Assembly: GCA_019057865.1 (NCBI GenBank)
Contig: JAHLWP010000003.1
Span: forward strand, 32,001 to 96,000
Direction: 5' to 3'
Length of the DNA: 64,000 nucleotides
DNA from: Promethearchaeota archaeon
GTDB lineage: Archaea; Asgardarchaeota; Lokiarchaeia; Sigyniarchaeales; SOKP01
The position numbers were made by a program, and so were the translations under genes. Below the pieces are notes generated by a model, which saw nothing but the letters and a program-made list of their open reading frames with translations, ran no database searches and was not told where the DNA came from. Positions 1 through 64,000 of this stretch are shown one piece after another; positions within the stretch are counted from its first letter, which is position 1; every line of letters begins with the position of its first letter.

Positions 1-4
1 AGAA

Positions 5-919
5 ATGGAAACACTGACTTCCCTATATTTATCGACTCAAAATTATGATCAGATAAAAGAATTACCAGAGAGTCAACCATCGAGTCAAACTCTTATTCAC
101 ATTTTTGGGATAGAAGTAAATGAACCTTTAATGAGTATTGTCGACTACTTTATTAATTGTGCGATTCCGAAAGTTAAACCAGTGGTAATGTACGAAAGGG
201 ACCACCATGATAGGTATAGAATGGGTAATATTGAAGCTTATACTAAAACACGTGTTTGTCTTTATCTTGCTTTACATAGATTAAAATTAAAGTTCTTAAT
301 CTTAAAGAATTTCTTGGATAGATTTAAAAAAAACGAATATGAACTTGATTTTTATCAATCTCATAATTTAAGTGCGAATCAAACCTTACTCTCTACATTG
401 TATAAATTCTATCATGATAAAAATAAGATGAATCTAATATTAATACTTCCAAAAAAGAAAATCTCAGAAAGGGTTAGTAAGCTAATAGATACTCAAGACT
501 CTATTACTACAGATAAAATAATAAATATGGTTGCTACTCGTTTATTTACAGATGAAAAAAATCAAATAAAATTTATTATGAGGGAAATAAAAGCATCTCT
601 GTTTGTTTGTAAACTAATTTTTGCTACAATGGATGTTAAGAATCCATTTTTACGAGCACAAGATACAATGATTAGTCCGGAAGAAACGATGATTAGTAAT
701 GATTTTATTCCAGAGCTAATTCCCGCGATGTCAAAATGCTTCTCTGATAATAATTATGTCCAATTGGAGGAATGCATAAATGCTTTTGATTTTTTAATGA
801 ATAAAGTATTAGATGGAATCAACTATGCTTATGAAGTCGCTTCTGGAGGTATTATAAAGTTAGAATTAGACGAAACACTATATAATACAGGAAATATTTT
901 TACGGAATTAGCATCATAA
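5..919 (+). CDS. hypothetical protein (possibly 5'-truncated by the window edge)
   Basis: 304-aa ORF; the frame is open to the window start; no recognisable motif. Confidence 0.6.
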   Translation: METLTSLYLSTQNYDQIKELPESQPSSQTLIHIFGIEVNEPLMSIVDYFINCAIPKVKPVVMYERDHHDRYRMGNIEAYTKTRVCLYLALHRLKLKFLILKNFLDRFKKNEYELDFYQSHNLSANQTLLSTLYKFYHDKNKMNLILILPKKKISERVSKLIDTQDSITTDKIINMVATRLFTDEKNQIKFIMREIKASLFVCKLIFATMDVKNPFLRAQDTMISPEETMISNDFIPELIPAMSKCFSDNNYVQLEECINAFDFLMNKVLDGINYAYEVASGGIIKLELDETLYNTGNIFTELAS

Positions 920-996
920 TTAAAATTATATGAATAACTTTGCTTCTGAATTAACAAATGAAAAATAAAAAAATAAGGAATTAATTTTTAATAGCT

Positions 997-1491
997 TTAT
1001 TTATCTGGTGCTTTTTTCCCTAACCATTTCTCATAGAATGCATCAATATCAGGTAAAAAATTAAAAATCGTTGGATAACCAGGTGGGACAGCTTCTGTGT
1101 CTAATAAAGTAAAACAACCAGGACAATAATATTCCCTTAATTCTTCCCATTCAGGATCAGACCCCATATATTTTGGATATAGTTCTCCGATTTCTTCAAT
1201 TGTATCTCTAACTCTTACTCGACATTTTGTTTTCCAATTTTCTTGGTAATCTCCAAACTCATGACCACAGTCACATTTAACAATTCTCTGACCATCTTTA
1301 GAAACTATATATAGATGTTCATGAAGTGGTAATATTATTCTTTCTTTCCAAGGAACACGTTTTTGTAATATTTCAAGAATCATATTAAATCGGTTTGGAT
1401 CTTTTCTTCCACTAATTATTGGTTTTAATTCTTCCCATGACAAATCTCCATCTATCATTCTTTCTAACGTTTTTTTATCATATTTTTCCAT
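997..1491 (-). CDS. acxC: acetone carboxylase gamma subunit
   Basis: LPLHEHLYIV, KCDCGHEFGDYQENWK and REYYCPGC zinc motifs typical of AcxC; abuts acxB. Confidence 0.9.
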   Translation of the reverse strand: MEKYDKKTLERMIDGDLSWEELKPIISGRKDPNRFNMILEILQKRVPWKERIILPLHEHLYIVSKDGQRIVKCDCGHEFGDYQENWKTKCRVRVRDTIEEIGELYPKYMGSDPEWEELREYYCPGCFTLLDTEAVPPGYPTIFNFLPDIDAFYEKWLGKKAPDK

Positions 1492-3708
1492 TTATTTCAC
1501 CTCAATCTGAAAATCTTCAGGTAATTTCCAAAATTCTTTGAAGAATTTAGACCACATTTTTGATAAATTAAGACTCTCAGTATACATAAGTCTTACAGGA
1601 TCATTCAATTTATTTTCTGTTATTTTTTTTCTCTCTTTTTCCCAAAATTCTTCAAATGTCATCGATTTTTCAATTCTTTCATTTTTAATTTCTTTTCTCC
1701 GATTTTCTGTAGCTTTTTCGTCAATAATCCATTCTCTTTCTTTATCATTGAATTTAGCGACCACACCATATACATTATTTACTATATTTTCAGTATAAAA
1801 ACCATCATCGAGATCCTGCTTAATTTGCTCAATTTTTCGTTCTAGCGGATCCCCATATCCAGGACCACCACTCATAAAGTAATAGATAAGATCGTAATTC
1901 TCTAAGGTGATAGGATAGATACTGCAGTAAGGCTTTCTGGTTATATCAGCTCTCAATAATCTTTCAAATTCACCATTACTAGGATCTGGATCTCCAAGTG
2001 GATAATCTTCTCTATTCCGAATTATTTCTTCTAAATTTGTGTTTTTTGCATAAAGACGATAACCTGTTGCATTGGGATAGCCTCCATGCATTCCACCAGC
2101 TCCATGAAAAACCATACCTTCTCTAGCTCCGAAGAAGTCCACTTCTTTTGAATAAGCAACCAATGCTACTCCTTCATAATTTGCTCCTCCCCGAAATTTA
2201 CCATGTCCTGATAAATTAGGCTTTATTCTCCTTGATAAGTAAGGTACACCTCCTTGAAATAATTCCCATGTTTCCACATCACCAAGATCTGATTCGGGAT
2301 TCCACATTGCATAACCCCAATTTAATCCATCTCTCACGGCGCTTGCTCCTAAACCTTGACCACTAATTTCGAATGTTGATAATGACCAGCGTTGTCCTAT
2401 AAGGGGACCATCAGAATAAACACCTCCACCTTGAATTGCATCTCCTGTAAAAGAATATCCTGAAACAACTTCTTCTCTATATCCTCGAGAAAATAAACCA
2501 TATGATAAGCATTTCATCATTCCTGTGTAAGCAGGTATTAAATTTCCCCAAGGAGCTTGGTAAGAAAGATAAATATCACCTGGGTTACACCATGATCCCA
2601 AAGGATAATTTTTTTCTACCGCAAAATATGCACCATCATTTACCTTATCTGCGTAAATTAAGATTTGTGTTAACAGAACCCATTGTCCCCCTTCCATTGC
2701 ACCCTTTTCTGCATTCATACAATTTGGACCAGGTCCGCTTGCTCCCTCAAATGAAAGGGACATTTTTCCATCTTCTTTAATAATAATCTCTAATGGTTGA
2801 TTAGAAATTTTATCTAATCTAGCCCTTGGTTGCCATGCCTCGTTTTTTTGTGGCATGTCCATGAAAGCTGCTGCTCTGTATCTTCCTGGTATTAAGCGTT
2901 CTTTTATTCTTTCTAGGAAAACTCTTCTCCCTTCTTCTATTGCTTCTCTTATGAAACGTTTATAGTAGTCGATTCCCTCTTTCTTTATAAATTCTAAGAC
3001 AGCATCTCTAATCATTAAGTCCCCTGCTAATCTACACTTTTCATCTAACTCCCAATACATTGGAGTTCTCACGGATCTTTTAGCACTTATCAAATGATCT
3101 TTCCAAATCCTGTCATTTGAACCAATCTTTCTACAAGTATAATAAACTCCATCATCAAAACGTTGCATCGCAGGAACTAAATCATGACCAGGAGTTATTC
3201 CTCCAGTATCAATCTGATGAGTTACCCCCCCAGCCCAACCTACTAATTCTTCGTTCCAAAATATTGGTATTAATGTTTGAACATCTGTTGTATGAACATT
3301 TCCGCAAGCTGGGTCGTTATTAAGAAAAATATCTCCAATATTTATTCCTGGATCATCTTCATAATCTTGTCTTATCATAAATTTCACTGCTTCACTCATG
3401 GTATGAACATGAACTAATATACCTGTTGATACAACAATAGAGTCTCCTTCAGGAGTATACAAAGCAAAACATAATTCTCCAATTTCTTTAACAATTGGCG
3501 AAGCTGCTACATGTAACGCAGTTTCTCTGGCTGATACTAGTGCACCTCTCAGGGAAGCATAATTACGTTCAAATCTAAAAGGATCTTCTTCTTTTAGTGT
3601 AAGTTTAGTTATCCCATAATAGTATCCTGTTTCTTTAAAAAGTTTTTCACTTTCTTCCAAGATTACGTTTAATGTTTTTCCATCCCAACCTAATGGTTTT
3701 TTAGACAT
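1492..3708 (-). CDS. acxB: acetone carboxylase alpha subunit (hydantoinase B/oxoprolinase family)
   Basis: ASPIVKEIGELCFALY, HVHTM, metal-binding HTTD...THQID, GGPGYGDPLER; in an operon with acxA and acxC. Confidence 0.88.
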   Translation of the reverse strand: MSKKPLGWDGKTLNVILEESEKLFKETGYYYGITKLTLKEEDPFRFERNYASLRGALVSARETALHVAASPIVKEIGELCFALYTPEGDSIVVSTGILVHVHTMSEAVKFMIRQDYEDDPGINIGDIFLNNDPACGNVHTTDVQTLIPIFWNEELVGWAGGVTHQIDTGGITPGHDLVPAMQRFDDGVYYTCRKIGSNDRIWKDHLISAKRSVRTPMYWELDEKCRLAGDLMIRDAVLEFIKKEGIDYYKRFIREAIEEGRRVFLERIKERLIPGRYRAAAFMDMPQKNEAWQPRARLDKISNQPLEIIIKEDGKMSLSFEGASGPGPNCMNAEKGAMEGGQWVLLTQILIYADKVNDGAYFAVEKNYPLGSWCNPGDIYLSYQAPWGNLIPAYTGMMKCLSYGLFSRGYREEVVSGYSFTGDAIQGGGVYSDGPLIGQRWSLSTFEISGQGLGASAVRDGLNWGYAMWNPESDLGDVETWELFQGGVPYLSRRIKPNLSGHGKFRGGANYEGVALVAYSKEVDFFGAREGMVFHGAGGMHGGYPNATGYRLYAKNTNLEEIIRNREDYPLGDPDPSNGEFERLLRADITRKPYCSIYPITLENYDLIYYFMSGGPGYGDPLERKIEQIKQDLDDGFYTENIVNNVYGVVAKFNDKEREWIIDEKATENRRKEIKNERIEKSMTFEEFWEKERKKITENKLNDPVRLMYTESLNLSKMWSKFFKEFWKLPEDFQIEVK

Positions 3709-3709
3709 T

Positions 3710-5878
3710 TTACTTCACCTCCATATGAAAAATTCTATGTTTATCGAGTTTTACTTGAAACCCTGGAGGAACTATAAGAGTTGTCGCTGGAGCTTCGATA
3801 ATAGCAGGACCACCAATGATGTTACCAGCATCAAGTTGTCCCATTTCCCAGATTAAAGCTTCATGCCATTTCTTCGCCCAATACATATCTCTTATACCCT
3901 TTGAGGACTTATCTTCAGGTTTTTCTCTACTCAGTTCATGTTCTGGTAATTTAGGTTTTGGTACTGGTACTATTCCAGTTCCTATTGCTTTAGTTATATG
4001 GTATCCAAGTTCAGGACTCTTTGTACCCCTACGGAAAATCTCTTCAAAAAGTTCGTCATAATTTAGCATGATTTCTCCTAATTCTTTTGAATCATACCTT
4101 TGTAAATCGGGTGAATAATCTAGAGTTAGCTCAGCTACTGGAGATTGAACCTCTAAGTCATCAAACATGCCAAAATATTGTATTCGTAAAGATGGTTTAA
4201 AAATCATTTCATTGGGATCTCTCCCTTCAGCTTCAAATTCTTTAATAATGTTATTCTTTAATTCTGTCCAAGTGGAATTGAGTATTGAAGATACAAATGC
4301 TATCATACTTCCATCGGGTGGAATAACTAGATCAACAGATTTTTCATGTCTATAGGAGTGATCCGCACAAGCACAACCGAAAGCAGAAAAAGCAGGTGCC
4401 CATTCTGGTATAAGAATATCTTGGAAATTTAACTCCCTTGAATATCCAGCAACATGTAAAGGTCCTCCACCTCCAAATGATATTAATGTATAATTCTCAG
4501 GTCTATAACCTAATCCTTGGATCATACCATTAAGATGATTTTTCATATTGATTTCAATTAGATCTAAAGCACCTCTAGCTGTATCATAAGGATCAGCATT
4601 TAATGGTTCAGCAAGCTGTTCTTTAATAAATTTATATGCTCTATCCTTATTTAATAGAATTTTTCCTCCAAGAAAATATTCTGGATTAAGATAACCTAAT
4701 ATTAGACTGCAATCTGTCATTGTAATTGTTTCCACTCCTGATTGTTCATTACAAACTCCTATTTTATAACCAGCACTTTCAGGACCAAATTCCATTCTAC
4801 CTGAAATATCGTTATATCTAACATACATACCAGTCCCAGCTCCTATAGAATCTAAAGCAAGCATGGGAATGTTTAAAATAAACCTTCCAATTGAACTTTC
4901 CCATTTTGTTGGTACATATCTTTCCATAACTAATCCAACATCGAATGAAGTCCCTCCTACATCAGAAGAAACTAAATTTTTTATTCCATATCTTTCAGCG
5001 ATAAATTTTGTCCCTATGAAACCACCAATTGGTCCTGATACCATAGTAGGTATTAGTGTTTTATGATACGGAGATATTGTTCCACCATATGTAGTTAAAA
5101 TTCTAAGAGGAGCAGGAATCCCCTTTTTTTTTAATCTTTCAGCAATGCCTATTAATTGTTTCCTTGAAGGCTCAGCTGCATATTGTTCAATAATGAGAGC
5201 ATTTAATCTTGGTGTTTCTCCCCTTACAGGATTGTGTTCACTTGATAAAATAATAGGAATTTCTTTATTTTTTTCTTTCATTACTTGTTCTGCTATCATT
5301 TTAACCTGCAATTCATGGCTATTATTCATGTATGAACAAAGAAGGCATACACAAATGCTCTCAACATTCATATCAAGTAATTCTTCTACAACCTTTCTAG
5401 CATCTTGTTTATAGAATGGGATTAACTCATCTCCCCAAAAATTAATTCTGCCACGAACACCTTTTATTTGTTTTCTGGGTACTAATGGTTTTGGGTGTTC
5501 ATGTTCTCTTGCATGTAAACGACCTCCATAATCAAGCCAAATCCAGCATTGCAAAGCTCGACCAAGTCTATGTAAATCTTCAAATCCTGCGTTTACAATT
5601 ACTCCTATATTGCTGTTGCCTTGCCGTTCTAAAAGCCTATTTACCATAGCAGTACCAGAATAAACTAATGCCTCTATTGAATGACCTGATTCTTCTATTT
5701 TTGTATTCCATTGCTCTAAAGCATCACTAATAGAGTTTAAAATCCCCTCAGATTCATTTTCAGGAGTTGTTTGTGCTTTTCCTACTACAAAAAATCCTTG
5801 TTCATCTATTATAAAAGCATCTGACATTGTACCTCCAGTATCGAAGGCCATAGCGATAAGACTTTTTGTTTTTGACAT
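3710..5878 (-). CDS. acxA: acetone carboxylase beta subunit (hydantoinase A family, ATP-binding)
   Basis: DTGGTMSD, SGPIGG, DVGGTSFD, FGGGGPLH, GPAIIE motifs. Confidence 0.88.
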   Translation of the reverse strand: MSKTKSLIAMAFDTGGTMSDAFIIDEQGFFVVGKAQTTPENESEGILNSISDALEQWNTKIEESGHSIEALVYSGTAMVNRLLERQGNSNIGVIVNAGFEDLHRLGRALQCWIWLDYGGRLHAREHEHPKPLVPRKQIKGVRGRINFWGDELIPFYKQDARKVVEELLDMNVESICVCLLCSYMNNSHELQVKMIAEQVMKEKNKEIPIILSSEHNPVRGETPRLNALIIEQYAAEPSRKQLIGIAERLKKKGIPAPLRILTTYGGTISPYHKTLIPTMVSGPIGGFIGTKFIAERYGIKNLVSSDVGGTSFDVGLVMERYVPTKWESSIGRFILNIPMLALDSIGAGTGMYVRYNDISGRMEFGPESAGYKIGVCNEQSGVETITMTDCSLILGYLNPEYFLGGKILLNKDRAYKFIKEQLAEPLNADPYDTARGALDLIEINMKNHLNGMIQGLGYRPENYTLISFGGGGPLHVAGYSRELNFQDILIPEWAPAFSAFGCACADHSYRHEKSVDLVIPPDGSMIAFVSSILNSTWTELKNNIIKEFEAEGRDPNEMIFKPSLRIQYFGMFDDLEVQSPVAELTLDYSPDLQRYDSKELGEIMLNYDELFEEIFRRGTKSPELGYHITKAIGTGIVPVPKPKLPEHELSREKPEDKSSKGIRDMYWAKKWHEALIWEMGQLDAGNIIGGPAIIEAPATTLIVPPGFQVKLDKHRIFHMEVK

Positions 5879-6091
5879 AATTTTAACCTTCTTTTATATT
5901 TTTATTTAAGATGTGTTAATAAATCTATTTTCTTTAAGAATTAATAAAACTTTTTACAATGAATATTGATTTTTTTCATTATTTTCAAGAGGTTTTTTAG
6001 AAATTTGGAACATTACTTTCTACATCTATTATAAAATCAAATTTGGAATTTAATTGATACAATTTAAATTTTAAGGAAAAATCTTTAATGT

Positions 6092-7201
6092 ATGATAAAT
6101 CAATTTTATGAAAAATTAGCGAAAATTGTAGTTGAATACTCACTTGAAATTCAAGAAGGGCATAGGGTTCTTATCAAGGGTCCAGAGGTTGCAAGGGAAT
6201 TATTCCAAGCATTATATGCTGAACTTATCAAAATTGGAGCTTACCCAATGCTTATAGTTGATCTGGAAGGAATAGATGAAATATTTTATAAGTATGCATC
6301 TAAAAAGCAATTGGAGTATGTAGATAATACTTTTAAACAGGCACTTAAAGAATTTGATCGAATGATACAAATAAAAGCAGATTATAATACACATAAATTT
6401 TCCATGGTTGATCCTAAAATATTAGCAACACATAGAGGTTCTCCGGCACAAAAAGAATTATATTTAATATCGCAAGAAAGAGAAGCTAAAGGAGAATTTA
6501 ACTGGAATATATCTCCCTTTCCTTGCCAAGCGTTAGCACAAGAAGCAAATATGGATATATTCACTTATACAGATTTTGTCAGAAAAGCATTGTATTTAGA
6601 TAAAGATGACCCTGTTGGAGAATGGAAAAAATTAAAAGAAGAACAAGAACACTTAGTTAATATTTTAAATCAAACAAAAAAAATAGAGGTAATTGGAGAA
6701 GATACAGATCTAAAATTTTCAGTAGAAGGAAGGAATTGGGTTAATTGTTGGGGTGATCACAATTTACCTGATGGTGAAGTATTTACTGGTCCAGTCGAGG
6801 ATTCAGTTAATGGGCATATTAGATTTACTTACCCAGGAATATATATAGGAAGAGATATTGAAAATATATTTTTAGAATTTAAAGAAGGAAAAGTAGTAAA
6901 TGCAACAGCAGATAAAGGAGAAGATTTGCTAAAGGAAATATTAAAGATTAAAAATGCCGATAAAATAGGAGAATTTGCAATTGGAAATAATTATGGTATT
7001 ACACAATTCACTAAAAATATGTTATTTGATGAAAAAATTGGAGGTACTCTACACTGTGCCCTTGGATTAGGATTTGAGGATTCTGGATCAAAAAATGTAT
7101 CTGCTATTCATTGGGATATTTTGAAAGATATGAAATTGCCAGGCTCAAAAGTTATTGCTGATGGAAAAGTCGTTTATGAAGAAGGACAATGGAAAATTTA
7201 A
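6092..7201 (+). CDS. aminopeptidase, peptidase M29 (AmpS/AmpT) family
   Basis: NLPDGEVFTGP, GEFAIG, LFDEKIGGTLHCALG, SAIHWD. Confidence 0.92.
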   Translation: MINQFYEKLAKIVVEYSLEIQEGHRVLIKGPEVARELFQALYAELIKIGAYPMLIVDLEGIDEIFYKYASKKQLEYVDNTFKQALKEFDRMIQIKADYNTHKFSMVDPKILATHRGSPAQKELYLISQEREAKGEFNWNISPFPCQALAQEANMDIFTYTDFVRKALYLDKDDPVGEWKKLKEEQEHLVNILNQTKKIEVIGEDTDLKFSVEGRNWVNCWGDHNLPDGEVFTGPVEDSVNGHIRFTYPGIYIGRDIENIFLEFKEGKVVNATADKGEDLLKEILKIKNADKIGEFAIGNNYGITQFTKNMLFDEKIGGTLHCALGLGFEDSGSKNVSAIHWDILKDMKLPGSKVIADGKVVYEEGQWKI

Positions 7202-7662
7202 AGTTGGAATTTGATTAATATTGAATAATAATTAGTTAAAACTATAAAAAGTATATGCCAAGGAAAACTTTTATATACACTTTTGTCTTATTATTTTAAT
7301 GCAGAAAAAATATCATTTCCTTTAAAAAGGGGTGATATATAGACAATCGAGTATACAATGTACTGAAAAAGTTCATAATCACATTATCTACAGAGTAAGT
7401 ACATAAAATACACGCAACTGGAAAAAATCCGTTTTTCCCTAAAAAAAAATTCTATTATCACCCCACCTTTTATTTATTTTATCTCTTAAAATATCCATTA
7501 ATAGTTTTTACATGCTCATATCTAAATTCTTAATTTTAATTGAGCTAAAGTAAATCAATACTAAAAAGGAATAAATAAAATTAAATACAAATATATTTTA
7601 TTATCTATCAAATCTAAAAATTTAAGGAAATCTAACATAAAAGTATAAAATAAAAAATAAAG

Positions 7663-8391
7663 GTGAATATTATGGCAGAGGCTAAAGATTATATTTGGTT
7701 ATTCCCATTTATAGGTGCCATCCTTACTGCAATTAGTCTTTTCACTCCTGCTGCATTTAGATCGTTCCCAATGGGAGGTTCAGCATTTGTTTGGATGAAT
7801 GGTTTTGCTGTATTAACTGGTGGACCGTCTGGCCCCGAAACTGACTTTTTTGATATAGCTGGATATTATATTCCTGGAATTATTGCTACAATTTTATTAA
7901 CAGTATGTACAATTATATTGTTTGTATCATCCCTTACTCATAGACAAAAAGAAACTCCTGGTTCATGGATTCCTTTAGGTATCCTTCTTATTGGAGGGGC
8001 AATTTATTTTATAGTAGGTGTAGAGATAGGTGTTGCAATTTATTGGTTTAACGAAATGAGTGTTTACCCATACCCATATACCCCCGAATGGATTAGTTTT
8101 TGGAACGATTATAATTATAATCCTGGTTTCGCAGTTATTGCCCCTTTTATTGGGGGTGGATTGGCGCTTTTAGGAGCAATTTTAGGTAAAACGATTGGTA
8201 GACAAGAAGGTATTGGTAAACCAAAAGCTGTTCCTCATGTAGAGAAACCAGTTCCTGTGGCAGAAACTCCTCCTCCTACTCCAACTCCCGCTACTGAAGA
8301 AGTTAAGATTGCTCGCTTTTGTCCCGAATGTGGTACAAAAATTGATAAAGCAGATGCCACGTTTTGTACTGTCTGTGGCCACAAATTTTAA
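7663..8391 (+). CDS. four-TM membrane protein with Pro-rich linker and C-terminal zinc ribbon
   Basis: hydrophobic segments, PPPTPTP linker, FCPECG...FCTVCG; likely start is the ATG at 7672 after AGGTGA. Confidence 0.8.
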   Translation: MNIMAEAKDYIWLFPFIGAILTAISLFTPAAFRSFPMGGSAFVWMNGFAVLTGGPSGPETDFFDIAGYYIPGIIATILLTVCTIILFVSSLTHRQKETPGSWIPLGILLIGGAIYFIVGVEIGVAIYWFNEMSVYPYPYTPEWISFWNDYNYNPGFAVIAPFIGGGLALLGAILGKTIGRQEGIGKPKAVPHVEKPVPVAETPPPTPTPATEEVKIARFCPECGTKIDKADATFCTVCGHKF

Positions 8392-8704
8392 TCTTCATAT
8401 TTCTTTTTATTTTATTTAGTTTCAAATCATTTATTTTTCTATTTTTAGTAGTTAAATATCTTAGTTAGAAATGATTTTATTGTTTTTTCCAAAAATTATG
8501 TATAAAGAAAGTAAATTCTGTTCTAGCTGCGGTTTTGAATTAATTAACTAAAAGATAGAAGAATATAATTTATTTAATAATCTTTTTTTCATCTTCTTAT
8601 TATTTCCTTATAAGTTTAAAATATGACACGAATATATCTTAATCAAATTTCTACTTGTGCTAGTTAATCTAATTAATTTAAATCATTTTGTAAATCTTAA
8701 TTAT

Positions 8705-8975
8705 TTAAGTGACTCAAATAGGAAATAATGATCGTTTTTAGTGATCCTTATTATCAATTTTTGATAGTTACCCAAATCCATCATCTTTTTTTGATTAATA
8801 ACCATTATAATGATCATATTTCGCGATCATTATAACTAATACTTGACAATTATTAAAATCCTACATTTTCTCCTTTATGATTTTCAGCAATATATGACTC
8901 ATAATGTACATATTCCGTCGATTCCCACAGATAGTCCGTCGAAAAATGATCATAAAAATGATCATATTTAAATAT
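8705..8975. promoter_or_regulatory. multi-operator regulatory region upstream of the 87-aa ORF
   Basis: perfect 11-bp inverted repeat 8805-8835, tandem AAAAATGATCAT x2 at 8942-8965, TCCGTCGA x2, TGACTCA x2, TATA-like TTTAAATA at 8967. Confidence 0.5.
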
Positions 8976-9011
8976 GCATGTTAACTATCATTAATTGAGG
9001 TAATACAAAAA

Positions 9012-9275
9012 ATGGAAAATATGAATTTTGTAGTAAAACTGCAGACCAAAGCGGACGAAAATTTCGAAAATATAAAGGAATCCATTAAGGGATTATACCA
9101 AATCCTAAAAATATCATGTGATGATGATACTTTTTGTAAAATTGGGTTGGATAATCTTGAGGCTCTATATAGAAACTTACTAGAGCTATTGCTTAATGAT
9201 TATGGCGCAAGACAGCTAATGAAAAAGCTGAAAAATTCTGATGAAGAATTTTTGACTATCGAACTTGAAGAATAA
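9012..9275 (+). CDS. small helical hypothetical protein
   Basis: 87-aa ORF with GAGGT Shine-Dalgarno and an upstream TATA-like box. Confidence 0.75.
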   Translation: MENMNFVVKLQTKADENFENIKESIKGLYQILKISCDDDTFCKIGLDNLEALYRNLLELLLNDYGARQLMKKLKNSDEEFLTIELEE

Positions 9276-9324
9276 TTAAATAAATTTTCTCCTTTTATCC
9301 TTTTTTAAACTAAGTCCAAATAAA

Positions 9325-9950
9325 TTATTTAAGTATTTTACCTGTTTCTAAATACCACAGAAATAAATCTAATTCAGCTAAATTTAAGTTTAATTCTTTT
9401 GCTATTCTTTTTAATAGATTTTCAATATCAAGATATATTTTTTTAGTTAATACTTTTGGTTTTTCAATTAATTCGTATTGGACTAAGAGATCTAAAATAT
9501 GGAAATCTACAATTGCTAGATTTTTATAGCCTATATTTCTAAGAAAATGACTTCCTTCTTTATATCCAATTCCTTTTATATTTTTAACGAGCCATTCTCT
9601 TAGTTCAATCTCATCATTATTTAATCTAATTATCTTATTTAGGTTCTTCATTTTCTTTCTGGCTTCTACAATAAATCTGGAGCGCACATTTGGAAATCTA
9701 TACCCTAAATCTTTAAATCTCTCTGTTAATTGGGTTGAGAAAGATTTAAGAATTCTTTATTAATTTTTTCATGAATTTCAATGCATTTTTCAGCTCCACA
9801 ATTCGCAGTCATTATACAGAAACATAATTCTTTAAAAATATCATTAATAGAACCATGTTTGATATCACTGAATTCATTTATACGCGTTTTTATTAATGTT
9901 TCTAATTCACTCTTTTTTAATTGTTCTACAGTTTCCAGTAAGGTTTCCAT
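9325..9950 (-). pseudogene. ogg: 8-oxoguanine DNA glycosylase/AP lyase (archaeal Ogg), split by a 1-nt frameshift near 9730
   Basis: ELCFCIMTAN in the upstream ORF; LGYRFPNVR, IKGIGYKEGSHFLRNIG, AIVDFHI and LDLFLWY in the shifted frame. Confidence 0.85.
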
Positions 9951-10274
9951 TTTTTCTTAGTAATTAACCATACTATAAAATTCAAATTATTTAATCATAT
10001 AAGTTAATTAAGTCGTTTTTTATTGTTTCTCTTCCTAATTATCGTATATATATGATATCTACGTATCATAATAGAAAATAAAATAGGCAAGAAATTTAAT
10101 AACTAAAAAATAGAAAATTTTTACACACAAATATTAATTTAGTTAAATGATATATTAAATCCGCGAAAAAAGAAAAATGTGCGGAATGATATAACATAAA
10201 AGAATAAAAAAATATCAATTTAAAAATAATTTCTAAGTTTAAATAATTAGCTAAGAACGTGTAAGTAGACAAAG

Positions 10275-10589
10275 ATGAGTTTAATTAATAACGACATAGA
10301 TTTCGAGTTAAACTATTATACAAAAATAATTAACTACATTCAAAAAGGAAATTTTGAATATAGAAAAGCAGAAATTTGGAGAAGTAAGGCTCTGATTGAA
10401 TTAATGGAATTTTTTAAACGTACAAGGAATAGAACTTTAGTCACAAATGCACTTCTTTTGTTGATATCCTTGTTTGAAGATATTCCGCCTGACACTTATA
10501 ATAATCTTGGTGAAGACGCTAATCACATATCTAAAGAAGAAAGAAAGATTTTAATTGAGGATTTAAAAAATGAATTTTTACCAAACTAA
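10275..10589 (+). CDS. hypothetical protein
   Basis: 104-aa ORF in otherwise non-coding AT-rich sequence. Confidence 0.7.
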   Translation: MSLINNDIDFELNYYTKIINYIQKGNFEYRKAEIWRSKALIELMEFFKRTRNRTLVTNALLLLISLFEDIPPDTYNNLGEDANHISKEERKILIEDLKNEFLPN

Positions 10590-10766
10590 TTTATTAATTA
10601 AGCTCCAATGTTTAAATTAGCTACTTTTATTTAAATAACAAAAAGATAATAATTAAAAATCCAATAAGGGTTTCAAAATTGTAAAAGCTTCTGCTTTTTA
10701 CTTTCGCAATTATTTAAATTTGTATACTTTTTTTCTTATTACATAAAAATATATTTTATTTAATTA

Positions 10767-13700
10767 ATGGGGATTTTTTTGTCTAAATCATACTATAAAC
10801 GTAAGTTTAATAATAAGATCATTTCAGTAATTTTCATTATATCCATATTTATTATCACTATAAGCGCATATTCTAATCATTTTAGTAATTCCGAGAGAAA
10901 TAAAACATTTATTGACTATAAAGATGATTTAAAAAGTTCTAATCCATATACATTTCAAGGAAGTGAACCAGCTTTGAATATAACTGATGAGGGTAATTTA
11001 TATAAGTTAAATCAAGAAATTTCACTATCTAATGAAGAAGAATTAAATTTATCTTACTACTTAGATGATGAGCATGATTGGAAAATCTTAGAAATTCAAA
11101 ATGAAATCACTAATATAGAAGATACAAGAAATTGGGTTAATAATAGTGTAATCCAGCCTGTAACAATATATAGAGAATATCAATCATTTCAAAGTGCTCA
11201 TTATCCTTATGCTAATAATCGTGGTCGACTTATTATTGATAGTACAGTCTATGAAGAGGGTGCTTTTTACATGAGGGTACATTTTAGTAATATTTCATTT
11301 GACGTTCAACCTTTAGTTGAAGACACTGATTATATTTACCTTTATAATTATAGCGCTTATGAATTCTTTGTTGAAACTGGTTTTAGGGAAAATCTTTATT
11401 CTCCATGGATCTCTGGAGATACAATATATGTTACTTATAGTTCTGATAATATTAACAACAATGACTATGGATACTATATTGATTATTATGAATTTGTAAA
11501 TGCATCTTCAAATATATACCCAAATGAATATTCATGGGGTTTCAAGTATAAGCAAAATTATAATTGGGGTGCTAACAATTATGGATTTGGAGAAATGGGG
11601 AATAATACCGCAATGTTCATTGGATATTATGGTGATTATATAGATCCAGAGACATTTGATTATGATATCGGAACATTTTCAGAAGCATATCAGGAGTTAA
11701 CGATACCTAGAGGGCAAGTTATAGATGCCTATCTTAAATTTGATTATTATCTTGAGTTTGGATTAGCGACAAACGATAATTTTATGTATGCTTCAATAAA
11801 CAATCAAAAGGTTTTTTCTAGAGGAATGCTTGATATTGAAAACTTAGGAAAACATAAGTGGCATCATACTGGTAATATTCCTATGAATTTATGGGTAAAT
11901 TCCTCAGAAATTTTCGAAACAACTTATGTAAAAGATCAACAGTTAAATATATCCTTAGGTATTAAAAGTGGAGGTGCTTGGCAATATAGCGGTTCTGAAG
12001 ATTGCAATATTAATGTTATTTGGTTTGATAATATTTCTTTAGTGGTAACTTCAATTGCTAATTCAAGTCAAGATGGTATAAATTTGACTATAAATTCGAT
12101 AAATTTATCTGAGGGAGAAGAATGGGGTAAATCTTATTTAAACTTAACAGATGGATGGGATACAAACCCCGTCATTTTAACAGTTAATACAACTTCACTA
12201 TCATTAGAATTTGAACTAGATTCAATTTTATATGGATCACATAATTCTAAAACTAAAATTAATCAACAAAATGAAGAGGGTATTTCATATAAAGTATTAA
12301 ATAATAACACAATATATTGGGAGTTTTACCATAATTTCTATATGCCAGCAGAATATTCTGATTTCGAATTTACTGTTATAAAACCTAATAATTGGAAAAT
12401 TATTTCTGTTTTAGATCCAACATTTATCCCAATTCCTTTTGAAGGTGGTAATCTAGGAGAAGATTATATCAAAATTAATAGTACTTATGCATTATTTCCC
12501 GGTTGGTGGAGATTTAAAGCAAGTTCCCCAAACTATATTAGTGAAAATAACACAGATATATCAAAAGATGGTCAATGGGGATTTAATGAATTTCATTCTG
12601 GAGATTCTATAAGAGTTAAGACTCAGGTAAATTCTACTAATGAAATACCTTTAAATTTAGATACAACTGTAGTAAATTTGACCATTTACTATCCTAACAG
12701 TAGTATTTGGTATCAAGAATCTAAAATACCATTATCAAATGGAACAATAATTTTTTCAGATATATTACTTACTTCCCTAAATTCAGTAGGAGGTGTTTAT
12801 AATTATACCTTATTTTGGAGTAATGGGACAGCAATAGGAGGATTGCTTTCAAATTTCATTGTAATTCATGATAGTTATTTAACGATCTTAAAGCCTGATG
12901 ATGCAAAATTAGATAACCAGACAGGGGGTACTGTTGGTGATATTATTCCATTGAGAATTTATTTACGAGATGCTGAAAATGATATTTATATCTCAGATGC
13001 TTTAATTTCTTATAATTGGACAACAGGTACAGTATTTTTAGTAGAGGCATCATTAGGAATTTATGAAGGTGTTCTTGATACAGCAGATTTAGGTGGATTC
13101 GGATTATATAATATAATCATAAGTACAAGTAAGGTTGGTTTTATCAATAGTAACTTAACTTTAAGAATAAACCTTGGAGAAGATACAAATTTACAGAGAT
13201 TAGAGTCTGATTCAAAAATAGTTATACATACAAATAGTACTATTAGATTCTTTTATTATTCAGAATTTGATGAGGAAGGAATCCTTGGAGCACAAGTTTT
13301 AGTAAATATAAGTAATCCAGCCTATTATACAGTTCAGGAAGAATCTGATGGTTATTATTCAATTGAATTTAGTACAGAATTTATTGATAACATAGGTGTT
13401 TATCGATTGGTATTCGAATTTTCAGTAATTGGATATGAACCACAGACTCATATATTTCAGTTTGAAATTATAAATCCTCCTGTAACACGAGAAAAGCCAA
13501 ATTATATGTTATTGGGGATTTTGTTTGCTTCTATTGGAATAGGAGCGATATTTGCTGCTCTTAGTTTAAGATCTTATGTAATATTACCAAGAAAAAGAAG
13601 GAAGGAATCCGAACTCTTAGCAGAAACCCAAAGATTTAAAGATATCAGAAATATTCAGGCGATAGTGATAATTCACAAATTAAGCGGGATTCCAATCTTT

Positions 13701-14321
13701 TCAAAAAGTTATTCTATTTTAGAGAAACATAAAAAAGAACTTTTTTCGGGATTTATTCAAGCAATAACTACAATTGGAGAAGAATTTGTTGAGCGAGAAT
13801 CTGCAAAACCTAAAATGAAAGAATCAGCTAAAGGTTATGGTAGCGAAAGAATTATGGAATTAGATTTCAAATACTTCTATTGCCTTATTGCTGATTTAGA
13901 AGAAGTAAGAGCAGTGTTAGTACTTAATGAAAAATCATCTGAACGATTAAAAAGTCAACTTAGACACCTTTTATTAGCCTTAAATTTGAATTTATCAGAA
14001 CAATTACAAAGCTGGGATGGGTCATTAGATCAATTTGAGGTAATCTTGCCATCAATATTAAATGAATATTTTGAACTTTATTATAAAGAATCATTTCAAT
14101 TGAATATTAGAGATAATGAATTCCTAAAGATAACAAAAGATAAAAGCTTAAATAAAATGGAAATTAGGGTTTTAAACGTTATCAATTCTGTTGCCAAAAG
14201 TAAGGAGAACATTATTAATTTAGAGATGATAATTAATCTAGCTCATGAAGAAAATAAAGATATAATTATAAAAGCCATAGAATCATTAATAGCACAAAAA
14301 ATAATTGTTCCATTTAATTAA
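10767..14321 (+). CDS. large membrane-anchored surface protein: CUB-like and beta-rich ectodomain, TM helix, cytoplasmic longin-like domain and wHTH-like end
   Basis: N-terminal hydrophobic segment; many N-x-S/T sequons; CUB-like SAHYPYANN..MRVHFSN..DYIYLY..VTYSSD..YGYYI; TM followed by PRKRRK; longin-like IVIIHKLSGIPIFSKSY..LFSGFIQAI. Confidence 0.75.
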   Translation: MGIFLSKSYYKRKFNNKIISVIFIISIFIITISAYSNHFSNSERNKTFIDYKDDLKSSNPYTFQGSEPALNITDEGNLYKLNQEISLSNEEELNLSYYLDDEHDWKILEIQNEITNIEDTRNWVNNSVIQPVTIYREYQSFQSAHYPYANNRGRLIIDSTVYEEGAFYMRVHFSNISFDVQPLVEDTDYIYLYNYSAYEFFVETGFRENLYSPWISGDTIYVTYSSDNINNNDYGYYIDYYEFVNASSNIYPNEYSWGFKYKQNYNWGANNYGFGEMGNNTAMFIGYYGDYIDPETFDYDIGTFSEAYQELTIPRGQVIDAYLKFDYYLEFGLATNDNFMYASINNQKVFSRGMLDIENLGKHKWHHTGNIPMNLWVNSSEIFETTYVKDQQLNISLGIKSGGAWQYSGSEDCNINVIWFDNISLVVTSIANSSQDGINLTINSINLSEGEEWGKSYLNLTDGWDTNPVILTVNTTSLSLEFELDSILYGSHNSKTKINQQNEEGISYKVLNNNTIYWEFYHNFYMPAEYSDFEFTVIKPNNWKIISVLDPTFIPIPFEGGNLGEDYIKINSTYALFPGWWRFKASSPNYISENNTDISKDGQWGFNEFHSGDSIRVKTQVNSTNEIPLNLDTTVVNLTIYYPNSSIWYQESKIPLSNGTIIFSDILLTSLNSVGGVYNYTLFWSNGTAIGGLLSNFIVIHDSYLTILKPDDAKLDNQTGGTVGDIIPLRIYLRDAENDIYISDALISYNWTTGTVFLVEASLGIYEGVLDTADLGGFGLYNIIISTSKVGFINSNLTLRINLGEDTNLQRLESDSKIVIHTNSTIRFFYYSEFDEEGILGAQVLVNISNPAYYTVQEESDGYYSIEFSTEFIDNIGVYRLVFEFSVIGYEPQTHIFQFEIINPPVTREKPNYMLLGILFASIGIGAIFAALSLRSYVILPRKRRKESELLAETQRFKDIRNIQAIVIIHKLSGIPIFSKSYSILEKHKKELFSGFIQAITTIGEEFVERESAKPKMKESAKGYGSERIMELDFKYFYCLIADLEEVRAVLVLNEKSSERLKSQLRHLLLALNLNLSEQLQSWDGSLDQFEVILPSILNEYFELYYKESFQLNIRDNEFLKITKDKSLNKMEIRVLNVINSVAKSKENIINLEMIINLAHEENKDIIIKAIESLIAQKIIVPFN

Positions 14322-14368
14322 TAGAATTTCATCAAAATTATAATATACTTATTTTTTTTATTTATTTT

Positions 14369-14995
14369 ATGAACAATATGAAAGAATTCAGATTTAGATG
14401 TACTAGATGCGGTAATTGTTGTAGCGATAAAAATACAATAGTTAATTTGACTTGTTTTGATATTTTAAGAATCAGAAATGGTTTAAATTTAAGCATTGAA
14501 GAAATTCTTGAAGTTATTGGGTTTTATATTTTTGATAAAGAAACAATAAATGAAGAACATAAAATGGTGGTTTCTCCAATAGAAACAGAAAGAGGATTAG
14601 CATTTATTGGACTTCTTAAGAAAGATTCAGGTTTTTGTTATTTTTATAATGATTCAGAAAAGAAATGTTTTATATATGATTTAAGACCAATATTTTGTAG
14701 AACTTTTCCTTTTTCATTCAATCTTATTTTTAGTAAGTCTAATAAAACAAGTGCTAAAATTAAAATGTTTTATACCGAAAAAGGGAAACAGTATTGTCCT
14801 GGTATTGGAGTTGATGCCCCTCTTATTAATGAAGATAAATGGATAGAATTAGGAAAACAAACAATAGAAGAATTGAATAATAATGAAATTTTAATAGAAA
14901 AATGGAATAAAGCTGTTAAACTTGGTCAAGTTACTCCCACAGTTAAATCTTTTCTTTTAACCATTTTTAATATAAAAAAGACTAATCAAGATTAG
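14369..14995 (+). CDS. YkgJ family cysteine-cluster (CxxCxxCC) protein
   Basis: FRCTRCGNCC...CYFY...CFIYDLRPIFCRTFPF...CPGIG. Confidence 0.9.
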   Translation: MNNMKEFRFRCTRCGNCCSDKNTIVNLTCFDILRIRNGLNLSIEEILEVIGFYIFDKETINEEHKMVVSPIETERGLAFIGLLKKDSGFCYFYNDSEKKCFIYDLRPIFCRTFPFSFNLIFSKSNKTSAKIKMFYTEKGKQYCPGIGVDAPLINEDKWIELGKQTIEELNNNEILIEKWNKAVKLGQVTPTVKSFLLTIFNIKKTNQD

Positions 14996-15019
14996 AGATA
15001 TTAATAGTTAGAGCTATTT

Positions 15020-16681
15020 TTAGGAAAGTAGTGATCCATATTGAGAGCTTGCTAATAATGCCCAAAATAACATCCTTAATTCAACTTTATACCCTAGTTT
15101 ATCATTTCGCCAGTTAAAGTCTTTATTAATCTCTTCTAGGCTAAAAAAATTTGTTGAATTAGTTATGAAATTTAGTAATCGACTACAAAATTCTGATTCT
15201 TGTTCTTTTAACTCAAGTAGATCATATATCAATAATACTTTAGCCGAATCAGTAATAATATCATTGATCGATCCATTGGATTTTATTAACTTTTTTAGCT
15301 CATTATTATAACGAGATTTAAATGGTTGAAGGTTTATTTTCTTATCAATCAATTTTATCAATGCAAGTTGATGATAAATATCAAGAGAAGGTTTATATTC
15401 TTCTAGATTGTGCAAATTGAGGTTTAAAATAGGGTTTAGAAGATCTCTCTTATTCATTATGATAGTTCCACTTTTTTCCAATAATCTCAAACTAAATAAA
15501 GTATAGAAATTCAAACTTAATTTCTCTGGAGTAAAATTCTTTAATTCTGCTTCAAGGAACATTTCAATAGCAAGAAGATCTATAATATCGGCGTTATTTA
15601 GGAGATTTAATTCTGAAAATATAATAAGACCGAAAAAAATATTTACAGGGTCAGGTTTAGCTTCTCTTGAAGAGCTAAACATCTTTCCATTTATATACTT
15701 CTTTATAATTTCTAAAATTTCAATAAAAGTAAAAGGAAACTCTATATTTAACATTTTTAATATAGAAACATAATAAAAGAGATTTTCTAAGTCAAGAAAG
15801 TCAGGATTTACGACTCTAGAATTTAAAAAATTCATAATTTCTATTTTAATTTTATTGATAATCTCTGGATGAATAGAGGGGAAATTCCCAAAATAATCAA
15901 GATATGTTGATTTTGGTTCCTTATCGTAATTAATGGATCTCAAATCTATTACTTGGTCATTCGGTGTGATTTCAGTAATATTTGCTTTAAGTGAGGTTTC
16001 TTCTTTGATTATCTCTTTTTTTGGGGTTTTTAGAGTCTCAATACTATCTCTTTTAGCAATTTGAAGCTGTTTTAAAATATCACTCTCTTGCTTTTGTTCT
16101 TTAGATTTTTCAACTGATCCAACCTCCCCTACTTCTTCAATTATTAGATGTAAATTAATATAATCAATAAAATCATAGATTTTACTTGTTTGAAGTACTT
16201 CCTTAATATGTGGTGTAGTAATATTATTTTTTTTAAAATTATTTAGTTTCTGAATGAAATTCTGGGGTATTATGTTAAAAAGGTTTAAATTTTCAATTTG
16301 TTTCTTGTCAAAATCAATAATATATTTGACTAAAATTTCAAACAAGATTTTATTTACATAAATAGTTAAATTCTTTTCAAAAAAAGTGTTATAATCAGGA
16401 AATTGTTCAATTTTAAAATTTTCTTCAAATTTTTTCTGTTCATCTGATATTTTATCCATTGAAACTCCTATTGTATTTAAACCTGTTTTTATTGCTTTTG
16501 TAATATCCTTTGATGTATTCTTCATTGATTTCTTGCTTTCATCAGATGTTTTTTTATTCAAATCAATATTTTTGTAAGAAATAAGATCCTTTAAATATGA
16601 GTAGCTATGGTTAAAGTAATCTAAAATCTCTACTTTTAGAGATGATAAAAAGTTAGTTAATATTGGCTTTATTTCTTCCAT
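15020..16681 (-). CDS. hypothetical protein with C-terminal helical-repeat (possibly alpha/alpha-toroid) region
   Basis: 553-aa ORF; charged linker followed by repeated amphipathic helices (LFYYVSILKML, IFFGLIIFSEL, IYHQLALIKLI). Confidence 0.6.
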   Translation of the reverse strand: MEEIKPILTNFLSSLKVEILDYFNHSYSYLKDLISYKNIDLNKKTSDESKKSMKNTSKDITKAIKTGLNTIGVSMDKISDEQKKFEENFKIEQFPDYNTFFEKNLTIYVNKILFEILVKYIIDFDKKQIENLNLFNIIPQNFIQKLNNFKKNNITTPHIKEVLQTSKIYDFIDYINLHLIIEEVGEVGSVEKSKEQKQESDILKQLQIAKRDSIETLKTPKKEIIKEETSLKANITEITPNDQVIDLRSINYDKEPKSTYLDYFGNFPSIHPEIINKIKIEIMNFLNSRVVNPDFLDLENLFYYVSILKMLNIEFPFTFIEILEIIKKYINGKMFSSSREAKPDPVNIFFGLIIFSELNLLNNADIIDLLAIEMFLEAELKNFTPEKLSLNFYTLFSLRLLEKSGTIIMNKRDLLNPILNLNLHNLEEYKPSLDIYHQLALIKLIDKKINLQPFKSRYNNELKKLIKSNGSINDIITDSAKVLLIYDLLELKEQESEFCSRLLNFITNSTNFFSLEEINKDFNWRNDKLGYKVELRMLFWALLASSQYGSLLS

Positions 16682-16787
16682 CTTTCAATTTTCTTAATTG
16701 AGCAATTTATTTATTAATCTTATATCTATAATCAATATAAACATTTATGTTTTATATTGAAAATCTTAAAAAAGAAGAATTCGCGTT

Positions 16788-17534
16788 TTGCTGATGGAAA
16801 ACTGCTTTTTTAACCATATTGCTAAAGATTATCATTTGAAAAGAAAAAAGCCTTGGAAACCTTTTAAATCATTTATAGTATATTTAGAGAAGAAAGGCTA
16901 TACCTTTAAGGGACTTAATATTGATTTAGGATGTGGTAATGGTAGACATTTTAAATTATTACAAAAAAAAAGTTTTAAATTAATTGGAATTGACAATTCA
17001 ATTGAATTTCTAAAGATTGCTCTTGAAGACTTTAAGGATAGCGATCAATATACTAATAATGAGAAAAATTTTATACAAATTGTTCTTGCGGATCTAAGAT
17101 TTCTACCTATAAGACTGAATGTAATACAAAACATTTTTTCAGTTGCATCAATTCATCATATAAGACATAAATTTGAAAGACAAGGTGCAATTAAGCAATT
17201 ATTTAATTTGCTAAAAGATAATGGCTATATTTTAATAACTGTATGGCGTAAATGGCAAAAGAAGTATAAAAGTTATTTTTTTTACGATTGGTTTCGAAGA
17301 ATAATTAGTTCTACGTATAAAAGAGAACGATATATGGAAGGATTAGATGAATTTGGAGACAAATATGTCTCTTGGAAAATATCGAGTGAGAAAAAGAAAT
17401 ATAATAGGTTTTATCATTTCTTTTCAAAGTGTGAGATTAAGAAGTTAATCAAAAAATTTAAAGTCCAAGAGTTTAAGATATTGGGTGGACCAAATAATCG
17501 AGATAATTTTTTTATCTTAGCCCAAAAACTATAA
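16788..17534 (+). CDS. class I SAM-dependent methyltransferase, Trm9/ALKBH8-like
   Basis: IDLGCGNGRH, GIDNS, SVASIHHI, ILITVW, RFYHFF. Confidence 0.8.
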   Translation: MLMENCFFNHIAKDYHLKRKKPWKPFKSFIVYLEKKGYTFKGLNIDLGCGNGRHFKLLQKKSFKLIGIDNSIEFLKIALEDFKDSDQYTNNEKNFIQIVLADLRFLPIRLNVIQNIFSVASIHHIRHKFERQGAIKQLFNLLKDNGYILITVWRKWQKKYKSYFFYDWFRRIISSTYKRERYMEGLDEFGDKYVSWKISSEKKKYNRFYHFFSKCEIKKLIKKFKVQEFKILGGPNNRDNFFILAQKL

Positions 17535-17564
17535 ATATTGAATTTTAATCATTATATTTTAACT

Positions 17565-18062
17565 TTAATGACATACCATTGAATTAAATGCTTTTAAAAT
17601 GAATGGTTCAAAATTTTCATATAGTTTTCCTATTACAATCGCATGGGCGTTAAATATTCTTTCAGATATATCGCAATAAAAAATCTCATGAATTGCCCTT
17701 TCGACATAATATCGTTTTCTCATCATTTTTCTTCGTTGTCCAAACCAAATTGTTTGTTCATGACTCAGCAACCAATCCTGTTCTTTTTTTGTAACTACTA
17801 AACCGATGGCATTGTAAACATCTATTGAATTCTGTACTTCTTTATAATAGAAGAGATTTAACCTATCCTTATTCTCCCAATTTATTTCTAGTGTTGAATT
17901 GGGACCCCAAATTTCATCATAATCATCTTGAGAATGAAAAATAATGGAACCATGAGTTTCATCCCCTTCAAATTTAACTTCTCTGTACCATTTTGGCATT
18001 TTGTTAACTATAACTTTACATTCTGGTTTGTTATACACATAGTAATTGTATTCCATATTCAC
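17565..18062 (-). CDS. hypothetical protein (possible Mog1/PsbP-like fold)
   Basis: 165-aa ORF with AGGTG Shine-Dalgarno; the fold guess rests only on overall pattern. Confidence 0.6.
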   Translation of the reverse strand: MNMEYNYYVYNKPECKVIVNKMPKWYREVKFEGDETHGSIIFHSQDDYDEIWGPNSTLEINWENKDRLNLFYYKEVQNSIDVYNAIGLVVTKKEQDWLLSHEQTIWFGQRRKMMRKRYYVERAIHEIFYCDISERIFNAHAIVIGKLYENFEPFILKAFNSMVCH

Positions 18063-18215
18063 ACCTAATTATTAGTTTTAAGAAAAAACTTATTTTTAAC
18101 ATATATTTAGATTTTTTAAAGTTTTTTTTTTTTTTAAAAAGGAGATTATTTGAAGTGTGATAATTAAATTGATAAATTAATCAAACAATTCAAATTAAAA
18201 ATAAAAAATATAAAA

Positions 18216-18806
18216 CTACTTTATTAACTCTATCGCTTCTTCAATCCATTTTTTTAATCTTTCTTCTGAAACACCTTTAATTAATGGAGCTAATTCTTCA
18301 GGATTTTCCTTACTAAGTTCCTCTATATTATTAACTCCAAGTTCTATAAATTTCTTAGCTGTTGCGGCACCTAATCCTGTTAATCGTGTTAGGGGAGTTC
18401 CTTTAGCCTCAACAGTTATTTTTTCCTTTTTAACTTTCTCTTTCTTAATTGGCTTTGGTTTTTCTTTTATTACAGGCTTTTTTGGAGTGACAACTACTTT
18501 CTTCGCAGGTTTTGCCTTGGGTTTCTCTACTTTAAGTTTGAATGGAGTTGGTTTCTTTTCTTTCTTAACAAATGGCTGTCTTTTCTTTCTTTTTTCTTTA
18601 GGTATTTCAATTGATTTTAGTTTTTCAATATTCTCCATGAGTGCAGATTTTCTAAAGAAGTCTATTTGAATATTTAATTTTTTTAATGATTCAATAGTCT
18701 TCCCAGCTTCTTTAATTTCTTTTAGAGAAAATCCTTTTCCTTTTCTGATATGTCCATCTTTAGCTGGGCTTTTTACCATAGCAATGAGTTTTTGTTTGCT
18801 TTCCAT
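18216..18806 (-). CDS. rpl13e: ribosomal protein eL13 fused to a Lys/Pro-rich linker and a helix-hairpin-helix domain
   Basis: RKGKGFSLKEIKEAG...IQIDFFRKS...NIEKLK matches archaeal L13e; C-terminal LTRLTGLGAATAKKFIELG...IKGVSEERLKKWIEEA is HhH-like. Confidence 0.8.
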   Translation of the reverse strand: MESKQKLIAMVKSPAKDGHIRKGKGFSLKEIKEAGKTIESLKKLNIQIDFFRKSALMENIEKLKSIEIPKEKRKKRQPFVKKEKKPTPFKLKVEKPKAKPAKKVVVTPKKPVIKEKPKPIKKEKVKKEKITVEAKGTPLTRLTGLGAATAKKFIELGVNNIEELSKENPEELAPLIKGVSEERLKKWIEEAIELIK

Positions 18807-18934
18807 ACTTTCAACACAGCTTTGTTATGTTAATAATGTAATTTAGATAAAATTTGAAAGTTTTTATTTTTTTCTATTGAAAATAGTAAAACCATAAATT
18901 CTACTTAAAAATAATTAAACCTAATTTTTTCTTT

Positions 18935-19573
18935 TTATTTAATCTTAATGATATCAAGCTGTTCTAATTTCTTTAATACATCAATTATTTCTGATCGCTT
19001 TTTATTTAATATTCTTGAGATTTTAAGTGGTGAATTTTTACAAGTACATTGTATCGCAACTTGAAAATCAATGTCTGATATCATCCCCATTGAGAGAACT
19101 TTTTCTAATACATTTTTAACTACTAATAATTTAGGAAACTCTTCAGCAACATGCCCCCCAATGGTTAAATTCTCAATATCTGCTTTTAATGTGTTAAACC
19201 TACTTTTTTCTGTTGTCGATCTATAAACTTTAAGATCAGATTTATGTTTTTTCCAAAAGCGATTTGCTATTTTATGAATTACTTCTTTGATCTTTTCAGT
19301 ATTATCATCGGCATCAGAAATAGAACAGAATAAAACCCGTGATATAGGATGATAATAAATAAAGATAGTTGAATCTTCTGATCCTAAGACTCTATTCATT
19401 TCATTTACTCGCCTCCCTTTAGTCATCGCTTCATGGACAAGATCAATTGTTTTATTGATTGCATTGAAAAATCCTGTTAAAATATCATCTTGAATTTTCT
19501 TTAATTCTTTGAATGTTAATTCTAAAAGAGAAATCGAGCTATCTCCATCAATTAAATATACTTTATAGATCAA
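18935..19573 (-). CDS. longin-like domain protein with C-terminal wHTH-like region
   Basis: IYKVYLIDGDSSISLLE...DILTGFFNAI longin pattern; SPLKISRILNKKRSEIIDVLKKLEQLDII HTH-like. Confidence 0.65.
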   Translation of the reverse strand: MIYKVYLIDGDSSISLLELTFKELKKIQDDILTGFFNAINKTIDLVHEAMTKGRRVNEMNRVLGSEDSTIFIYYHPISRVLFCSISDADDNTEKIKEVIHKIANRFWKKHKSDLKVYRSTTEKSRFNTLKADIENLTIGGHVAEEFPKLLVVKNVLEKVLSMGMISDIDFQVAIQCTCKNSPLKISRILNKKRSEIIDVLKKLEQLDIIKIK

Positions 19574-19717
19574 AATTGAAATAGAAAAATCTAATTTTTT
19601 TATTACTATGATAATAAAAATACTTTCTTTTGAATACTCGCATAAATTTAAATGATTAAAATTAAATGTTCAAATTTATATTGATTTAATAAAAATTAAT
19701 AAAACCAATTTAGGGAA

Positions 19718-20983
19718 ATGAAAGTTAAAAAAACATTTTTTATCGTATTTTTATTTATTTTTCCTTGGATATTTTCGACAACTCTAACAATTTCGGCACC
19801 TACTGAAATCTTCAATCATTCTTTTCCAAGATTGTTTACAAGTAGCGGAGTATCTAACTTTAATATTGGTGGAAGTGTGATATATCAGGTAGAAATTGAT
19901 TTTACATTAACTGTTAACTCAGGGACAGGTAATTATTGGTTTAAGTTCTCTAGATTAAATGATCGGCAACCCAACTCATTATTGACTCAATATTGCCCGC
20001 CATACCAAGAGAGTGAATTACTTTATTCAAATATTGTAGGATCTGATAGCACTCCATATTTAATGCAAGATAAATTTAATAATACATATGATCTGTTCAA
20101 TAGCACCTTAAATCAAGGTCAATCGGTTAGTCTTAGTCAAATATATAATGTTACTTTGAATGCCGTTTCTTTTAAAAATGTTAATTACTCAGATATTGGA
20201 CCTTATGACGTATATGATGAAATGTTTGATTTATATTGTAATAATTCAGAAACTTATTATGAGCGTGATAATGCAGCATTAATTAGCGAGTCGAATAGTA
20301 TCGTAAATCCTACTGATAATCCAATTGAAAAAGCTGAAAAGATTTGTAATTGGGTATCAAGCTTTCTCACATATGATGGTATGTTACCTGCAGAAGAGAT
20401 GGGTGCTTTATGGGCTCATACTAATGAACGAGGTGATTGTAGTGAATTCTCAAGTTTAATGGTGACTTTATTAAGGATTCAAGATATTCCTGCTCGCAAA
20501 GTTACTGGATATTGTATTTCCGCTAACCCAACAACTAAACCTTATGAAGGACAAGTCTGGACTTTTATTGCTAGTAGCAGTTCAGGTTCAAACTTTCTAG
20601 GACATGCTTGGGTTGAATATTATGTCCCAGATATAGGTTGGATTGCTTGTGATCCAACATGGCATAGTGGAGGATTTGATTATTTCAATCGGATTGATTA
20701 TCTTCGATTTAATTTAAATATAGGGCAATGGTTTTCCATACCAATGTTATCTGATGTAAGTGAATTTCCCAATCCTTGTATTGTTTATAACAATCCCAGC
20801 TTTGATTTTATCTATCAATTTAAAGTAACAGCAACCGAATCTAGTTTAAGTCCATCAGATCAATTTCCTATGTTGATTGTTATAGTTGTAATGGCTGCCA
20901 TAGTTATCGCTTTAGTTGCTATAATCTTACCTATGACTATAAAGAGAAAACGTAAAAAAGAAGTTACTTACTATGAATACTAA
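19718..20983 (+). CDS. membrane-anchored transglutaminase-like protein
   Basis: signal peptide; GDCSEFS (Cys), GHAWVEYY (His), WIACDPTW (Asp); C-terminal TM plus KRKRKK. Confidence 0.9.
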   Translation: MKVKKTFFIVFLFIFPWIFSTTLTISAPTEIFNHSFPRLFTSSGVSNFNIGGSVIYQVEIDFTLTVNSGTGNYWFKFSRLNDRQPNSLLTQYCPPYQESELLYSNIVGSDSTPYLMQDKFNNTYDLFNSTLNQGQSVSLSQIYNVTLNAVSFKNVNYSDIGPYDVYDEMFDLYCNNSETYYERDNAALISESNSIVNPTDNPIEKAEKICNWVSSFLTYDGMLPAEEMGALWAHTNERGDCSEFSSLMVTLLRIQDIPARKVTGYCISANPTTKPYEGQVWTFIASSSSGSNFLGHAWVEYYVPDIGWIACDPTWHSGGFDYFNRIDYLRFNLNIGQWFSIPMLSDVSEFPNPCIVYNNPSFDFIYQFKVTATESSLSPSDQFPMLIVIVVMAAIVIALVAIILPMTIKRKRKKEVTYYEY

Positions 20984-21016
20984 ATCTTTTTTTTTTATTA
21001 CATCTATTTTGAAAGT

Positions 21017-22480
21017 CTAAATATACGTATGAATTAAATCAATAAGATTCTTTGAAAAATTTGGTAGGTTTTTCTCAATTTTTTCTACATCAAGAGTCTT
21101 TTCTATAAAGAGAAGTAAATACAAATTGTACTTTTCGACAGTTATCTTTTTAAAGATTATTTTCTTGGATTCATCAGTTATGCCTGATGAAATAATAAAA
21201 TCTTTCTTCAATAATTTAAATTCTTTGAATGTTTTATATAAAGTTTCAAAATGAGGTGCTGAAATTTCAAATACCTTCTCGTAAATTTCAGATTTTGAAT
21301 AGGTTGATAATATAATACCATTTTCATTTAGCAATAATATTGAATCTGAGTTTATTTTCTTCGCGAATTTTCTTAATTGATTCCTAAACAATTCCCGGTT
21401 TGGACTTAACTGTGATAAACCATAAGAGTAAGCAGTAATTAATGACCAATGATCAAAAATAGATGTCTGAAAAATTTTTATGAAAAAAGTATCAGTATTT
21501 TCGTTGATTTCATCTGCTATAACTTCTAAACTTTTAAATATTTCTTTAGAACCTTTCAAATCTGGATCAAATTTATTTAAACAAACTACAATTGGTGGAT
21601 ACTCATCTAATTCTTTCAATGAATTCAATATATTTTTAAATAGAGATAATGCCTCCTTAATTCTTTCAATATCCTGTATATCAATAAAAAAGAACATCAA
21701 GTCAATATTATATATATAAACCTTTCCTTGTTGAAGGAATCTTTCTCTATATTGTTTTTGTCCTCCTAAATCCCAAATAGTAATAGTAGAGTTTTGTTCC
21801 TCAAAAATCTTTTCTTCTGTCCTATCAACTCCTTTAGTAGGAAGTGATTTGATAATTTCGGAGTATTTTCTCTTTACTCCATAAAGAAAACTTGTTTTAC
21901 CAGCTTTATCGAGGCCTGTTAATAAAATTTTTATCTGTTTTTTAAGAGAAAAAGGATCTTTTAATTCTTTAGTAAATTCAAACAAATCTGCTCTCAAATT
22001 AGCCAAAATCTCCTTATATTCACTAGAATTATTAGAATCTTGTATTCTTGTAGCTGCTCTATCAATAATAATCCGTAAATATTTCATATTTTCATAGAAA
22101 AATACCTTATCGTCTTCATTTATTAAAATTGTGATTGTTGATGCTAGAGCTTGACCCCGCGCTTTTGCTTCAGGGATCAAAAAAAAGTAAGTTAATCCGT
22201 TTAACTTTAAATCAGGAAAGGGTAGGATTCCAAAGTAATTAATCCCTTCTGTTCCAGTTCCGTCCTGATAAGTGCTCTCTCCCATTAAAAGTGAGATTGT
22301 TTTCATTGCGATGGAGAAACGGGCTTTATCATCTAACTCTTGAGGCCAGACTAATTTTGGAGTAGGGCCATTCTCATCAAAAATACTTAAAACAATTGAT
22401 TTTATTATGTTCTCTTTCTTATCATTTGGCTTTTCTTCAGTTGCTTTACTTTTCTTCGATTTTAAATTTGATTTAGGCAA
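21017..22480 (-). CDS. uDENN/longin + Rag/Arf-like small GTPase + roadblock-like C-terminal domain
   Basis: IVLSIFDENGPTP longin start; GLDKAGKTS, PTKG, WDLGGQ, NKFD, TSIFD; ILLLNENGIILS roadblock-like. Confidence 0.85.
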   Translation of the reverse strand: MPKSNLKSKKSKATEEKPNDKKENIIKSIVLSIFDENGPTPKLVWPQELDDKARFSIAMKTISLLMGESTYQDGTGTEGINYFGILPFPDLKLNGLTYFFLIPEAKARGQALASTITILINEDDKVFFYENMKYLRIIIDRAATRIQDSNNSSEYKEILANLRADLFEFTKELKDPFSLKKQIKILLTGLDKAGKTSFLYGVKRKYSEIIKSLPTKGVDRTEEKIFEEQNSTITIWDLGGQKQYRERFLQQGKVYIYNIDLMFFFIDIQDIERIKEALSLFKNILNSLKELDEYPPIVVCLNKFDPDLKGSKEIFKSLEVIADEINENTDTFFIKIFQTSIFDHWSLITAYSYGLSQLSPNRELFRNQLRKFAKKINSDSILLLNENGIILSTYSKSEIYEKVFEISAPHFETLYKTFKEFKLLKKDFIISSGITDESKKIIFKKITVEKYNLYLLLFIEKTLDVEKIEKNLPNFSKNLIDLIHTYI

Positions 22481-22603
22481 TTTATCCCCAGTTATATAAT
22501 TAAAAGAGCATGAATTTAATTCATAATATTATACTAATATACCTAAGATAATTATTACTATTAAATTATCTTTTTTCGAAAAAATTAAGGGTTTATAATT
22601 TTA

Positions 22604-24412
22604 TTAAGGAAAAAATTTCAAACATGCTATTTTTGAGGTGTTACAAATCTTTTTTACGAAATCTTTTAAATTTATATTGTTTTTATCAAGTTCATTAAGG
22701 GAAATTTGTTCAAAAATTTCATTTTGAATTAATGGGTGGAATTCTCCTTGCTTAATTACTTTCTCATATAAATCAAATTCTATATTATCTCGAAAATGAG
22801 CAGAATTAGTATAATATTTTCTTTTTCCTTTAGAATAAGGTATTGCTAATTTTGGAAAATGTTTTAAATCTAATCTGACAAATCTATTTAATGCTTTTTT
22901 TGATGAATTTTCAATAAGCGAATAATTTTTACCTTCTTTAGAAGATAGTTCTTCACAAGTTTGAATCATTTTCTTTAAAATTTTCTTTCCTAAATTATAT
23001 GCTTCGGAATGATCATGTAATTCATAATCGGTTAGAATTTTCACTGCTTCATTTAAGCCGACAAAACTTATTGATAAATTTTGGTTTTTCAAATCAAAAA
23101 GATGGTGATTATTAATAAAACCACTACAAAAAGGCAAATGATTTGTGTTCAATCTTTTTCTTATTATATCATATTTTTTTAATAATATAACAGAGCAAAA
23201 CTTCATTTTTTCCTCTAAGATTTCCATATATTGATCTTCTTCCTTCGCGATATAGGCAAATCTTGGTAGATTTAAACAAATACTTTGTAGTACCCCAATA
23301 TTAGAGCTATTAAGTAAATTTATTTGATTTTTTAATTTAGTTTTAAACCAATTAGAACATAAATTTAGAAGATAAGGTGTTTTCACTTTTTTGATCTCTT
23401 CCCAAACCTTTGAATAGGCTGATTCAAAATCATCTAACGATTTTTCAGTAAAAAATATTTGATGTTTTAAAAAATTAAATGAATTACTTAAAAAATCTCC
23501 TTTAATAAAGACGTTAGTAAGAGTATTAAATAGTTTTAAACATTCATCATTATAATCGCCATATACCCCTTTGATTTTTCCATGGGGACCTATTGCAGGA
23601 TATTCGGAGAGATCTTCAAGGATAAATGGTGAAGTTGATATAAATGTTTTTGAGATATTACGACCAATTATTGTGGGCAATTGATTAAATTCATAGACTA
23701 ATTCCCGTATTCCATTAGTTATTTGTTCGTTAGATAAACCCTTTATATAAGGAGCAAGATAAGTAGTGATAGCAGGAAATCCTTGATTCCCACAAAATTC
23801 ACTTTGAATTAAGCTTAACCAATTGGAAAGGTGCTGAATTGCAATGTTAAAATTATCAGCTGGTCCTGATTTACAACATGTAATCTTATTTATTATAGGA
23901 GGTATACCATTCTTTAAGATTATTCGTGGATCCCAGATTTGACTTAGTGGTCTTAAGTCAAAATATTTAAGTTTATTAATATGGATATCTCCATATAAAT
24001 GCGCTTTAGCCTCATTATCATCTAAAATTCTTAATAATGTGTATTCTTCAGCTAATTGATCTGCTGCCCAATTATGTACTTTTTCAGGATTAATCACCTC
24101 TTTAGTAAAGGGTTTACGTCCTTTTTCAAGAATTTCTTCATAATCCATTAGTGGCATACCAATACGGGTATAAAGTTTTCGTTCTTGCTCAAAGTGATTC
24201 TCTGAAAGCATTGAACAAACTATTTCTCTTATATGGGGGCCAGAAAGAAATTTTATGCCTGAACTTATTATTCTCCGTACTACAAGCTCTGTTATATGCT
24301 TAGCATCTTCTTCACTCATTTTTGTTTCTTTAATAATGCTATTAATAATTTTTGAGGGATCAAATTCAGCCATGTCACCCTCTGTTCGAAATACTTTAGG
24401 TAATAAATCCAT
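22604..24412 (-). CDS. ATP-cone-containing NrdD-like protein lacking catalytic motifs
   Basis: ATP cone (FDPSKI..IREIV), AHLYGDIHI, LNLPRFAY, FVGLNEAV, YYTNS; no MGCR loop, zinc site or RxxGY glycyl-radical motif. Confidence 0.8.
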   Translation of the reverse strand: MDLLPKVFRTEGDMAEFDPSKIINSIIKETKMSEEDAKHITELVVRRIISSGIKFLSGPHIREIVCSMLSENHFEQERKLYTRIGMPLMDYEEILEKGRKPFTKEVINPEKVHNWAADQLAEEYTLLRILDDNEAKAHLYGDIHINKLKYFDLRPLSQIWDPRIILKNGIPPIINKITCCKSGPADNFNIAIQHLSNWLSLIQSEFCGNQGFPAITTYLAPYIKGLSNEQITNGIRELVYEFNQLPTIIGRNISKTFISTSPFILEDLSEYPAIGPHGKIKGVYGDYNDECLKLFNTLTNVFIKGDFLSNSFNFLKHQIFFTEKSLDDFESAYSKVWEEIKKVKTPYLLNLCSNWFKTKLKNQINLLNSSNIGVLQSICLNLPRFAYIAKEEDQYMEILEEKMKFCSVILLKKYDIIRKRLNTNHLPFCSGFINNHHLFDLKNQNLSISFVGLNEAVKILTDYELHDHSEAYNLGKKILKKMIQTCEELSSKEGKNYSLIENSSKKALNRFVRLDLKHFPKLAIPYSKGKRKYYTNSAHFRDNIEFDLYEKVIKQGEFHPLIQNEIFEQISLNELDKNNINLKDFVKKICNTSKIACLKFFP

Positions 24413-24712
24413 AATAAGCCTTTAAATGGTTTTTTTTAGTATAATATTCTTTTTCTTGAATTATAATATTCAAGAGACTTAAAAAAAAATATTATTAACT
24501 GATTAAATTGGAATTATTTATTATATAATTTTTAAGTATGCTGGAAGCTTCCTATAAATAGAATTAACCTATGAATTTTTGTCGTACCATACAATAACGC
24601 TTCAAAAAAAGATTCTTTTTAGGGTTTCTGTTTTAAAAAAATTAAAATAATAGTTAATTAAAATTTCGATACTCCCTTTGCTTTATTTTAATGCAATACA
24701 CTCTTCTGACTT

Positions 24713-25516
24713 ATGTTAAAAATATTGCCGGAGACATTTTTAAAAAAATTGTTTATCGAAATATATAATATTTTAAAAAAAACTGAAAAAGCAGCAACTG
24801 AAATATGGTGTGAAGCTTCAGAAATAGATTTTTTTAAGAGATTTAATGACTATGAACTCAGAGATTTTTTAAATTTTTTTGAATTTCTCTCAATTCAAAA
24901 AGGGAAATATTTAGATTACATTGTAATTAATAAAATTTTATTTGTTATGGAATCTGTCAGAATTTTACAATTTGACATTAAAGACGTTTCAGTATTGTTA
25001 GATTATAAAGGTTTTGAAACATTAATAAAAGAAATTTTATTGAAAAACAATTATAAAACTACGACAAATTTTAGGTTTTCAGATAAATCCAATTTTAAAT
25101 CAAAAACTTTACAAAAAAGATATGAAATTGATGTCATAGGTATTTATTTAAATTATGTATTGGTTATTGATGCTAAACAATGGAAACACAAAGATTCGTA
25201 TAGTTCATTAAATAAAGCAGCCAATTTACAATATCAACGTGTTTTAGCTTTGAAGAAAAATCAAGATGCTTTTTCTAAATTAATTCAAAAACTTATGGGT
25301 ACAAATCTTAGTTTAAAAAGAAATTTACCTTTAATATTAATACCTATCATGGTCACAATTGAGGATAATTTTATCAAAATAAATGATAATCAAGTACCTC
25401 TAGTTTCAATATATGAATTGAATTCTTTTTTACAAGAAATACCTAATAACATAGAGTATTTTAAGAAAGTTATGATCTATAAGGTTTCTATACAAAAACA
25501 ACTGTTAAAATTGTAG
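24713..25516 (+). CDS. PD-(D/E)xK nuclease-fold protein (Mrr/NERD-like)
   Basis: DYKGFETLIKEIL...EIDVIG...VIDAKQW. Confidence 0.8.
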   Translation: MLKILPETFLKKLFIEIYNILKKTEKAATEIWCEASEIDFFKRFNDYELRDFLNFFEFLSIQKGKYLDYIVINKILFVMESVRILQFDIKDVSVLLDYKGFETLIKEILLKNNYKTTTNFRFSDKSNFKSKTLQKRYEIDVIGIYLNYVLVIDAKQWKHKDSYSSLNKAANLQYQRVLALKKNQDAFSKLIQKLMGTNLSLKRNLPLILIPIMVTIEDNFIKINDNQVPLVSIYELNSFLQEIPNNIEYFKKVMIYKVSIQKQLLKL

Positions 25517-25624
25517 AACCTTAGCCACAATCTCCAAATTTTTCCTTCCATGTTAAAAATATTAATAATATAGTTTATCTGCTTAAATTTCAAAAAATTA
25601 AAAGGAGTTTAGTTCAAATAAATA

Positions 25625-26566
25625 TTAACTTTTTATACCTAAATATTCTATAAGCTGTTTTTTAACAATATTTGCTGCGAAATTAATAATTCCACTTTTA
25701 GCTTTTGGATATGAGTAAATGACTAAAATCATATCTTTAATGCTTTGAGATTCTTTACCAATTGGAGCTAAATCTAAGACTCCTTCTGTCCCTCTTACTG
25801 ATATAGACTTTAAAGAACCAGCACTTAAACCATTAATAATATCTGCTCCAATTTGATTTAAGGTTTGACCAATAGTAGCAAATAACGTATCAGAAATTCT
25901 ATTTGATAAAGCTGATGCCAATATTGTTCCATCACTCTTTATAATTGCGGAAGCTTCGATATGAAGGTCTAATGTTAATAATTGGTTTAAAATTTCATTC
26001 ATACTAGCGGGGGGGATTTTTTCAGTTACTTGTTCTTTTTTAGTTTTAGATTTAGGTGTATCTAATTTTTTTACTGTAATTTTTTTTGATAAGAATCCCA
26101 AAACTTCAGTCATATCCTTCTCCAATTGTTTCTGTTTCATAAGTGTTGATTCAACTTCTGCTTCTGTACTTTTTGGCAATGTTTGAGTTCCTGAAGTTTC
26201 TCCACTCGGATGTAAAATAGAAACGCTATTTGATGCTATAATTGAGCTTCTATAAGGTTGTGGAGTAATCTCTTTCAAAATTTCTCTTTTGTCTTTTAAA
26301 GATTCTTCGCTTTCAGGTACAATAATTGATTCCGCATCTTTATCCATAAAATCTTCTAATATCTCATCTTCCACTTTTGGAATTTCTTGTAAATCTAAAT
26401 CTTTTAATTTCTGTCCTTTCTCTTTTTTCGTTTTAGAAACTGATACGCGCAATCGTGGTGATTTAGAAGAAACTGGAAGTAAAGCCCCACATTTCCTGCA
26501 AAATTTAACATCTTGATTTGTTGCACCGCAATTTTGACAAATAATTATGGCAAATAACGCCTCCAA
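25625..26566 (-). CDS. zinc-ribbon + low-complexity linker + roadblock/LC7 domain protein
   Basis: CQNCG...FCRKCG at the N-terminus; IEASAIIKSDGTILASAL...LKSISVRGTEG roadblock at the C-terminus; exact start uncertain. Confidence 0.8.
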   Translation of the reverse strand: MEALFAIIICQNCGATNQDVKFCRKCGALLPVSSKSPRLRVSVSKTKKEKGQKLKDLDLQEIPKVEDEILEDFMDKDAESIIVPESEESLKDKREILKEITPQPYRSSIIASNSVSILHPSGETSGTQTLPKSTEAEVESTLMKQKQLEKDMTEVLGFLSKKITVKKLDTPKSKTKKEQVTEKIPPASMNEILNQLLTLDLHIEASAIIKSDGTILASALSNRISDTLFATIGQTLNQIGADIINGLSAGSLKSISVRGTEGVLDLAPIGKESQSIKDMILVIYSYPKAKSGIINFAANIVKKQLIEYLGIKS

Positions 26567-26801
26567 ACAAACTATTATTCAATTTAAAAATTTGCTTTTT
26601 TCATTATTAATATAAAAAAAATTCACTATTATTAATGTTCTTAACTATAAATTTTCTTTCCTTTAACAGTACTATGTCCTATATTGTAACCTTAGAAGTT
26701 AATTTGGTTTACATATTAAACAATAAATGAGAAATCTATTAAAATATTCTATTGAAATAAAAATCTCTAACTAAATATAACTATAAATGAAGTAATAAAT
26801 A

Positions 26802-27767
26802 TTATTTGTATAAAATTTCTCTTAATAAACTAGCAAACGTTTCAAAATCTTCTTTCCGGAATATTGGATCTCCTTTAAGTAGAAGTAGATAATAGGGTGT
26901 TAATCCCTTTTTCACTGTGATCTGTTTAAAAATAAAATTTCTTCCAAATCTCTGAACTATCATTCTGTTTTCATATCTTTCTTCCATGACATCAGTGAAT
27001 TCAAATGAATCATTAAGTGTTAAAAAATATGGGGTTGAAGCGGTGAGGAGATGCTTTACTTCATCATCCTTATAATAAGCCCCAATAATAAGAGAATTAT
27101 CGTCAATCACTACTATTCCTTCAGAATTTACTTTTTTAGCAAATTCTTGAATTGTTTTTGCTATTAATTCAGATTTAGGATATAAACTTAAAAGAATTTC
27201 ACTCATTGCTGTTATAATTGAAGAAAAATCATATATCGATGTTTCATAATAAAAAACTTTTTTATAATCTGTGGCTCTTTTAAAATTCTCTTTTAATTCT
27301 AAAATAAGACTAGTCATTTCATTCTTAGCATTTCTTCTTAATGCTGGATCATATTTATGTAAAAATATGTAAATTGGGGGCTCTATTTCTAATTTTCTAA
27401 ATTGTTCAACCACATCTTTAAAATAGCTAATAGCTTCAGAAATCCGTTCTTTATTCTGAATATCTATAACATATATTGCAATTTCTGTTCCATCAAAAAA
27501 TTTACCCGGGCTCTTTAAATATGATATTCTATAGGAAAGTTGCCCTCCTAAATCCCACTCTGATATATCTTTTCCAAGAAAATTGAATATTCTTCTCTGA
27601 GCCCCTCTCGTAGGAGAAAGTAATGCGATCTTAGAAAATTCTCGCTGAAGGCTTAAAATTATTGAAGTTTTCCCCGCTTCATCAAGCCCCGTAAAGAGAA
27701 TCTTATTCTGAACTGGTTTTTCAACCTCTTCTTTTTTCAGGTATAAGATGGATTGACCTTTTTCCAA
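26802..27767 (-). CDS. Rag/Gtr-like small GTPase with C-terminal roadblock-like domain
   Basis: GLDEAGKTS, PTRG, WDLGGQ, HKYD (His in G4 as in Rags), TSIYD; IVVIDDNSLIIG. Confidence 0.85.
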   Translation of the reverse strand: MEKGQSILYLKKEEVEKPVQNKILFTGLDEAGKTSIILSLQREFSKIALLSPTRGAQRRIFNFLGKDISEWDLGGQLSYRISYLKSPGKFFDGTEIAIYVIDIQNKERISEAISYFKDVVEQFRKLEIEPPIYIFLHKYDPALRRNAKNEMTSLILELKENFKRATDYKKVFYYETSIYDFSSIITAMSEILLSLYPKSELIAKTIQEFAKKVNSEGIVVIDDNSLIIGAYYKDDEVKHLLTASTPYFLTLNDSFEFTDVMEERYENRMIVQRFGRNFIFKQITVKKGLTPYYLLLLKGDPIFRKEDFETFASLLREILYK

Positions 27768-27945
27768 AATAATTTCACCTATGAAATCATTAATGTAATT
27801 TATAAATATATTCTTTTGTAAGATAAAAAATTATATTATTATTTATTTAAGTTTCGCATTAAAAGTTATTATGTAAAAATAGCTAAAAATATTGATAATC
27901 AAAAAACCCATTGAATTGCTAAATCCTTTCCTATTTTGAATAGAT

Positions 27946-28506
27946 TCAAAACTTATTAGTAAAACTTAAATTTTTTCTATATGCAGGTTTTTCCAATATC
28001 TCAATTACTTTCTTAATTGCTTCTTGAGGTGTTTCTGCTCCATAAATTATATCTATTCGCCTATCATCTAATTTCTGATTAGCTATTTTTGAAGACCATC
28101 CTTCACAACTAGTTAAAGCAACAATAGGTTTTTGATATATCCAGGCAAAACAAATTTCTGATAATGTACCTGCCTTACCACTAATAGCTATGCAAGCATC
28201 ACCAGTTAAAACAACAACTATATTTCTAGCTTGAGAAAAGGGGCATGGGATTACTATATCAATATATTTATTAGCAACACTTTTTTCTGCATGTGGAATA
28301 ATACCAATAGTTAATCCATTTTCTTCTTTTGCACCCTTACAAACAGCTTCCATAACACCTGATAATCCTCCACATGCTACAATATATTTACTTTTTGCGA
28401 TTAATTTTCCAATTTCAAATGCCATTTTCTCTGTTTCTTTATCAGTTTCACTAGCACCAACTACTGATATAATTCCTTTAAATTCTTTTTTAAAATCAAA
28501 ATTCAT
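27946..28506 (-). CDS. LOG-like Rossmann-fold protein (TIGR00725-type)
   Basis: ISVVGAS, CGGLSGVMEAVCKGA, ARNIVVV, GTLSEI. Confidence 0.88.
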   Translation of the reverse strand: MNFDFKKEFKGIISVVGASETDKETEKMAFEIGKLIAKSKYIVACGGLSGVMEAVCKGAKEENGLTIGIIPHAEKSVANKYIDIVIPCPFSQARNIVVVLTGDACIAISGKAGTLSEICFAWIYQKPIVALTSCEGWSSKIANQKLDDRRIDIIYGAETPQEAIKKVIEILEKPAYRKNLSFTNKF

Positions 28507-28566
28507 TATCTTAGACTCCTTAGCAAATATTCTCAGTTTTTATAAACAATTATGACTATTATATTT

Positions 28567-29526
28567 TTAAAATTTGAATATTTCTATAGATTTTTGACCA
28601 TCATTAATTTTTAACTTTTTTTCTTTAATAATTTCACCAATAACTCTTGCTTCTAAACCACAATTGCTAAAAATTTCAAGAATTTTATCACAATTAGCTT
28701 TTGGAGCAGTTATTACAAATGATGTTGTTAAATACATTTTTATATAAGTTTCTAAATTATATTGTGCTTCTAGAAGTTTTGGAGGGACATTGATATTATT
28801 AATATTAACATCTGCTCCAACATTCGAATATTTTGTCAATTGTAATAGAGTTCCAAATATTCCTCCATTTGAAATATCTTTTGAAGAATTTGCAAGATGT
28901 ACTTCACCAATCAGATTCATAGATTTACGTTTGTTTAGAATTTCTTCTGAACTTTTAAAAGTCACTGTATCCCAATATAATTTGCTAGCTTTCCCAACTT
29001 TTCCATCAAAATCTACAACTAATATTATAGAATCATTTATTTTAGCATTAATAGCTGATAGATAATTTTCCTTCTTTATTTCTCCAATCATTGTAGAGCT
29101 TAATTCATAGCATTTCCCATGAATATTAGTATGACCTCTTATAATCGGAACTTTAAATTTTTTAGAACCCTCACATATTCCATCAAGCAAACTATTACAT
29201 GTTTTTACATCTTCTACAGAAATAATAATACTAGCAGCTAAAGGAGTACCTCCACAAGCATAAATATCATCAACTCCGACAAGTATAGACGAAAATCCTG
29301 CACCAAATGGGAATTTTTCAACAAAGGTTGTCTTAATTCTATCTGTTGTTATTAATATGAATTTATCATCAGCTTTTATTGATGCTGAATCTTCTCCTAT
29401 ATCTGAAAAGATATTTGTACTTTTAAATGAGTTATTATCTATATGCTGAATTATAGGATTTATCTCAATTTTTTCTATGATATTTTTATTACTTCTGATG
29501 CTTTCTGCTATTTTTTTAAGAACCAT
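28567..29526 (-). CDS. AIR synthase-related (PurM/ThiL/HypE superfamily) protein, methanogenesis marker 2-like
   Basis: GEDSA, VDDIYACGGTP, PIIRGHT, SKDISNGGIFGTL. Confidence 0.8.
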   Translation of the reverse strand: MVLKKIAESIRSNKNIIEKIEINPIIQHIDNNSFKSTNIFSDIGEDSASIKADDKFILITTDRIKTTFVEKFPFGAGFSSILVGVDDIYACGGTPLAASIIISVEDVKTCNSLLDGICEGSKKFKVPIIRGHTNIHGKCYELSSTMIGEIKKENYLSAINAKINDSIILVVDFDGKVGKASKLYWDTVTFKSSEEILNKRKSMNLIGEVHLANSSKDISNGGIFGTLLQLTKYSNVGADVNINNINVPPKLLEAQYNLETYIKMYLTTSFVITAPKANCDKILEIFSNCGLEARVIGEIIKEKKLKINDGQKSIEIFKF

Positions 29527-29620
29527 CTATTATTCTAAAATAAAGCTATTTATAATTAATTTTGCTTAAGTTATATATAGAGAGATTAATAATTTAGAAA
29601 TAAAAAAGAAATTTTAAACA

Positions 29621-31123
29621 ATGGAAGAATTATTTGAATATTCAGTTATTAAGGGTCTTGTTTTTAGTACCTATGATAAGTTAGGTCCTCAACCATTTTA
29701 TATGTTTCCTGAATTTATCAGTGAGATTGAGTTTAAAGAGCATTCTGCAGAAATTAATGAGAAAAATCTATTCAAACTAACCTTGCGCGATTATACCCAA
29801 ATTTCAATAAAAAATTTAAGCTTATTTATAAGTGATAGAAAAATATCGAATGATGATGATTTCCAAAGCGTACAATATTTCGCAATTCTACCTCATCCTG
29901 ATTTTAATGCAACGTCATTAACATTTTTTCATTATATAAAAACTAATTTTACTGAATCTCCTCTTGCTAATAGTTTTTCTATATTGGTTGATGAAAATAG
30001 TAGAAGTTTTCTATATAATAATATAAATAGGATAAAACCACTAATTATAGAATTTTTTACTGAATTTGATAAAGAATTATTTAATGGTTATAAAAAAAAG
30101 GAAGAAATTGAACCCCTGTTTAAAAACTTGTTAAAAAAGTTAATTGAAATTGAAAAAGCACCATCAACAATTATAACCAGTAAAAGAAAAATGAAAATTT
30201 TATTTTCAGGACTCGATGATTCCGGAAAAACTTCATTTCTGTTATCAGTTGACCGTAAATACTCGAAATTAATTGGTTTAAAGCAGACAGCTGGAGCTAA
30301 AGTGAATTCTATTAAAGCTCTTGGAGCAACAATATTTTTATGGGATTTAGGTGGCCAATTAATTTATAGAAAAAGGTATCTTAGCAAAGCTCATATTTAT
30401 TTATATGAAGCAGATTTATTATTTTACTTTATTGATATTAAAAATAGAGATAGATTCGAAGAAAGTATTGATTATTTACTGAATATTAAAAAAATTCTAA
30501 ATGAATATAATCAACAAACACCAATAATATATATTTTGTCAAAAGGGGATTCAGATATATTAAATTCTGATGAAATCCAAGAAAATGCCAGAATTATAAA
30601 AAAAAAATTAAGAGAAATCAATCTTGACGATTCTCTTGAAATCTATATAACGAGCATTTTTCAAATTTTTACAATTTTAAGAGCATTTTCTTCAGGTATT
30701 TCAAAGTTAAGTCCAAATAGAGAGATAATCAATTTTAATCTTAAAACCTTTTCTATGAAAACAAATGTTTATTTAACATTATTATTAAGTACGGATGGTT
30801 TAGTTCTTGCCGATTTCTATTCTTCTGAAGCAAAAAAATTGATTGAAATTCCTGAATCTGAACTTATTAATGTTTTTGAGATTACAGCACCTCAGTTTGC
30901 AATTATATATAAAATATTTTCTAAATTTAAGACTTTACAAAAAGAAGAAGCAATTTTTAAAGTGGCTGATTCTGTAATTATCTTTAAAAAAATTAATATT
31001 ACTGATAATAATATGTTCATTTTATTTTTAGTTGATGATGAATCTAAAGAAGAACTAATTAATGAGCAATTAGACCATTTCTTAGATTACACTAAAGATT
31101 TACTCTTAAGATATATTTCCTAA
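29621..31123 (+). CDS. uDENN/longin + Rag/Arf-like small GTPase + roadblock-like domain (paralogue of 21017..22480)
   Basis: LVFSTYDKLGPQP; GLDDSGKTS, WDLGGQ, degenerate G4 SKGD, TSIFQ; SKLSPNRE and FEITAPQF shared with the paralogue. Confidence 0.85.
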   Translation: MEELFEYSVIKGLVFSTYDKLGPQPFYMFPEFISEIEFKEHSAEINEKNLFKLTLRDYTQISIKNLSLFISDRKISNDDDFQSVQYFAILPHPDFNATSLTFFHYIKTNFTESPLANSFSILVDENSRSFLYNNINRIKPLIIEFFTEFDKELFNGYKKKEEIEPLFKNLLKKLIEIEKAPSTIITSKRKMKILFSGLDDSGKTSFLLSVDRKYSKLIGLKQTAGAKVNSIKALGATIFLWDLGGQLIYRKRYLSKAHIYLYEADLLFYFIDIKNRDRFEESIDYLLNIKKILNEYNQQTPIIYILSKGDSDILNSDEIQENARIIKKKLREINLDDSLEIYITSIFQIFTILRAFSSGISKLSPNREIINFNLKTFSMKTNVYLTLLLSTDGLVLADFYSSEAKKLIEIPESELINVFEITAPQFAIIYKIFSKFKTLQKEEAIFKVADSVIIFKKINITDNNMFILFLVDDESKEELINEQLDHFLDYTKDLLLRYIS

Positions 31124-31145
31124 GAAATATAGGATAAATATAACA

Positions 31146-32057
31146 TTAAAAGATAAGTTTTAATGGTGTTTTTTCTGATATTGATTTTCTTAAAATCCGC
31201 TTTCTGTAATAAGAATTAATACCAGAAATTAAAGCAATTGATGGTACAATACATTTGGCAAATTTAACTGGGCCAAATAAAATGAAATCACTTCCTGCTG
31301 AGGCACAATAAGTCATAAGGGATGCGATCGCACCACACCGGGGTATATCACCATATTTTTTAACAAAATCCCAACCATATATTGCATTAGCAGGAGCAAA
31401 ACCAGTTGGTATTCCTAATTCTTTTTTAACTAATCTTGTTGTTTCAACATTGATTGCAATTGAGGGCAAGTCTAAAACAGCAGTATCAACAATTATATTT
31501 TCTATATTCGCTTTTTGGGCATTAGGTATCAACTTTTCTTGTAGTAAATGCAATTTTTGATGAGGAAAAATATATTTACTTCCAAAATCCAATAATACAG
31601 CACTTCTAACTCCAATATCTTTAATTTTTTCAAGGTTTTCAATAGTTGTATTCTCATCAATACTATTCAAAATCGCTCTATTTAACAATCCTTTTTCTTG
31701 CAATCCTTCCATTGCAGGAATCCTACTTGAATCATTTAAACCATCAACTAAGAATGGACAATCTACAAGATCTGCTATATATTCACATTCTTTTAAAAGT
31801 GCTTCAGGGTAGGCACCTACTACATCAATAATTGCTTGCATTCCATTCTCATCAACTATACTTATAAATTCATTAACTTCCTTTTCAACAATATTTTTAT
31901 CGATTTTTCCCATCTTTTCATCTAATAATGCTTTATGTCTTGCATAAAATACAGTACCAATTAGAACTATTGAATTTTCTCCTGGTTGACCACCTAATTT
32001 TACATTTCCAATTTCTACAATATTTTGCTCTTTTTCAAAATTTAACATAGTTTTCAC
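31146..32057 (-). CDS. mtrH: MtrH/MtgA-family methyltransferase
   Basis: GGQPGEN..VLIGTVFY..H, AILNSI, IVDTAVLD, GFAPANA, GSDFILFGP. Confidence 0.85.
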   Translation of the reverse strand: MKTMLNFEKEQNIVEIGNVKLGGQPGENSIVLIGTVFYARHKALLDEKMGKIDKNIVEKEVNEFISIVDENGMQAIIDVVGAYPEALLKECEYIADLVDCPFLVDGLNDSSRIPAMEGLQEKGLLNRAILNSIDENTTIENLEKIKDIGVRSAVLLDFGSKYIFPHQKLHLLQEKLIPNAQKANIENIIVDTAVLDLPSIAINVETTRLVKKELGIPTGFAPANAIYGWDFVKKYGDIPRCGAIASLMTYCASAGSDFILFGPVKFAKCIVPSIALISGINSYYRKRILRKSISEKTPLKLIF

Positions 32058-32086
32058 TCAATTTCTCTATAATTTAATTTAAATAT

Positions 32087-32800
32087 TTAAGATTTCTTTT
32101 TAGATTTTAATTCTAAATTATCTTTTGATTCAATAGGAATCCCCCTTAATTTTTTAACTTGTTGGTTAATAAGGGTTCCTGTATAAATTATTGATATAAT
32201 AAATTCTGGAATCCATTTATGTAAGAGAAGAACAATAATTGCTGCAATAAAGGAACTTGCGGCACTAATAGAAACATGAATATCATCCCAGTCATATCCT
32301 CTATAATAGAGATAAATTTGAATAAGCATTCTAATTATATTTACAACATAAAAGATTACTGATGAAACAATTAAAGCTTTAGCTTTTCTCCATATTATGT
32401 CTTCGTTTGTAGCTGAATCATGACTATGGGGTGTAAAAATAATAATTCCTGCGAATACGCAAATAGCCTGAACTCCAGTACAAAAAGTCCCAAACCCTAT
32501 AGGAGGTCTTTCTGGAACAATAAATTCCCAGTAATATTCCCCTACAGGTGTATACCCTGTGCTAGCACCCATATCAAAGAATAAATTCAAAAAGAGAACT
32601 GTTTGTTTTACAACAATCTCATGCAACCAGAAGTTAAGCTCTGAATCAAAAAATAAATATATAAGATAAGCGGATACTGGTGCTCCAATAGCAAAAAGAA
32701 TAATAGATCTTACGGAGAAAATATATTTTTTTCCCTCAAATTCTATAATTGGTCTTTTATTTTTTTTACTATTATCCTTCATCAGTCTTTCCTCCATCAT
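32087..32800 (-). CDS. archaeosortase/exosortase family protein (ArtH-like)
   Basis: multi-TM; FCTGVQ (Cys), VNIIRM (Arg), DIHVS (His) catalytic pattern. Confidence 0.8.
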   Translation of the reverse strand: MMEERLMKDNSKKNKRPIIEFEGKKYIFSVRSIILFAIGAPVSAYLIYLFFDSELNFWLHEIVVKQTVLFLNLFFDMGASTGYTPVGEYYWEFIVPERPPIGFGTFCTGVQAICVFAGIIIFTPHSHDSATNEDIIWRKAKALIVSSVIFYVVNIIRMLIQIYLYYRGYDWDDIHVSISAASSFIAAIIVLLLHKWIPEFIISIIYTGTLINQQVKKLRGIPIESKDNLELKSKKKS

Positions 32801-33188
32801 TAATATGTTTTAAATAAAAATTCAATCTGTCTGCGATTATAATGTTGAGTATTACTAATAATGGAATCATAACGATACCAAAATTGTATCTACTCTCTGA
32901 TTTTAAGATTGGAATTGTCAATCCAATACTTAATGAAAACAGTAAATTAATTGCAAAGAATATCCAGATATAAATTCTTTTCTTGGGTATTAGTTTAATA
33001 TGTTCTCTTCTTAATATTTCCAATGTGAAATAACTAATAATTAGTAATATCAGAATAATTATATATCCAAAATAAAGAAAATTTATTACTATGTTTGAAG
33101 ATATCAATAGACCAATTAGAAAAGCTAGTATCAAATTAATTGAATTAACTAACCAGATTATTAACTTTTTTTTGATTAAGAGCTCCAT
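32772..33188 (-). CDS. small four-TM membrane protein
   Basis: four hydrophobic segments; overlaps the start of the archaeosortase gene. Confidence 0.7.
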   Translation of the reverse strand: MELLIKKKLIIWLVNSINLILAFLIGLLISSNIVINFLYFGYIIILILLIISYFTLEILRREHIKLIPKKRIYIWIFFAINLLFSLSIGLTIPILKSESRYNFGIVMIPLLVILNIIIADRLNFYLKHINDGGKTDEG

Positions 33189-33434
33189 AGTTATTATCCT
33201 TAGTGATTTAAAGATGAAAAAACAAATTCATCATAGATATTAAGGTTTTTTTAGAAGAGTTAAAGATTCTATTTATTTAATTCTATTTTTTATTAATTTT
33301 AGATAATGACATAAAATAACTGTTAGATGCCTTTTGTATAGATTTCGGACGATAAACTAAAATTAAATATAATGCTAAACTATTTCTTTAGTATAAAATA
33401 TAAAGAATGGAATTAATAATTTAGGAATCCATTA

Positions 33435-34040
33435 ATGATTCTTGAAGAAAACTCGGCAGAAGACATTCATAGCTTAACTTATACAATACAAAATATAGTT
33501 GTTAAATCCTCTCTAAAATCCTCATTAAATCCTAATTTGGAATTAGATCTAAAGAAATTATCAGAAAATTTAATTAATGCTGAATATAATTCTAATCGTT
33601 TTCCTGGACTTTTTTTAAGACTAAATAATCCTAAATGTGTTACTATTATTTTTAGGAATGGTAAACTAATTTTAACTGGTATAAAATCATTTGGAGATAT
33701 TGATTTATTAATTGATAGGGTTATTTTAGAAGTAACAAATACACTTCAAATTCATATAGAAAAAGAATTGATGAGCACAATGGTAGTAAACATAGTAATT
33801 ACAGCTGATTTTTTTAAAAAAATCAATCTCGATTTAGCTGCTATTAAACTTGAAAACTCTATATACGAACCCGAAGTATTTCCGGGACTTGTATATAATT
33901 GCACTAATCCTGTAAAGTCTTGTTTTTTAATTTTTAGTACAGGAAAAATAGTCTTTACTGGAATTCGTGAAAAAAATCTAATTGAGCCTGCCTTGATTTA
34001 TCTAGGAAAACTAATAAAAAGAAAGGATTTATTTTTATAA
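33435..34040 (+). CDS. tbp: TATA-box-binding protein (divergent paralogue)
   Basis: two repeats: IQNIV..YNSNRFPGL..IFRNGKLILTG and VVNIV..YEPEVFPGLVY..IFSTGKIVFTG. Confidence 0.92.
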   Translation: MILEENSAEDIHSLTYTIQNIVVKSSLKSSLNPNLELDLKKLSENLINAEYNSNRFPGLFLRLNNPKCVTIIFRNGKLILTGIKSFGDIDLLIDRVILEVTNTLQIHIEKELMSTMVVNIVITADFFKKINLDLAAIKLENSIYEPEVFPGLVYNCTNPVKSCFLIFSTGKIVFTGIREKNLIEPALIYLGKLIKRKDLFL

Positions 34041-34150
34041 TTCATATTTGTAAAATTAAAAAATAAAATTTTTTTTAAAGGCTATATTCTTATTTCTTAA
34101 AAAAAGATTGAAAACAATAGCAAATTAAAATAAAAGAGTAGAATTCTATT

Positions 34151-34900
34151 ATGTCAAAAAAAAATCACGAAAAACAAAATTCTGAAGAAAATGAAGATTT
34201 TAGTGAAGAAAAACCTGAAAAAAACAATTCGAATAAAGCAGTAGAGTCTGAAAAGCCAAAAGCTAAATTTACTTTCAAATGCACACAATGTGATACATGT
34301 TGTTTAGCAAGAGGCCCCATTCCAATAACAATCTGGGATTTAGAAATGTGGGCAAGAAATGGCGTAGTTGCTAATTTCTTACCGTATTTAGATGTATTTA
34401 ATAAACCAGATGGTGGCATTGACTTAATACTAAAACCATTAGCGCCCCCTCCAATAGAAGGAGAAAAAGAGGAAGAAGTCAAGAAAGACCCATTTGGAGC
34501 AGTTCCTATAGAAGAATTGCTAAATGTTAAATGTCCATTATATAATAAAGATGATAAAAAATGCTTAATCTATGAGAATCGACCATTGAGTTGTCGTACA
34601 TATCCATTAGAATTTGATGGAAAAAATTTTATAGTTGTGGATGCTGATTGTCCCGGTGTTGGTGTTGGTGAAGGAATGACGAAAGAAGATCTTATAAAAA
34701 TGAGAGAAACAGCAAAAACTATGCATTATGAACTTACGCATATGAGAATTGCTTTACCGGTATTAAACCAAATTATTTCTCAAAAGATAATGATGGATTT
34801 AATGCGACAGAATTTAGAAGCTATGAGCAAAATGAGCGATGAAGATCGCGCCAAATTAGATGACATATTTAAAAAAAATAAAGAACAAGAACAAATTTAA
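34151..34900 (+). CDS. YkgJ family cysteine-cluster protein
   Basis: FKCTQCDTCC...CPLY...CLIYENRPLSCRTYP...CPGVG. Confidence 0.9.
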   Translation: MSKKNHEKQNSEENEDFSEEKPEKNNSNKAVESEKPKAKFTFKCTQCDTCCLARGPIPITIWDLEMWARNGVVANFLPYLDVFNKPDGGIDLILKPLAPPPIEGEKEEEVKKDPFGAVPIEELLNVKCPLYNKDDKKCLIYENRPLSCRTYPLEFDGKNFIVVDADCPGVGVGEGMTKEDLIKMRETAKTMHYELTHMRIALPVLNQIISQKIMMDLMRQNLEAMSKMSDEDRAKLDDIFKKNKEQEQI

Positions 34901-34955
34901 GGTATTATATTTTACTATTTTTTTATTCTTGACATCAAAATATTTGGTTATTATT

Positions 34956-35480
34956 ATGAGAGAATTAAAAGTGGAAAATTCGCTAATTAAATTAATTCAA
35001 GGAGATATAACTGAAATGGAAACGGATGTTATTGTTAATGCTGCTAATGCTCAGCTCATCATGGGTGGTGGGGTAGCGTGGGCAATTAAAAGGATAGGAG
35101 GTCCTAAAATACAAGAAGAATGTAATAAAATAGGTGGTACTTTTCATGGAGGAGCTGTTATAACAACAGGAGGTAATTTAAAAGCTAAACATGTGATACA
35201 TGCTGTGGGTCCAAGAAAAGGGGAAAGAGAAAAAGAGAAAAAATTAAAAAGTGCAACAATAAATAGTTTAAAAATATTGGATAAACATAAATTGAAAACA
35301 ATAGCATTCCCTGCCATTTCTGCAGGGATTTTTGGGAATCCCATCTCTTGGGTTGCGAAAATCATGATTTCTGCTGTAAGGGAGTATTTAAAAGGTGACA
35401 CTCAAATTGAAGAAGTCGTTTTCTGTTTATATACTTCTGATGATTTTGAAGTATTTGAAAAAGAATTAATTATTCCTTAA
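34956..35480 (+). CDS. macro domain protein (ADP-ribose binding/hydrolase)
   Basis: GDIT, IVNAAN, GGGVA, HVIHAVGP, FPAISAGIFG; start set at the MRELKV ATG. Confidence 0.92.
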   Translation: MRELKVENSLIKLIQGDITEMETDVIVNAANAQLIMGGGVAWAIKRIGGPKIQEECNKIGGTFHGGAVITTGGNLKAKHVIHAVGPRKGEREKEKKLKSATINSLKILDKHKLKTIAFPAISAGIFGNPISWVAKIMISAVREYLKGDTQIEEVVFCLYTSDDFEVFEKELIIP

Positions 35481-35576
35481 AGTTAATAGAATACTTATTT
35501 TTTTTATGAAGGTTTAATTTATAATTAGAGGAATAAAAAAATTTTAATTTAAACAGCATCTCATAATTGACTTATA

Positions 35577-38489
35577 ATGAGTGAATATGTATACGTAAAG
35601 TTTTTTGAAGAAGTCCGGAACACAGATGTCCCTTTAGTAGGAGGGAAAAATGCTTCTTTAGGAGAACTTTTAAGTTTTGGAATCCCAGTGCCTTTAGGTT
35701 TTGCGGTAACAGCGAAAGCATATGACTATATATTCGATACAAATTATTTTACAATAAAAGATAAGGAGATTTCCTTAAGACAGTTAATATCAAGAGATAT
35801 TAGAAAGATTTCTAATGAGCTAAAAAGCGAAGATATTAAATCTATCGAAAAAGTCGATAAAATATGTGCTAATGTCCGTTATGTAATAGAGCAAGCTAAA
35901 ATTCCTGATAGTCTAGGAGATGAAATTTTAGATGCCTATCATAAGTTAATAAAGCTAATTGGAGATGAAACAACATTTGCAGTTAGAAGTTCAGCAACCG
36001 CAGAAGATTTACCAGATGCTTCATTCGCAGGACAACAAGATACTCATTTGAATATATCAGGAGAAAAAGAAATATTAGAATATATATTAAAGGATATGGC
36101 ATCAGTTTTCACTACAAGGGCAACCATGTATCGTGAAAGGGCAGGGTTTGATCATTTTGACGTCAAGTTAAGTGTAGGCGTTCAAGAAATGGCAGGAGGT
36201 TTAGGCGGTGTAAAGGCATCAGGGGTGATGTTTACTGAGGATCCAGATTCCGGTAATCCAAATGTCGTTGTTATAAGAGGAACTTGGGGTCTTGGTGAAT
36301 TAATAGTACAAGGAGTAGAAAAAGGTGATGAATTCATTGTTTTTAAGCATGATCCAAAAAAACTCAGAATTATTCGTCGTGAGCTGGTGAAAAAAGAAAA
36401 AATGATGGTCTTCACGAAAGAAACTGGAAAGATTGGGACTGAAATAATATCCGTACCAGAAGAAAAACGGATGCAATATTGTTTAACAGACGTAGAAGTT
36501 TTACAATTAGCAGAATACGCCCAAAAAATAAGAAATCATTATGAAAGAAGGATGGATATAGAATGGGCTGTTGGAAATAATGGTAAAGTATACGTGGTGC
36601 AAGCTCGTCCTGAAACAGTTCATAGTATCAAAGGAGATGTTGAGGAAATCTTTTATCTTCTTGAGAATCCTGAAAAATTGACTAATGAAGAATTATTAAT
36701 CGAGAATACAGGTGTCGCTATTGGAAGAAGAATAGGATATGGAAAAGTTAAAGTAATAGAATCCATTAATGATGCGCATTTTTTAAGAGATGGGGACACT
36801 CTAATAACTGAGGAGACTAATCCAGACTGGACATCTTATATGCAAAATTTAGGTGGTGTAATCACTGAAAGAGGAGGGCCTACTTGTCATGCTGCTATAG
36901 TTTCAAGAGAATTAAATATAGCGTCTATCGTAGGAGCTGATAATATAGTAGAAACAATGAAAGAAAAACAACGTGAAGGTATTGAATATATCACTATTGA
37001 TTGCAGCCAAGGGGAGCCAAGAATCTGGCTAAAAGATGTAGAATATGATTTTGACACAATCGAATTTGCTAAACTCCCTCAAACAAAAACTAAAGTATTA
37101 GTAAATTTGGGAATACCAAAAGGGGCATTATCTTCTGGAAAATATCCCGATGGAACAGGTTTAGCAAGATTAGAATTTATTATTAACGATGAGATTCAAA
37201 TTCACCCAAATGCTTTACTAGATTTTGAAGCTTTAGTCATGAGATATGATATTTTACTAGAACAAAGAAAAAGAATTGAGAATATTAAAAAAAGTGATTT
37301 ATATCATAAAGACCCTTTTAGTCAAGAAATCTTGAAATTAAGAAAAACACTTGACAATATCAGAGAATTAACAGTTGGATATGACAATAAAGAAGAATTT
37401 TATATAGAAAAATTGGCAGAAGGAATTGCTACGATTGCTGCTGGAGTTTGGAAAGAATTACCTGATGGAGATATTGCTGAATGTGTTGTAAGACTTTCAG
37501 ATTTCAAGACTAATGAATATGCGAATCTAATAGGTGGTTGGATTTACGAAGGTGAAGAGAATAATCCAATGCTAGGATTTCGAGGGTGTTCTCGCTATGT
37601 TCATGATGAATTTCAAAATGCATTTATTTTAGAATTAAGAGCGATAAAAAAAGCCAGAGAATGGGGTCTAAAAAATATAATAGCTATGCTTCCATTTTGT
37701 AGAAGCCCAGAAGAAGCTCAAAAAATAATGGATATTATGAAGAGTGAGGGATTAATAAGAGGTCAAGATGGATTAAAAGTATATGTTATGGCTGAAATCC
37801 CATCAAATATTATCTGTGCGGATATATTTAGTCAATATTTTGATGGGTTTAGTATAGGTTCTAATGATCTGACCCAACTTACGTATGGAGTGGGACGAGA
37901 CAACGAAAAAATGATCCCCTTAATGAATTATTATAAGTATAATACAAATAGTGAAGCAATTAAGAGATCAGTGAGCCATTTAATTAAAATTGCTCATGAA
38001 TTTAATAGAAAAGTAGGTATTTGTGGACAAGCCCCAAGTGACGACCCAGATTTTCTTAGATTTCTAGTTCGTGAAGGAATTGATTCTATTTCATTAAATT
38101 TTGATACTTATGCGAGAGGTAGGATAAATACATGGAGAACAGAAATTATCGAAGCAAAACTTGATGAGGAGGAGAGAGCAATGTCTTATGAATTCTTAAG
38201 TGAATGTGATAAATTAATAGAAACAATTAGGATACCTAGGGGTAAACTTCGAAATATGGTAAGAAAACAAAGAAAGGAAGTAATTCCTAGATTAATGGAA
38301 ACTACTGAACGGTTTAATAATATCTTTGATGAAATACAAAAAATTTCTTATGATTTTGTAAAAGAGATTGATAAAGGTAAATTTATTAGTTTCAACGAGT
38401 TATTCAATAAATATCATAGTCAGATCACTGAACATGTAAATGAACTTCCAAATTTACAGCGAAAAATTCGTGAATTTGGTATTTATTAG
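35577..38489 (+). CDS. ppsA: phosphoenolpyruvate synthase
   Basis: VGGKNASLGE, VRSSATAEDLPDASFAGQQ, GGPTCHAAIVSRE, NPMLGFRG, FSIGSNDLTQ, GICGQAPSD. Confidence 0.95.
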   Translation: MSEYVYVKFFEEVRNTDVPLVGGKNASLGELLSFGIPVPLGFAVTAKAYDYIFDTNYFTIKDKEISLRQLISRDIRKISNELKSEDIKSIEKVDKICANVRYVIEQAKIPDSLGDEILDAYHKLIKLIGDETTFAVRSSATAEDLPDASFAGQQDTHLNISGEKEILEYILKDMASVFTTRATMYRERAGFDHFDVKLSVGVQEMAGGLGGVKASGVMFTEDPDSGNPNVVVIRGTWGLGELIVQGVEKGDEFIVFKHDPKKLRIIRRELVKKEKMMVFTKETGKIGTEIISVPEEKRMQYCLTDVEVLQLAEYAQKIRNHYERRMDIEWAVGNNGKVYVVQARPETVHSIKGDVEEIFYLLENPEKLTNEELLIENTGVAIGRRIGYGKVKVIESINDAHFLRDGDTLITEETNPDWTSYMQNLGGVITERGGPTCHAAIVSRELNIASIVGADNIVETMKEKQREGIEYITIDCSQGEPRIWLKDVEYDFDTIEFAKLPQTKTKVLVNLGIPKGALSSGKYPDGTGLARLEFIINDEIQIHPNALLDFEALVMRYDILLEQRKRIENIKKSDLYHKDPFSQEILKLRKTLDNIRELTVGYDNKEEFYIEKLAEGIATIAAGVWKELPDGDIAECVVRLSDFKTNEYANLIGGWIYEGEENNPMLGFRGCSRYVHDEFQNAFILELRAIKKAREWGLKNIIAMLPFCRSPEEAQKIMDIMKSEGLIRGQDGLKVYVMAEIPSNIICADIFSQYFDGFSIGSNDLTQLTYGVGRDNEKMIPLMNYYKYNTNSEAIKRSVSHLIKIAHEFNRKVGICGQAPSDDPDFLRFLVREGIDSISLNFDTYARGRINTWRTEIIEAKLDEEERAMSYEFLSECDKLIETIRIPRGKLRNMVRKQRKEVIPRLMETTERFNNIFDEIQKISYDFVKEIDKGKFISFNELFNKYHSQITEHVNELPNLQRKIREFGIY

Positions 38490-38621
38490 AGTTTTTCTTT
38501 ATCATTTCATTAAGACTTATTTTATAAGTCTATAAAAAATCAAAAAAATTATATTTTAAGAAATATTTCAGAATTAAAACCCATTATTCACTATAATCGT
38601 TATTTTGGGTGATTTTGTTCT

Positions 38622-38903
38622 ATGACAAGGGTAGAAGAATTTAGCAAGGAAGTTAAGGAAGCTTTTGAGAATGTGGACCAGTTATTACAAGGAATGATTA
38701 ATGATCGTTCTGTTCCTAGAAATATAAAAAGAATCTCTCAAAGATGCATTAATGAGTTAAAGAGAGAAGATGAAACTGCTGGCGTTCTTTCGAGCAATAT
38801 AATGTATATGGTTGGTGATCTCTCGCAAGATCCGAACATTCCCTTTCACAGTCGTACAACGATCTACAGAATCCTATCAATTTTAGAAAAGATTAAAGAT
38901 TAG
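38622..38903 (+). CDS. UPF0147 family protein
   Basis: INDRSVPRNIKR...DPNIPFHSRTTIY. Confidence 0.9.
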   Translation: MTRVEEFSKEVKEAFENVDQLLQGMINDRSVPRNIKRISQRCINELKREDETAGVLSSNIMYMVGDLSQDPNIPFHSRTTIYRILSILEKIKD

Positions 38904-39094
38904 TTAAAATTCGTTTTACCTTAAAATACTCTTAAATTTGTGTTTTTTATTTAATTTTTTTTAAAATAAATTTTTCTTGTTGAGAAAGATATTTATTAAA
39001 AACTTTAAATAGAAAAGAATTCAAATATCAAATATAGACTTTAATATATAAAAGATCAATCCATTTTCATAATAATAAGACAGGAGGAGCCTCT

Positions 39095-39724
39095 GTGTCA
39101 AAAATTTGCTCAAAATGTAGATTTAATAATAAGTTTGAAGCTAAATTTTGTGAAAATTGTGGCAGTTCATTATCAGAAGATATATTCGAAATAAAGGAAA
39201 CATTACAAAAAGCAATTATATTTTCTATTTTATGTGTCTCCTGTTTTATTTTCATAATGGTAGTAGCAAACATAGGTATATTCTTAGAAGTAGGAGTACC
39301 TCAAGGGTTTATTGGAATGGTTATTATTTGGCCTATAACGATTTTCCTAATTCTATGGATCATTTATTATCTACGGGGAGGTACTAAAGTAAGAAGATTT
39401 GTAATTTCAAATGATTATATTTTAATCCAAATCCCTGATAGAACAATTTTTCAAATATCTTGGTCAGATTTTAAAACCATTAAAATTGTGAGAAGGGCAA
39501 CATGGGATCTTGTATCTAATACACAAACGAGATATTATAATTTTAATTTTAAAGGAGATACCCATCATAAATCATTTGAAATTGAAGCTGGAAGAGAATT
39601 CTCAGGAAAAGCATTAAAAAAAATAAGAGCTAAATTAGAAGAATTAGCTAATAATAAAGGCATAGAATTTATTTATTTTAAAAAAAAGCCTAAAAAAAGT
39701 AAGGATTTAGAAAATGTAATGTGA
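39095..39724 (+). CDS. zinc-ribbon + two TM + PH-like domain membrane protein
   Basis: CSKC...FCENCG; two TMs; ISWSDFKTI bacterial-PH-like pattern; GGAGG Shine-Dalgarno before GTG. Confidence 0.75.
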   Translation: MSKICSKCRFNNKFEAKFCENCGSSLSEDIFEIKETLQKAIIFSILCVSCFIFIMVVANIGIFLEVGVPQGFIGMVIIWPITIFLILWIIYYLRGGTKVRRFVISNDYILIQIPDRTIFQISWSDFKTIKIVRRATWDLVSNTQTRYYNFNFKGDTHHKSFEIEAGREFSGKALKKIRAKLEELANNKGIEFIYFKKKPKKSKDLENVM

Positions 39725-39829
39725 TAAAAACATTCAAACACTATCTATCTTATTTTAATAATTTAACCCTTTAAATCGTTAGACTTCTATATACATATCC
39801 TTTCCGCCTCTTCTAAGATAATCCATTGC

Positions 39830-39859
39830 TATATGTAGATATACATATATCTACATATA
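39830..39859. repeat. perfect 14-bp inverted repeat
   Basis: TATATGTAGATATA-CA-TATATCTACATATA. Confidence 0.85.
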
Positions 39860-39993
39860 ATTCATTTAATAGGAAGAATAACATTTCATTAATATGAATA
39901 AATTAGAAAAAGTTAAATATTCGTATTAAGAATAATAAAGTGATTTATTGAGTTAAAATCAAATATTAATATTCTTGTTGGTGAAATTTCATA

Positions 39994-40698
39994 ATGGTTT
40001 CTCCAGATGGTTGGATTGATGGTATTACTGCCTCAGGTGTGGTAATTTTTGGTATAATCTTTGGTTTATTCTTTTTTTATGTATCAAGAAAAAGGAAAGC
40101 AAAACTTCTTTTATTTTTAGGTTTAGCTAATTTACTTGCAGGTCTAATGTTTTTAGGAGTGTTTTTAGATTTTTTACTGGTTGTAATAACAGAAAATAAT
40201 ATAGATAATTCGAATGGATTGGTTGGAATTCTTAGTTATATATGGTTTGCTCCCACCGTTATTACTGCGATGTATATTGGTACTGAACTCCTTACGCCAA
40301 AGATGAAATGGTATATAATATCTATAATTGCAATTATTAGTATTATTTTTGAAATTGTTATTTTCATGGATCCCTTAAACGCTTTTTATTTTGACGAACC
40401 GACGACGATCCCACCCGAAAGATTAATTGATTATAATGTTAATTTAGATACTATGGCAGGAATGTTAGTAGGGAGCCTATTACTATCTGTATTAATTTTT
40501 CTTGGAATCGGATTTTTATACAAGGCTTTTCAATCTACAGGTGAAATAAAAAGAAAGTTCTATTTCTTATCACTAGGTTCATTATGTTTTTGCATATTTG
40601 GACTTTTAGAAGGTTTAACTGCTCCAGGTTTTATGGTGATTATCGTAAGAATTGGCTACTTGAGTAGTTTTTGGTTTATGTACGTGGGATTAAGATAA
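39994..40698 (+). CDS. seven-TM membrane protein without cytoplasmic tail
   Basis: 7 hydrophobic segments; similar to the N-terminal parts of the 44633, 45876 and 51010 genes (WFAP, LID loop, STGxxKRK). Confidence 0.85.
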   Translation: MVSPDGWIDGITASGVVIFGIIFGLFFFYVSRKRKAKLLLFLGLANLLAGLMFLGVFLDFLLVVITENNIDNSNGLVGILSYIWFAPTVITAMYIGTELLTPKMKWYIISIIAIISIIFEIVIFMDPLNAFYFDEPTTIPPERLIDYNVNLDTMAGMLVGSLLLSVLIFLGIGFLYKAFQSTGEIKRKFYFLSLGSLCFCIFGLLEGLTAPGFMVIIVRIGYLSSFWFMYVGLR

Positions 40699-40799
40699 GA
40701 ATAGCCAAAAATTCAATCTTTTTTTTTTATATAAAGATTTGCTTCGATTCATAAGGCAATAAAATAATTAAACAAGACTTATGATTAGAAATTAAAATA

Positions 40800-41429
40800 T
40801 TACTTTATTCTTAATAGGAGATATTGGAACATACATCCTGCTCTGTTTCTTGCTAAAACTTTTAAGCCATAAGATTTTATTAATCTCTCAAAATCATCTA
40901 AATTATATTTAAATATCCATGCCATATTTTGAGTTTTATTATCATAAGGATTAGGAATATCGACCATGCATTTTCCGGTTGGTTTAAGTACTCTTATAAT
41001 TTCATCGAATACTTGTTTTACATATTCTAATGGGTAATATTCGAACATCCCTATACACGTTACCCAATCAAAGAATTGATCAGGGTAAGGTAATTGATCT
41101 GCCACACAGACTCGAATATCTTTAATATTAAATTCTAAATTATTTTGGTTAATTTTCTGCTTCAATTGTTCAAGCATTTTTGGAGATTGATCAATTCCAT
41201 AACAGAAGCTTCCTAATTTTGCCATTTCAATTAAGAATGTCCCTGTGCCTGTGGCAATATCTAAAACAACTTCATTAGGTTGTACGTGAACTAATTTTTT
41301 AAAGCCGTTATATTCGTTTAATGCATCTTCACTGCTCCACCATTCTTTATCATAGTTATTAGCATGAGTATCATTATATTGCTTACGAAATTTCTTGATC
41401 TCCTCAATCTTCTTTTCTTTCTCTTTCAT
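40800..41429 (-). CDS. class I SAM-dependent methyltransferase (UbiE-like)
   Basis: VLDIATGTG, GIDQSPKML, LPYPDQFFD, RVLKPTG. Confidence 0.9.
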   Translation of the reverse strand: MKEKEKKIEEIKKFRKQYNDTHANNYDKEWWSSEDALNEYNGFKKLVHVQPNEVVLDIATGTGTFLIEMAKLGSFCYGIDQSPKMLEQLKQKINQNNLEFNIKDIRVCVADQLPYPDQFFDWVTCIGMFEYYPLEYVKQVFDEIIRVLKPTGKCMVDIPNPYDNKTQNMAWIFKYNLDDFERLIKSYGLKVLARNRAGCMFQYLLLRIK

Positions 41430-41688
41430 TTTAAGATTTTTAAGATATTTAAGATATTTATTTAAAATGATCTACTTATTAAATCATATATCTTATAATT
41501 AAACAACTAGTTTGAATAGTTTTTAATTTATATCTTTAGGATTTAATACCTACTTTTTTCAATAATATTACTAAATATTTGGATCAATAAAAAATAAAAA
41601 AGCGAAAATACAAAATATTATTGAATAAGGATTTTTTTTTTTATTAAAGCATCCTTTTATAAATAGCTGTAAATGGAGGAAATCTAAG

Positions 41689-42738
41689 ATGGAAGAAGAT
41701 ATCATAACCTCGGTTTTATATATTGAGCTTAATGATGAACTTGGACCAAACCCAATTGTTTGTCTTCCTTCTGATTTCTCTCTTGAAAATCAAATGCATA
41801 TAAGTATAAAAGTTATTACAATTCTTTCTGGTGAACATGGTCTGGTTCCAGAATCTCTCGTAATCCTTCCATTTCCTTCACTAAATTTAAAGGGATTGAT
41901 TAAATATATAATTTGGGATGATGAATCTCGTAGAGGTGATATTGGTCAATCTGCTATTACTGTACTTTTTAAAAATGTTGATGACGTTATATTTTATCAA
42001 TATAAGAATAATCTTGAGTTAATTTTTAATGAAATTGCAGCAAAAATCATTAAGTTAGAAAAATCAAAAGCAGATAAGAAATATATTACGAACGAGATAA
42101 AAACACTTGAAAGAGTTATATTAAATGCATTATATGAGTTGAAAGTTAAAGAAACTTCTACTCCAGATATGGAAGCTTTTCCTGAAATATCAAGAAAAAG
42201 TTTTGATTTTATAGATTATAAATTTAAGATAAGCATTTGTGGAGATCCTGGTGTTGGTAAAACTTCTTTAATTTTAAGATTTACTAAAAAAGCGTTTAGA
42301 AGAAAGTACATTCCAACATTAGGAGTCGTGGTTTCAGATCGAGCTTTTAAGATCGACGATTCTGTTGTTCAATTGGTAATTTGGGATATCGCGGGACAAG
42401 TAAAGTTCGAAACCATGAGACGACAGTTTTATCTCGGAACAGATGGGGTTTTCTTAGTATTTGACTTAACTAGCTCTAAATCTTTCGATAGCATTCTAAG
42501 ATGGTATCAAGATATTGAAAACCAATTGAAAAAGACAAGAGAAATTATAGGATTTATAATAGGTAATAAAAATGATTTAATCAATGAAAAAATTGTTGGA
42601 TTTGAACAAGCAAATAAGTTAGCAAATGATCTGAATCTTAACTTTATAGAAACTTCAGCTTTAACAGGAGAAAATGTTGAACAAGCTTTTTATGACATTG
42701 CCAAAACTTTATATGAATCATTAAAGAATGATTTATAA
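41689..42738 (+). CDS. uDENN/longin + Rab-like small GTPase
   Basis: LYIELNDELGPNP; GDPGVGKTS, YIPTLG, WDIAGQ, GNKND, ETSAL. Confidence 0.9.
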   Translation: MEEDIITSVLYIELNDELGPNPIVCLPSDFSLENQMHISIKVITILSGEHGLVPESLVILPFPSLNLKGLIKYIIWDDESRRGDIGQSAITVLFKNVDDVIFYQYKNNLELIFNEIAAKIIKLEKSKADKKYITNEIKTLERVILNALYELKVKETSTPDMEAFPEISRKSFDFIDYKFKISICGDPGVGKTSLILRFTKKAFRRKYIPTLGVVVSDRAFKIDDSVVQLVIWDIAGQVKFETMRRQFYLGTDGVFLVFDLTSSKSFDSILRWYQDIENQLKKTREIIGFIIGNKNDLINEKIVGFEQANKLANDLNLNFIETSALTGENVEQAFYDIAKTLYESLKNDL

Positions 42739-42777
42739 TAAAAATCCATTCAAAAATTTGATTTCTTTTAAGTTATA

Positions 42778-42803
42778 CTTCGTGAAAGCTGAGTTTCACG
42801 AAG
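42778..42803. repeat. perfect 10-bp hairpin between the tandem longin-Rab genes
   Basis: CTTCGTGAAA-GCTGAG-TTTCACGAAG. Confidence 0.8.
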
Positions 42804-42941
42804 AAAATTCATAGTTATATGAAATAAAAAAAAAGGTTATTTATTCTTCATCTTCTTCTTAAATTATAATAATTTATATAAATTAATCATATATAGTACC
42901 AATTTTTTTTTAATTAAGTTATAAATTTATTGATACTTACG

Positions 42942-43982
42942 ATGGCTAAAGAACTAATAAAAGCAATAATTTTTACAGAATTTGACGAAGAACTTGGACC
43001 AAATCCGGTTTTATGGTACCCTTCTGATTTACCTGAGAGCTTTCGCATGGTAGTTAGTATTAAATCAATTACAATTCTTTCAGCAGACCAAGGATTGATG
43101 CCGAAATCTCTAATCATTATGCCATTTCCCTCATTAAACTCGAAAGGTATAATAAAATATATTGAAAAAGAAGATAAATCTCGCCGCGGTGGTGTTGCTC
43201 AATCATCTATCACTTTACTTTTCAGTGAAATTGATGATCTGATTTTTTATAAATATTTGATCTTTCTAGAACCTGCATTTAATGAAACTACTCAAGAAAT
43301 AATAAAAATAGAAGATATTAAAACAAATAAAGAAATTCTTTCTAATGAAATAGATAATTTACGGACCGAAATTTTAAATATTTTAGAGGACCTCCGAATA
43401 AAAGAACAATCTGTCCTAAAAACTGAAGCTTTTCCTGAAGAACCTGTAGAAGATAAAGAGGTCATAAAATATAAATTTAAAATAGTGGTTTGTGGTGATC
43501 CGGGGGTAGGAAAAACTTCCACTATTTTAAGATTTACTGATAATGCCTTTATACGTACGTATATTCCAACCCTAGGGGTTAATATTAGCGAAAAAAATGT
43601 TAAGATTGATGGAAACTTAGTTGGATTAATTCTCTGGGACATAGCTGGGCAAAGCAAGTTTGAAACAATGAGAAAACATTTCTATAAGGGAACAGAAGCA
43701 GTTATTTTAATATTTGATTTAACAAATTTGAAATCCTTTGAGAGCATACCTAAATGGTATGAAGACATAAAAAAATATGTAATAGCTGATAATAAAATTG
43801 TTGGATTTATCTTAGGAAACAAGGAAGATTTAGAAGATAGTAGAATAATTGCTAAAAAAGATGCTAATAAAATTGCAAAAGAACTTGGCCTTGATTATAT
43901 AGAAACTTCTGCTTTAACTGGAAAAAATGTAGAGTTAAGTTTTCATAAAGTAGCAGAAGCTTTAATTAATTCTAAAAAATAA
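42942..43982 (+). CDS. uDENN/longin + Rab-like small GTPase (tandem paralogue)
   Basis: IIFTEFDEELGPNP; GDPGVGKTS, YIPTLG, WDIAGQ, GNKED, ETSAL; ATG start chosen over the TTG at 42930. Confidence 0.9.
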   Translation: MAKELIKAIIFTEFDEELGPNPVLWYPSDLPESFRMVVSIKSITILSADQGLMPKSLIIMPFPSLNSKGIIKYIEKEDKSRRGGVAQSSITLLFSEIDDLIFYKYLIFLEPAFNETTQEIIKIEDIKTNKEILSNEIDNLRTEILNILEDLRIKEQSVLKTEAFPEEPVEDKEVIKYKFKIVVCGDPGVGKTSTILRFTDNAFIRTYIPTLGVNISEKNVKIDGNLVGLILWDIAGQSKFETMRKHFYKGTEAVILIFDLTNLKSFESIPKWYEDIKKYVIADNKIVGFILGNKEDLEDSRIIAKKDANKIAKELGLDYIETSALTGKNVELSFHKVAEALINSKK

Positions 43983-44001
43983 TGAGAAATCAATTAGAAT
44001 A

Positions 44002-44577
44002 ATGGAATTAGAAGAAATTATATATAAAAGAAGGACTATCAGAAGATTTAAGCAAGATTCAGTTCCATTAGATATATTAAAAAAGCTGATAGATTTTGCT
44101 CGTGTTGCTCCAATGGCAACTAATCGGCAAGCTCTTGAATTTATTATCATTCAGAATGACGAAAGTCGCCAAAAACTATTTCCATTGGTAAATTGGGCAG
44201 CACTTCTACCAAAAAATGAAAGAACTCCTGAGAAGGGAAGAGAACCTACAGCTTATATAATTATTCTTGTAAATACTAAAATAAAAAAAACTTATGTTGA
44301 TTTTGATGTTGGAGCAGCAGTTGAAAATATTCTTCTTGGGGCAGTACATTTTGGATTAGGTTGTTGTTGGATGGGAAGTATTAATGCAAAAAAGATTCGA
44401 GAATTATTTGAGATTCCTGACTATTATGATATAAAGCATGTTATAAGTTTAGGATATCCAGATGAATTAACTATCATTGAACCTTATAAAGGTTCCTTTA
44501 ATTATTGGAAGGATGAAGAAGGTACCATACATGTACCTAAAAGAGATTTAAATGATATAATTTTCAAAATATATTAA
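44002..44577 (+). CDS. nitroreductase family protein
   Basis: RRTIRRF, APMATNRQ, DVGAAVENILLGA..GLGCCW, LGYP. Confidence 0.92.
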   Translation: MELEEIIYKRRTIRRFKQDSVPLDILKKLIDFARVAPMATNRQALEFIIIQNDESRQKLFPLVNWAALLPKNERTPEKGREPTAYIIILVNTKIKKTYVDFDVGAAVENILLGAVHFGLGCCWMGSINAKKIRELFEIPDYYDIKHVISLGYPDELTIIEPYKGSFNYWKDEEGTIHVPKRDLNDIIFKIY

Positions 44578-44632
44578 TTTTGTATTCAGATTTAAGTTAA
44601 AAGAATTTAGAATTAAATCATATTTATTACAA

Positions 44633-45679
44633 ATGCCTTCTGCTATTGGAGTAATAAATGCTTTAACCGTTATTATATGGTTTACCCTTGGTTTAATATG
44701 GGGGATATTTAGTCTAATTAAATCAAAGAAATCAAAATCATATGTTTTATTTTCTATGGGTTTAGCTGTATTATTTATAAGCTTTTTATATTCAGGTTTG
44801 GTCTTAGATTCATTATTAGTTCTTTTTACAGAGAGCAACTTAGATACAAATATACATGGTATTCTTACATTTTTCTGGTTTGGTCCTTTAGTAATTATAG
44901 GTACCTATATATTTAATGAACTTATTGCGATGAACTTTAAATTATGGTTGAAGTATTTAATTTTAATTTATTTTTCAATAATAAGTATAATCTTTGAAAT
45001 TCTGTTATTTTTAACTCATTCAAGTTCGATCATTTATAAAATTCCCTCAGAACCTGGTCAAGACTTAATTGATAATATCTTAGTTTTTTGGACACCTCCA
45101 TTTTATATGCTGGCAATTTCTTTATTTCCTGGGATTATAGTATTTAGTCTTTCATTTTTATATGGGGGTATTAAATCCTCAGGAATATTAAGAAAGAAAC
45201 TCATATTATTATTAATCACTTTTGCAGTATTTTTTGGTTTTGGTTCTTTAGATATTGCTATTTTCCCTTTAGATTTCTTTAATTTACCTAAAGGTACATC
45301 AATAATTATAATAAGAGTTTTTATGATTATTGGGGGATTTATCTTTTTTTTTAGCTTAAAAGAAGAATCCATTAAAGCTTCCATTAAAAAATTTAAATCT
45401 GAAGAACCATCTCTTATAGATATTTTAACTGAGACTAAATCTAAAGATATATCACAAGAAAAAATCTTAGCATTTCGAGAACAAACAATATGTCTAATCT
45501 GTGAAAGAGAAATACAAGGCTTTATTAAAATTTTCTTATGTCCTCAATGTGAAGCATTATATTGTGAAAGATGCGCACAAAAGATGATAGAAATGAGTAA
45601 TATGTGTTGGATATGTGATGAGCAAATTGACGAATCAAAACCTGTTAAGCAAGATAATGATATATCTGGAAGCCTATAA
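44633..45679 (+). CDS. seven-TM protein with C-terminal C4C4 RING-type zinc finger
   Basis: 7 TMs then CLIC-x12-CPQC-x4-CERC-x10-CWIC. Confidence 0.85.
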   Translation: MPSAIGVINALTVIIWFTLGLIWGIFSLIKSKKSKSYVLFSMGLAVLFISFLYSGLVLDSLLVLFTESNLDTNIHGILTFFWFGPLVIIGTYIFNELIAMNFKLWLKYLILIYFSIISIIFEILLFLTHSSSIIYKIPSEPGQDLIDNILVFWTPPFYMLAISLFPGIIVFSLSFLYGGIKSSGILRKKLILLLITFAVFFGFGSLDIAIFPLDFFNLPKGTSIIIIRVFMIIGGFIFFFSLKEESIKASIKKFKSEEPSLIDILTETKSKDISQEKILAFREQTICLICEREIQGFIKIFLCPQCEALYCERCAQKMIEMSNMCWICDEQIDESKPVKQDNDISGSL

Positions 45680-45875
45680 TTAAAAGCTATTTTTAAAATG
45701 CTAAAAAAAAGTAATATGACATCTCGCTTTACATTAACGTGAAAAAATTTTTAAGTAAATCGAGCAAAATTAATTATGTAATCTTTTGCAAATTTAGATT
45801 TTGTCATTAAAAAGAAAAACACAAGCTCAAATATAATACTAAATCTACTACTATAATACAAAAAAGGTGTAATAT

Positions 45876-46979
45876 ATTACTTTAACTCCTATTGGACTAT
45901 TTAACGGAATAACAGCAATTATTTGGTATATTACTGGCTTAATTTGGGGTTTCTTTAGTCTCTATAGATATAAAAAATCAAAAGCAGATATTTTATTGTA
46001 TTTTGGCTTAACAATTATATTCATAAGTATGTTTTTCACTGGTATTATTTTAGATTTTTTCACAATCCTCTTTACTGGCAAGAATTTGAATAATACCTCT
46101 GGAATTCATGGTATTTTAACATTTATATGGTTTGCTCCTACTCTCTCATTTGGGATATATATTGGTCTTGAATTTTTGATACCAGGTGTTAAAAAAGAAT
46201 TAAAAAATTCAATATTATTTACTTATATTATTTTAGCAATAATCTTTGATTTATTCCTTTTTTTAGACCCATTTGGTACTGTAGATTATAAGATGCCTTC
46301 AAAATCAGGGGAAAACTTAATTGATAATGTTTTAATTATAGGTTCTCCTGCTTCTATTTTAGTTATGATCTTTTTTGCAACAGCAATACTGTTCTATGTT
46401 GTAAGATTTTTGTATGGATCTGTTAAATCAACAGGTCTCTTAAGAGAGAAATTCACTAGACTAACTATATGTTTTTTTCTCTTAATAGGGTTTGGAACAG
46501 TGGATATTTTATTTTTCCTGCCGACTATAATTTTAATTATTGTTAGATATGGAATGGTTGTTAGTGGACTTTTTTTTGTTTTGGGAGTAAAAAAAGAAGA
46601 AGCGCCAACCAAACCAAAAGAAGTTATTCATGATGATGAAGTTGAGAGTGGAGTCCTAACAACTTCATTATCCAAGGTTTTATCATATTCTAGACCATCT
46701 GATATATCTACAAATGATATTGAGTTATATCGAAAACAAACAATCTGTTTAGTTTGTAAAAAAAAATTAAAAGGATTCATAGACGTTTTTATTTGCCCTA
46801 AATGTAAGTCATTTTATTGTGATAAATGCGCTCAAATATTAACTCAGTTAGAAAATATGTGTTGGTCATGTAATAATCCAATTGACGATTCAAAACCCAT
46901 TAAACCTTTTAAAATTGAAGAAGAAGATATCGATATCAGCATATCAGAAGGATCAAGGAAAACACTCAGAGAGGAATAG
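45876..46979 (+). CDS. seven-TM protein with C-terminal C4C4 RING-type zinc finger; probable ATT start
   Basis: frame extends 40 codons upstream of the TTG at 45996 and encodes a TM1 homologous to that of 44633; AGGTG lies 6 nt before ATT; CLVC-x12-CPKC-x4-CDKC-x10-CWSC. Confidence 0.8.
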   Translation: MTLTPIGLFNGITAIIWYITGLIWGFFSLYRYKKSKADILLYFGLTIIFISMFFTGIILDFFTILFTGKNLNNTSGIHGILTFIWFAPTLSFGIYIGLEFLIPGVKKELKNSILFTYIILAIIFDLFLFLDPFGTVDYKMPSKSGENLIDNVLIIGSPASILVMIFFATAILFYVVRFLYGSVKSTGLLREKFTRLTICFFLLIGFGTVDILFFLPTIILIIVRYGMVVSGLFFVLGVKKEEAPTKPKEVIHDDEVESGVLTTSLSKVLSYSRPSDISTNDIELYRKQTICLVCKKKLKGFIDVFICPKCKSFYCDKCAQILTQLENMCWSCNNPIDDSKPIKPFKIEEEDIDISISEGSRKTLREE

Positions 46980-47129
46980 CACATAATAATAGTCACATAA
47001 TAATTATAAATAAATGAAATTAAGATTACATAAAAAGAAATAAAATATTTAAATATATAATATAAATTTTAAAATAAATTAAATTAATCATTAAAAAACT
47101 AAATTATTTAAAAAAAGAGAGAGATTTAT

Positions 47130-47396
47130 ATGCGAATAACAGTTGAGGATTCACGAACAGGTAAAGTTATTAAACTTGATGTTAAGGAACATCATACAAT
47201 TGAAAGGATTATAGACATAATTGTAAAGCATATGGGCATTATTAGTGCTGAGGAACGTGCATACACTTTAGTATTAAATGGAAAGGAGTTACCTACAACA
47301 ATAACCATCGAGGATTCTGTCCATAAATTTGGTTTAAAAGAAAACGACAAATTAGCCTTATGGGCAAGAGTCATAGGGGGTTATTATAAACATTAA
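47130..47396 (+). CDS. ubiquitin-like protein with GG and a 4-residue C-terminal extension
   Basis: MRITVED..GKVIKLDV...TIERI...LVLNGKEL...GLKENDKLAL..RVIGG-YYKH. Confidence 0.9.
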   Translation: MRITVEDSRTGKVIKLDVKEHHTIERIIDIIVKHMGIISAEERAYTLVLNGKELPTTITIEDSVHKFGLKENDKLALWARVIGGYYKH

Positions 47397-47471
47397 ATTA
47401 TTTTTTAATTGGAGATAATACAAAGGTTTTCCAATTATTAAAGTTAAGATTAAGAACGATATTTAACTTTT

Positions 47472-48029
47472 CTAATCTATGATGACTATGTCATCCTTTT
47501 CTTCCTCTTCTTCTTCAATTTTGAATTCTCTCTTGAGGTCTTCCATAGTATTTTGCTTAAAAAAATTTGCTGCTTCTAAACAGACATCATATTTTAATGG
47601 ATCATCTGGATTAGGATTCTCCACTAATTTTTGCAAGGCTTTGACGGTAGTCTCTAAATCTGTAAGTCTTGACCATTTTTTTAGAATGTTTAAACAAATA
47701 TAGCCAGTTCCAGATTCGTAACGCAAGGGGGCTTTAGCAGGATGAATATTGGGATGAAATATATTTGATTGCCAAGAGAATCTAATACCTCCAGGATATG
47801 GAAAAGCTCTATTTAGTTCCAAATGAATTTGATGATCTTTCTGAGGAACAATATCAATTCCTTCCTTAAAAGTACCCATAATAAAACCTAAGGCTTTTAA
47901 ATTGATTAAAAACTTAACACTATTATCACTTTGAATTATTGAATTCGTATCGATAACGTTTAAGCTTTTTAAACTTTTAATTTCATTTTCAATCCTATTT
48001 TTCCAAATTTCTAAAGGAAGTTCTGGCAT
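47472..48029 (-). CDS. ubiquitin-conjugating enzyme E2
   Basis: FPYP, IFHPNI, GYICLNILKKW (active Cys), PNPDDPL; acidic tail. Confidence 0.93.
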   Translation of the reverse strand: MPELPLEIWKNRIENEIKSLKSLNVIDTNSIIQSDNSVKFLINLKALGFIMGTFKEGIDIVPQKDHQIHLELNRAFPYPGGIRFSWQSNIFHPNIHPAKAPLRYESGTGYICLNILKKWSRLTDLETTVKALQKLVENPNPDDPLKYDVCLEAANFFKQNTMEDLKREFKIEEEEEEKDDIVIID

Positions 48030-48124
48030 CTTTTTAAAATTAAAAATCTCATTAAGTTACATATTGATATTTTCTTTCTTTATATTTATAATAATCATTT
48101 TTTATTTTGAAATGGATTTAATCT

Positions 48125-49003
48125 TCATTTATTATCCTTATAAGAACATGTCCAACAATCTGGATTCTTTAACTTTTCAATAACTTCAAATTTATTTATT
48201 AGTCCATTGTAATTTAATTGTTTTCCTATTAGTGGTTCACCAATATGAGGATTCCATTTACCTTGTTCCTTAAAATGATCATTTCCTAATATAAATTTTA
48301 TTACTTGTTGAGATTGAATTCCTCCAATAATAGAAGTTGTAGTAATTATAGTTGCAATTTTACTAATAGTAGCTCCATTCGAAGATTCGATTTCTTCTCC
48401 CGTACAGGAAAACTTTAACCACATTAGATCTAGATCAGCGCCAGAAATCCCGCATTGCAAACAAGCAGCATCAGCAACTCCAGAATAAACAGCTTGGACT
48501 GATCCAAAGAATTCATCAATTCCAGAATCAATAAAAGGTACTTGATAATAATAAGCATAATTATTTGCTTCAAGTCTAGCTTCAACATTATCAAGACAAG
48601 AGCAAATCACATCCACTTGTTTATACAAATCTTTATCTATCTCATTAAGAGCTTTCTTTATTGTTAAAATTTTAACTTCAGGGTTGAGTTTTTCACACGC
48701 TGCTTTAATGATATCTACTTTATATTTATTTTCTACTTTATTTTCCATATTAAACAAAATACATCGATTAAGATTAGATTTTTCAATAATATCATAATCA
48801 ATAATAATTAACTTTCCAATTCCACTCAAGCATAAATTTTTAGCGACTTCGTTACCGGTTGCACCAACCCCTATTATCATTACCGTCGCATTTGAGATCT
48901 TATTTTGGTCCCATCCAGCAATTCGTTTCTGCCGATCATACTTATCGTCATTTATATCCTCCTCTCCTAAGAATTTATATTCATTATCACTATTTTCTGT
49001 CAT
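48125..49003 (-). CDS. ubiquitin-activating enzyme E1 (ThiF/UBA-like)
   Basis: YDRQ, GVGATGNE, DYDIIEKSNLNR, CLDNVEAR, CLQC...FSCT (candidate catalytic Cys)...CWTC. Confidence 0.93.
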   Translation of the reverse strand: MTENSDNEYKFLGEEDINDDKYDRQKRIAGWDQNKISNATVMIIGVGATGNEVAKNLCLSGIGKLIIIDYDIIEKSNLNRCILFNMENKVENKYKVDIIKAACEKLNPEVKILTIKKALNEIDKDLYKQVDVICSCLDNVEARLEANNYAYYYQVPFIDSGIDEFFGSVQAVYSGVADAACLQCGISGADLDLMWLKFSCTGEEIESSNGATISKIATIITTTSIIGGIQSQQVIKFILGNDHFKEQGKWNPHIGEPLIGKQLNYNGLINKFEVIEKLKNPDCWTCSYKDNK

Positions 49004-49021
49004 AATTTTACAGGACTATTT

Positions 49022-49540
49022 CTACTTGATAATGGCATAACTAATTTCTTTATACCCATTTTCGGATTGATCATTTAAAGTAAAAAATTTAAATTCATCT
49101 CTAATTGGATCAACAACTAAAGCTACATGATACGATCTATTAAAAATTAAGCTTTGCGTAGTTAAATCAACACTACTTAAAAAGCATCCAATATTTGGAT
49201 GGGAATGCCACCATCCTAAATTTAGTAAGTTTTCATTATTTTGATCTAATTTCAATTTATCATATTCCTCCGAATATTTAGAAAATTCAAATTGAATATT
49301 ATTTATTATTCCTTTTTCTCCTGATTCTTGAAATGAAAATTCATTTGCTATGAAAGCTTCCTTTATGTAAAGATAATGATTTAATAAAATATATTTCTGT
49401 TTATTCCAAATGTAGCGTTCTCCAACTAAATAACCAAAAACTTCATTTACATTTTCTTTACATATCTTTTTAATCCCTTCTATTACTTCTTTAGTAATAT
49501 ATAATGGAAATACGTAATTCTCGTCAATTGTCATAATCAT
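49022..49540 (-). CDS. JAB/MPN+ (JAMM) metalloprotease, Rpn11/CSN5-like
   Basis: EVFGYLVG...GWWHSHP..GCFLSSVD..TQ...ALVVDP. Confidence 0.93.
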   Translation of the reverse strand: MIMTIDENYVFPLYITKEVIEGIKKICKENVNEVFGYLVGERYIWNKQKYILLNHYLYIKEAFIANEFSFQESGEKGIINNIQFEFSKYSEEYDKLKLDQNNENLLNLGWWHSHPNIGCFLSSVDLTTQSLIFNRSYHVALVVDPIRDEFKFFTLNDQSENGYKEISYAIIK

Positions 49541-49568
49541 GAAATTTTATTGATTTTAAGTATCTATA

Positions 49569-50492
49569 TTAGTTTGATTTTTCTATTTCAGAAACTTCCT
49601 TTTGTTTCATTTGAATTTTATTATAAATAGAATTTTTTAGAATTTCATTCATTATTATAAAAATATTTTTAGCTGAATCTTCTTGGATTGCTGTAAATCC
49701 ATATGTCTTTGCACCAAAAGTTTCTTGAATTTCTTTAGGGTCGAAAGATGTTTCTTTTAAATCCTGAAAATTGGCAATAATATAAAAATCTGCTTTCAGA
49801 ACCTTCTTCTTTAGTTTTAAATATAATTTTTTAGTTCTTCTTAAATTACTTGCTGCTGAATTAGTTATAATACAGATAATGTCGCATATGTTTAACAAAG
49901 ATTTATAGTGCTTTGAATTACTTATTAAATCTTCTAAATCAATTTCTTTCAAGATAAATTGCTTTATATTTCCTAGATTTGTTATATCAACTGGTTTTTC
50001 AATTATTTCAGTCATATCATCATCTATATCTAAAACAGTCTCTCCAGGAAATAAATCCATGATAGTAGTTTTTCCTACACCAATTTCTCCAACAAATAAT
50101 ACTTTTGGGGAAATAAAAATATATTCTTCAACAAATTCATCAAAACTTTCGAATATCTTAGTTTTACCTGTCCAGTTCTCTAGATATGTTTGGTATCTAT
50201 TGATAAACTCATTTTTCATTAATTCAACTTTTTCTCTCACTTCATCTTCCAAATCTTCTATATCTGTTACAATGACAAATATACAATCAAATTCAGAAGA
50301 ATAGGAATATATAAATTTGAAATTTTTAAAGTTAAGTGATTTTATTTCACCAACTTTAACTGCTTTAGCAAATCCACTAATTGCTGTAAGGAAGCCGCTA
50401 ATTAAATCATCTTCTACTTCACTGGGTCTTATATAATTCTTTGAATAACATAGTATCCCTCCTTTTGCGATAACGTAAATTCTTGATATCAT
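49569..50492 (-). CDS. longin + degenerate small-GTPase-like domain
   Basis: IYVIAKGGILCYSK..DLISGFLTAI longin; GEIGVGKTT P-loop; no DxxG; ANFQD at the G4 position. Confidence 0.8.
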   Translation of the reverse strand: MISRIYVIAKGGILCYSKNYIRPSEVEDDLISGFLTAISGFAKAVKVGEIKSLNFKNFKFIYSYSSEFDCIFVIVTDIEDLEDEVREKVELMKNEFINRYQTYLENWTGKTKIFESFDEFVEEYIFISPKVLFVGEIGVGKTTIMDLFPGETVLDIDDDMTEIIEKPVDITNLGNIKQFILKEIDLEDLISNSKHYKSLLNICDIICIITNSAASNLRRTKKLYLKLKKKVLKADFYIIANFQDLKETSFDPKEIQETFGAKTYGFTAIQEDSAKNIFIIMNEILKNSIYNKIQMKQKEVSEIEKSN

Positions 50493-50524
50493 CTTCTCGC
50501 TTTGGTAAATTAGGTTAATGTTTT

Positions 50525-50569
50525 TATACTGAGTATGCCGGAATTTAATTGTCGGGGCAACTCAATATA
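50525..50569 (-). promoter_or_regulatory. hairpin in the putative leader of the longin-GTPase/JAB/E1/E2 unit
   Basis: minus strand UAUAUUGAGUUGCC...GGCAUACUCAGUAUA pairs with one bulge and one G-U. Confidence 0.45.
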
Positions 50570-50577
50570 CATCCATT

Positions 50578-50620
50578 TTAATTTAATTTAAGATAATAAG
50601 ATTAATTAAAATGATTATGA
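50578..50620. repeat. 43-bp upstream element shared with 54797..54839
   Basis: 39 of 43 positions identical by manual alignment; both copies precede paralogous longin-GTPase genes. Confidence 0.75.
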
Positions 50621-50681
50621 AAAATATATATAAATATAATTAAAAAGTTTGAAACTATAGAAAAATATCAAGGGAGCTCTT

Positions 50682-50843
50682 ATGCATGATAAACAAAATG
50701 GTGATTCATATCCAACAATAGTAAAAACAAAAAAGAAAGGAATAATAGAGCGCAAACCTCCAAATGACAAAATTATTTTTTACAAATTCACCAAGACAGA
50801 AGAAGCAAATGAAACAAAAACAGAAGAAAATAATGGTACTTAA
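50682..50843 (+). CDS. small 53-aa ORF
   Basis: MHDKQNGDSYPTIVKTKKKGIIERKPPNDKIIFYKFTKTEEANETKTEENNGT; GGGAG upstream. Confidence 0.4.
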   Translation: MHDKQNGDSYPTIVKTKKKGIIERKPPNDKIIFYKFTKTEEANETKTEENNGT

Positions 50844-51009
50844 AAAAACTCGTAAATATAAATTCAAAATGGAATAAAGCTATATTTAAGCATTAAGGAT
50901 ATTAAAAAAAAGGGGAATTTATAAAATTAGACATACTTGTAACAATTTTTATATTAATATAAAAAAGAGATAATTACAATAGAAATTATAAAGAAATATA
51001 TTTAAAAAG

Positions 51010-52083
51010 GTGGATCCGAAATTGCTTTCTGATGTAGGTTGGCTTAATGTTATCTCAATAATGGGCATTTTTATATTTGGCTGCTCTTTTGGATTATACT
51101 TTATGTATCAAGGTAGAAAGACTAACGTTAAACTCCTTTTTTATATGGGTTTGGGTATCCTTTTTAATGGTCTTTGGTATTGGGGAAATTTTTGGGAGTC
51201 GTTATCAATTCTTATCACAGGTGAAAATTTTGATAATGTATCAGGTATAAATGTACCATATGAATTACAGGCTATTATGAGCTTTATTTGGGTACCTTTA
51301 ACAATAATTTTTGTTGTGTATGTAGGTGGTGAGCTCCTAATACCTAAAAGAAAATGGTACATTGTAGGGTTTATTATATTTTTAACACTTGTATGGGAAT
51401 TGTTTCTTTTTTTAGATCCATTAGGATCTATATCAATTTATGTTCCCACAGTACCAGGTGAAGATCTCGTTGATGAAGATTTTATTATTAATTCTCTTTT
51501 ATACTTCATTGGTTTCTTATTCTCACTTACGAGCTTACTATTTCTTGGAATTGGTTATTTAATTAAAAGCATTAAATCAACAGACATATTAAGAAAAAAA
51601 TATTTTTATTTAGCAATTGGCTTTATTTTAAATCCCATGTTTGGAATGATTGAGGGATCAGGTATTATTGGTGTTGGTCTATTTTTAGTAAGAATTGGTA
51701 TGTCTTTTACTTTTTTATTGTATTACTTGGGTTTAAGAGAAGAACCCGCTAAAATTAAAATAGTACCTACTGAAAAAGAAGTTAAAATTGAAGATTCAAT
51801 ATTTAGGATTGCTAAAAAACCTGCCCAAATAACTGAAGAAGAAGTTACTTATTATAGAGAGCAGAAAATATGTTTAGTATGTAAAGGTAAGGCAGGGGGT
51901 TTCAATACGTATATTTGTACTGGATGTGATGCTTTATACTGTGAAAACTGTGCACGCGCATTATCCAGTATGGAAAATGTTTGTTGGGCCTGTAATGAGC
52001 CAATTGACAAGGAAAAACCTTCAAAACCATTTAAGATTGAGGGAGAAGAAGCTAAAGTTAAGGAAAAAGACAAGAAAATCTAA
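51010..52083 (+). CDS. seven-TM protein with C-terminal C4C4 RING-type zinc finger
   Basis: 7 TMs then CLVC-x11-CTGC-x4-CENC-x10-CWAC; real start probably the TTG at 51022 after AGGTGG. Confidence 0.85.
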   Translation: MDPKLLSDVGWLNVISIMGIFIFGCSFGLYFMYQGRKTNVKLLFYMGLGILFNGLWYWGNFWESLSILITGENFDNVSGINVPYELQAIMSFIWVPLTIIFVVYVGGELLIPKRKWYIVGFIIFLTLVWELFLFLDPLGSISIYVPTVPGEDLVDEDFIINSLLYFIGFLFSLTSLLFLGIGYLIKSIKSTDILRKKYFYLAIGFILNPMFGMIEGSGIIGVGLFLVRIGMSFTFLLYYLGLREEPAKIKIVPTEKEVKIEDSIFRIAKKPAQITEEEVTYYREQKICLVCKGKAGGFNTYICTGCDALYCENCARALSSMENVCWACNEPIDKEKPSKPFKIEGEEAKVKEKDKKI

Positions 52084-52149
52084 AAAATTTTTTCATATTA
52101 AATTTAAATTGATCGTTCAAGATCTTCTTGAATATATATGATTTATTAA

Positions 52150-54765
52150 TTACCTTGTACTTTGTATAAATCTCTTATCTTTTTTTCGTTCTTTTTCCCA
52201 TTTTTTACGTTCTGAACGTAATTTAAAGAGATCCACATCTTTAAAAATCATGTTCTCTTCTTTAGGTGGTATTATTCTTTCAATACGCTCTTTTTCTGGT
52301 GTGTAAATGAGAGATTCTCCGAATTCAGCGATATTTACAAAGAAACAATAAGCATATATTGACCTCCGGGCATCAAAATGGGCTGCTTTAAAATCAGCTG
52401 TAACGGGAGTAAAGGCTGGATTGAACATTAAGTCTATTGGAGGTTCAAAATTCTTAAGTTCAACTCTGAGATCCATATCAAGAAAATCTCTACATATAGC
52501 TATTGCCATTCTACCAAATTCGGTATTACATATAATAGTTTGTCTTGGTACTGCTTCTGTCTTGATACCTTCTTTAAATCTTTTTCCTTTAAAATGTATA
52601 ATTGCTGGAATATGTTTTTCTTGCTCCCAAAGAATTCCATCTGGACTAAAAACTGCACTTATATTTTGCCTAGTTTCTTTATTGTGATATGATCCCGGGA
52701 TTATGTACATTTCATATAATTTGGCAAAATTAGATATATCCTCAAGAAATTTACCATAATTGAGGTCAATGGACATTTCTGGAAAAATGAGGATATTTAC
52801 ACTGCTAGCATGGGCTTTTTCTATCATATCCTTAATCTTAGATCTAATCACATCAATTTTGTCTTTACGGAGTCCTAACAAACCAGGAGTTTTTTCTTTA
52901 TAGAATTCTTTTAAATAATCCCCAGTACTAGATACTCCTATTTGAGCAATACCCACTCTACATTCTCTTCTTTGAATTTTTGGATACTCTTTTAATAAAT
53001 CTCTATAAATTAGTTTATATTTTCTATTTTTACCCCTTTTTTCCACTTCTTTTTTCGGAGTTGGTTGCGGAATTGATGGTACCAATAAATCTAAAGTATT
53101 TTTGGATATAGAAGGTTCGCTGATTGTACCTAATGCAGAAATTATTATTTTCTCTTCTTTCTCTATTAAATTCAAGCGATCTATGACTTCCTTTTCTCTA
53201 TCGTTATATCCTGCTTTACCAAATAGTTCAGCTGCAGATTTTAATACGCCAGATCCAATTTTTAAAAGTTTTTTCTTTTCTTCAAGATTTAATTCTTCAT
53301 CTGCTCTGATTATATACCAAGTAGCATCAAAATAAGTAGAAGTAGCAAGAGCCCAATTTGCCTCACTTTTAAACTCACCCTTTTGATACAAATTTGCAGC
53401 ATTTCTTAACATCATTTTAATTTTTGGATAAAATTCTGCCTTGATAGATGTGTCGCCTGCCTTATCAAATTTACAACCTAAACCTAATGCTTGACAAAAA
53501 GCAGAATTTCCTAAAGCTAATGACTTTAGTTTACTATTCGTGAAATGTTTACTAGCTTTAGTAAATAACTCTGCTGCTTCTGAATATCTTTCAGGGTCTT
53601 CATATTCTTCAGCACATTCCATAGCCTCCCATGCTCTACAAAGAAAAGAAATGGCAGTAAGTTCTTCTACATCTTGTTCGAATTCTACTCTTGAGCACAT
53701 GTCTTTAAATTGAGTAGCAGCACAAGAAAATTTTTCTGCAGCCGCAAGATGCTCACCTTTTCTTTCTAAAATTCTTGCTTTTTCTATTTGATCCCAAATA
53801 TCTACATAATCAACCTTCTCATATTCAGCTTTTTCTTCACTATAAAAGACAGGTTCTTCTTCTATTGTGAGGATATGTTTCTTTTCTATTTTATCTAAAA
53901 TAGAAATTTTTAGTATTTCTTTTATTATAAAAATTATTTTAGTTTTAGATTCCTCTTTAATTGCTGTAAAGCCAAAAGTTTTAATTCCAAGCGTTTCTTC
54001 TATTTTTTCAGGCTCAAATGCAACATCTTTCAAATCTTGAAAGTTTGCTAGAAGATAAAAGTCATTTTTCTTTACTTCAGGTTTTAATTCTGAGACTAAA
54101 GTCTTTGTTCGACCCAAATTACTTGCCGCTGAATTCGTAACAATAAGTACAACATCAACAGATTTTAATAAGTTTTTGTATAGATGCGGATTATAGGTCA
54201 GTTCTTCCATATTAATTTCTTGTATAATACATTGATGTATTCCCTTTAAATTATCTAAATTAATAGGTTTTTGAATAACCTCATTTAAATTATCATCAAT
54301 TTCCAAAATAGTGTCACCAGGAATTAAATCCATAATTGTTGTTTTTCCTACACCATCTTCTCCAGTTAATAAGATCCTAGGTGGAATAAATACATTTTCA
54401 TCCACAAAATCATCAAAATCTTCAAAAACACTAACATTTCCTGTCCAATTCTCTAAAAATGGTCTATATCTTATTATGAATTCATTTTTCATCAGTTCAA
54501 GTTTAGTTCTTGTTTCTTGTACAAAATCATCTTTATCAATTACAATAACAAAGATGCAATCAAATTCAAATGAGTAAGAATATATAAACTTAAAATTTCT
54601 AAAATTAAGGGCTTTTACTTCACCCCCTTTAATTTCTTTGGCAAAATCACTAATAGCTTTCAGAAATCCACTAATAACTGTTTCATCTATATCAATCTGC
54701 TCAAAAAAATTCTTAGAATAACAGAGAATTCCTCCTCTCGCAATAATGAAAATTTTTAATATCAT
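52150..54765 (-). CDS. longin + degenerate GTPase + helical repeat + carbon-nitrogen hydrolase (nitrilase) fusion
   Basis: first ~290 aa paralogous to the 49569 gene; TPR/SNAP-like helices; VGIAQI, IFPEMS, IIPGS, QEKH, IAICRD. Confidence 0.85.
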   Translation of the reverse strand: MILKIFIIARGGILCYSKNFFEQIDIDETVISGFLKAISDFAKEIKGGEVKALNFRNFKFIYSYSFEFDCIFVIVIDKDDFVQETRTKLELMKNEFIIRYRPFLENWTGNVSVFEDFDDFVDENVFIPPRILLTGEDGVGKTTIMDLIPGDTILEIDDNLNEVIQKPINLDNLKGIHQCIIQEINMEELTYNPHLYKNLLKSVDVVLIVTNSAASNLGRTKTLVSELKPEVKKNDFYLLANFQDLKDVAFEPEKIEETLGIKTFGFTAIKEESKTKIIFIIKEILKISILDKIEKKHILTIEEEPVFYSEEKAEYEKVDYVDIWDQIEKARILERKGEHLAAAEKFSCAATQFKDMCSRVEFEQDVEELTAISFLCRAWEAMECAEEYEDPERYSEAAELFTKASKHFTNSKLKSLALGNSAFCQALGLGCKFDKAGDTSIKAEFYPKIKMMLRNAANLYQKGEFKSEANWALATSTYFDATWYIIRADEELNLEEKKKLLKIGSGVLKSAAELFGKAGYNDREKEVIDRLNLIEKEEKIIISALGTISEPSISKNTLDLLVPSIPQPTPKKEVEKRGKNRKYKLIYRDLLKEYPKIQRRECRVGIAQIGVSSTGDYLKEFYKEKTPGLLGLRKDKIDVIRSKIKDMIEKAHASSVNILIFPEMSIDLNYGKFLEDISNFAKLYEMYIIPGSYHNKETRQNISAVFSPDGILWEQEKHIPAIIHFKGKRFKEGIKTEAVPRQTIICNTEFGRMAIAICRDFLDMDLRVELKNFEPPIDLMFNPAFTPVTADFKAAHFDARRSIYAYCFFVNIAEFGESLIYTPEKERIERIIPPKEENMIFKDVDLFKLRSERKKWEKERKKDKRFIQSTR

Positions 54766-54796
54766 AGCAGATCTCTATTTTTATCTATATTTTTAC

Positions 54797-54839
54797 TTAA
54801 TTTAATATTAGATAATAAGATTAATTAAGATAATTATGA
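54797..54839. repeat. 43-bp upstream element shared with 50578..50620
   Basis: TTAATTTAATattaGATAATAAGATTAATTAAgataATTATGA. Confidence 0.75.
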
Positions 54840-54866
54840 GAGTAATTATAAGGAAAATTAAATAAA

Positions 54867-55430
54867 TCAGCTTTTACCTTGCAATTCTAAGAATAATGCC
54901 TTATATTTATTATATAATTCTCTGATTATTACTTGAAAGGCCTGAGATACTCCTTCACCTGTTTTTGCTGATGTTCTATAATATTCAAGAAAATTTCCTT
55001 TTTTCATAATTTTTAAAATCTTTGTATCTACCAAATTCTCTTTATCAACTAAATCAACTTTATTAGCAAATACCACGATGGGAATATCACCACAAAATTT
55101 AAGAATATCATCATGCCAATTTGGTATATGCTTGAGACTATTTTTACCAAGATCATTTTCTTCAAGCGAATATACAATAATAGCTGCTTTGCTATCTCTA
55201 TAGAAGGAGGGTCGTAAGAAATGAAACTCATCTTGACCCGCAATATCCCAGAAAAAAAGCTCACAAAAGTCTCCATCTATTTCCATTTCATATATAGAAA
55301 ACTGTGCTCCAATAGTTTTGATGTATTCCTCTTGAAAATTACCTTCTGTAAATTTTTGTATTAAGGATGTTTTCCCTACTTGCCCATCTCCAATAACAGT
55401 TATTTTAAATACAAATTTTTGCCTTTTCAT
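54867..55430 (-). CDS. Rab-like small GTPase
   Basis: GDGQVGKTS, YIKTIG, WDIAGQ, ANKVD, TSAK; no C-terminal Cys. Confidence 0.93.
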   Translation of the reverse strand: MKRQKFVFKITVIGDGQVGKTSLIQKFTEGNFQEEYIKTIGAQFSIYEMEIDGDFCELFFWDIAGQDEFHFLRPSFYRDSKAAIIVYSLEENDLGKNSLKHIPNWHDDILKFCGDIPIVVFANKVDLVDKENLVDTKILKIMKKGNFLEYYRTSAKTGEGVSQAFQVIIRELYNKYKALFLELQGKS

Positions 55431-55635
55431 CTTTTAGCTAAATGTCTTTGGTAAATTCCAACTATATATAAATATCTTATTAATTTTTCATTATAGAATT
55501 TTTGATCAATTATAAATATCGAACTTTTCTTAATATAAAATTTGATATATGGATAAAAATTTAATAAAACTTTACATAATGATATTGTAATAATGAAAAA
55601 AGGAATATTAAGTTTTAAACTAAAAGGGAATAAGA

Positions 55636-56433
55636 ATGGTTAAAAGAACAGAAGATAGAATGGAAATATTATTTGGATTTTTTGGCACATTAGTCTCATT
55701 TATTTTATTGATTGCAGCAGTATTTCTTTCTCCTGGATATAATCCATTAATAGACGCTGTAAGTTCATTAGGAAAAAGAGAAGCAAAAACATTATTTAGT
55801 ATTAGTTTTGTTGTAGGAGGATCATTAAGTATTCCTTTTTTTATCTTTCTCGAACGAGAATTAATTAATATAAAGGAAAGTATTAGAAGGCTCGCAACAG
55901 GAGTATCAATATTTACATGCGTATGCATCGCGCTAGTAGGAATAATTCCAGATGAAACATATTGGGACATATTTCAAATATTTCACGGTTTTGTTGCTGT
56001 TGTTAGTTTTTCAGGATCATCAATATATATTGTACTTTATAGTATACTTATGTATAACGGGCCTAAATCAAAAATGTATAAAGGTCCAACATTTAAAAAA
56101 TATCATGCATATTTTGGCTTTAGCAACGGTGTTGTATTGATAATACTTTTAATTATGTTCCTTATAAAAACCCCCTTTACACCCTTTATAGAATGGATAT
56201 TGACAATTTTAATGTTTTCATGGATTCTAATTACAGCACTTCAATTAATATCATATAAATTTTTCAATATTCCTGGAGTTTATTATAAACGGGTTCAATA
56301 TCCTGAGGCTTTAAAATTGTTCGAAGATGCACTCCAGATTTTAAATAACCTTAATTTAAGTGATGAACCTATAACCCAGACTCTTAATGAAAATATAGAG
56401 TTCCTAAGAACACAATTAGAAAAAGAAAATTAG
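55636..56433 (+). CDS. DUF998/Frag1-like membrane protein with helical C-terminal tail
   Basis: PGYNPLIDAVSSLG, LVGIIP, FHGFVA, FIEW; five TMs. Confidence 0.75.
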   Translation: MVKRTEDRMEILFGFFGTLVSFILLIAAVFLSPGYNPLIDAVSSLGKREAKTLFSISFVVGGSLSIPFFIFLERELINIKESIRRLATGVSIFTCVCIALVGIIPDETYWDIFQIFHGFVAVVSFSGSSIYIVLYSILMYNGPKSKMYKGPTFKKYHAYFGFSNGVVLIILLIMFLIKTPFTPFIEWILTILMFSWILITALQLISYKFFNIPGVYYKRVQYPEALKLFEDALQILNNLNLSDEPITQTLNENIEFLRTQLEKEN

Positions 56434-56585
56434 CAACTTAGAAGGTTAAACTTGTCAAAATTCAGTAAATTAGACTTTCCAATTTTTGAAGTTTTATTTT
56501 TTATTAAAGAATTAAATTTAAAAGAAGAAGTATTTAGTTTCAAGAATTAGTATAATATTCTTAATTATTAATCCGTGAAATTATA

Positions 56586-57800
56586 TTGGGTAAGCAGAAA
56601 CCCTCTAAAATATATAAATTATATAAACAAAAGAAGATTAATCAGATAAGGTTAATCGAGGATCTATTAACCATCTGTGAGCATTCAGATTTGAAATCAG
56701 CAAAGCTAGAATGTTTAGAAATAATTGATTTAGAGGGAGGAAGAGTTGAAAGCATTTTTAAAAGTTTGGAGGAAATTGCATTATCTGATACTGATAAAGA
56801 TGTGAGAATAAAGGCAACAGAGTATATAATTAAGAATTTTCCTGAAAAGGGGCTCTCTTTAGTAAAGTATTTAATAGAACAAAGTATTTCACTCGAATTC
56901 GTAATAAAGTTATGTAAAGTTATAGGTGAGACTACATTCACTTTAAAGAAAGAGTTATCTAATGATTATTCCAATTATCTAAAACAAGTTTTATTAAAAA
57001 TTTTTGAACTTGAAGATACTTCTAGTTTTGATGTTTTATGGGGAGACTGGTTTAGAAATACATCACTTAATTTTTGGCAATTTATGTCTAAATTAGAGAA
57101 TCCAATTGGTTTTTTAGAAATTTTAGAATCTAATTTAGATAATGAGGAAATATTTTCATGGTTTTATAATTATTTATTTACGCAATTTAATATAACTCAC
57201 TGGATCTTTTTCCTTAGTAATCCTAAATTTTCAGGTCATTTATTCAATATTATAAAATATTTAGAGGAAGATAATCCTCCACAGCGATTTTTTCAAATGA
57301 TTGAATTTTTTATGAATATTGGGAAAGTCCTAACTAATGACCAACAAGATAGAATCTTAGAAATCTTAAGAAAAAACAATTTATTTGATTTAGCGATTTT
57401 ATTGGTTTTTAACTGGTTTGAACATTTCGAGAAGGAAAAATTAAGAGATTTGATTAAAGATCCCAACTACAATCTTAATGTAAAATTAAGTGAAATTATT
57501 AAAAGGTCTAGGTTTGGTTTTCTTACACATGATAATTTTATTTATTCTTTAATTAGAATTCTTTACAGAATTTATGAAGAATTTGACAAAATTTATCTAA
57601 ATCAAATATTTGATCATTTTGACCTTGAATTTAGAGAAATATTTCTCTCCAAATTATTTGAAATAGCAAATTCATCAGAGAATGATCATTTATCTCTTAA
57701 AATGAGATACCATAAGAATTACAGGATTTTAACTTATAAACTTCTAAAATATTTATTAGAGCATTATGATCTAAAAAAGAATTTATACAATCAATTATGA
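56586..57800 (+). CDS. helical (HEAT-like N-terminus) hypothetical protein
   Basis: LEEIALSDTDKDVRIKATEYI is a HEAT-like repeat. Confidence 0.65.
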   Translation: MGKQKPSKIYKLYKQKKINQIRLIEDLLTICEHSDLKSAKLECLEIIDLEGGRVESIFKSLEEIALSDTDKDVRIKATEYIIKNFPEKGLSLVKYLIEQSISLEFVIKLCKVIGETTFTLKKELSNDYSNYLKQVLLKIFELEDTSSFDVLWGDWFRNTSLNFWQFMSKLENPIGFLEILESNLDNEEIFSWFYNYLFTQFNITHWIFFLSNPKFSGHLFNIIKYLEEDNPPQRFFQMIEFFMNIGKVLTNDQQDRILEILRKNNLFDLAILLVFNWFEHFEKEKLRDLIKDPNYNLNVKLSEIIKRSRFGFLTHDNFIYSLIRILYRIYEEFDKIYLNQIFDHFDLEFREIFLSKLFEIANSSENDHLSLKMRYHKNYRILTYKLLKYLLEHYDLKKNLYNQL

Positions 57801-57825
57801 AGACACTTATTGTTAGGTGAATTAA

Positions 57826-58803
57826 TTGCTAGGTGAATTAATAGCTATTTTAGCGTGTCTCACTTTTGTTACTTCTAGTGTTTTATTTAGAAAAACAGAA
57901 CATGAAGCTTCTCCGGCTTTTATTAATGTAGTTCGGACAGCAATAGGAACTCTTACATTTATTATAGTAGCATTAATATTTGGAATATTATCTGAAATTT
58001 TTTCACTACCATGGGGATTATGGGTTATTCTCATAGTAAGTTTTATTTTTGGACAAGTAATAGGAGATACATCATATTTTTCTGCTCAAAAAGATTTAGG
58101 AGTTACTATAACGTTAGCACTTGCTATGACTTTCCCTCTTTTTACTTTCATTTTATCAATGGCGTTTCTTAATCAACCTTTTGACTTTAGATTTATTATT
58201 TCTACTATTTTAGTTGGAATCGGAGTAATTATAATTGGAAAATGCAAAATTCCTATTAATAATACTAACTCATTAAACAGTAATCAAGAGGATATTAATG
58301 AAACAAACATAAATATAAAACCTAAATCATTAATTATGTTTAAAGCAATCTTTTTCGCTCTAATTGCCTCTCTTGGTTGGGCAATTGGCGCTGTGTTAAT
58401 TGACTTCGCAACTAATGAAATTGATCGAATATTAGACACAGAGAGTTTAAGCTCAATAATAGGGAATGTAATTCGGTTTCCCTTTGCATTATTGATATTA
58501 CTTTCATTTGTTTGGAGAGAAGAATATCTTTATTCAAAATCAAATTCTTCACCAAAGAAAAAGAGGTCTTCCCAAACATGGATTTGGTTGATTCTTGCCT
58601 CTATTATTGGGACCTCAATAGGAGCCTATTTATATACAGAAGCAATACGCCTAGCTGGAGCCTCCCTAATGTCTTTAATAGCAATCGCAACTCCCTTGTT
58701 CTCACTTCCACTTACTTATTTTGTAAATCACGAAAAGATCTCTAAGCAAGGTTTCTTAGGGGTAATACTTACAATTATTGGAGTAATACTAATTTTAATC
58801 TAA
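57826..58803 (+). CDS. DMT/EamA family transporter
   Basis: two repeats of five TMs; FPLFT and TPLFS motifs. Confidence 0.9.
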   Translation: MLGELIAILACLTFVTSSVLFRKTEHEASPAFINVVRTAIGTLTFIIVALIFGILSEIFSLPWGLWVILIVSFIFGQVIGDTSYFSAQKDLGVTITLALAMTFPLFTFILSMAFLNQPFDFRFIISTILVGIGVIIIGKCKIPINNTNSLNSNQEDINETNINIKPKSLIMFKAIFFALIASLGWAIGAVLIDFATNEIDRILDTESLSSIIGNVIRFPFALLILLSFVWREEYLYSKSNSSPKKKRSSQTWIWLILASIIGTSIGAYLYTEAIRLAGASLMSLIAIATPLFSLPLTYFVNHEKISKQGFLGVILTIIGVILILI

Positions 58804-58879
58804 AATAGATAGAATAATAGCATTAATCTCTATTAATAGAAATGAGGGAAAAAAAGAAAAAAAATATTTAAAATTAAAT

Positions 58880-60976
58880 TTATATTGCGATTGAAGTTAA
58901 TAACGCAGGATGATCTGCTGCCGTACCCCCGAAATAAGTTACTTCAATATAACTACTTAAAGCAGTTAAATCGGGTGATATGAACATTTGATCTATTCTT
59001 TCTACAGGAAGTCGAGTCTCCCAATCATTAGGAACACTACCTATTGATGTTGAATTTGCAATTTCCCAACAATCATCTAAAGGATGAGCTATAGTAATAT
59101 TATAATGTTCAGTATCAGGTTCAAAATTAAAATCTCCCATCAAAATAACATTAGTTTTTGCTCCAATTCTTTCTAATATTTGCTCTTGTTGGATTATATG
59201 AGACCTATCAAATGGAGATACGTTTGGGTCTATAAAATTTCCAAGATGGGTAATAAATACATTATAAATAATAGCTCCAATTGTTATTTGTGCTTCGATA
59301 GTTGCTGTTTGTTCCCCCTCACTTTCCATATAAAACGTTTTAGCACTTTTAATAGGATATTTTGATAATAAAGCTAAGCCATAGGTACCAGTAACGGTCT
59401 TTGGACCGAAATATGAATAATATTTTAAACGATTATTGATATATCTTACGATATCTGCATTTCCACCAGAAATTCTACAAGTATCTGACTCTTGCAATCC
59501 TATTATTGAAGCATTAGCATTTTTTATGACTTCATATTGCCCTTCAAAATTCTTATCTCCATTTTCATCATACCCTTGCTGAATATTATAAGATAGAATC
59601 CTTATTGGATTGTCTATATCACCTTCCTTATCTGGCATTTCGAGCACAATTACACCTATTATTGTCCCAATACACATTATTCCTATTAATCCAGAAATTT
59701 TAAGCTTGCCCTTAAAGTTGTTTCTCGAGTGTTTTGTAAATAATAATGAATCCTTTCTAACTAATAAAATTGGTAAAGCTATCACTAATCCAACAATTAG
59801 AAATACGAACCAGATCATATCTCTGAAGAATGTTCCAACATAAGGTATGTAGTCCCAAACTATAGTAAATACAGCAGAAAAAATCATAAGCAAAAGATAT
59901 ATTGATGTTATAAAAAAACTTCCACCAATCTTTCGAATAGATGGCTTACTCCTAAACAGCTCTCTTGTTAACAATGTAAAATCAATTAATATTATTGGTG
60001 AAAGAATAAGCATAATATAGAGTGGAATATGATGAAATATTGTTGTAGTAGGAGCATAAGTAGGGTATGATGATATAAATAAGAAAGGTATCTGATGAAC
60101 TCCTATGGTTAAAACGAGCATAAGAACAAAAAGACCATTCCAGATTAATATTCCTCTAAAAGTAATTTTATTGATTATATCTGGCTTAAAAGCAACAAGA
60201 AAGATAAAGGCTGTTATTGCTATAATTGTAATTATTGTAATTGCGGTATAATTCCCTTCAGTCCATCTTGAAATTACAACAGGACTACTAAAAGCGAAAT
60301 AAATTAGTACTAAAATACTTGTTATACCAAAACTTAAGCCAAGAATTTTCCATTTACTTCCCTTTTTCTCTTGATTGGGTGCATTAATAGAAGAACTAAC
60401 TTCTTCTCCAAAAATTTTTGTTATTCGATCAGGATTTAAGAAATTTATCAGCATAATTGCAGCAATAGCAGCAAGAATCCAACCAATCCATAAAAACCAA
60501 AAATGAAATGTAAGATCAAATGTAGAACCTAAAGTTCTGAAAAGAATTAACATTCCTAATCCTATACTTAATTCCACTCCTATTAATAAACTGTTTTTCT
60601 CTTCATTTCCTTTTGATTTTGATTGAAGAAAAGCTGGGAAGAATAGCATAAAGCAAAAAACACCTATACCCGTTAATATCATCCTAATTTGAGTATTAAA
60701 TAATGGTTCTAAAATTCTACAGATCACCATGATTTCTCCAATAATTACTAATCCTTTATTCGGGAAACTTTTTTTGAATATTGGCACAAGTAATATTATA
60801 GGACTTAATAAAAATAGGGCAGCAGCTATATTCTCATTCAGTTCGACTTCAATAAGGTTCAAAGCATAAATCGACTCAATAAAATCTGATATCAGCTGGA
60901 AAAAGAACAGAAATAGTATGCTAATCAGAATTAATTCTGAATAATATTTGCTAAAATATTTGTTATAGATTTCCAT
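58880..60976 (-). CDS. multi-pass membrane protein with C-terminal EEP domain, Cwh43/PGAP2IP-like
   Basis: about 13 TMs; SYNIQQG, GLQESD..RISGGNAD, FGP...YGLALLSKYPI, THL, MGDFN, RIDQMF, DHP. Confidence 0.85.
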   Translation of the reverse strand: MEIYNKYFSKYYSELILISILFLFFFQLISDFIESIYALNLIEVELNENIAAALFLLSPIILLVPIFKKSFPNKGLVIIGEIMVICRILEPLFNTQIRMILTGIGVFCFMLFFPAFLQSKSKGNEEKNSLLIGVELSIGLGMLILFRTLGSTFDLTFHFWFLWIGWILAAIAAIMLINFLNPDRITKIFGEEVSSSINAPNQEKKGSKWKILGLSFGITSILVLIYFAFSSPVVISRWTEGNYTAITIITIIAITAFIFLVAFKPDIINKITFRGILIWNGLFVLMLVLTIGVHQIPFLFISSYPTYAPTTTIFHHIPLYIMLILSPIILIDFTLLTRELFRSKPSIRKIGGSFFITSIYLLLMIFSAVFTIVWDYIPYVGTFFRDMIWFVFLIVGLVIALPILLVRKDSLLFTKHSRNNFKGKLKISGLIGIMCIGTIIGVIVLEMPDKEGDIDNPIRILSYNIQQGYDENGDKNFEGQYEVIKNANASIIGLQESDTCRISGGNADIVRYINNRLKYYSYFGPKTVTGTYGLALLSKYPIKSAKTFYMESEGEQTATIEAQITIGAIIYNVFITHLGNFIDPNVSPFDRSHIIQQEQILERIGAKTNVILMGDFNFEPDTEHYNITIAHPLDDCWEIANSTSIGSVPNDWETRLPVERIDQMFISPDLTALSSYIEVTYFGGTAADHPALLTSIAI

Positions 60977-61051
60977 AATAATTACTTTAAAATCTTCTTA
61001 TATATAAATTTTAAATTGCTTTATAAAAGAAACAGATCAAAAAAATATTAT

Positions 61052-61288
61052 CTATAGTTTAAGTCTATTTAATTCTTCCTTAATCAGTTGTACTTTATTT
61101 GGTTTTAAGTCATATATTTTCCACATTAAGAGGAATGAAATGAAATAGAAAATCATTGGAACTAATGCCATAATAACTCGTATACCGAATAATGCTAAAC
61201 CTGTTTGATCACTCCCACCAGGAGCATAAGATGTAATCATATGAACCGTTGCGAATACTATTGCGCCTATGAAATTTTTAGTCAACAA
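61052..61288 (-). pseudogene. C-terminal fragment of a GPH-family MFS transporter
   Basis: only the last two TMs (Q..LALFGIRVIMALVP...YDL), resembling the end of the 63247 gene; no room upstream. Confidence 0.65.
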
Positions 61289-61318
61289 ATCTTCATTTTC
61301 TTTTTATATTTTTGAACT

Positions 61319-62206
61319 TTATTCTTGATATTTTAATATAAAATCAATTAATTCTTGATTTTTTCTTAATAACCCATACATACCCTTTCTAAGTTTATCT
61401 TTCATACTTTTAGTTAATTCCTTAATATCAAATGAATTATTACTAATAGCGGTCTTAAGCTTAGTTAAAAGTTCAAACAATATCATTTGGTTGATAATTT
61501 TCCCTTTATATTGTCGGCTAGATAAATCACTAGCAAGAAATAGGTATATAGGTGATATATCCTCTGGAGGTATTAATTTAGGTGTAATTTGTCCTCTTTT
61601 GGCGCTATCCTCGGATAATCTAGTTTTAATTGCTCCAGGTAATATTACATTTACTCGTATATTATACGGACTTAACTCTTCATCAAGGCATTTACTCATT
61701 GCTGTAACACCTGCTTTCGCTGCAGAATATGCAACTTGATTAGGATTAAAAAATATATTTCCATGGACTGAAGCAGTCATTATTATATTTCCCCCTCCAT
61801 TTTCAATCATTTTTGGAAGAATTAGCTTAATCATAGCATAGTAGGCAATAAGATTTAAATTAAACAATTTTACGACTTTATCAAGAGAAACTTCGATCAT
61901 TGGGCAATAATATGACATTCCAGCATTATTAACTAAAATATCAATTCTATTGAAGTGATTAAAATATATTTCCACTACAGATTTTGCACCAGCTATATTA
62001 GAAAGATCTGCTGGGATTAATAACGCTTTAACATTAAACTTTTTAATATTTTTTACTGTTTGCTCTAATTCATCTTTTTCTAATGCAGTCACAGCAACAT
62101 CTGCACCGTGTTTTGCAAATTCAAGAGCTACAGCTCTACCAATACCTCTCCCTCCTCCTGTTATTAATGCATACTTTCCTTCTAAAAGTTTCATTATCCT
62201 TACCAT
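61319..62206 (-). CDS. short-chain dehydrogenase/reductase
   Basis: TGGGRGIG, DILVNNAG, YSAAK, IRVNVILPG. Confidence 0.93.
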   Translation of the reverse strand: MVRIMKLLEGKYALITGGGRGIGRAVALEFAKHGADVAVTALEKDELEQTVKNIKKFNVKALLIPADLSNIAGAKSVVEIYFNHFNRIDILVNNAGMSYYCPMIEVSLDKVVKLFNLNLIAYYAMIKLILPKMIENGGGNIIMTASVHGNIFFNPNQVAYSAAKAGVTAMSKCLDEELSPYNIRVNVILPGAIKTRLSEDSAKRGQITPKLIPPEDISPIYLFLASDLSSRQYKGKIINQMILFELLTKLKTAISNNSFDIKELTKSMKDKLRKGMYGLLRKNQELIDFILKYQE

Positions 62207-62300
62207 AATAATGATTGATAATATTTAACATAAATATTTCTAAATATTTCTAAATAAAGCATAATTAAAAATGATATAAGATAATAAAGAGGTAATTAAT

Positions 62301-63218
62301 ATTAAACCCAATATTCTTACGGAAGAAAAAGTAATAATTACAGCAGCTATAACTGGTGGAATTCATGGAAAATGGGCAAATCCAAGTTTACCTATAACTG
62401 CTGAAGAACAAGCACAAACTGCCCTTGAATGTTATGAAGCGGGAGCCGCCATTGTTCATATTCATGTACGTGGTGATGATGGGCAAAATACGCCTGATTT
62501 AAAATTTTATAATAAAACTATTAAATTAATTGGTGAGAAATGCCCTATAATTAGACAAATTGGCAATGGAATAGGCGCTCGTTTAGAGGAACATAAATAT
62601 ACTACAAGATCAGGCAAAAAGAGAGTTTCCGCAGAAATAGTACAACCCACATTGGAAGAACGATTAAATCTATTAAATATTGATCCTCCACCAGAGATGC
62701 ATACTATTAATGCTGGTTCTTTTGAATTTAGAACGCCTTACGGAGGTGCATTATTTAATAACCCTATAGATTTTAATAGAAAATACATAAAGAGATGTAA
62801 GAGAAAGGGCTTTGGTCTTGAGATTGAAGTTTATGATTCAAGCCATATTGCTAATATATTGGAATTTGTAGACACAGGATTACTCCAACCCCCATTACAT
62901 TTTAGTATTGTTTTGGGAATCAAAGGAGGCGCCCCTGCAACTGTTTCAAACTTATTAAATATGGTTGATCAAATTCCAGAAGGTTCAACATGGCAAGTGG
63001 TAACAGTAGGAAAGTTTAATTTAAGAACTACTGTAATTGCTATGTGTATGGGGGGTAATATCAGAACTGGACTTGAAGACACTATTTACTATGGAAAAGG
63101 GGAACTTGCAGAAGGTAATGTTCAATTAGTTAAACGAATGGTTAGATTAGCTAAAGAGATTGGAAGAGAATCCGCAAACTTAGATGAGACTAAAGAAATA
63201 CTCGGTATAAAAAGGTAA
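62301..63218 (+). CDS. kce: 3-keto-5-aminohexanoate cleavage enzyme family (BKACE/DUF849); probable ATT start
   Basis: in-frame upstream extension of the 62652 ORF encodes KVIITAAITGG, NPSLP and GAAIVHIHVR; C-terminal RTGLED. Confidence 0.88.
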   Translation: MKPNILTEEKVIITAAITGGIHGKWANPSLPITAEEQAQTALECYEAGAAIVHIHVRGDDGQNTPDLKFYNKTIKLIGEKCPIIRQIGNGIGARLEEHKYTTRSGKKRVSAEIVQPTLEERLNLLNIDPPPEMHTINAGSFEFRTPYGGALFNNPIDFNRKYIKRCKRKGFGLEIEVYDSSHIANILEFVDTGLLQPPLHFSIVLGIKGGAPATVSNLLNMVDQIPEGSTWQVVTVGKFNLRTTVIAMCMGGNIRTGLEDTIYYGKGELAEGNVQLVKRMVRLAKEIGRESANLDETKEILGIKR

Positions 63219-63246
63219 TTTCAAAAAAATAGAAAAAAAAATATTC

Positions 63247-63999
63247 TTATTTTAATTCTGGATGTTTTGATAATTCTTCTCTCATTTGAATTAATTTTTC
63301 ACCATGTAAATCATAAGATCTAAAGCATAAGAATGATCCTATAAGAGCAATCGAAGGAAATAAGAACATCACCAATTTTAAACCAAGAATTGTTAAATCA
63401 GGGTCATCAGTAACAGGCGTATAATCACTCCAACCCGTTCCTGAAAATATAATAGCAATAGTAGTAATACCTAGTATCATTGAAAATCGATGTATAAAAG
63501 CATTTACACCATAATAGCTAGCTGCCCTTTTCACACCAAAATTAAGAGCATCTTGGTCAATAACATCTGCGTGTATTAGATCAACGTAAAATAAAGCAGC
63601 AGATAAACCGAAACCAATAGTAACAAATACAACCAGTGACAAAATTCTGCTTAGGTCATTATTTGATAAAAATAATAATGGAAGTAATGTCAAAATCCAA
63701 ATTAATTGTCCTGCCATTAAACCTTTTCTTGTACCTAATTTTTTACTAATTTTAATGTGCAATGGCATAAAGATTGCTGCTGATAGAAGTGCTAACATCA
63801 AGGTTACTCCAATTAAAAAAGCATCCTCAGTTCTTCCAAGTACAAAAACGGAATAGAGAGGAAAGGCAGTTAGTAGTACATTAAAGCAATACCATATAAG
63901 CATGTTTCCTAAAGTAAATTTTATAAAAGTCTTGTTTGAAAATGTAATTTTTATAGATTTAAAAAATCCTGGTCTTTTTTCAAAATCACTTATATCTTC
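63247..63999 (-). CDS. GPH-family MFS transporter (5' end outside the window)
   Basis: ADVIDQD....GVKRAASYYG; the frame is open to the window end. Confidence 0.88.
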   Translation of the reverse strand, partial: EDISDFEKRPGFFKSIKITFSNKTFIKFTLGNMLIWYCFNVLLTAFPLYSVFVLGRTEDAFLIGVTLMLALLSAAIFMPLHIKISKKLGTRKGLMAGQLIWILTLLPLLFLSNNDLSRILSLVVFVTIGFGLSAALFYVDLIHADVIDQDALNFGVKRAASYYGVNAFIHRFSMILGITTIAIIFSGTGWSDYTPVTDDPDLTILGLKLVMFLFPSIALIGSFLCFRSYDLHGEKLIQMREELSKHPELK

Positions 64000-64000
64000 T

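What the first reader, a model, noticed from the sequence alone, without database searches (positions are those of the whole stretch)
21017..31123. Rag-like GTPases carrying their own FLCN/SMCR8/NPRL2-like longin domain: one with the arginine finger, one without
Seen: the 21017 and 29621 genes are paralogues with the architecture longin - Rag-like GTPase - roadblock. The 21017 protein reads YFFLIPEAKARGQALASTITIL (Arg108, codon 22157-22159). The equivalent stretch in 29621 is FFHYIKTNFTESPLANSFSIL, with no Arg, and its G4 is degenerate (SKGD). Known: FLCN Arg164 and SMCR8 Arg147 sit in an ARGF motif of the longin beta-hairpin, and NPRL2 uses Arg78. Each works with a non-catalytic longin partner (FNIP, C9orf72, NPRL3), and Rags heterodimerise through roadblock domains. 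Inference: the two proteins could form a fused GAP+Rag heterodimer, a single-locus precursor of the Rag-FLCN/GATOR1 module.
Basis: partly seen in the sequence, partly recalled or inferred. Interest (0 to 1): 0.88.

Follow-up and report, generated by a model that had tools for sequence, protein, structure and literature searches.

The report
Rag-like GTPases with built-in folliculin-type longin
Two conserved neighbouring genes of a Lokiarchaeial (Asgard) archaeon each fuse a folliculin/NPRL2/SMCR8-type "GAP" longin domain to a Rag-like GTPase, and only one keeps the candidate catalytic arginine, which suggests that the eukaryotic pairing of these regulators with Rag GTPases already exists in archaea as single proteins.

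Summary
The genes at 21017-22480(-) (A) and 29621-31123(+) (B) are paralogues (32% identity, E 9e-76) built as longin, Rag/Gtr-like GTPase and roadblock.

- **Longin class:** the N-domain folds as a longin (pLDDT 89). After a Lokiarchaeal longin (8yqg), its nearest solved folds are Lst4, FLCN, C9orf72 and NPRL2 (Z 12-13.5). Generic longins score 9.5 or less.
- **Motifs:** both proteins keep the published "GP motif" of GAP longins.
- **Arginine:** A107-R108-G109 is invariant in 121/121 A-orthologues. The same hairpin in 121 B-orthologues is variable, with no conserved Arg. A domain tree indicates that B lost it.
- **G4:** B's SKGD is a conserved variant, not a degenerate motif.
- **Neighbourhood:** A and B lie with a third Rag-like GTPase and a zinc-ribbon/roadblock protein in the five genera of their family where I located the genes.
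- **Complex prediction:** only weak support for an A-B contact (0.34 against 0.00 for controls).
- **Open points:** catalysis, the target GTPase and residue-level superposition of Arg108 on FLCN R164 are untested.
- **"Precursor" claim:** not supported. The fusion was found in one order only.
- **Prior work:** the architecture (Tran 2024) and Asgard GP/Arg longins (Traffic 2025) are published. The fusion of the two, and the Arg/no-Arg pair, were not described in the papers I read.

The parts
21017..22480 (-). Gene A (487 aa): Lys-rich tail (1-21), GAP-type longin (22-178), Rag/Gtr-like G domain (179-358), roadblock domain (359-487)
   Evidence: 121 orthologues at 71-99% identity
21947..22417 (-). 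Longin domain of A (residues 22-178)
   Evidence: AF2 model with pLDDT 89.4 and pTM 0.85, topology bbabbbaa. VIA-align: 8yqg Z 18.9, Lst4 13.5, FLCN 13.3, C9orf72 13.0, NPRL2 12.0
22364..22369 (-). GP motif (G38-P39) at the start of strand 2
   Evidence: G 120/121 and P 121/121 in A-orthologues. It aligns to the SMCR8 region with G68-P69, E 0.84, not significant on its own. Motif defined in PMC12290439
22157..22159 (-). Arg108 codon (CGG), centre of the invariant A107-R108-G109 in the strand 4-strand 5 hairpin; candidate arginine finger
   Evidence: R is present in 56 of 69 cluster representatives of the domain family
21407..21946 (-). G domain of A: GLDKAGKT (G1), PT215 (switch I), DLGGQ241 (G3), NKFD (G4), TSIF (G5)
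21020..21406 (-). Roadblock (Rag C-terminal-type) domain of A
   Evidence: abbabbba topology. Full-length Foldseek matches to LokiRagO, RagA, RagC, Gtr1 and Gtr2
29621..31123 (+). Gene B (500 aa): the same three domains, with no Arg in the hairpin
29636..30178 (+). Longin domain of B (residues 6-186). It keeps GP (G22-P23) and carries a B-specific insert before helix 1 with invariant R56
29924..29986 (+). Hairpin of B equivalent to the ARG hairpin of A (residues 102-122); variable, with no conserved Arg
30539..30550 (+). G4 variant SKGD (307-310)
   Evidence: S 120/121, K and D 121/121 in B-orthologues
26802..27767 (-). Third Rag-like GTPase with roadblock domain and no longin (321 aa); conserved neighbour
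   Evidence: Pfam Gtr1_RagA 2e-26. Orthologue lies between B and A in G040, G055, G100 and G118, and near B in G081
25625..26566 (-). Zinc ribbon, long linker and roadblock domain (313 aa); always directly downstream of the third GTPase
   Evidence: C-terminal part matches PDB 7f8m, a Robl_LC7 protein, E 0.0017
22604..24412 (-). ATP-cone plus NrdD-like protein directly upstream of A; possible accessory or sensor gene
   Evidence: Pfam NRDD 2e-65, ATP-cone 2e-5. A full-length homologue sits upstream of A in G055. ATP-cone-only ORFs lie between the zinc-ribbon/roadblock gene and A in G040 (same strand) and G100 (opposite strand)

Best explanation
A and B are two anciently duplicated Rag/Gtr-like GTPases of Lokiarchaeia. 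Each carries, in the same chain, an N-terminal longin domain of the class that supplies GAP activity in eukaryotic FLCN-FNIP, GATOR1 (NPRL2-NPRL3) and C9orf72-SMCR8.

Proposed mechanism (inferred):
- The two proteins pair, through their roadblock domains as Rags do and through their longin domains as FLCN-FNIP2 or SMCR8-C9orf72 do.
- A contributes the single arginine finger (Arg108, next to the GP motif).
- B is the non-catalytic, GP-bearing partner that helps to hold the GTPase, as C9orf72 does.
- The pair would then be a self-contained switch in which hydrolysis on one G domain is stimulated asymmetrically.
- It probably acts with the conserved neighbours, a third Rag-like GTPase and a zinc-ribbon/roadblock protein, in a Rag/Ragulator-like assembly.

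Shown: domain identities, motif conservation and its asymmetry, the direction of the Arg loss, and gene linkage.

Inferred: arginine-finger catalysis, which G domain is the target, and the A-B pairing.
For: 1. Fold. The N-domain model (pLDDT 89.4) ranks the GAP-longin proteins directly after a Lokiarchaeal longin. Z-scores: Lst4 13.5, FLCN 13.3 (rmsd 2.7 A over 135 residues), C9orf72 13.0, NPRL2 12.0. DENND1 scores 10.6 and generic longins (VAMP7, TRAPP, sigma-adaptins, Sec22b, Ykt6) 9.5 or less (Foldseek order).
2. Sequence. 9 of 91 homologues match Pfam Folliculin (best 1.3e-6). Three that I looked at individually score about 3e-4, just under the curated cut-off.
3. Motifs. GP is essentially invariant in both paralogues and ARG is invariant in 121/121 A-orthologues. 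PMC12290439 reports GP only in FLCN, NPRL2, SMCR8 and C9orf72 and next to the arginine finger. In the model, GP opens strand 2 and Arg108 sits in the strand 4-5 hairpin at the same end of the sheet.
4. Asymmetry. B's hairpin is variable and B's longin is less conserved than A's (60% against 78% mean identity).
5. Direction of change. The longin domains of A and B fall in one supported clade (98/93). The L-Rab and roadblock-longin clades carry Arg, so B lost it.
6. G domains. Both keep G1, the switch-I Thr and the DxGGQ glutamine. The G+roadblock part matches RagA, RagC, Gtr1 and Gtr2 over its full length (1e-17 to 1e-13).
7. Linkage. The order B | third GTPase, zinc-ribbon/roadblock, A is kept in genera g1, g3, g4 and g5, and A and B also lie on one contig in a g2 genome. 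B is single-copy in 37/41 and 10/14 sampled genomes of the two families.
8. Complex prediction of longin+G of A with longin+G of B, roadblock domains left out, with GTP and Mg: weak support. ipSAE median 0.34 (runs 0.14, 0.41, 0.34), best of 3 controls 0.00. The runs agree in at least 50% of contacts and the partner's pLDDT is at least 80. In the tool's calibration the mark was reached by 58 of 80 solved complexes and 2 of 110 mismatched pairs. At 0.60 or under it was reached by only 7 of those 80 and by both mismatches that passed.
Against: - No residue-level superposition of Arg108 on FLCN R164, NPRL2 R78 or SMCR8 R147 could be made. The sequence profiles reached no eukaryotic GAP longin significantly (SMCR8 E 0.84, over the GP region only).
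- A itself is below the Pfam Folliculin cut-off (12.7 against 23.3 bits).
- The closest solved homologue, 8yqg, has no Arg at this site, so the domain can exist without it.
- The complex score is in the weak band, and likeness to solved longin dimers may contribute.
- A solved Lokiarchaeal Rag-like GTPase is a homotetramer (8yl2 title), so homo-oligomers are a real alternative.
- The linker between the longin and G domains is short, and it is unknown whether the hairpin can reach any nucleotide pocket.
- Linkage among related genomes may partly reflect shared ancestry.
- B has its own invariant Arg56 in a B-specific insert, whose role is unknown.
Confidence: 0.5

Rival explanations
1. A and B work separately. 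A forms homodimers or higher oligomers in which Arg108 acts in cis or reciprocally in trans on A's own G domain. B is an independent Rag-like switch whose Arg-less longin serves as a platform or regulator.
For: A solved Lokiarchaeal Rag-like GTPase is a homotetramer and another is monomeric (titles of 8yl2 and 8zla). The related longin 8yqg crystallised as a dimer. PMC10933270 reports AF2 homodimer models for such architectures. The A-B prediction is only weak. G048 and G097 show A without a B hit, and G109 shows B without an A hit.
Against: A and B are linked and single-copy across the family. The catalytic/non-catalytic paralogue pattern matches the three eukaryotic heterodimeric GAPs. The genomes lacking one partner are fragmented assemblies, 85-99% complete.
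Confidence: 0.22
2. The A-B longin pair is a GAP for a separate GTPase, most likely the conserved neighbour at 26802-27767 (third Rag-like GTPase). The G+roadblock parts of A and B then take the scaffolding place that DENN or C-terminal domains hold in FLCN/FNIP and NPRL2/3.
For: The third GTPase and its zinc-ribbon/roadblock partner always lie between B and A. Eukaryotic GAP longins act in trans on a separate GTPase (PMC9473554; bioRxiv 10.1101/2021.04.13.439632). The same longin family also occurs without a GTPase, as roadblock-longin and stand-alone forms.
Against: Both A and B keep complete, conserved G motifs including the catalytic Gln, so they are switches themselves. Fusion usually marks the direct partner. 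No test of the third GTPase was run.
Confidence: 0.15
3. The longin domains are not GAPs. As with most longin and roadblock modules, they act as GEF-like platforms, dimerisation modules or membrane or partner adaptors, and Arg108 is structural.
For: Most longin/roadblock platforms are GEFs or scaffolds (PMC10933270). 13 of 69 family representatives and the solved homologue 8yqg lack the Arg. No activity data exist for any Asgard member.
Against: Arg plus the following Gly, and GP, are among the best-kept positions in a family that is otherwise 25-35% identical. GP is reported to be specific to GAP longins (PMC12290439). A hairpin tip is an odd place for a purely structural invariant Arg.
Confidence: 0.1

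Closest known systems
FLCN-FNIP2, GATOR1 NPRL2-NPRL3 and C9orf72-SMCR8 (eukaryotic longin-domain GAP complexes)
   Same: Same longin subclass by fold ranking. GP motif present. Arg in a loop of the longin sheet. Paralogous pair with one Arg-bearing and one Arg-less member. As in SMCR8/C9orf72, both members keep GP. The client is a Rag-type GTPase (FLCN, NPRL2).
   Different: Here the longin is fused in cis to the GTPase, and the GTPase plus roadblock stands where the eukaryotic proteins have DENN or NPRL C-terminal domains. No TOR, DEPDC5 or WDR41 context. Sequence similarity is below Pfam's cut-off for A itself. Activity is untested.
RagA/B-RagC/D and Gtr1-Gtr2
   Same: G domain plus C-terminal roadblock domain. 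Pfam Gtr1_RagA above cut-off. Full-length structural matches. Two diverged paralogues encoded together.
   Different: An extra N-terminal longin. G1/G3 are of the Arf type (GLDxxGKT, WDLGGQ). About 19 Gtr1_RagA-like genes in this genome. Heterodimerisation is not shown.
Longin-GTPase-roadblock Rag-like proteins of Prometheoarchaeum MK-D1 (Tran et al. 2024, PMC10933270)
   Same: The same three-domain architecture in the same archaeal group, described there from AF2 models.
   Different: In the parts I read, that paper does not assign the longin to the FLCN/NPRL2 class. It does not note the GP/ARG motifs, the Arg/no-Arg paralogue pair or the conserved four-gene neighbourhood.
Asgard 'FLCN/SMCR8-type' longins with GP motif and arginine finger (Traffic 2025, PMC12290439)
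   Same: GP plus Arg in the same arrangement, with GAP function proposed.
   Different: That paper leaves open which GTPases are the partners, and the terms 'fused' and 'fusion' turned up no Asgard longin-GTPase fusion. Here the partner is fused: Rag-like in A and B, Ras/Rab-like in the two genes at 41689 and 42930.
PDB 8yqg, longin domain of a Lokiarchaeota roadblock-longin protein
   Same: Closest solved homologue (profile E 1.3e-27; Z 18.9). Crystallised as a dimer.
   Different: Different architecture (roadblock-longin). No Arg at the hairpin in that protein, which reads EPEK in place of ARGG.

Membership tests
GAP-type longin domain (FLCN / NPRL2 / SMCR8 class) | Longin fold (beta-beta-alpha-beta-beta-beta-alpha) | tested here: met
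   AF2 model of A 22-178: E5-14, E17-24, H30-45, E61-67, E72-82, E90-100, then helices; pLDDT 89.4
GAP-type longin domain (FLCN / NPRL2 / SMCR8 class) | Closer in structure to FLCN/FNIP, NPRL2/3 and SMCR8/C9orf72 than to other longins | tested here: met
   Z 11-13.5 for Lst4, FLCN, C9orf72, NPRL2 and Npr2; 10.6 for DENND1; 9.5 or less for VAMP7, TRAPP, sigma-adaptin, Sec22b and Ykt6
GAP-type longin domain (FLCN / NPRL2 / SMCR8 class) | GP motif at the strand 1-2 loop or start of strand 2 | tested here: met
   G38-P39 in A and G22-P23 in B, invariant or nearly so in 121+121 orthologues. Model residues 17-18 open strand 2. Definition from PMC12290439
GAP-type longin domain (FLCN / NPRL2 / SMCR8 class) | Catalytic arginine in the equivalent loop | tested here: inconclusive
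   A has invariant ARG in the strand 4-5 hairpin. B has none. Equivalence to FLCN R164, NPRL2 R78 or SMCR8 R147 rests on topology and motif likeness only; no superposition was possible
GAP-type longin domain (FLCN / NPRL2 / SMCR8 class) | Match to Pfam Folliculin (PF11704) above the curated cut-off | tested here: not met
   A: 12.7 bits, E 0.2, cut-off 23.3. Homologues: 9/91 at E<1e-3, best 1.3e-6; the three scanned individually (P0280, P0288, P0333) scored 20.8-21.5 bits, just under the cut-off
GAP-type longin domain (FLCN / NPRL2 / SMCR8 class) | C-terminal DENN domain (FLCN, FNIP, SMCR8, C9orf72) or NPRL C-terminal domain | tested here: not met
   The longin is followed by a Rag-like G domain and a roadblock domain
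GAP-type longin domain (FLCN / NPRL2 / SMCR8 class) | Arg-dependent stimulation of GTP hydrolysis | not testable with these tools
   Needs biochemistry
Rag/Gtr GTPase family | Pfam Gtr1_RagA above the cut-off | tested here: met
   A 93.2 bits and B 73.1 bits, cut-off 22
Rag/Gtr GTPase family | G domain followed by a C-terminal roadblock domain | tested here: met
   Model of A 179-487 (pLDDT 75) has abbabbba after the G domain. Full-length matches to RagA, RagC, Gtr1, Gtr2 and Lokiarchaeal Rag-like structures; Arf matches cover only the G domain
Rag/Gtr GTPase family | Intact nucleotide-binding motifs | tested here: met
   G1, switch-I Thr, DxGGQ, [NS]KxD and TSIF conserved in both groups
Rag/Gtr GTPase family | Obligate heterodimer through the roadblock domains | not tested
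   The roadblock domains were left out of the only complex job on purpose
Rag/Gtr GTPase family | Coupling to Ragulator/EGO and TORC1 | not testable with these tools
   A zinc-ribbon/roadblock neighbour is present. No binding data. TOR was not searched for

The most novel reading that the evidence does not exclude
A and B form an obligate heterodimer that is a complete, self-regulating Rag switch. Its longin pair (one catalytic, one pseudo-catalytic) sits on the G domains like FLCN-FNIP2 on RagC. It is docked to a second roadblock pair (third GTPase plus zinc-ribbon/roadblock protein) and is fed by an ATP-cone sensor encoded upstream. That would be an archaeal Rag/GAP/Ragulator-like nutrient or nucleotide-sensing module without TOR. 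It would show that the split into a catalytic and a dead longin paralogue arose independently of, or before, the three eukaryotic GAP complexes.
Probability: 0.25. Interest if true: 0.85.

Novelty: new variant of a known kind. Interest (0 to 1): 0.66.

Why it matters
The 2025 survey of longin GAP complexes (PMC12290439) asks which Asgard GTPases partner the GP/Arg longins. Domain fusion is the classic "Rosetta stone" answer. Here the same longin family is fused to Rag-like GTPases (A and B) and, 11 kb away, to Ras/Rab-like GTPases.

The A/B pair also shows a catalytic/non-catalytic paralogue split like FLCN/FNIP, NPRL2/NPRL3 and SMCR8/C9orf72, but within proteins that also contain the GTPase. 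If Arg108 is a finger, this gives a compact, prokaryote-expressible system for three studies:
- how longin GAPs work;
- how Rag asymmetry is set;
- what a Rag module does in a cell without lysosomes or TOR.

It does not by itself show ancestry of the eukaryotic machinery.

Tried and rejected
- **Residue-level link to eukaryotic GAP longins by sequence.** Profiles of the whole domain, of its beta core and of the hairpin region were searched against all PDB sequences, as was a single Folliculin-positive homologue. Only 8yqg was significant. SMCR8 appeared at E 0.84 over the GP region, and FLCN and NPRL2 did not appear. Arg108 therefore could not be aligned to R164, R78 or R147.
- **Papers behind 8yqg, 8yl2 and 8zla.** None was found in the library.
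- **Supplementary sequences of PMC12290439.** They are not held.
- **ESM Atlas feature search.** All scores were under 0.9, so it gives a lead only. One Promethearchaeota cluster has Pfam NPR2 on 19% of its members.
- **NCBIfam.** It gave only the generic small_GTP domain.
- **'Degenerate G4' in B.** Considered and rejected.
- **B's nearby Arg at the position equivalent to A 104.** It is present in only 48/121 orthologues, so it is not a displaced finger.
- **NCBI organism names on orthologues.** The names Hod-, Hermod-, Thor-, Odin- and Heimdallarchaeota are not evidence of a wide distribution. These proteins are 60-78% identical to A or B, and the genome sample finds A-type genes in one order only.
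Full report
**Observation**

The window has about 27% G+C. Its proteins have closest relatives named Promethearchaeota or Lokiarchaeia. ORFs at 21017-22480(-) (A, 487 aa) and 29621-31123(+) (B, 500 aa) exist as stated. They align over their full length at 32% identity, E 9e-76.

Arg108 of A is encoded by CGG at 22157-22159 and lies in YFFLIPEAKARGQALASTITIL. B reads FFHYIKTNFTESPLANSFSIL from residue 102, and has SKGD (307-310) where A has NKFD.

**Domain identities**

Pfam places both central regions in Gtr1_RagA (93 and 73 bits, cut-off 22) and gives nothing for the first ~175 residues.

An AF2 model of A 179-487 (pLDDT 75) shows a G domain followed by an alpha-beta-beta-alpha-beta-beta-beta-alpha roadblock domain. 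Foldseek matches it over the full length to two solved Lokiarchaeal Rag-like GTPases (8yl2, 8zla) and then to RagA, RagC, Gtr1 and Gtr2 (E 1e-17 to 1e-13). Arf proteins match the G domain only.

An AF2 model of A 22-178, built on 69 family members, has pLDDT 89.4 and pTM 0.85. Its topology is the longin one, beta-beta-alpha-beta-beta-beta-alpha.

**Which kind of longin**

Foldseek and VIA-align both put a Lokiarchaeal longin (8yqg) first, Z 18.9. Next come, without exception, members of the eukaryotic longin-GAP complexes:
- Lst4: 13.5
- FLCN in 8DHB: 13.3 (rmsd 2.7 A over 135 residues)
- C9orf72: 13.0
- NPRL2: 12.0
- yeast SEA complex chain: 10.8

DENND1 follows at 10.6. VAMP7, TRAPP subunits, sigma-adaptins, Sec22b and Ykt6 score 9.5 or below.

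At the sequence level, 9 of 91 homologues of the domain match Pfam Folliculin (best 1.3e-6). Three that I looked at individually score about 3e-4, just under the cut-off. A itself scores only 12.7 bits.

The 2025 survey PMC12290439 defines a GP motif at the start of strand 2. It reports the motif only in FLCN, NPRL2, SMCR8 and C9orf72 and next to the arginine finger, and reports GP plus Arg in some Asgard longins. Both A (G38-P39) and B (G22-P23) have this motif, at the start of strand 2 in the model.

The best non-Asgard hit of the core profile in the whole PDB is SMCR8, aligned over exactly this region, but at E 0.84.

**The arginine**

- In 121 A-orthologues (71-99% identical overall), A107, R108 and G109 are each 121/121.
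- In 121 B-orthologues the aligned position is S, E, K, F, D and others. The whole hairpin is variable.
- Across 69 representatives of 50%-identity clusters of the domain family (25-35% identical to A), 56 carry Arg here, mostly as ARG or RRG.
- In the model, Arg108 is residue 87, in the loop between strands 4 and 5. By longin topology this is at the same end of the sheet as the strand 1-2 turn that carries GP.
- The literature places FLCN R164 and NPRL2 R78 in analogous loops of their longin domains (PMC7464330). It shows SMCR8 R147 and FLCN R164 at the gamma-phosphate position.
- I could not superpose residues. No coordinates are released and no profile reached FLCN or NPRL2. The equivalence of Arg108 is therefore a strong lead, not a result.

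**Direction of change**

A maximum-likelihood tree of the longin domains gives three groups: longin-Ras/Rab fusions, roadblock-longin proteins, and a supported clade (98/93) of longin-Rag-roadblock proteins. That third clade contains both the A clade (all with Arg) and the B clade (none with Arg). Arg is present in all three groups, so B most simply lost it after duplication of a whole three-domain gene. B's longin also evolves faster (60% against 78% mean identity).

**G domains**

Both groups keep GxxxxGK[ST], the switch-I Thr, DxGGQ and TSIF. B's SKGD is fixed (S 120/121; K and D 121/121). The neighbouring Rag-like protein has HKYD. The first position of G4 is thus variable in this family, and 'degenerate' is not justified.

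**Context**

The genome (4.26 Mb, 99.7% complete) holds only four copies of this longin, all within this window: A, B, and a tandem pair at 41689-42738 and 42930-43982. In the tandem pair the longin, here with SRRG, is fused to a Ras/Rab-like G domain. About 19 Gtr1_RagA-like genes exist in the genome; only A and B carry the longin.

Distribution:
- A-type orthologues were found in 18 of 20 sampled genomes of the family and 2 of 2 of the sister family. They were not found in the other 23 families of the phylum sampled.
- B is single-copy in 37/41 and 10/14 genomes of these two families.
- The longin family as such is wider, in 39 of 121 genomes.

Gene order is kept in genera g1, g3, g4 and g5, and A and B also share a contig in a g2 genome. 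B is transcribed divergently from a Rag-like GTPase without longin (26802-27767), followed by a zinc-ribbon/roadblock protein (25625-26566), then A (roadblock support). In the sister family, A lies on another contig.

**Pairing test**

I left the roadblock domains out, because a Rag-type roadblock dimer would pass by likeness to solved structures. I asked whether longin+G of A and longin+G of B are placed together, with GTP and Mg.

Verdict: weak support.
- ipSAE 0.34 (runs 0.14, 0.41, 0.34); best of three controls 0.00.
- The runs agree in at least 50% of contacts, and the partner's pLDDT is at least 80.
- In the tool's calibration the mark was reached by 58 of 80 solved complexes and 2 of 110 mismatches. 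At 0.60 or below it was reached by only 7 of the 80 and by both mismatches that passed.
- No interface was reported.

**Reading**

The best-supported account is a Rag-like pair with a built-in FLCN-class longin pair. A is the Arg-bearing member and B the GP-bearing, Arg-less member, most like SMCR8/C9orf72, where both subunits keep GP. They act within a conserved four-gene Rag/roadblock neighbourhood.

Which nucleotide pocket Arg108 serves remains open: A's own, B's, or that of the third GTPase. So does whether A and B pair at all rather than forming homo-oligomers, as the title of 8yl2 shows for another Lokiarchaeal Rag.

The 'precursor' idea is not supported. The fusion was found in one order only, so a lineage-specific fusion is more economical, though it still reports a functional link.

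**Novelty**

Already published:
- the longin-GTPase-roadblock architecture in MK-D1 (PMC10933270);
- NPRL2-like and FLCN-like longins in Asgard archaea (bioRxiv 10.1101/2020.10.19.343400);
- GP plus Arg in Asgard longins (PMC12290439).

Not found in those papers:
- that the GP/Arg longin is the one fused to Rag-like (and Rab-like) GTPases;
- the conserved Arg/no-Arg paralogue pair;
- the conserved neighbourhood.

The first-stage scan noted the same features in this genome, but those notes are untested.

Noticed in passing
41689-42738 (+) and 42930-43982 (+): Tandem pair of the same longin family fused to a Ras/Rab-like G domain (Pfam Ras 1e-47). Both copies keep GP and an SRRG hairpin, so the Arg/no-Arg split is not general. 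Such longin-Rab genes also occur in the other genomes of the family.
   Followed up: partly
22604-24412 (-): An ATP-cone plus NrdD-like ORF lies directly upstream of A. A full-length homologue lies just upstream of A, after the zinc-ribbon/roadblock gene, in G055. ATP-cone-only ORFs of about 150 aa lie between those two genes in G040 (same strand as A) and G100 (opposite strand). An ATP-cone sensor may be linked to the module.
   Followed up: partly
29771-29800 (+), B residues about 51-60: B has a roughly 20-residue insert before helix 1, with invariant R56 and nearly invariant D57, T59 and Q60 in 60 orthologues. Role unknown. By topology it lies at the end of the sheet opposite to the GP and hairpin end.
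   Followed up: no
22418-22480 (-), A residues 1-21: Lys-rich, poorly conserved N-terminal tail, kept in length across orthologues. It could be a membrane- or nucleic-acid-binding tail. The gene starts with TTG.
   Followed up: no
24713-25516 (+): An opposite-strand ORF with weak NERD/DUF234 similarity interrupts the otherwise co-directional run from the third GTPase to A in this genome.
   Followed up: no
27946-29526 (-): A SLOG cluster4 protein (Pfam 8e-43) and an AIR-synthase-related protein sit between the third GTPase and B. I did not check whether they are conserved there.
   Followed up: no
orthologues P0012, P0013, P0060, P0162, P0226 and others: NCBI names assign 60-78% identical orthologues to Hod-, Hermod-, Thor-, Odin- and Heimdallarchaeota. 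The genome sample finds A-type genes only in one order, so these labels are probably unreliable.
   Followed up: partly
PDB 8yqg, 8yl2, 8zla, 9m28: Structures released in 2025-2026 of a Lokiarchaeal longin dimer, a homotetrameric Rag-like GTPase ('LokiRagO') and a monomeric one ('LokiRagM') are the closest solved relatives. No paper on them is in the library.
   Followed up: partly
G118:C172:51516-53725: In genus g5 the longin-less Rag-like GTPase is duplicated in tandem between A and B.
   Followed up: no

What the first reader, a model, noticed from the sequence alone, without database searches (positions are those of the whole stretch)
41689..43982. Tandem uDENN/longin-Rab fusions with a conserved RRG at the putative arginine-finger hairpin
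Seen: both proteins start with an NPRL2-like strand (IIFTEFDEELGPNP; LYIELNDELGPNP). They share ILPFP/IMPFP with the Rag fusions and have D(E/K)SRRG where 21017 has AKARG. An intact Rab-like G domain follows, with no C-terminal Cys. Known: SMCR8-C9orf72 is a GAP for Arf/Rab GTPases, while DENN proteins are Rab GEFs. Inference: the same regulatory module has been attached to two different GTPase classes, giving built-in (cis or reciprocal) GAP/GEF control. These genes lie just upstream of the 7TM-RING/Ub cluster on the same strand.
Basis: partly seen in the sequence, partly recalled or inferred. Interest (0 to 1): 0.75.

Follow-up and report, generated by a model that had tools for sequence, protein, structure and literature searches.

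The report
Rab-like GTPases with built-in folliculin-type longin
Two neighbouring genes of an Asgard archaeon each join a folliculin/NPRL2-type longin domain, which keeps the motifs that mark GTPase-activating longins in eukaryotes, to an intact Rab-like GTPase, so regulator and switch that are separate proteins in eukaryotes are one chain here.

Summary
ORF1 (41689-42738) and ORF2 (42930/42942-43982) are 53% identical paralogs. Each has a C-terminal Ras/Rab-family G domain (Pfam PF00071, E about 1e-47) with all G1-G5 motifs and no C-terminal Cys.

The first 157 residues match no Pfam family but fold confidently as a longin domain (pLDDT 88.7). The best structural matches are a Lokiarchaeal longin (8yqg, Z 19) and then only the GAP-longin group: Lst4, FLCN, NPRL2 and C9orf72/SMCR8 (Z 11-14). 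DENN, Mon1-Ccz1, SNARE and TRAPP longins score 9.6 or less.

The GP motif (b1-b2 loop) and R82-G83 (b4-b5 hairpin) are invariant or nearly so in 98 orthologs, and they tend to be lost together in distant relatives. The same longin subtype is fused to a Rag-like GTPase at 21017.

The family is present in 40 of 40 sampled genomes of the window's own family. It sits in a conserved gene order: PEP-utilising dikinase, UPF0147, (7TM), L-Rab1, L-Rab2, nitroreductase.

My reading is a built-in Arg-finger GAP acting within a longin-mediated dimer. This is inferred, not shown: no residue-level superposition and no geometry could be obtained.

The architecture is already catalogued (one 'LG' in the MK-D1 Rab clade). 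The GAP-motif reading for Rab fusions appears undescribed in the library searched. Earlier notes of this scan on the same genome made similar points.

The parts
41689..42738 (+). L-Rab1 gene (349 aa): longin domain, linker and Rab-like G domain
   Evidence: ORF; Pfam Ras E 1.1e-47; AF2 pLDDT 84.3; GGAGG 8 nt upstream and a TATA-like TTTATAAATA about 30 nt upstream
41689..42159 (+). Longin domain of L-Rab1 (residues 1-157): b1 6-15, b2 19-26, a1 32-48, b3 58-62, b4 67-77, b5 85-95, helices 96-104, 106-125 and 130-157
   Evidence: AF2 of the domain, pLDDT 88.7, pTM 0.82; VIA-align: 8yqg_B Z 19.0, Lst4 13.8, FLCN complex 12.9, GATOR1 12.2, C9orf72-SMCR8 12.0; Foldseek
41743..41748 (+). GP motif (G19-P20) at the b1-b2 turn of L-Rab1
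   Evidence: G19 98 of 98 and P20 96 of 98 in orthologs; PMC12290439 reports the motif as specific to GAP longins
41929..41937 (+). R81-R82-G83 in the b4-b5 hairpin of L-Rab1. R82 is the candidate arginine finger
   Evidence: R82 67 of 67 in clade 1 and 24 R plus 7 K of 31 in clade 2; G83 invariant. Aligns with ARG of the Rag fusion. Sub-threshold Pfam Folliculin hits start here
42160..42207 (+). Linker (residues 158-173), predicted disordered, with a conserved (E)AFP motif (F164, P165)
   Evidence: pLDDT below 50 for residues 161-173; E155 and P165 invariant and F164 nearly invariant in A1; E155, F164 and P165 all invariant in A4
42208..42735 (+). Rab-like G domain of L-Rab1 (residues 174-349): P-loop GDPGVGKT 185-192, T210, WDIAGQ 232-237, NKND 293-296, ETSA 321-324
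   Evidence: Pfam; VIA-align: Rab3C Z 24.3, Rab28 23.4, Sec4p 23.1; motif conservation
42942..43982 (+). L-Rab2 gene (346 aa from ATG 42942; the ORF listing starts it at TTG 42930): same architecture, with GP at 42996-43001 and RRG at 43182-43190
   Evidence: start inferred from ortholog alignment and from the genome search match
21017..22480 (-). Related: Rag-like GTPase with the same longin subtype (GP, ILPFP, ARG)
   Evidence: Pfam Gtr1_RagA E 2e-26; profile hit E 2e-31; BLASTP E 5e-16
29621..31123 (+). Related: second longin-Rag fusion, GP kept, no aligned Arg-Gly
   Evidence: Pfam Gtr1_RagA E 3e-20; profile hit; BLASTP E 0.006
39994..40698 (+). Context: 7TM protein without a RING tail. 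In 39 of 75 related loci a member of this 7TM family lies within the roughly 6-kb flanks, in most of them directly upstream of L-Rab1
   Evidence: synteny by tblastn
54867..55430 (-). Context: free Rab-like GTPase, 37% identical to the L-Rab1 G domain. It lies downstream of the nitroreductase gene in 7 related loci
   Evidence: Pfam Ras E 5e-42; BLASTP E 8e-30; synteny

Best explanation
L-Rab1 and L-Rab2 are self-contained small-GTPase switches.

Shown: each is an N-terminal longin domain of the folliculin/NPRL2/SMCR8 ('GAP longin') structural class, joined by a flexible linker of about 16 residues to a catalytically complete Rab-like G domain. The G domain has no intrinsic arginine at the switch I positions where MglA and G-alpha carry theirs.

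Inferred: the longin domains dimerise, as homodimers or as an L-Rab1:L-Rab2 heterodimer, in the way all known longin and roadblock platforms do. The dimer forms a cup for a G domain. R82, positioned by the neighbouring GP turn, enters the nucleotide site as an arginine finger and works with the conserved Q237 to speed GTP hydrolysis. On this reading GTP hydrolysis is set by dimerisation or by a conformational change, not by recruiting a separate GAP.

The finger may act on the chain's own G domain or on the partner's. This is open.
For: - Architecture and intact G motifs.
- Longin fold with high confidence.
- Apart from an Asgard longin (8yqg), the eight best structural matches are all FLCN, FNIP/Lst4, NPRL2/Npr2 or C9orf72/SMCR8 chains (Z 11.2-13.8). 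Every GEF-type or SNARE longin scores 9.6 or less. Foldseek agrees.
- The GP motif and the Arg are the two features that PMC12290439 reports as shared by GAP longins and absent from non-GAP longins. Both are nearly invariant here.
- The two motifs co-occur in cluster representatives (48/4/1/13). Where the Arg was lost independently, GP went the same way in about 3 of 4 pairs and never the opposite way.
- By sheet topology (established longin strand order, with b1 next to b5 and antiparallel), the b1-b2 turn and the b4-b5 hairpin lie side by side. This matches the published statement that GP neighbours the finger.
- Sub-threshold Pfam Folliculin hits in three members begin at the RG hairpin. 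ESM Atlas neighbours include clusters that carry NPR2.
- Fusion itself is Rosetta-stone evidence that this longin works with a small GTPase. The same subtype is also fused to Rag-like G domains.
- The closest solved relative, 8yqg, is deposited as a dimer (title).
- Both paralogs are kept, usually adjacent, in many genomes, with parallel sub-trees.
- From the sequence and established knowledge of MglA (Arg at T-1) and G-alpha (Arg at T-3): P209 is at T-1 and Y207 at T-3, so the G domain has no built-in finger.
Against: - No residue-level superposition of R82 on FLCN R164, NPRL2 R78 or SMCR8 R147 could be made. Profile searches of PDB sequences reach only 8yqg, which has GP but no Arg at this place.
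- Pfam Folliculin and C9orf72 hits are below the curated cut-offs.
- About a fifth of distant family members have lost Arg and GP yet keep an intact G domain with Q237. The fusion is therefore maintained for more than the finger, for example for dimerisation or scaffolding.
- In the ORF2 clade R82 is Lys in 7 of 31.
- Both paralogs carry the Arg, unlike the asymmetric FLCN/FNIP and NPRL2/NPRL3 pairs.
- Several genera have a single copy, so a heterodimer cannot be obligatory.
- No biochemical data exist for any member.
Confidence: 0.45

Rival explanations
1. The longin domain is mainly a dimerisation and scaffold platform, like the roadblock C-terminal domains of Rag GTPases, or a GEF-type platform as in Mon1-Ccz1, TRAPP or DENN proteins. 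On this reading the conserved Arg-Gly and GP residues stabilise the hairpins or bind another partner or ligand, and do not act catalytically on GTP.
For: Most longin and roadblock modules that act on GTPases are platforms or GEFs (PMC10933270). Family members that lost Arg and GP keep the fusion and an intact G domain. The nearest solved relative, 8yqg, has GP but no Arg and is a dimer.
Against: Structural matches to GEF longins are clearly weaker (Z 9.6 or less, against 11-14). An exposed hairpin Arg that is 67 of 67 invariant and followed by an invariant Gly, and that is lost together with GP, is what a catalytic site looks like. PMC12290439 reports GP as absent from non-GAP longins.
Confidence: 0.27
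2. The longin domain is a GAP, but for a different GTPase acting in trans: the free Rab-like protein at 54867 or the Rag-like proteins of the same window. Its own G domain then serves to localise or gate that GAP activity, giving a GTPase cascade.
For: A homolog of the free Rab lies just downstream of the L-Rab pair and the nitroreductase gene in 7 related loci. Every copy of this longin subtype found in the genome, together with several small GTPases, lies within this one window. Eukaryotic longin GAPs act in trans.
Against: A covalent fusion conserved in 40 of 40 genomes of the family points first to the fused G domain as the client. The free Rab is not a constant neighbour, being present in a minority of loci.
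Confidence: 0.15
3. The motif resemblance is coincidental and the N-terminal region is an unrelated, family-specific extension of a Rab-like protein.
For: No Pfam family reaches threshold on the N-terminal 175 residues.
Against: Confident longin fold, Z 19 to a solved Asgard longin and Z 11-14 to FLCN, NPRL2 and SMCR8 chains. HMM hit to 8yqg at E 6e-8.
Confidence: 0.02

Closest known systems
Eukaryotic longin-domain GAP complexes: FLCN-FNIP2 (RagC/D), GATOR1 NPRL2-NPRL3 (RagA/B), C9orf72-SMCR8 (Arf, weakly Rab8a/Rab11a)
   Same: Longin fold of the same structural subclass (Z 11-14). GP motif at the b1-b2 turn and a conserved Arg followed by Gly, as in the reported GAP longins (PMC12290439). 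The longin is paired with a second, paralogous longin protein.
   Different: No DENN or NPRL2 C-terminal domain follows. The client-type G domain is fused in the same chain. The G domain is Rab-like, not Rag or Arf. Both paralogs carry the Arg. Sequence similarity is below Pfam thresholds. GAP activity is untested.
Asgard longin-GTPase fusions (LG, LGR, LGX architectures of Prometheoarchaeum MK-D1, PMC10933270; 'longin fused to Rag family GTPases', Liu et al., doi 10.1101/2020.10.19.343400)
   Same: N-terminal longin plus small GTPase in Lokiarchaeia. Supplementary Fig. 5 of PMC10933270 lists one 'LG' protein (WP_147663426.1) inside the MK-D1 Rab clade. NCBI already names members 'Rab family GTPase'.
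   Different: Those papers discuss the Rag/Arf-like fusions. In the text I could read they do not point out the GP/Arg GAP-type motifs, the paralog pair or the conserved gene order for the Rab-like fusions.
GP-motif/Arg-finger 'FLCN/SMCR8-type' longins of Asgard archaea (PMC12290439, section 2.6)
   Same: Same two motifs in the same arrangement in Asgard longins. That paper asks which GTPases are their partners.
   Different: As described in that paper, those are 15 longin proteins, highlighted for their presence in Heimdallarchaeia, and it proposes ArfR or Rag partners. Here the motif-bearing longin is covalently joined to a Rab-like G domain, and in the same window to Rag-like ones. This names a partner class directly.
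PDB 8yqg, longin domain of a Lokiarchaeota Roadblock-Longin protein (dimer)
   Same: Closest solved structure (Z 19.0, rmsd 2.2 A over 145 residues; HMM E 6e-8). GP motif aligned.
   Different: No Arg-Gly at the b4-b5 hairpin (KEPEK instead). Fused to a roadblock domain, not to a GTPase.
DENN-domain Rab GEFs (uDENN-DENN-dDENN)
   Same: uDENN is a longin-like fold, and DENND1A matches at Z 9.6. The client is a Rab.
   Different: No DENN or dDENN domains. PMC12290439 reports GP as absent from DENND proteins. The structural match is weaker than to the GAP longins.

Membership tests
Longin domain fold | b-b-a-b-b-b-a-a topology: five-stranded antiparallel sheet with flanking helices | tested here: met
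   AF2 secondary structure E6-15, E19-26, H32-48, E58-62, E67-77, E85-95, then helices. Z 19.0 to 8yqg and many longins at Z 8-14.
FLCN/NPRL2/SMCR8-type GAP longin (module) | Closer in structure to FLCN, NPRL2, SMCR8, C9orf72 and Lst4 than to other longins | tested here: met
   Ranks 2-8 are only these proteins (Z 11.2-13.8). DENN, Mon1-Ccz1, SNARE and TRAPP longins score 9.6 or less. Foldseek gives the same order.
FLCN/NPRL2/SMCR8-type GAP longin (module) | GP motif at the end of the b1-b2 loop | tested here: met
   G19 98 of 98 and P20 96 of 98. Located at residues 19-20, where b2 begins.
FLCN/NPRL2/SMCR8-type GAP longin (module) | Conserved arginine at the structural position of FLCN R164, NPRL2 R78 or SMCR8 R147 | tested here: inconclusive
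   R82 is conserved and sits in the b4-b5 hairpin next to the GP turn. No residue-level superposition was available. HMM searches do not reach the eukaryotic chains. Sub-threshold Folliculin hits start at this hairpin.
FLCN/NPRL2/SMCR8-type GAP longin (module) | GAP activity that depends on the arginine | not testable with these tools
   Needs enzymology.
FLCN, SMCR8, C9orf72 or NPRL2 proteins (whole-protein families) | Longin followed by a DENN domain (FLCN, SMCR8, C9orf72) or by the NPRL2 C-terminal domain, with a Pfam Folliculin, NPR2 or C9orf72 match above threshold | tested here: not met
   A Ras-family G domain follows instead. Best Folliculin hit in the family is 16.9 bits against a cut-off of 23.3. 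These proteins are therefore not members of those families; only the longin module is of that class.
Ras/Rab-family small GTPase (Pfam PF00071) | Pfam score above the gathering threshold and intact G1-G5 motifs | tested here: met
   162 bits against 21.6. GxxxxGK[ST], T210, DxxGQ, NKxD and SA conserved in both clades.
Rab subfamily (eukaryotic sense) | Closest structures are Rabs; C-terminal Cys motif for prenylation | tested here: not met
   Rabs head the list (Rab3C Z 24.3, 30% identity), but Ras and Rho follow within 2-3 Z units. No C-terminal Cys in either protein or in the aligned orthologs. Best described as Rab-like.
DENN-domain Rab GEF | Central DENN and dDENN domains after the uDENN/longin | tested here: not met
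   No DENN Pfam hit. Residues 174-349 are a G domain.
Asgard longin-GTPase fusion (LG architecture, PMC10933270) | N-terminal longin domain and C-terminal small-GTPase domain in one Asgard protein | tested here: met
   Nearest relatives are all Asgard MAG proteins.

The most novel reading that the evidence does not exclude
L-Rab1 and L-Rab2 form a reciprocal, dimerisation-activated GTPase pair. Each folliculin-type longin supplies the arginine finger to the partner's Rab-like domain. This fused form would be close to the ancestral state from which the separate eukaryotic longin-GAP:GTPase pairs (FLCN-RagC, GATOR1-RagA, C9orf72/SMCR8-Arf/Rab) arose by fission. The switch would be driven by the conserved neighbouring 7TM protein and would feed into the adjacent membrane RING/ubiquitin system.
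Probability: 0.15. Interest if true: 0.85.

Novelty: new variant of a known kind. Interest (0 to 1): 0.55.

Why it matters
In eukaryotes, longin-domain GAPs (folliculin, GATOR1, C9orf72-SMCR8) control nutrient signalling and lysosomal traffic. Their origin, and the identity of their first client GTPases, are open questions. PMC12290439 asks explicitly which Asgard GTPases partner the GP/Arg longins.

A family that is universal in one Lokiarchaeial family and covalently joins such a longin to a Rab-like G domain gives a direct guilt-by-fusion answer. In the same window the same longin subtype is joined to Rag-like G domains.

The proteins are also small (about 350 residues) and soluble-looking, so they are a tractable model for testing whether the GP/Arg site is catalytic.

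If GAP activity were shown, the longin-GAP mechanism would predate eukaryotes, and its client range would already have included Rab-like proteins.

Tried and rejected
1. Complex prediction with the L-Rab1 longin, the L-Rab2 longin, the L-Rab1 G domain as partner and GTP gave score 0.12 against a mark of 0.32. That is no verdict, and I use it neither for nor against binding. No contacts were returned.

2. phmmer of the N-terminal domain against PDB gave TALE-repeat hits with zero passing stretches. I treat these as a repeat-inflated artefact and rejected them.

3. Profile searches of PDB sequences with two N-terminal alignments found only 8yqg. NPRL2, FLCN and SMCR8 were not reached, so R82 could not be mapped onto the eukaryotic fingers by sequence.

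4. Pfam on the N-terminal domain found nothing at threshold. It gave only sub-threshold Folliculin and C9orf72-like hits in divergent members.

5. I tested whether the unusual P-loop proline (GDPxVGKT, at the Ras G12 position) co-varies with the longin Arg. The raw table looked strong (42/10/4/10, Fisher p 4e-4), but phylogenetically independent pairs showed no consistent direction. I rejected it as evidence for a cis or trans contact.

6. The search for related loci with the divergent N-terminal alignment failed because no block was conserved enough. I repeated it with A1.

7. The full-length AF2 model (pTM 0.67) could not be used to measure the distance from R82 to the nucleotide, because the tools do not expose coordinates or PAE.

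8. I could not find a publication for 8yqg in the held library.
Full report
**What is there.** The window is AT-rich (GC about 0.26-0.30). It lies in a 4.26-Mb genome that is 99.7% complete. The nearest relatives of the proteins studied are all Asgard MAG proteins, mostly labelled Promethearchaeota.

ORF1 (41689-42738, 349 aa) and ORF2 (42930-43982) are co-oriented, about 200 nt apart and 53% identical (E 7e-133). Orthologs and the genome search align ORF2 from the ATG at 42942, so it is probably 346 aa.

Residues from about 180 to the end are a Ras-family G domain (PF00071, 162 bits; TIGR00231). Residues 1-175 match no Pfam or NCBIfam model.

**The G domain.** All five G motifs are present and conserved in 98 orthologs: GDPxVGK[TS], T210, WDIAGQ with Q237 invariant, NKxD and ETSA.

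In VIA-align, Rabs head the list (Rab3C Z 24.3 at 1.9 A over 165 residues, Rab28, Rab27a, Sec4p, Rab9A; 28-33% identity). Ras and Rho follow within 2-3 Z units. I therefore call it Rab-like.

There is no C-terminal Cys. The positions where MglA (T-1) and G-alpha (T-3) carry an intrinsic arginine are P209 and Y207 here. This comparison rests on the sequence and on established knowledge of those families.

**The N-terminal domain.** AlphaFold2 with a 70-row alignment gives pLDDT 88.7 and pTM 0.82. The order of elements is b1 6-15, b2 19-26, a1 32-48, b3 58-62, b4 67-77, b5 85-95, followed by three helices up to residue 157. That is a longin topology.

Foldseek against PDB puts a Lokiarchaeal longin dimer (8yqg) first. 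NPRL2 in GATOR1, Npr2 in SEAC, Lst4, FLCN-FNIP2 and C9orf72-SMCR8 follow.

The Foldseek-independent VIA-align search of 48,161 representatives gives:

| Match | Z |
|---|---|
| 8yqg_B (2.2 A over 145 residues) | 19.0 |
| Lst4 longin | 13.8 |
| FLCN complex chain (6nzd_H) | 12.9 |
| GATOR1 chain (8fw5_B) | 12.2 |
| C9orf72-SMCR8 (7o2w_A) | 12.0 |
| Npr2 (8adl_S) | 11.7 |
| C9orf72-SMCR8-WDR41 chain (6lt0_B) | 11.5 |
| FLCN-FNIP2 complex chain (6ulg_N) | 11.2 |
| DENND1A | 9.6 |
| Mon1-Ccz1, BLOC-3, VAMP7, sedlin, Sec22 | 8.7-9.2 |
| Roadblocks | 7-8 |

The domain therefore belongs structurally with the GAP-longin group and not with GEF or SNARE longins. Weak sequence signals agree: sub-threshold Pfam Folliculin hits in 3 of 20 divergent members and one C9orf72-like hit, and ESM Atlas neighbours whose clusters carry NPR2.

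**The motifs.** PMC12290439 (Traffic 2025) reports that a GP motif at the b1-b2 turn, next to the arginine finger, is shared by SMCR8, C9orf72, FLCN and NPRL2. It is absent from FNIP2, NPRL3 and non-GAP longins, and recurs in some Asgard longins.

Here G19-P20 sits exactly at that turn, and R81-R82-G83 lies in the b4-b5 hairpin. In a longin sheet b1 pairs antiparallel with b5, so the two turns are neighbours. This last point is inferred from topology, not measured.

In 98 orthologs G19 and G83 are invariant and P20 is 96 of 98. R82 is 67 of 67 in the ORF1 clade and 24 R plus 7 K of 31 in the ORF2 clade. R81 varies more.

Among 66 cluster representatives (50% identity clusters, down to about 22% identity to ORF1), R82 and GP co-occur in a 48/4/1/13 table. 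The Arg was lost about five times on the tree. In the four independent contrasts GP went the same way in about three and never the opposite way, which is too few contrasts for significance.

The three Pfam Folliculin sub-threshold alignments all start at the RG hairpin.

I could not obtain a residue-level superposition on FLCN R164, NPRL2 R78 or SMCR8 R147, so that equivalence remains an inference. 8yqg, the nearest solved relative, aligns its GP but has no Arg at this position.

**Same module on two GTPase classes.** A profile of the N-terminal domain finds only four places in the whole genome, and all of them are in this window: ORF1, ORF2, the 487-aa Gtr1/RagA-type protein at 21017 (E 2e-31) and the 500-aa one at 29621 (E 0.0016; 9e-25 with the broader profile).

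BLASTP of the ORF1 longin against the 21017 protein gives E 5e-16 and 31% identity. GP, ILPFP and (R)RG / (A)RG are aligned. The 29621 protein keeps GP but shows no aligned Arg-Gly.

**Distribution and history.**
- The word-indexed database holds 198 relatives, nearly all 344-351 aa.
- An exhaustive HMMER pass over 1.84 billion representatives finds 141 clusters. Most are about 345 aa, some are 460-525 aa (the length of the Rag-type fusions), and the short ones look like fragments.
- In species genomes, 441 stretches encode a relative.
- In a sample of 201 genomes of the phylum, 74 have a match at E 1e-8 or better: 40 of 40 in the window's own family, 3 of 3 in a second family of the same order, and patchy weaker matches with other ORF lengths elsewhere.
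- A tree of 98 full-length orthologs splits into an ORF1-type clade and an ORF2-type clade (SH-aLRT 95) with parallel internal structure.
- Two genera usually have both types, and other genera have one copy.
- The basal members of the 'ORF2' side occupy the syntenic position of L-Rab1, and the tree is rooted only at its midpoint. I can say that the duplication is old within the family and that both copies are retained. I cannot say that it predates the family.

**Neighbourhood.** In 75 related loci the gene order is PEP-utilising dikinase (35577; PPDK_N, PEP-utilizers), UPF0147 (38622), [7TM protein], L-Rab1, [insertions], L-Rab2, nitroreductase. UPF0147 is present in 67 of 75 loci, the dikinase in 64, a member of the 7TM family in 39 and the nitroreductase in 39.

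The Ubl/E2/E1/JAB genes follow in a few loci (Ubl in 5). A homolog of the free Rab (54867) follows the nitroreductase in 7 loci.

In this window a methyltransferase gene on the opposite strand separates the 7TM gene from L-Rab1.

**Mechanism.** I commit to a built-in arginine-finger GAP. On this reading the longin domains dimerise, a G domain docks on the platform, and R82, held by the GP turn, completes the active site together with Q237.

- Shown: the architecture, the fold class, motif conservation and coupling, and the fusion to two GTPase classes.
- Inferred: dimerisation, docking, catalysis, and whether the finger acts in cis or in trans.

Three points weigh against a purely catalytic role. 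Members without the finger keep the fusion and an intact G domain. Part of the ORF2 clade has Lys at position 82. Some genera have only one copy.

The rival readings are a platform or GEF role, and a GAP acting on another GTPase. I put the main reading at about 0.45.

**Novelty.** The longin-GTPase architecture in Lokiarchaeia is known. PMC10933270 lists one 'LG' protein in the MK-D1 Rab clade, and Liu et al. mention longin-Rag fusions and NPRL2-like longins. GP/Arg longins in Asgard archaea are also known (PMC12290439).

In the library I searched, no paper other than PMC12290439 and an MglA/MglB paper combines Asgard, longin, Rab and arginine finger. None that I read describes GAP-motif longins fused to Rab-like domains, the paralog pair or the synteny. 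I therefore rate this a new variant of a known kind, of moderate interest.

Earlier notes of this scan on the same genome reached similar readings for the neighbouring Rag fusions and for the 7TM/ubiquitin genes.

Noticed in passing
window 35577-44577 and loci L005-L079: Strongly conserved gene order around the L-Rab genes: a 970-aa PEP-utilising dikinase (PPDK_N, PEP-utilizers, PEP-utilizers_C), a 93-aa UPF0147 protein, often a 7TM protein, then L-Rab1, L-Rab2 and a nitroreductase. UPF0147 is present in 67 of 75 loci and the dikinase in 64. Whether the link to a central-metabolism enzyme is functional is unknown.
   Followed up: partly
window 42247-42249 (P187) and orthologs: The P-loop reads GDPxVGK[TS], with a nearly invariant Pro at the position of Ras Gly12, where a GAP arginine finger approaches. 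Raw counts link this Pro to the presence of the longin Arg (Fisher p 4e-4), but phylogenetically independent contrasts show no link.
   Followed up: yes
window 42151-42185 (E155 to P165): The predicted-disordered linker between the longin and the G domain carries conserved residues: E155 and P165 are invariant and F164 nearly so ('EAFP') in close orthologs, and E155 is at least 90% conserved across the wide family. A conserved motif in a low-pLDDT linker suggests a docking element.
   Followed up: no
window 42779-42804: A perfect 10-bp inverted repeat (CTTCGTGAAA ... TTTCACGAAG) lies 40 nt after the L-Rab1 stop. T-rich runs and a TATA-like TTTATATAAAT follow before L-Rab2. The two genes may be transcribed separately.
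   Followed up: no
window 42930-42944: the ORF listing starts ORF2 at TTG 42930, but all orthologs align from the Met encoded at 42942 (ATG). That is probably the real start.
   Followed up: partly
window 21017-31123: All four copies of this longin subtype found in the 4.26-Mb genome lie within 23 kb of this window. A third Gtr1/RagA-type GTPase without an N-terminal longin (26802-27767, minus strand) lies between the two longin-Rag fusions.
   Followed up: partly
window 39994-40698, 44633-46979, 51010-52083; genome contigs C23 and C82: The 7TM family has 7 copies in the genome, 4 of them in this window. In 39 of 75 related loci a member lies within about 6 kb of the L-Rab genes, usually directly upstream of L-Rab1.
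   Followed up: partly
window 41914-41916 (W76) and orthologs: Residue 76, at the end of b4 just before the RRG hairpin, is an invariant Trp in the ORF1 clade. It is Arg or Lys in most of the ORF2 clade (21 R, 3 K, 3 W of 31). This is a clade-specific difference next to the candidate finger.
   Followed up: no
PDB 9m28, 8yl2, 8yqg, 9jue: Recent depositions of Lokiarchaeal Rag-like GTPases (LokiRagM, LokiRagO), a Roadblock-Longin longin dimer and an MK-D1 roadblock show that a structural group is working on these families. I found no paper for 8yqg in the held library.
   Followed up: partly

Follow-up and report, generated by a model that had tools for sequence, protein, structure and literature searches.

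Seven-transmembrane proteins with RING-like tails, candidate membrane-bound ubiquitin ligases beside a Ubl-E2-E1-JAMM cassette in a Promethearchaeota archaeon

Three paralogous genes for polytopic membrane proteins with cysteine-rich C-terminal tails surround a ubiquitin-like conjugation cassette in the window analysed here, a stretch of 64,000 nucleotides from a Promethearchaeota archaeon, and the arrangement raises the question of whether these proteins act as ubiquitin ligases for the cascade encoded between them, as the initial annotation proposed. Archaeal operons encoding E1, E2, a small RING protein and Rpn11 were described in Caldiarchaeum subterraneum (PMC5654768, PMC6043591), and a cascade was described in Helarchaeia (bioRxiv 10.1101/2023.07.25.550441). 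Like these, the present locus clusters a di-Gly Ubl precursor, a ThiF-type E1, a UQ_con-type E2, a JAMM/Rpn11-like protease and a RING-fold protein, but their RING E3 is small and soluble. The present RING instead forms the C-terminus of a seven-transmembrane (7TM) protein, of which there are one to three copies; in addition, the E1, with 292 aa, is of a short type, and a longin-GTPase gene is always found alongside.

All three 7TM genes were found where they had been annotated. Paralog 1 (44633..45679, + strand, 348 aa) comprises, from its open reading frame and translation, a 7TM domain, a linker and a C4C4 RING-like tail (Cys 287-327), and is 31% identical to paralog 3. Paralog 2 (45876..46979, +) lies directly 5' of the Ubl gene on the same strand, and would be 367 aa long if the ATT at 45876 is its start. 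Its frame opens past a TAA at 45870, the ATT stands 6 nt beyond a GGTG, and the sole ATG, GTG or TTG start is a TTG at 45996, with TM1 encoded 5' of it; orthologs have a non-canonical start at the matching place (ATT in L005, ATA in L006). Paralog 3 (51010..52083, +, 357 aa) is the copy closest to the one found 5' of the Ubl gene in other genomes, and was used for AlphaFold2 models, fold searches and the complex model. The predicted structure (mean pLDDT 86.5) has seven transmembrane helices (8-37, 41-70, 84-110, 112-135, 163-189, 192-216 and 222-242), a beta-hairpin (141-158) in outside loop 4, a helix at 276-284 and the RING at 288-328. Among 103 family sequences, the mean number of K+R is 3.9, 2.9, 4.0 and 6.3 in loops 1, 3, 5 and after TM7, and 0.1, 0.5, 0.7 and 0.1 at the N-terminus and in loops 2, 4 and 6, which gives an N-out/C-in topology with the tail in the cytoplasm, in agreement with what had been deduced from the basic loops. 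A finger-less paralog (39994..40698, +, 234 aa) opens the conserved block, and is found at the matching position in L007, L010, L016 and L052.

The four cassette genes were likewise all located between the paralogs. The Ubl precursor (47130..47396, +), with a weak Rad60-SLD match, ends in VIGG-YYKH, and in its orthologs the GG is either terminal or followed by 1-4 variable residues. On the minus strand follow the E2 (47472..48029; Pfam UQ_con, 4.8e-12), with an HPN motif, catalytic Cys112 and a C-terminal acidic tail ending in a hydrophobic run and a D; the E1-like adenylating enzyme of the short ThiF type (48125..49003, 292 aa; ThiF, 9.9e-48); and a JAMM/MPN+ metalloprotease (49022..49540; JAB, 1.3e-10; Prok-JAB, 1.2e-5), whose translation contains the HSHP…S..D motif, and which is likely both the processing enzyme for the Ubl precursor and a deconjugase. 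In every case with available sequence, the JAMM gene adjoins a gene for a protein with a longin-like N-domain and a P-loop GTPase-like domain (49569..50492, -, 307 aa); this N-domain shows homology to the domain fused C-terminally to the same 7TM module in P0143 (BLASTP 4e-6). Convergent with paralog 3 lies a gene for an 871-aa fusion of longin-like domain, GTPase-like domain, helical repeats and C-N hydrolase (52150..54765, -; CN_hydrolase, 2.5e-4), the N-terminal part of which is paralogous to the longin-GTPase protein. No soluble RING gene is present within the cluster, as had been noted; about five zf-RING_2-type matches occur elsewhere in the genome.

The translated tails follow the pattern C-x2-C-x11/12-C-x2-C-x4-C-x2-C-x10-C-x2-C, with x12 in paralogs 1 and 2 and x11 in paralog 3. 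Seven of the zinc ligands are invariant in the 103 family members, while the fifth alternates between Cys (87) and His (16), an exchange that identifies this position as metal-binding. The spacing had been likened to that of TFIIH p44/Ssl1, and the match is exact, all eight cysteines aligning without gaps to the p44 C4C4 RING (1z60); p44 itself is soluble, carries an N-terminal vWA domain, uses its RING mainly as a structural element or subunit, and has no context in common with the present proteins. The linchpin position, which follows the last Cys and is normally occupied by Arg or Lys in active RINGs, holds N/D/E in 96 of 103 members, as the caution originally attached to the final pair (CWxC-N/D rather than CPxC-R) had indicated. 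The E2-facing positions are kept (V/I/M290; L318 in 95/103; W326 in 103/103), and strong conservation extends to the helix at 276-284 and a P-I-D-K-S-K-P-S-K-P tail beside the finger, suggesting additional partners.

Pfam matches of the tails stay under the gathering scores and scatter over C1_2, RING, DZR, PHD and B-box families, those of paralog 1 being to zf-C3HC4_3, Prok-RING_1 and zf-RING_2. Prok-RING_1 (PF14446) matches 21 of 103 tails at E<=0.01 (best, 5.6e-8) and has precomputed matches on some database homologs; the proteins of the window reach 16-17 bits, the cut-off being 29.1, and C1_2 or zf-C3HC4_3 match more family members. Prok-RING_1 was defined from prokaryotic RINGs beside ubiquitin-system genes, some of them membrane-associated, including bacterial versions, so that describing membrane RING E3s as hallmarks of eukaryotes was too strong.

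Structural comparison assigns the tail more uniformly. With the tail model (pLDDT 78, and >87 over the finger), the top 50 Foldseek matches were all RING or U-box structures (E 0.09-0.8), aligned by VIA-align at Z 4-5.1 and rmsd 1.8-3.2 A over 46-55 residues; among the matches were p44 (Z 4.5, rmsd 3.1-3.2 A, 49 residues) and the HRD1 RING (Z 4.0-4.3). A Foldseek-independent scan of 48,161 PDB chains returned RING/U-box structures as 49 of the 50 best (Z 3.4-4.9). These Z scores (3.4-5.1) come from a predicted model without zinc and are modest in absolute value, which is normal for a domain of only ~50 residues. No zinc ribbon, PHD, FYVE or C1 structure appeared within the top 50 of either search. 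As modelled, the tail is a RING-fold module with a C4(C/H)C3 ligand pattern.

When the tail was modelled with the E2 of the locus, the complex scored 0.69 compared to 0.00 for the best of three controls, although RING-E2 is a textbook pair and the result may therefore reflect resemblance to solved complexes. Of 80 solved complexes, 58 attain this mark, as do 2 of 110 mismatched pairs. Runs had at least 86% of contacts in common, with partner pLDDT of at least 81. The modelled interface joins E2 residues 2-19 and 118-124 to RING residues 289-293, 313-317, 321-322 and 326-327, and corresponds to the canonical RING-E2 surface, the helix-1/loop-7 face of the E2; across 17 aligned E2 orthologs, helix 1 and W119-D124 hardly vary.

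Far from being widespread in the genome, the 7TM family has seven members in 4.26 Mb, four of them with the finger, and a 12-kb stretch holds three of these four as well as the finger-less paralog, so the clustered arrangement is not due to chance. Starting from the 7TM-RING gene, Ubl-E2-E1(-JAMM) adjoins in 17 of 79 loci, usually with the Ubl gene 70-150 nt 3' on the same strand. When the E2 is taken as the starting point, 13 of 20 genomes have a RING-tail gene at most 3 kb away, and in 5 of 20 the 6-10 kb around the cassette contain none. Adjacency is kept across genera at 40-60% protein identity, and the locus belongs to a stable block of 11 genes that includes Rab/Ras-like GTPases. In several genomes, the 7TM-RING gene directly abuts the 871-aa gene with no cassette between them, so part of the adjacency may stem from inheritance of a larger block. 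A matched sample covered 61 genomes, the counts from which are not independent because all belong to one GTDB family: the E2 and the RING module occur together in 29, the E2 alone in 0, the RING module alone in 8 (7 of which are 64-89% complete) and neither in 24, with patchy presence inside five genera.

From the RING-like tails, the locus and the co-occurrence across genomes with Ubl, E1, E2 and deubiquitinase, we conclude that the 7TM-RING proteins are likely membrane-bound ligases, and consider it probable, though well short of certain, that their cytoplasmic RING recruits the Ubl-charged E2 of the locus. The annotated role in the adjacent cascade thus stands as far as fold, E2 docking, rarity, synteny and co-occurrence are concerned, and is weakened by the N/D/E linchpin, by the cassettes with no RING-tail gene nearby and by the other RING genes in the genome. 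The missing linchpin residue and the other RING genes also favor the most serious alternative, to which we attach a smaller but real probability: that the tail does not catalyze but serves as a RING/PHD-like module for interactions, of the p44/BMI1 type, which dimerizes or binds the longin-GTPase, Ubl or lipids, so that the 7TM proteins would be regulators, scaffolds or substrates, and the E2 would act without an E3 or with a RING encoded elsewhere. The p44 spacing fits this, as do a His at ligand 5, like that of PHD fingers, the best PDB sequence match of the tail, to the KMT2D PHD finger (1.8e-5), the conserved flanks, the longin-like domain fused to the 7TM module in P0143, and the pairing with the 871-aa gene even where the cassette is missing. 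Against it stand the lack of PHD, FYVE and C1 structures among the best fold matches, the three classic E2-contact positions, which are hydrophobic and conserved, the placement of the tail on the E3-binding face with clean controls, and the presence of the RING module in all 29 genomes with the locus-type E2.

We regard as improbable that the cassette is an E3-independent conjugation system resembling Bil or CBASS, possibly serving conflict or defense, with the 7TM-RING genes as co-inherited accessory neighbors in a variable island. Bacterial Bil systems conjugate a Ubl without an E3 and have the same four-gene make-up, the cassette is patchily distributed even inside genera and behaves like an insertion placed between the 7TM-RING and 871-aa genes, and relatives of the 7TM module bear TIR domains. 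The PADLOC matches of the E1 and JAMM proteins to CBASS E1-E2 and JAB models (4e-18 and 6e-7) are, however, generic and span the catalytic cores only, neither the E2 nor the Ubl has a PADLOC match, the E2 is a eukaryote-type UQ_con protein with an HPN motif, the surrounding block with GTPase genes is stable rather than a defense island, and the presence of the RING is tightly linked to that of the E2. That proximity reflects only chance or the history of tandem duplication is very unlikely, since, even though two of the three copies arose by tandem duplication and the genomes compared are all related within one family, the rarity of RING-bearing copies, the adjacency maintained across genera and the co-occurrence counts (29/0/8/24) speak against it.

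If the 7TM-RING proteins are ligases, the JAMM protease would trim the GG-YYKH precursor, and the short E1 would activate the Ubl and hand it over to Cys112 of the E2. The RING tail would then dock on E2 helix 1 and loop 7 via V290, the L318 helix and W326, and the Ubl would be discharged onto lysines of membrane-proximal targets, possibly the 7TM protein itself, neighboring membrane proteins or the longin-GTPase partners encoded at the locus. The 7TM domain would serve as membrane anchor, and is probably an input or substrate-selection module; catalysis, the targets and any control by a ligand are inferred. The linker-plus-RING module is also joined to other polytopic N-domains, which fits a membrane-tethered output module. 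Eukaryotic RING E3s of the Hrd1/gp78 type likewise place a cytoplasmic C-terminal RING after a multi-span membrane domain, but the ligand pattern here is C4(C/H)C3 rather than RING-H2, the linchpin Arg is absent, no similarity was detected between the membrane domains, and the likeness is that of the RING fold. The 7TM-RING proteins are nevertheless a credible, apparently undescribed candidate for an archaeal polytopic RING E3.

Outside Asgard archaea, the nearest predicted-structure neighbors of the 7TM module are prokaryotic 7TM sensor modules (TM-scores 0.53-0.56), and the ligand-sensing or quality-control role originally suggested is a candidate function on this moderate fold likeness. HisKA_7TM (PF16927) and 7TMR-DISM proteins share a seven-helix bundle ahead of a cytoplasmic output domain, although that output is a kinase or GGDEF domain rather than a RING, the structural likeness is moderate (rmsd 3.6-4.9 A), and no Pfam sequence match of the 7TM domain was found. 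The system described here is confined to one family. The same genome also carries two further UQ_con E2 loci and, on another contig, a second, more ubiquitin-like operon.

The source genome comprises 4.26 Mb on 87 contigs, with a G+C content of ∼28%, and the window lies on contig C54. On translation, every gene named in the initial annotation proved to be a real open frame. The three 7TM-RING paralogs occupy 44633-45679 (+), 45876-46979 (+) and 51010-52083 (+), a finger-less 7TM copy at 39994-40698 belongs to the same locus, and the Ubl, E2, E1 and JAMM genes, together with a gene for a 307-aa longin-like/P-loop protein (49569-50492, −), are all situated between paralogs 2 and 3. The 88-aa Ubl (47130-47396, +) ends in GG-YYKH, and is followed by the 185-aa E2 (47472-48029, −; UQ_con, 4.8e-12), the 292-aa E1 (48125-49003, −; ThiF, 1e-47) and the 172-aa JAMM protease (49022-49540, −; JAB, 1.3e-10), a combination of GG-ending Ubl, ThiF E1, UQ_con E2 and JAMM protease in one cluster that is characteristic of archaeal eukaryote-like ubiquitin operons. 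This cluster is kept in 29 of 61 genomes of one GTDB family. Orthologs of the Ubl either stop at GG or carry one to four further residues of variable kind behind it, as would be expected of a precursor that the adjoining JAMM protease trims. The E2 C-terminus (window 47472-47560) consists, in 17 of 17 orthologs, of an acidic stretch and then successive Ile/Val and Asp residues (consensus D-D-I-I-I-I-D-D); this ending resembles a SUMO-interaction-type motif, with the Ubl or the short E1 as a possible binding partner.

The second paralog has no ATG, GTG or TTG before its first TM helix. Its frame opens after a TAA at 45870, and the start candidate is an ATT at 45876, directly after this in-frame stop and 6 nt past a GGTG motif (window 45870-45996). 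A non-canonical start is kept in three assemblies, as ATT here and in locus L005 (4780-4790) and as ATA in locus L006 (4881-4890).

All three 7TM-RING proteins of the window end in a Cys-rich tail with the spacing C-x2-C-x11/12-C-x2-C-x4-C-x2-C-x10-C-x2-C. Across the 103 aligned family sequences this becomes C-x2-C-x10-13-C-x2-C-x4-(C/H)-x2-C-x10-C-x2-C, which is RING-compatible, and seven of the ligands, along with Y310, N323 and W326 (numbered as in the 357-aa protein of 51010-52083), are invariant. Ligand 5 is Cys in 87 sequences and His, which the C4HC3 pattern of PHD fingers needs there, in 16. The window proteins missed the Pfam gathering scores of zf-C3HC4_3 (18 bits; cut-off 27), zf-RING_2 (16.5 bits; cut-off 27.3) and Prok-RING_1 (PF14446; 16.4 and 17.1 bits; cut-off 29.1), and at E≤0.01 these models matched 54, 24 and 21 of the 103 relatives, respectively. 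Assignment to a Pfam family by sequence was abandoned, as whole proteins and the 103 tails yielded a sub-threshold mixture of C1_2, RING, DZR, PHD and B-box matches. When the tail profile was searched against the PDB, the matches included the PHD fingers of KMT2D (1.8e-5) and MLL3 (2.4e-4), RNF4 (7.6e-5), p44, RNF113A-like proteins, BMI1 and MDM2, so as far as sequence searches go, RING is not separated from PHD, C1 or B-box. RINGs of the TFIIH p44 type have the spacing C-x2-C-x11-C-x2-C-x4-C-x2-C-x10-C-x2-C, and the resemblance to it claimed in the initial annotation was borne out when alignment to 1z60 paired all eight Cys without a gap (E = 0.0015), but p44 has an N-terminal vWA domain and a TFIIH context, whereas the 7TM-RING protein has an N-terminal 7TM domain.

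The predicted structure of the tail gave a more uniform answer. The top 50 Foldseek matches were RING/U-box structures only, with weak E-values (0.09-0.8), and VIA-align applied to these matches gave Z-scores of 4-5.1 and rmsd of 1.8-3.2 Å over 46-55 residues. A Foldseek-independent scan of 48,161 representative PDB chains placed RING/U-box structures in 49 of the top 50 positions (Z 3.4-4.9, rmsd ∼2-3 Å, ∼50 residues; Z-values that are modest, as necessary at this domain size), and zinc ribbon, PHD, FYVE and C1 folds were absent among the top 50 of both searches. The fold call rests on these uniform lists, obtained with a predicted model as query, and not on single scores. On this model, structure points to a RING/U-box fold, in line with the RING proposed in the initial annotation.

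The positions through which RINGs classically contact an E2 are hydrophobic and conserved in the tail, namely V/I/M290 before C2, L318 in the central helix (95 of 103 sequences) and W326 after C7 (103 of 103), the last standing where RINGs usually have Pro. The tail was modelled in complex with the locus E2, with both entered as alignments and two zinc ions included. The complex scored 0.69, whereas of three controls the best scored 0.00; in comparison sets, 58 of 80 solved complexes but just 2 of 110 mismatched pairs attained this mark of 0.69. Solved RING-E2 complexes are abundant, so that this score indicates likeness rather than proving binding by this copy. The runs had at least 86% of contacts in common, with a partner pLDDT of at least 81. 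In the model, helix 1 of the E2 (2-19) and the loop after its catalytic Cys (118-124) face RING residues 289-293, 313-317, 321-322 and 326-327, and V/I/M290, L318 and W326 are all inside this interface. The predicted geometry is canonical, with the tail on the E3-binding face of the E2. We lean toward the view that the tails work as ligase domains that recruit the E2 of the window cascade. The earlier reading of the proteins as membrane RING E3s withstood every available computational test; ligase catalysis and the targets are what we infer.

One feature of the tail counts against activity. The linchpin Arg/Lys expected after the last Cys gives way at position 329 to Asn (71 sequences), Asp (19), Glu (6), Gly (2) or Ser (2), with Lys in 1, and N/D/E occupies it in 96 of 103. 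It is possible that the tail is instead a non-catalytic RING/PHD-like interaction module, which would fit the missing linchpin, the p44 spacing and the conservation of the flanks of the finger. The arrangement of the neighboring genes bears on both this possibility and the E2-recruiting role that we prefer. The block order runs from the finger-less paralog through two longin-Rab fusions, a nitroreductase, 7TM-RING (1-3 copies), Ubl, E2, E1, JAMM and an 871-aa fusion of longin-like, GTPase-like, helical-repeat and C-N hydrolase parts (52150-54765, −) to a Ras-like GTPase. This 15-kb stretch (window 39994-55430) is kept in several genera of the GTDB family, and some genomes lack the whole ubiquitin cassette at its place between the 7TM-RING and 871-aa genes; that these two genes pair without the cassette is a further point in favor of a non-catalytic module. 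In PADLOC, the C-N hydrolase domain of the 871-aa fusion matched best to the nitrilase domains carried by DRT reverse-transcriptase defence proteins (7.6e-14), a similarity that is probably common to the superfamily as a whole.

Linkage of the RING tail to the cassette was evaluated from both partners. Among 79 loci from other assemblies, collected with the 7TM-RING protein as the start, Ubl-E2-E1(-JAMM) lay beside the gene in 17, where the Ubl usually followed on the same strand after a gap of 70-150 nt, while two loci had the Ubl and 871-aa gene only and six had the 871-aa or 307-aa gene only. The window-type E2 (E≤1e-20) was present in 19 of 40 genomes of one GTDB family and in 0 of 161 genomes of 26 other families. 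In 20 E2-bearing genomes, a RING-tail gene was found ≤3 kb from the cassette in 13 and was absent within 6-10 kb in 5, with a contig end preventing a call in 2, and a longin-GTPase gene adjoined JAMM wherever sequence was available. The strongest evidence for linkage is co-occurrence in a matched sample of 61 family genomes, whose kinship inflates the counts: 29 had both E2 and RING, 0 had E2 alone, 8 had RING alone (seven of these being only 64-89% complete) and 24 had neither. Mixed states of presence and absence occur within five genera, and this patchiness points to repeated joint gain or loss. Seven family members are encoded in the source genome; the finger is present in four, and three of those four lie with one finger-less copy in the window locus. 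The initial annotation had raised the prospect that the family might be so widespread that proximity would arise by chance; the few finger copies, the kept block order and the lack of E2-alone genomes among the 61 argue otherwise. That the cassette is a Bil/CBASS-like system acting independently of an E3 is less likely, as the locus E2 is of the eukaryote-type UQ_con family and searches with PADLOC 2023, a library that predates the description of Bil, gave zero matches for the E2 or Ubl and generic ones for the E1 (4e-18, partial), JAB (6e-7) and nitrilase.

Record titles naming Hermod-, Hod-, Odin- and Thorarchaeota were not taken as a sign of wide distribution, because the E2 occurs in a single GTDB family. 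The loci under these titles (L007-L012, L036, L080) are 60-80% identical to the window locus, and their phylum labels look unreliable. In another assembly (L102:2543-2734, = G121), a 64-codon remnant upstream of the Ubl encodes the linker and the first six RING Cys, then a stop, and seems to be a 7TM-RING gene that has decayed at its customary position.

In an AlphaFold2 model of the 7TM-RING protein, built with the 103-sequence alignment (mean pLDDT 86.5), the seven TM helices are joined by a disordered linker (250-266) to a C-terminal domain of compact shape. Loop 4, on the outside, forms a beta-hairpin that is conserved and bears the motif P-x2-P-G-E-x-L-I-D. Over the 103 sequences, Lys plus Arg amounted to 3.9, 2.9, 4.0 and 6.3 in loops 1, 3, 5 and after TM7, vs. 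0.1-0.7 in the N-terminus and loops 2, 4 and 6, a distribution that places the N-terminus outside and the tail in the cytoplasm. Among PDB structures, Foldseek matched the full model to GABA-B, mGlu and class A receptors (E 3e-4 to 1e-2, TM-score 0.30-0.45, rmsd 6-9 Å), a likeness too weak for us to call the protein a GPCR. Pfam gave the window proteins no match to HisKA_7TM or 7TMR-DISM, and TM-domain families were absent at E≤1. The nearest ESM Atlas models were Promethearchaeota clusters with the same 7TM module either joined to TIR or alone (TM-score 0.71 with TIR), followed by HisKA_7TM, 7TMR-DISM, GGDEF and histidine-kinase sensor modules (0.53-0.56). The TIR_2 domain, a further output domain found in a Promethearchaeota cluster of 78 proteins, is suggestive of a part in conflict or signalling. 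In the metagenomic relative P0143 (403 aa) the 7TM module is fused to a domain homologous to the longin-like N-terminus of the protein encoded at 49569-50492 (BLASTP 4e-6, with a faint Intu_longin_1 match besides), a gene fusion that links the 7TM family to its longin-GTPase neighbors; at E≤0.01 Pfam matched neither P0143 nor P0148 (403 aa). The TIR, longin-like and RING partners together indicate that the 7TM domain behaves as a membrane module whose cytoplasmic output can be exchanged, and it may sense a ligand. The linker and RING also travel separately, on a second, unrelated polytopic N-domain of ∼400 aa that starts M-x-W-D-P-x-E-R-F-L (L074, L076, L079, L082, L083) and once on a soluble 321-aa protein (L078), and the genomes of some relatives hold up to 17 copies of the module.

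Membrane ubiquitylation, as in ERAD, receptor down-regulation and ESCRT sorting, is generally seen as having been invented by eukaryotes and as relying on RING ligases embedded in the membrane, and the archaeal cascades reconstituted to date have, to our knowledge, used small soluble RINGs. The Prok-RING_1 family of Pfam takes in membrane-associated prokaryotic RINGs adjoining ubiquitin-system genes. The RING E3s of Caldiarchaeum (PMC5654768) and Helarchaeia (bioRxiv 10.1101/2023.07.25.550441) are soluble, and a list of Asgard signature proteins has RING E3s and '7TM proteins' as separate entries (PMC13734099). Neither the 7TM-RING fusion nor its coupling to a ubiquitin cassette was described in the literature searched, with earlier mention possible in supplements or in Burroughs et al. 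(2011). If coupled as predicted, the locus would offer a small system (88-aa Ubl, 292-aa E1, 185-aa E2, 172-aa JAMM, ∼80-aa tail) for asking if ubiquitylation directed to membranes is older than eukaryotes, a natural case of a sensor-type membrane domain joined directly to a ligase, and a tie between ubiquitin and longin/small-GTPase modules within one conserved locus. As the system is restricted to one family, it may have been invented within that lineage rather than being ancestral to the eukaryotic enzymes. We regard as doubtful the larger proposal that the 7TM domain truly acts as a sensor, gates the RING tail through its state and works with the always-adjacent longin-GTPase proteins, so that the locus would serve an archaeon for signalling from a receptor to ubiquitin and small GTPases; this would be a prokaryotic relative of receptor-coupled ubiquitylation and of endocytic/ESCRT sorting of membrane proteins, with receptor and ligase in one polypeptide.

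Elsewhere in the source genome there are about five zf-RING_2-type matches and two further E2 loci, one of them with the third UQ_con E2 of the genome on contig C18. The other belongs to a second complete operon, with co-directional genes, which lies on contig C41 (L085:7074-10171) and encodes a 110-aa Ub (ubiquitin family, 5e-5), a 411-aa E1, a 175-aa E2 (UQ_con, 5.5e-25) and a 278-aa JAB protein; it is more ubiquitin-like than the window cassette. With these additional RINGs, E2s and operon, cross-talk with the window cassette is possible. On contig C9, a 73-aa soluble Cys-rich ORF (L086:7577-7798, −) matches the tail profile at 6.6e-7 and is possibly a free-standing mini RING-like protein.
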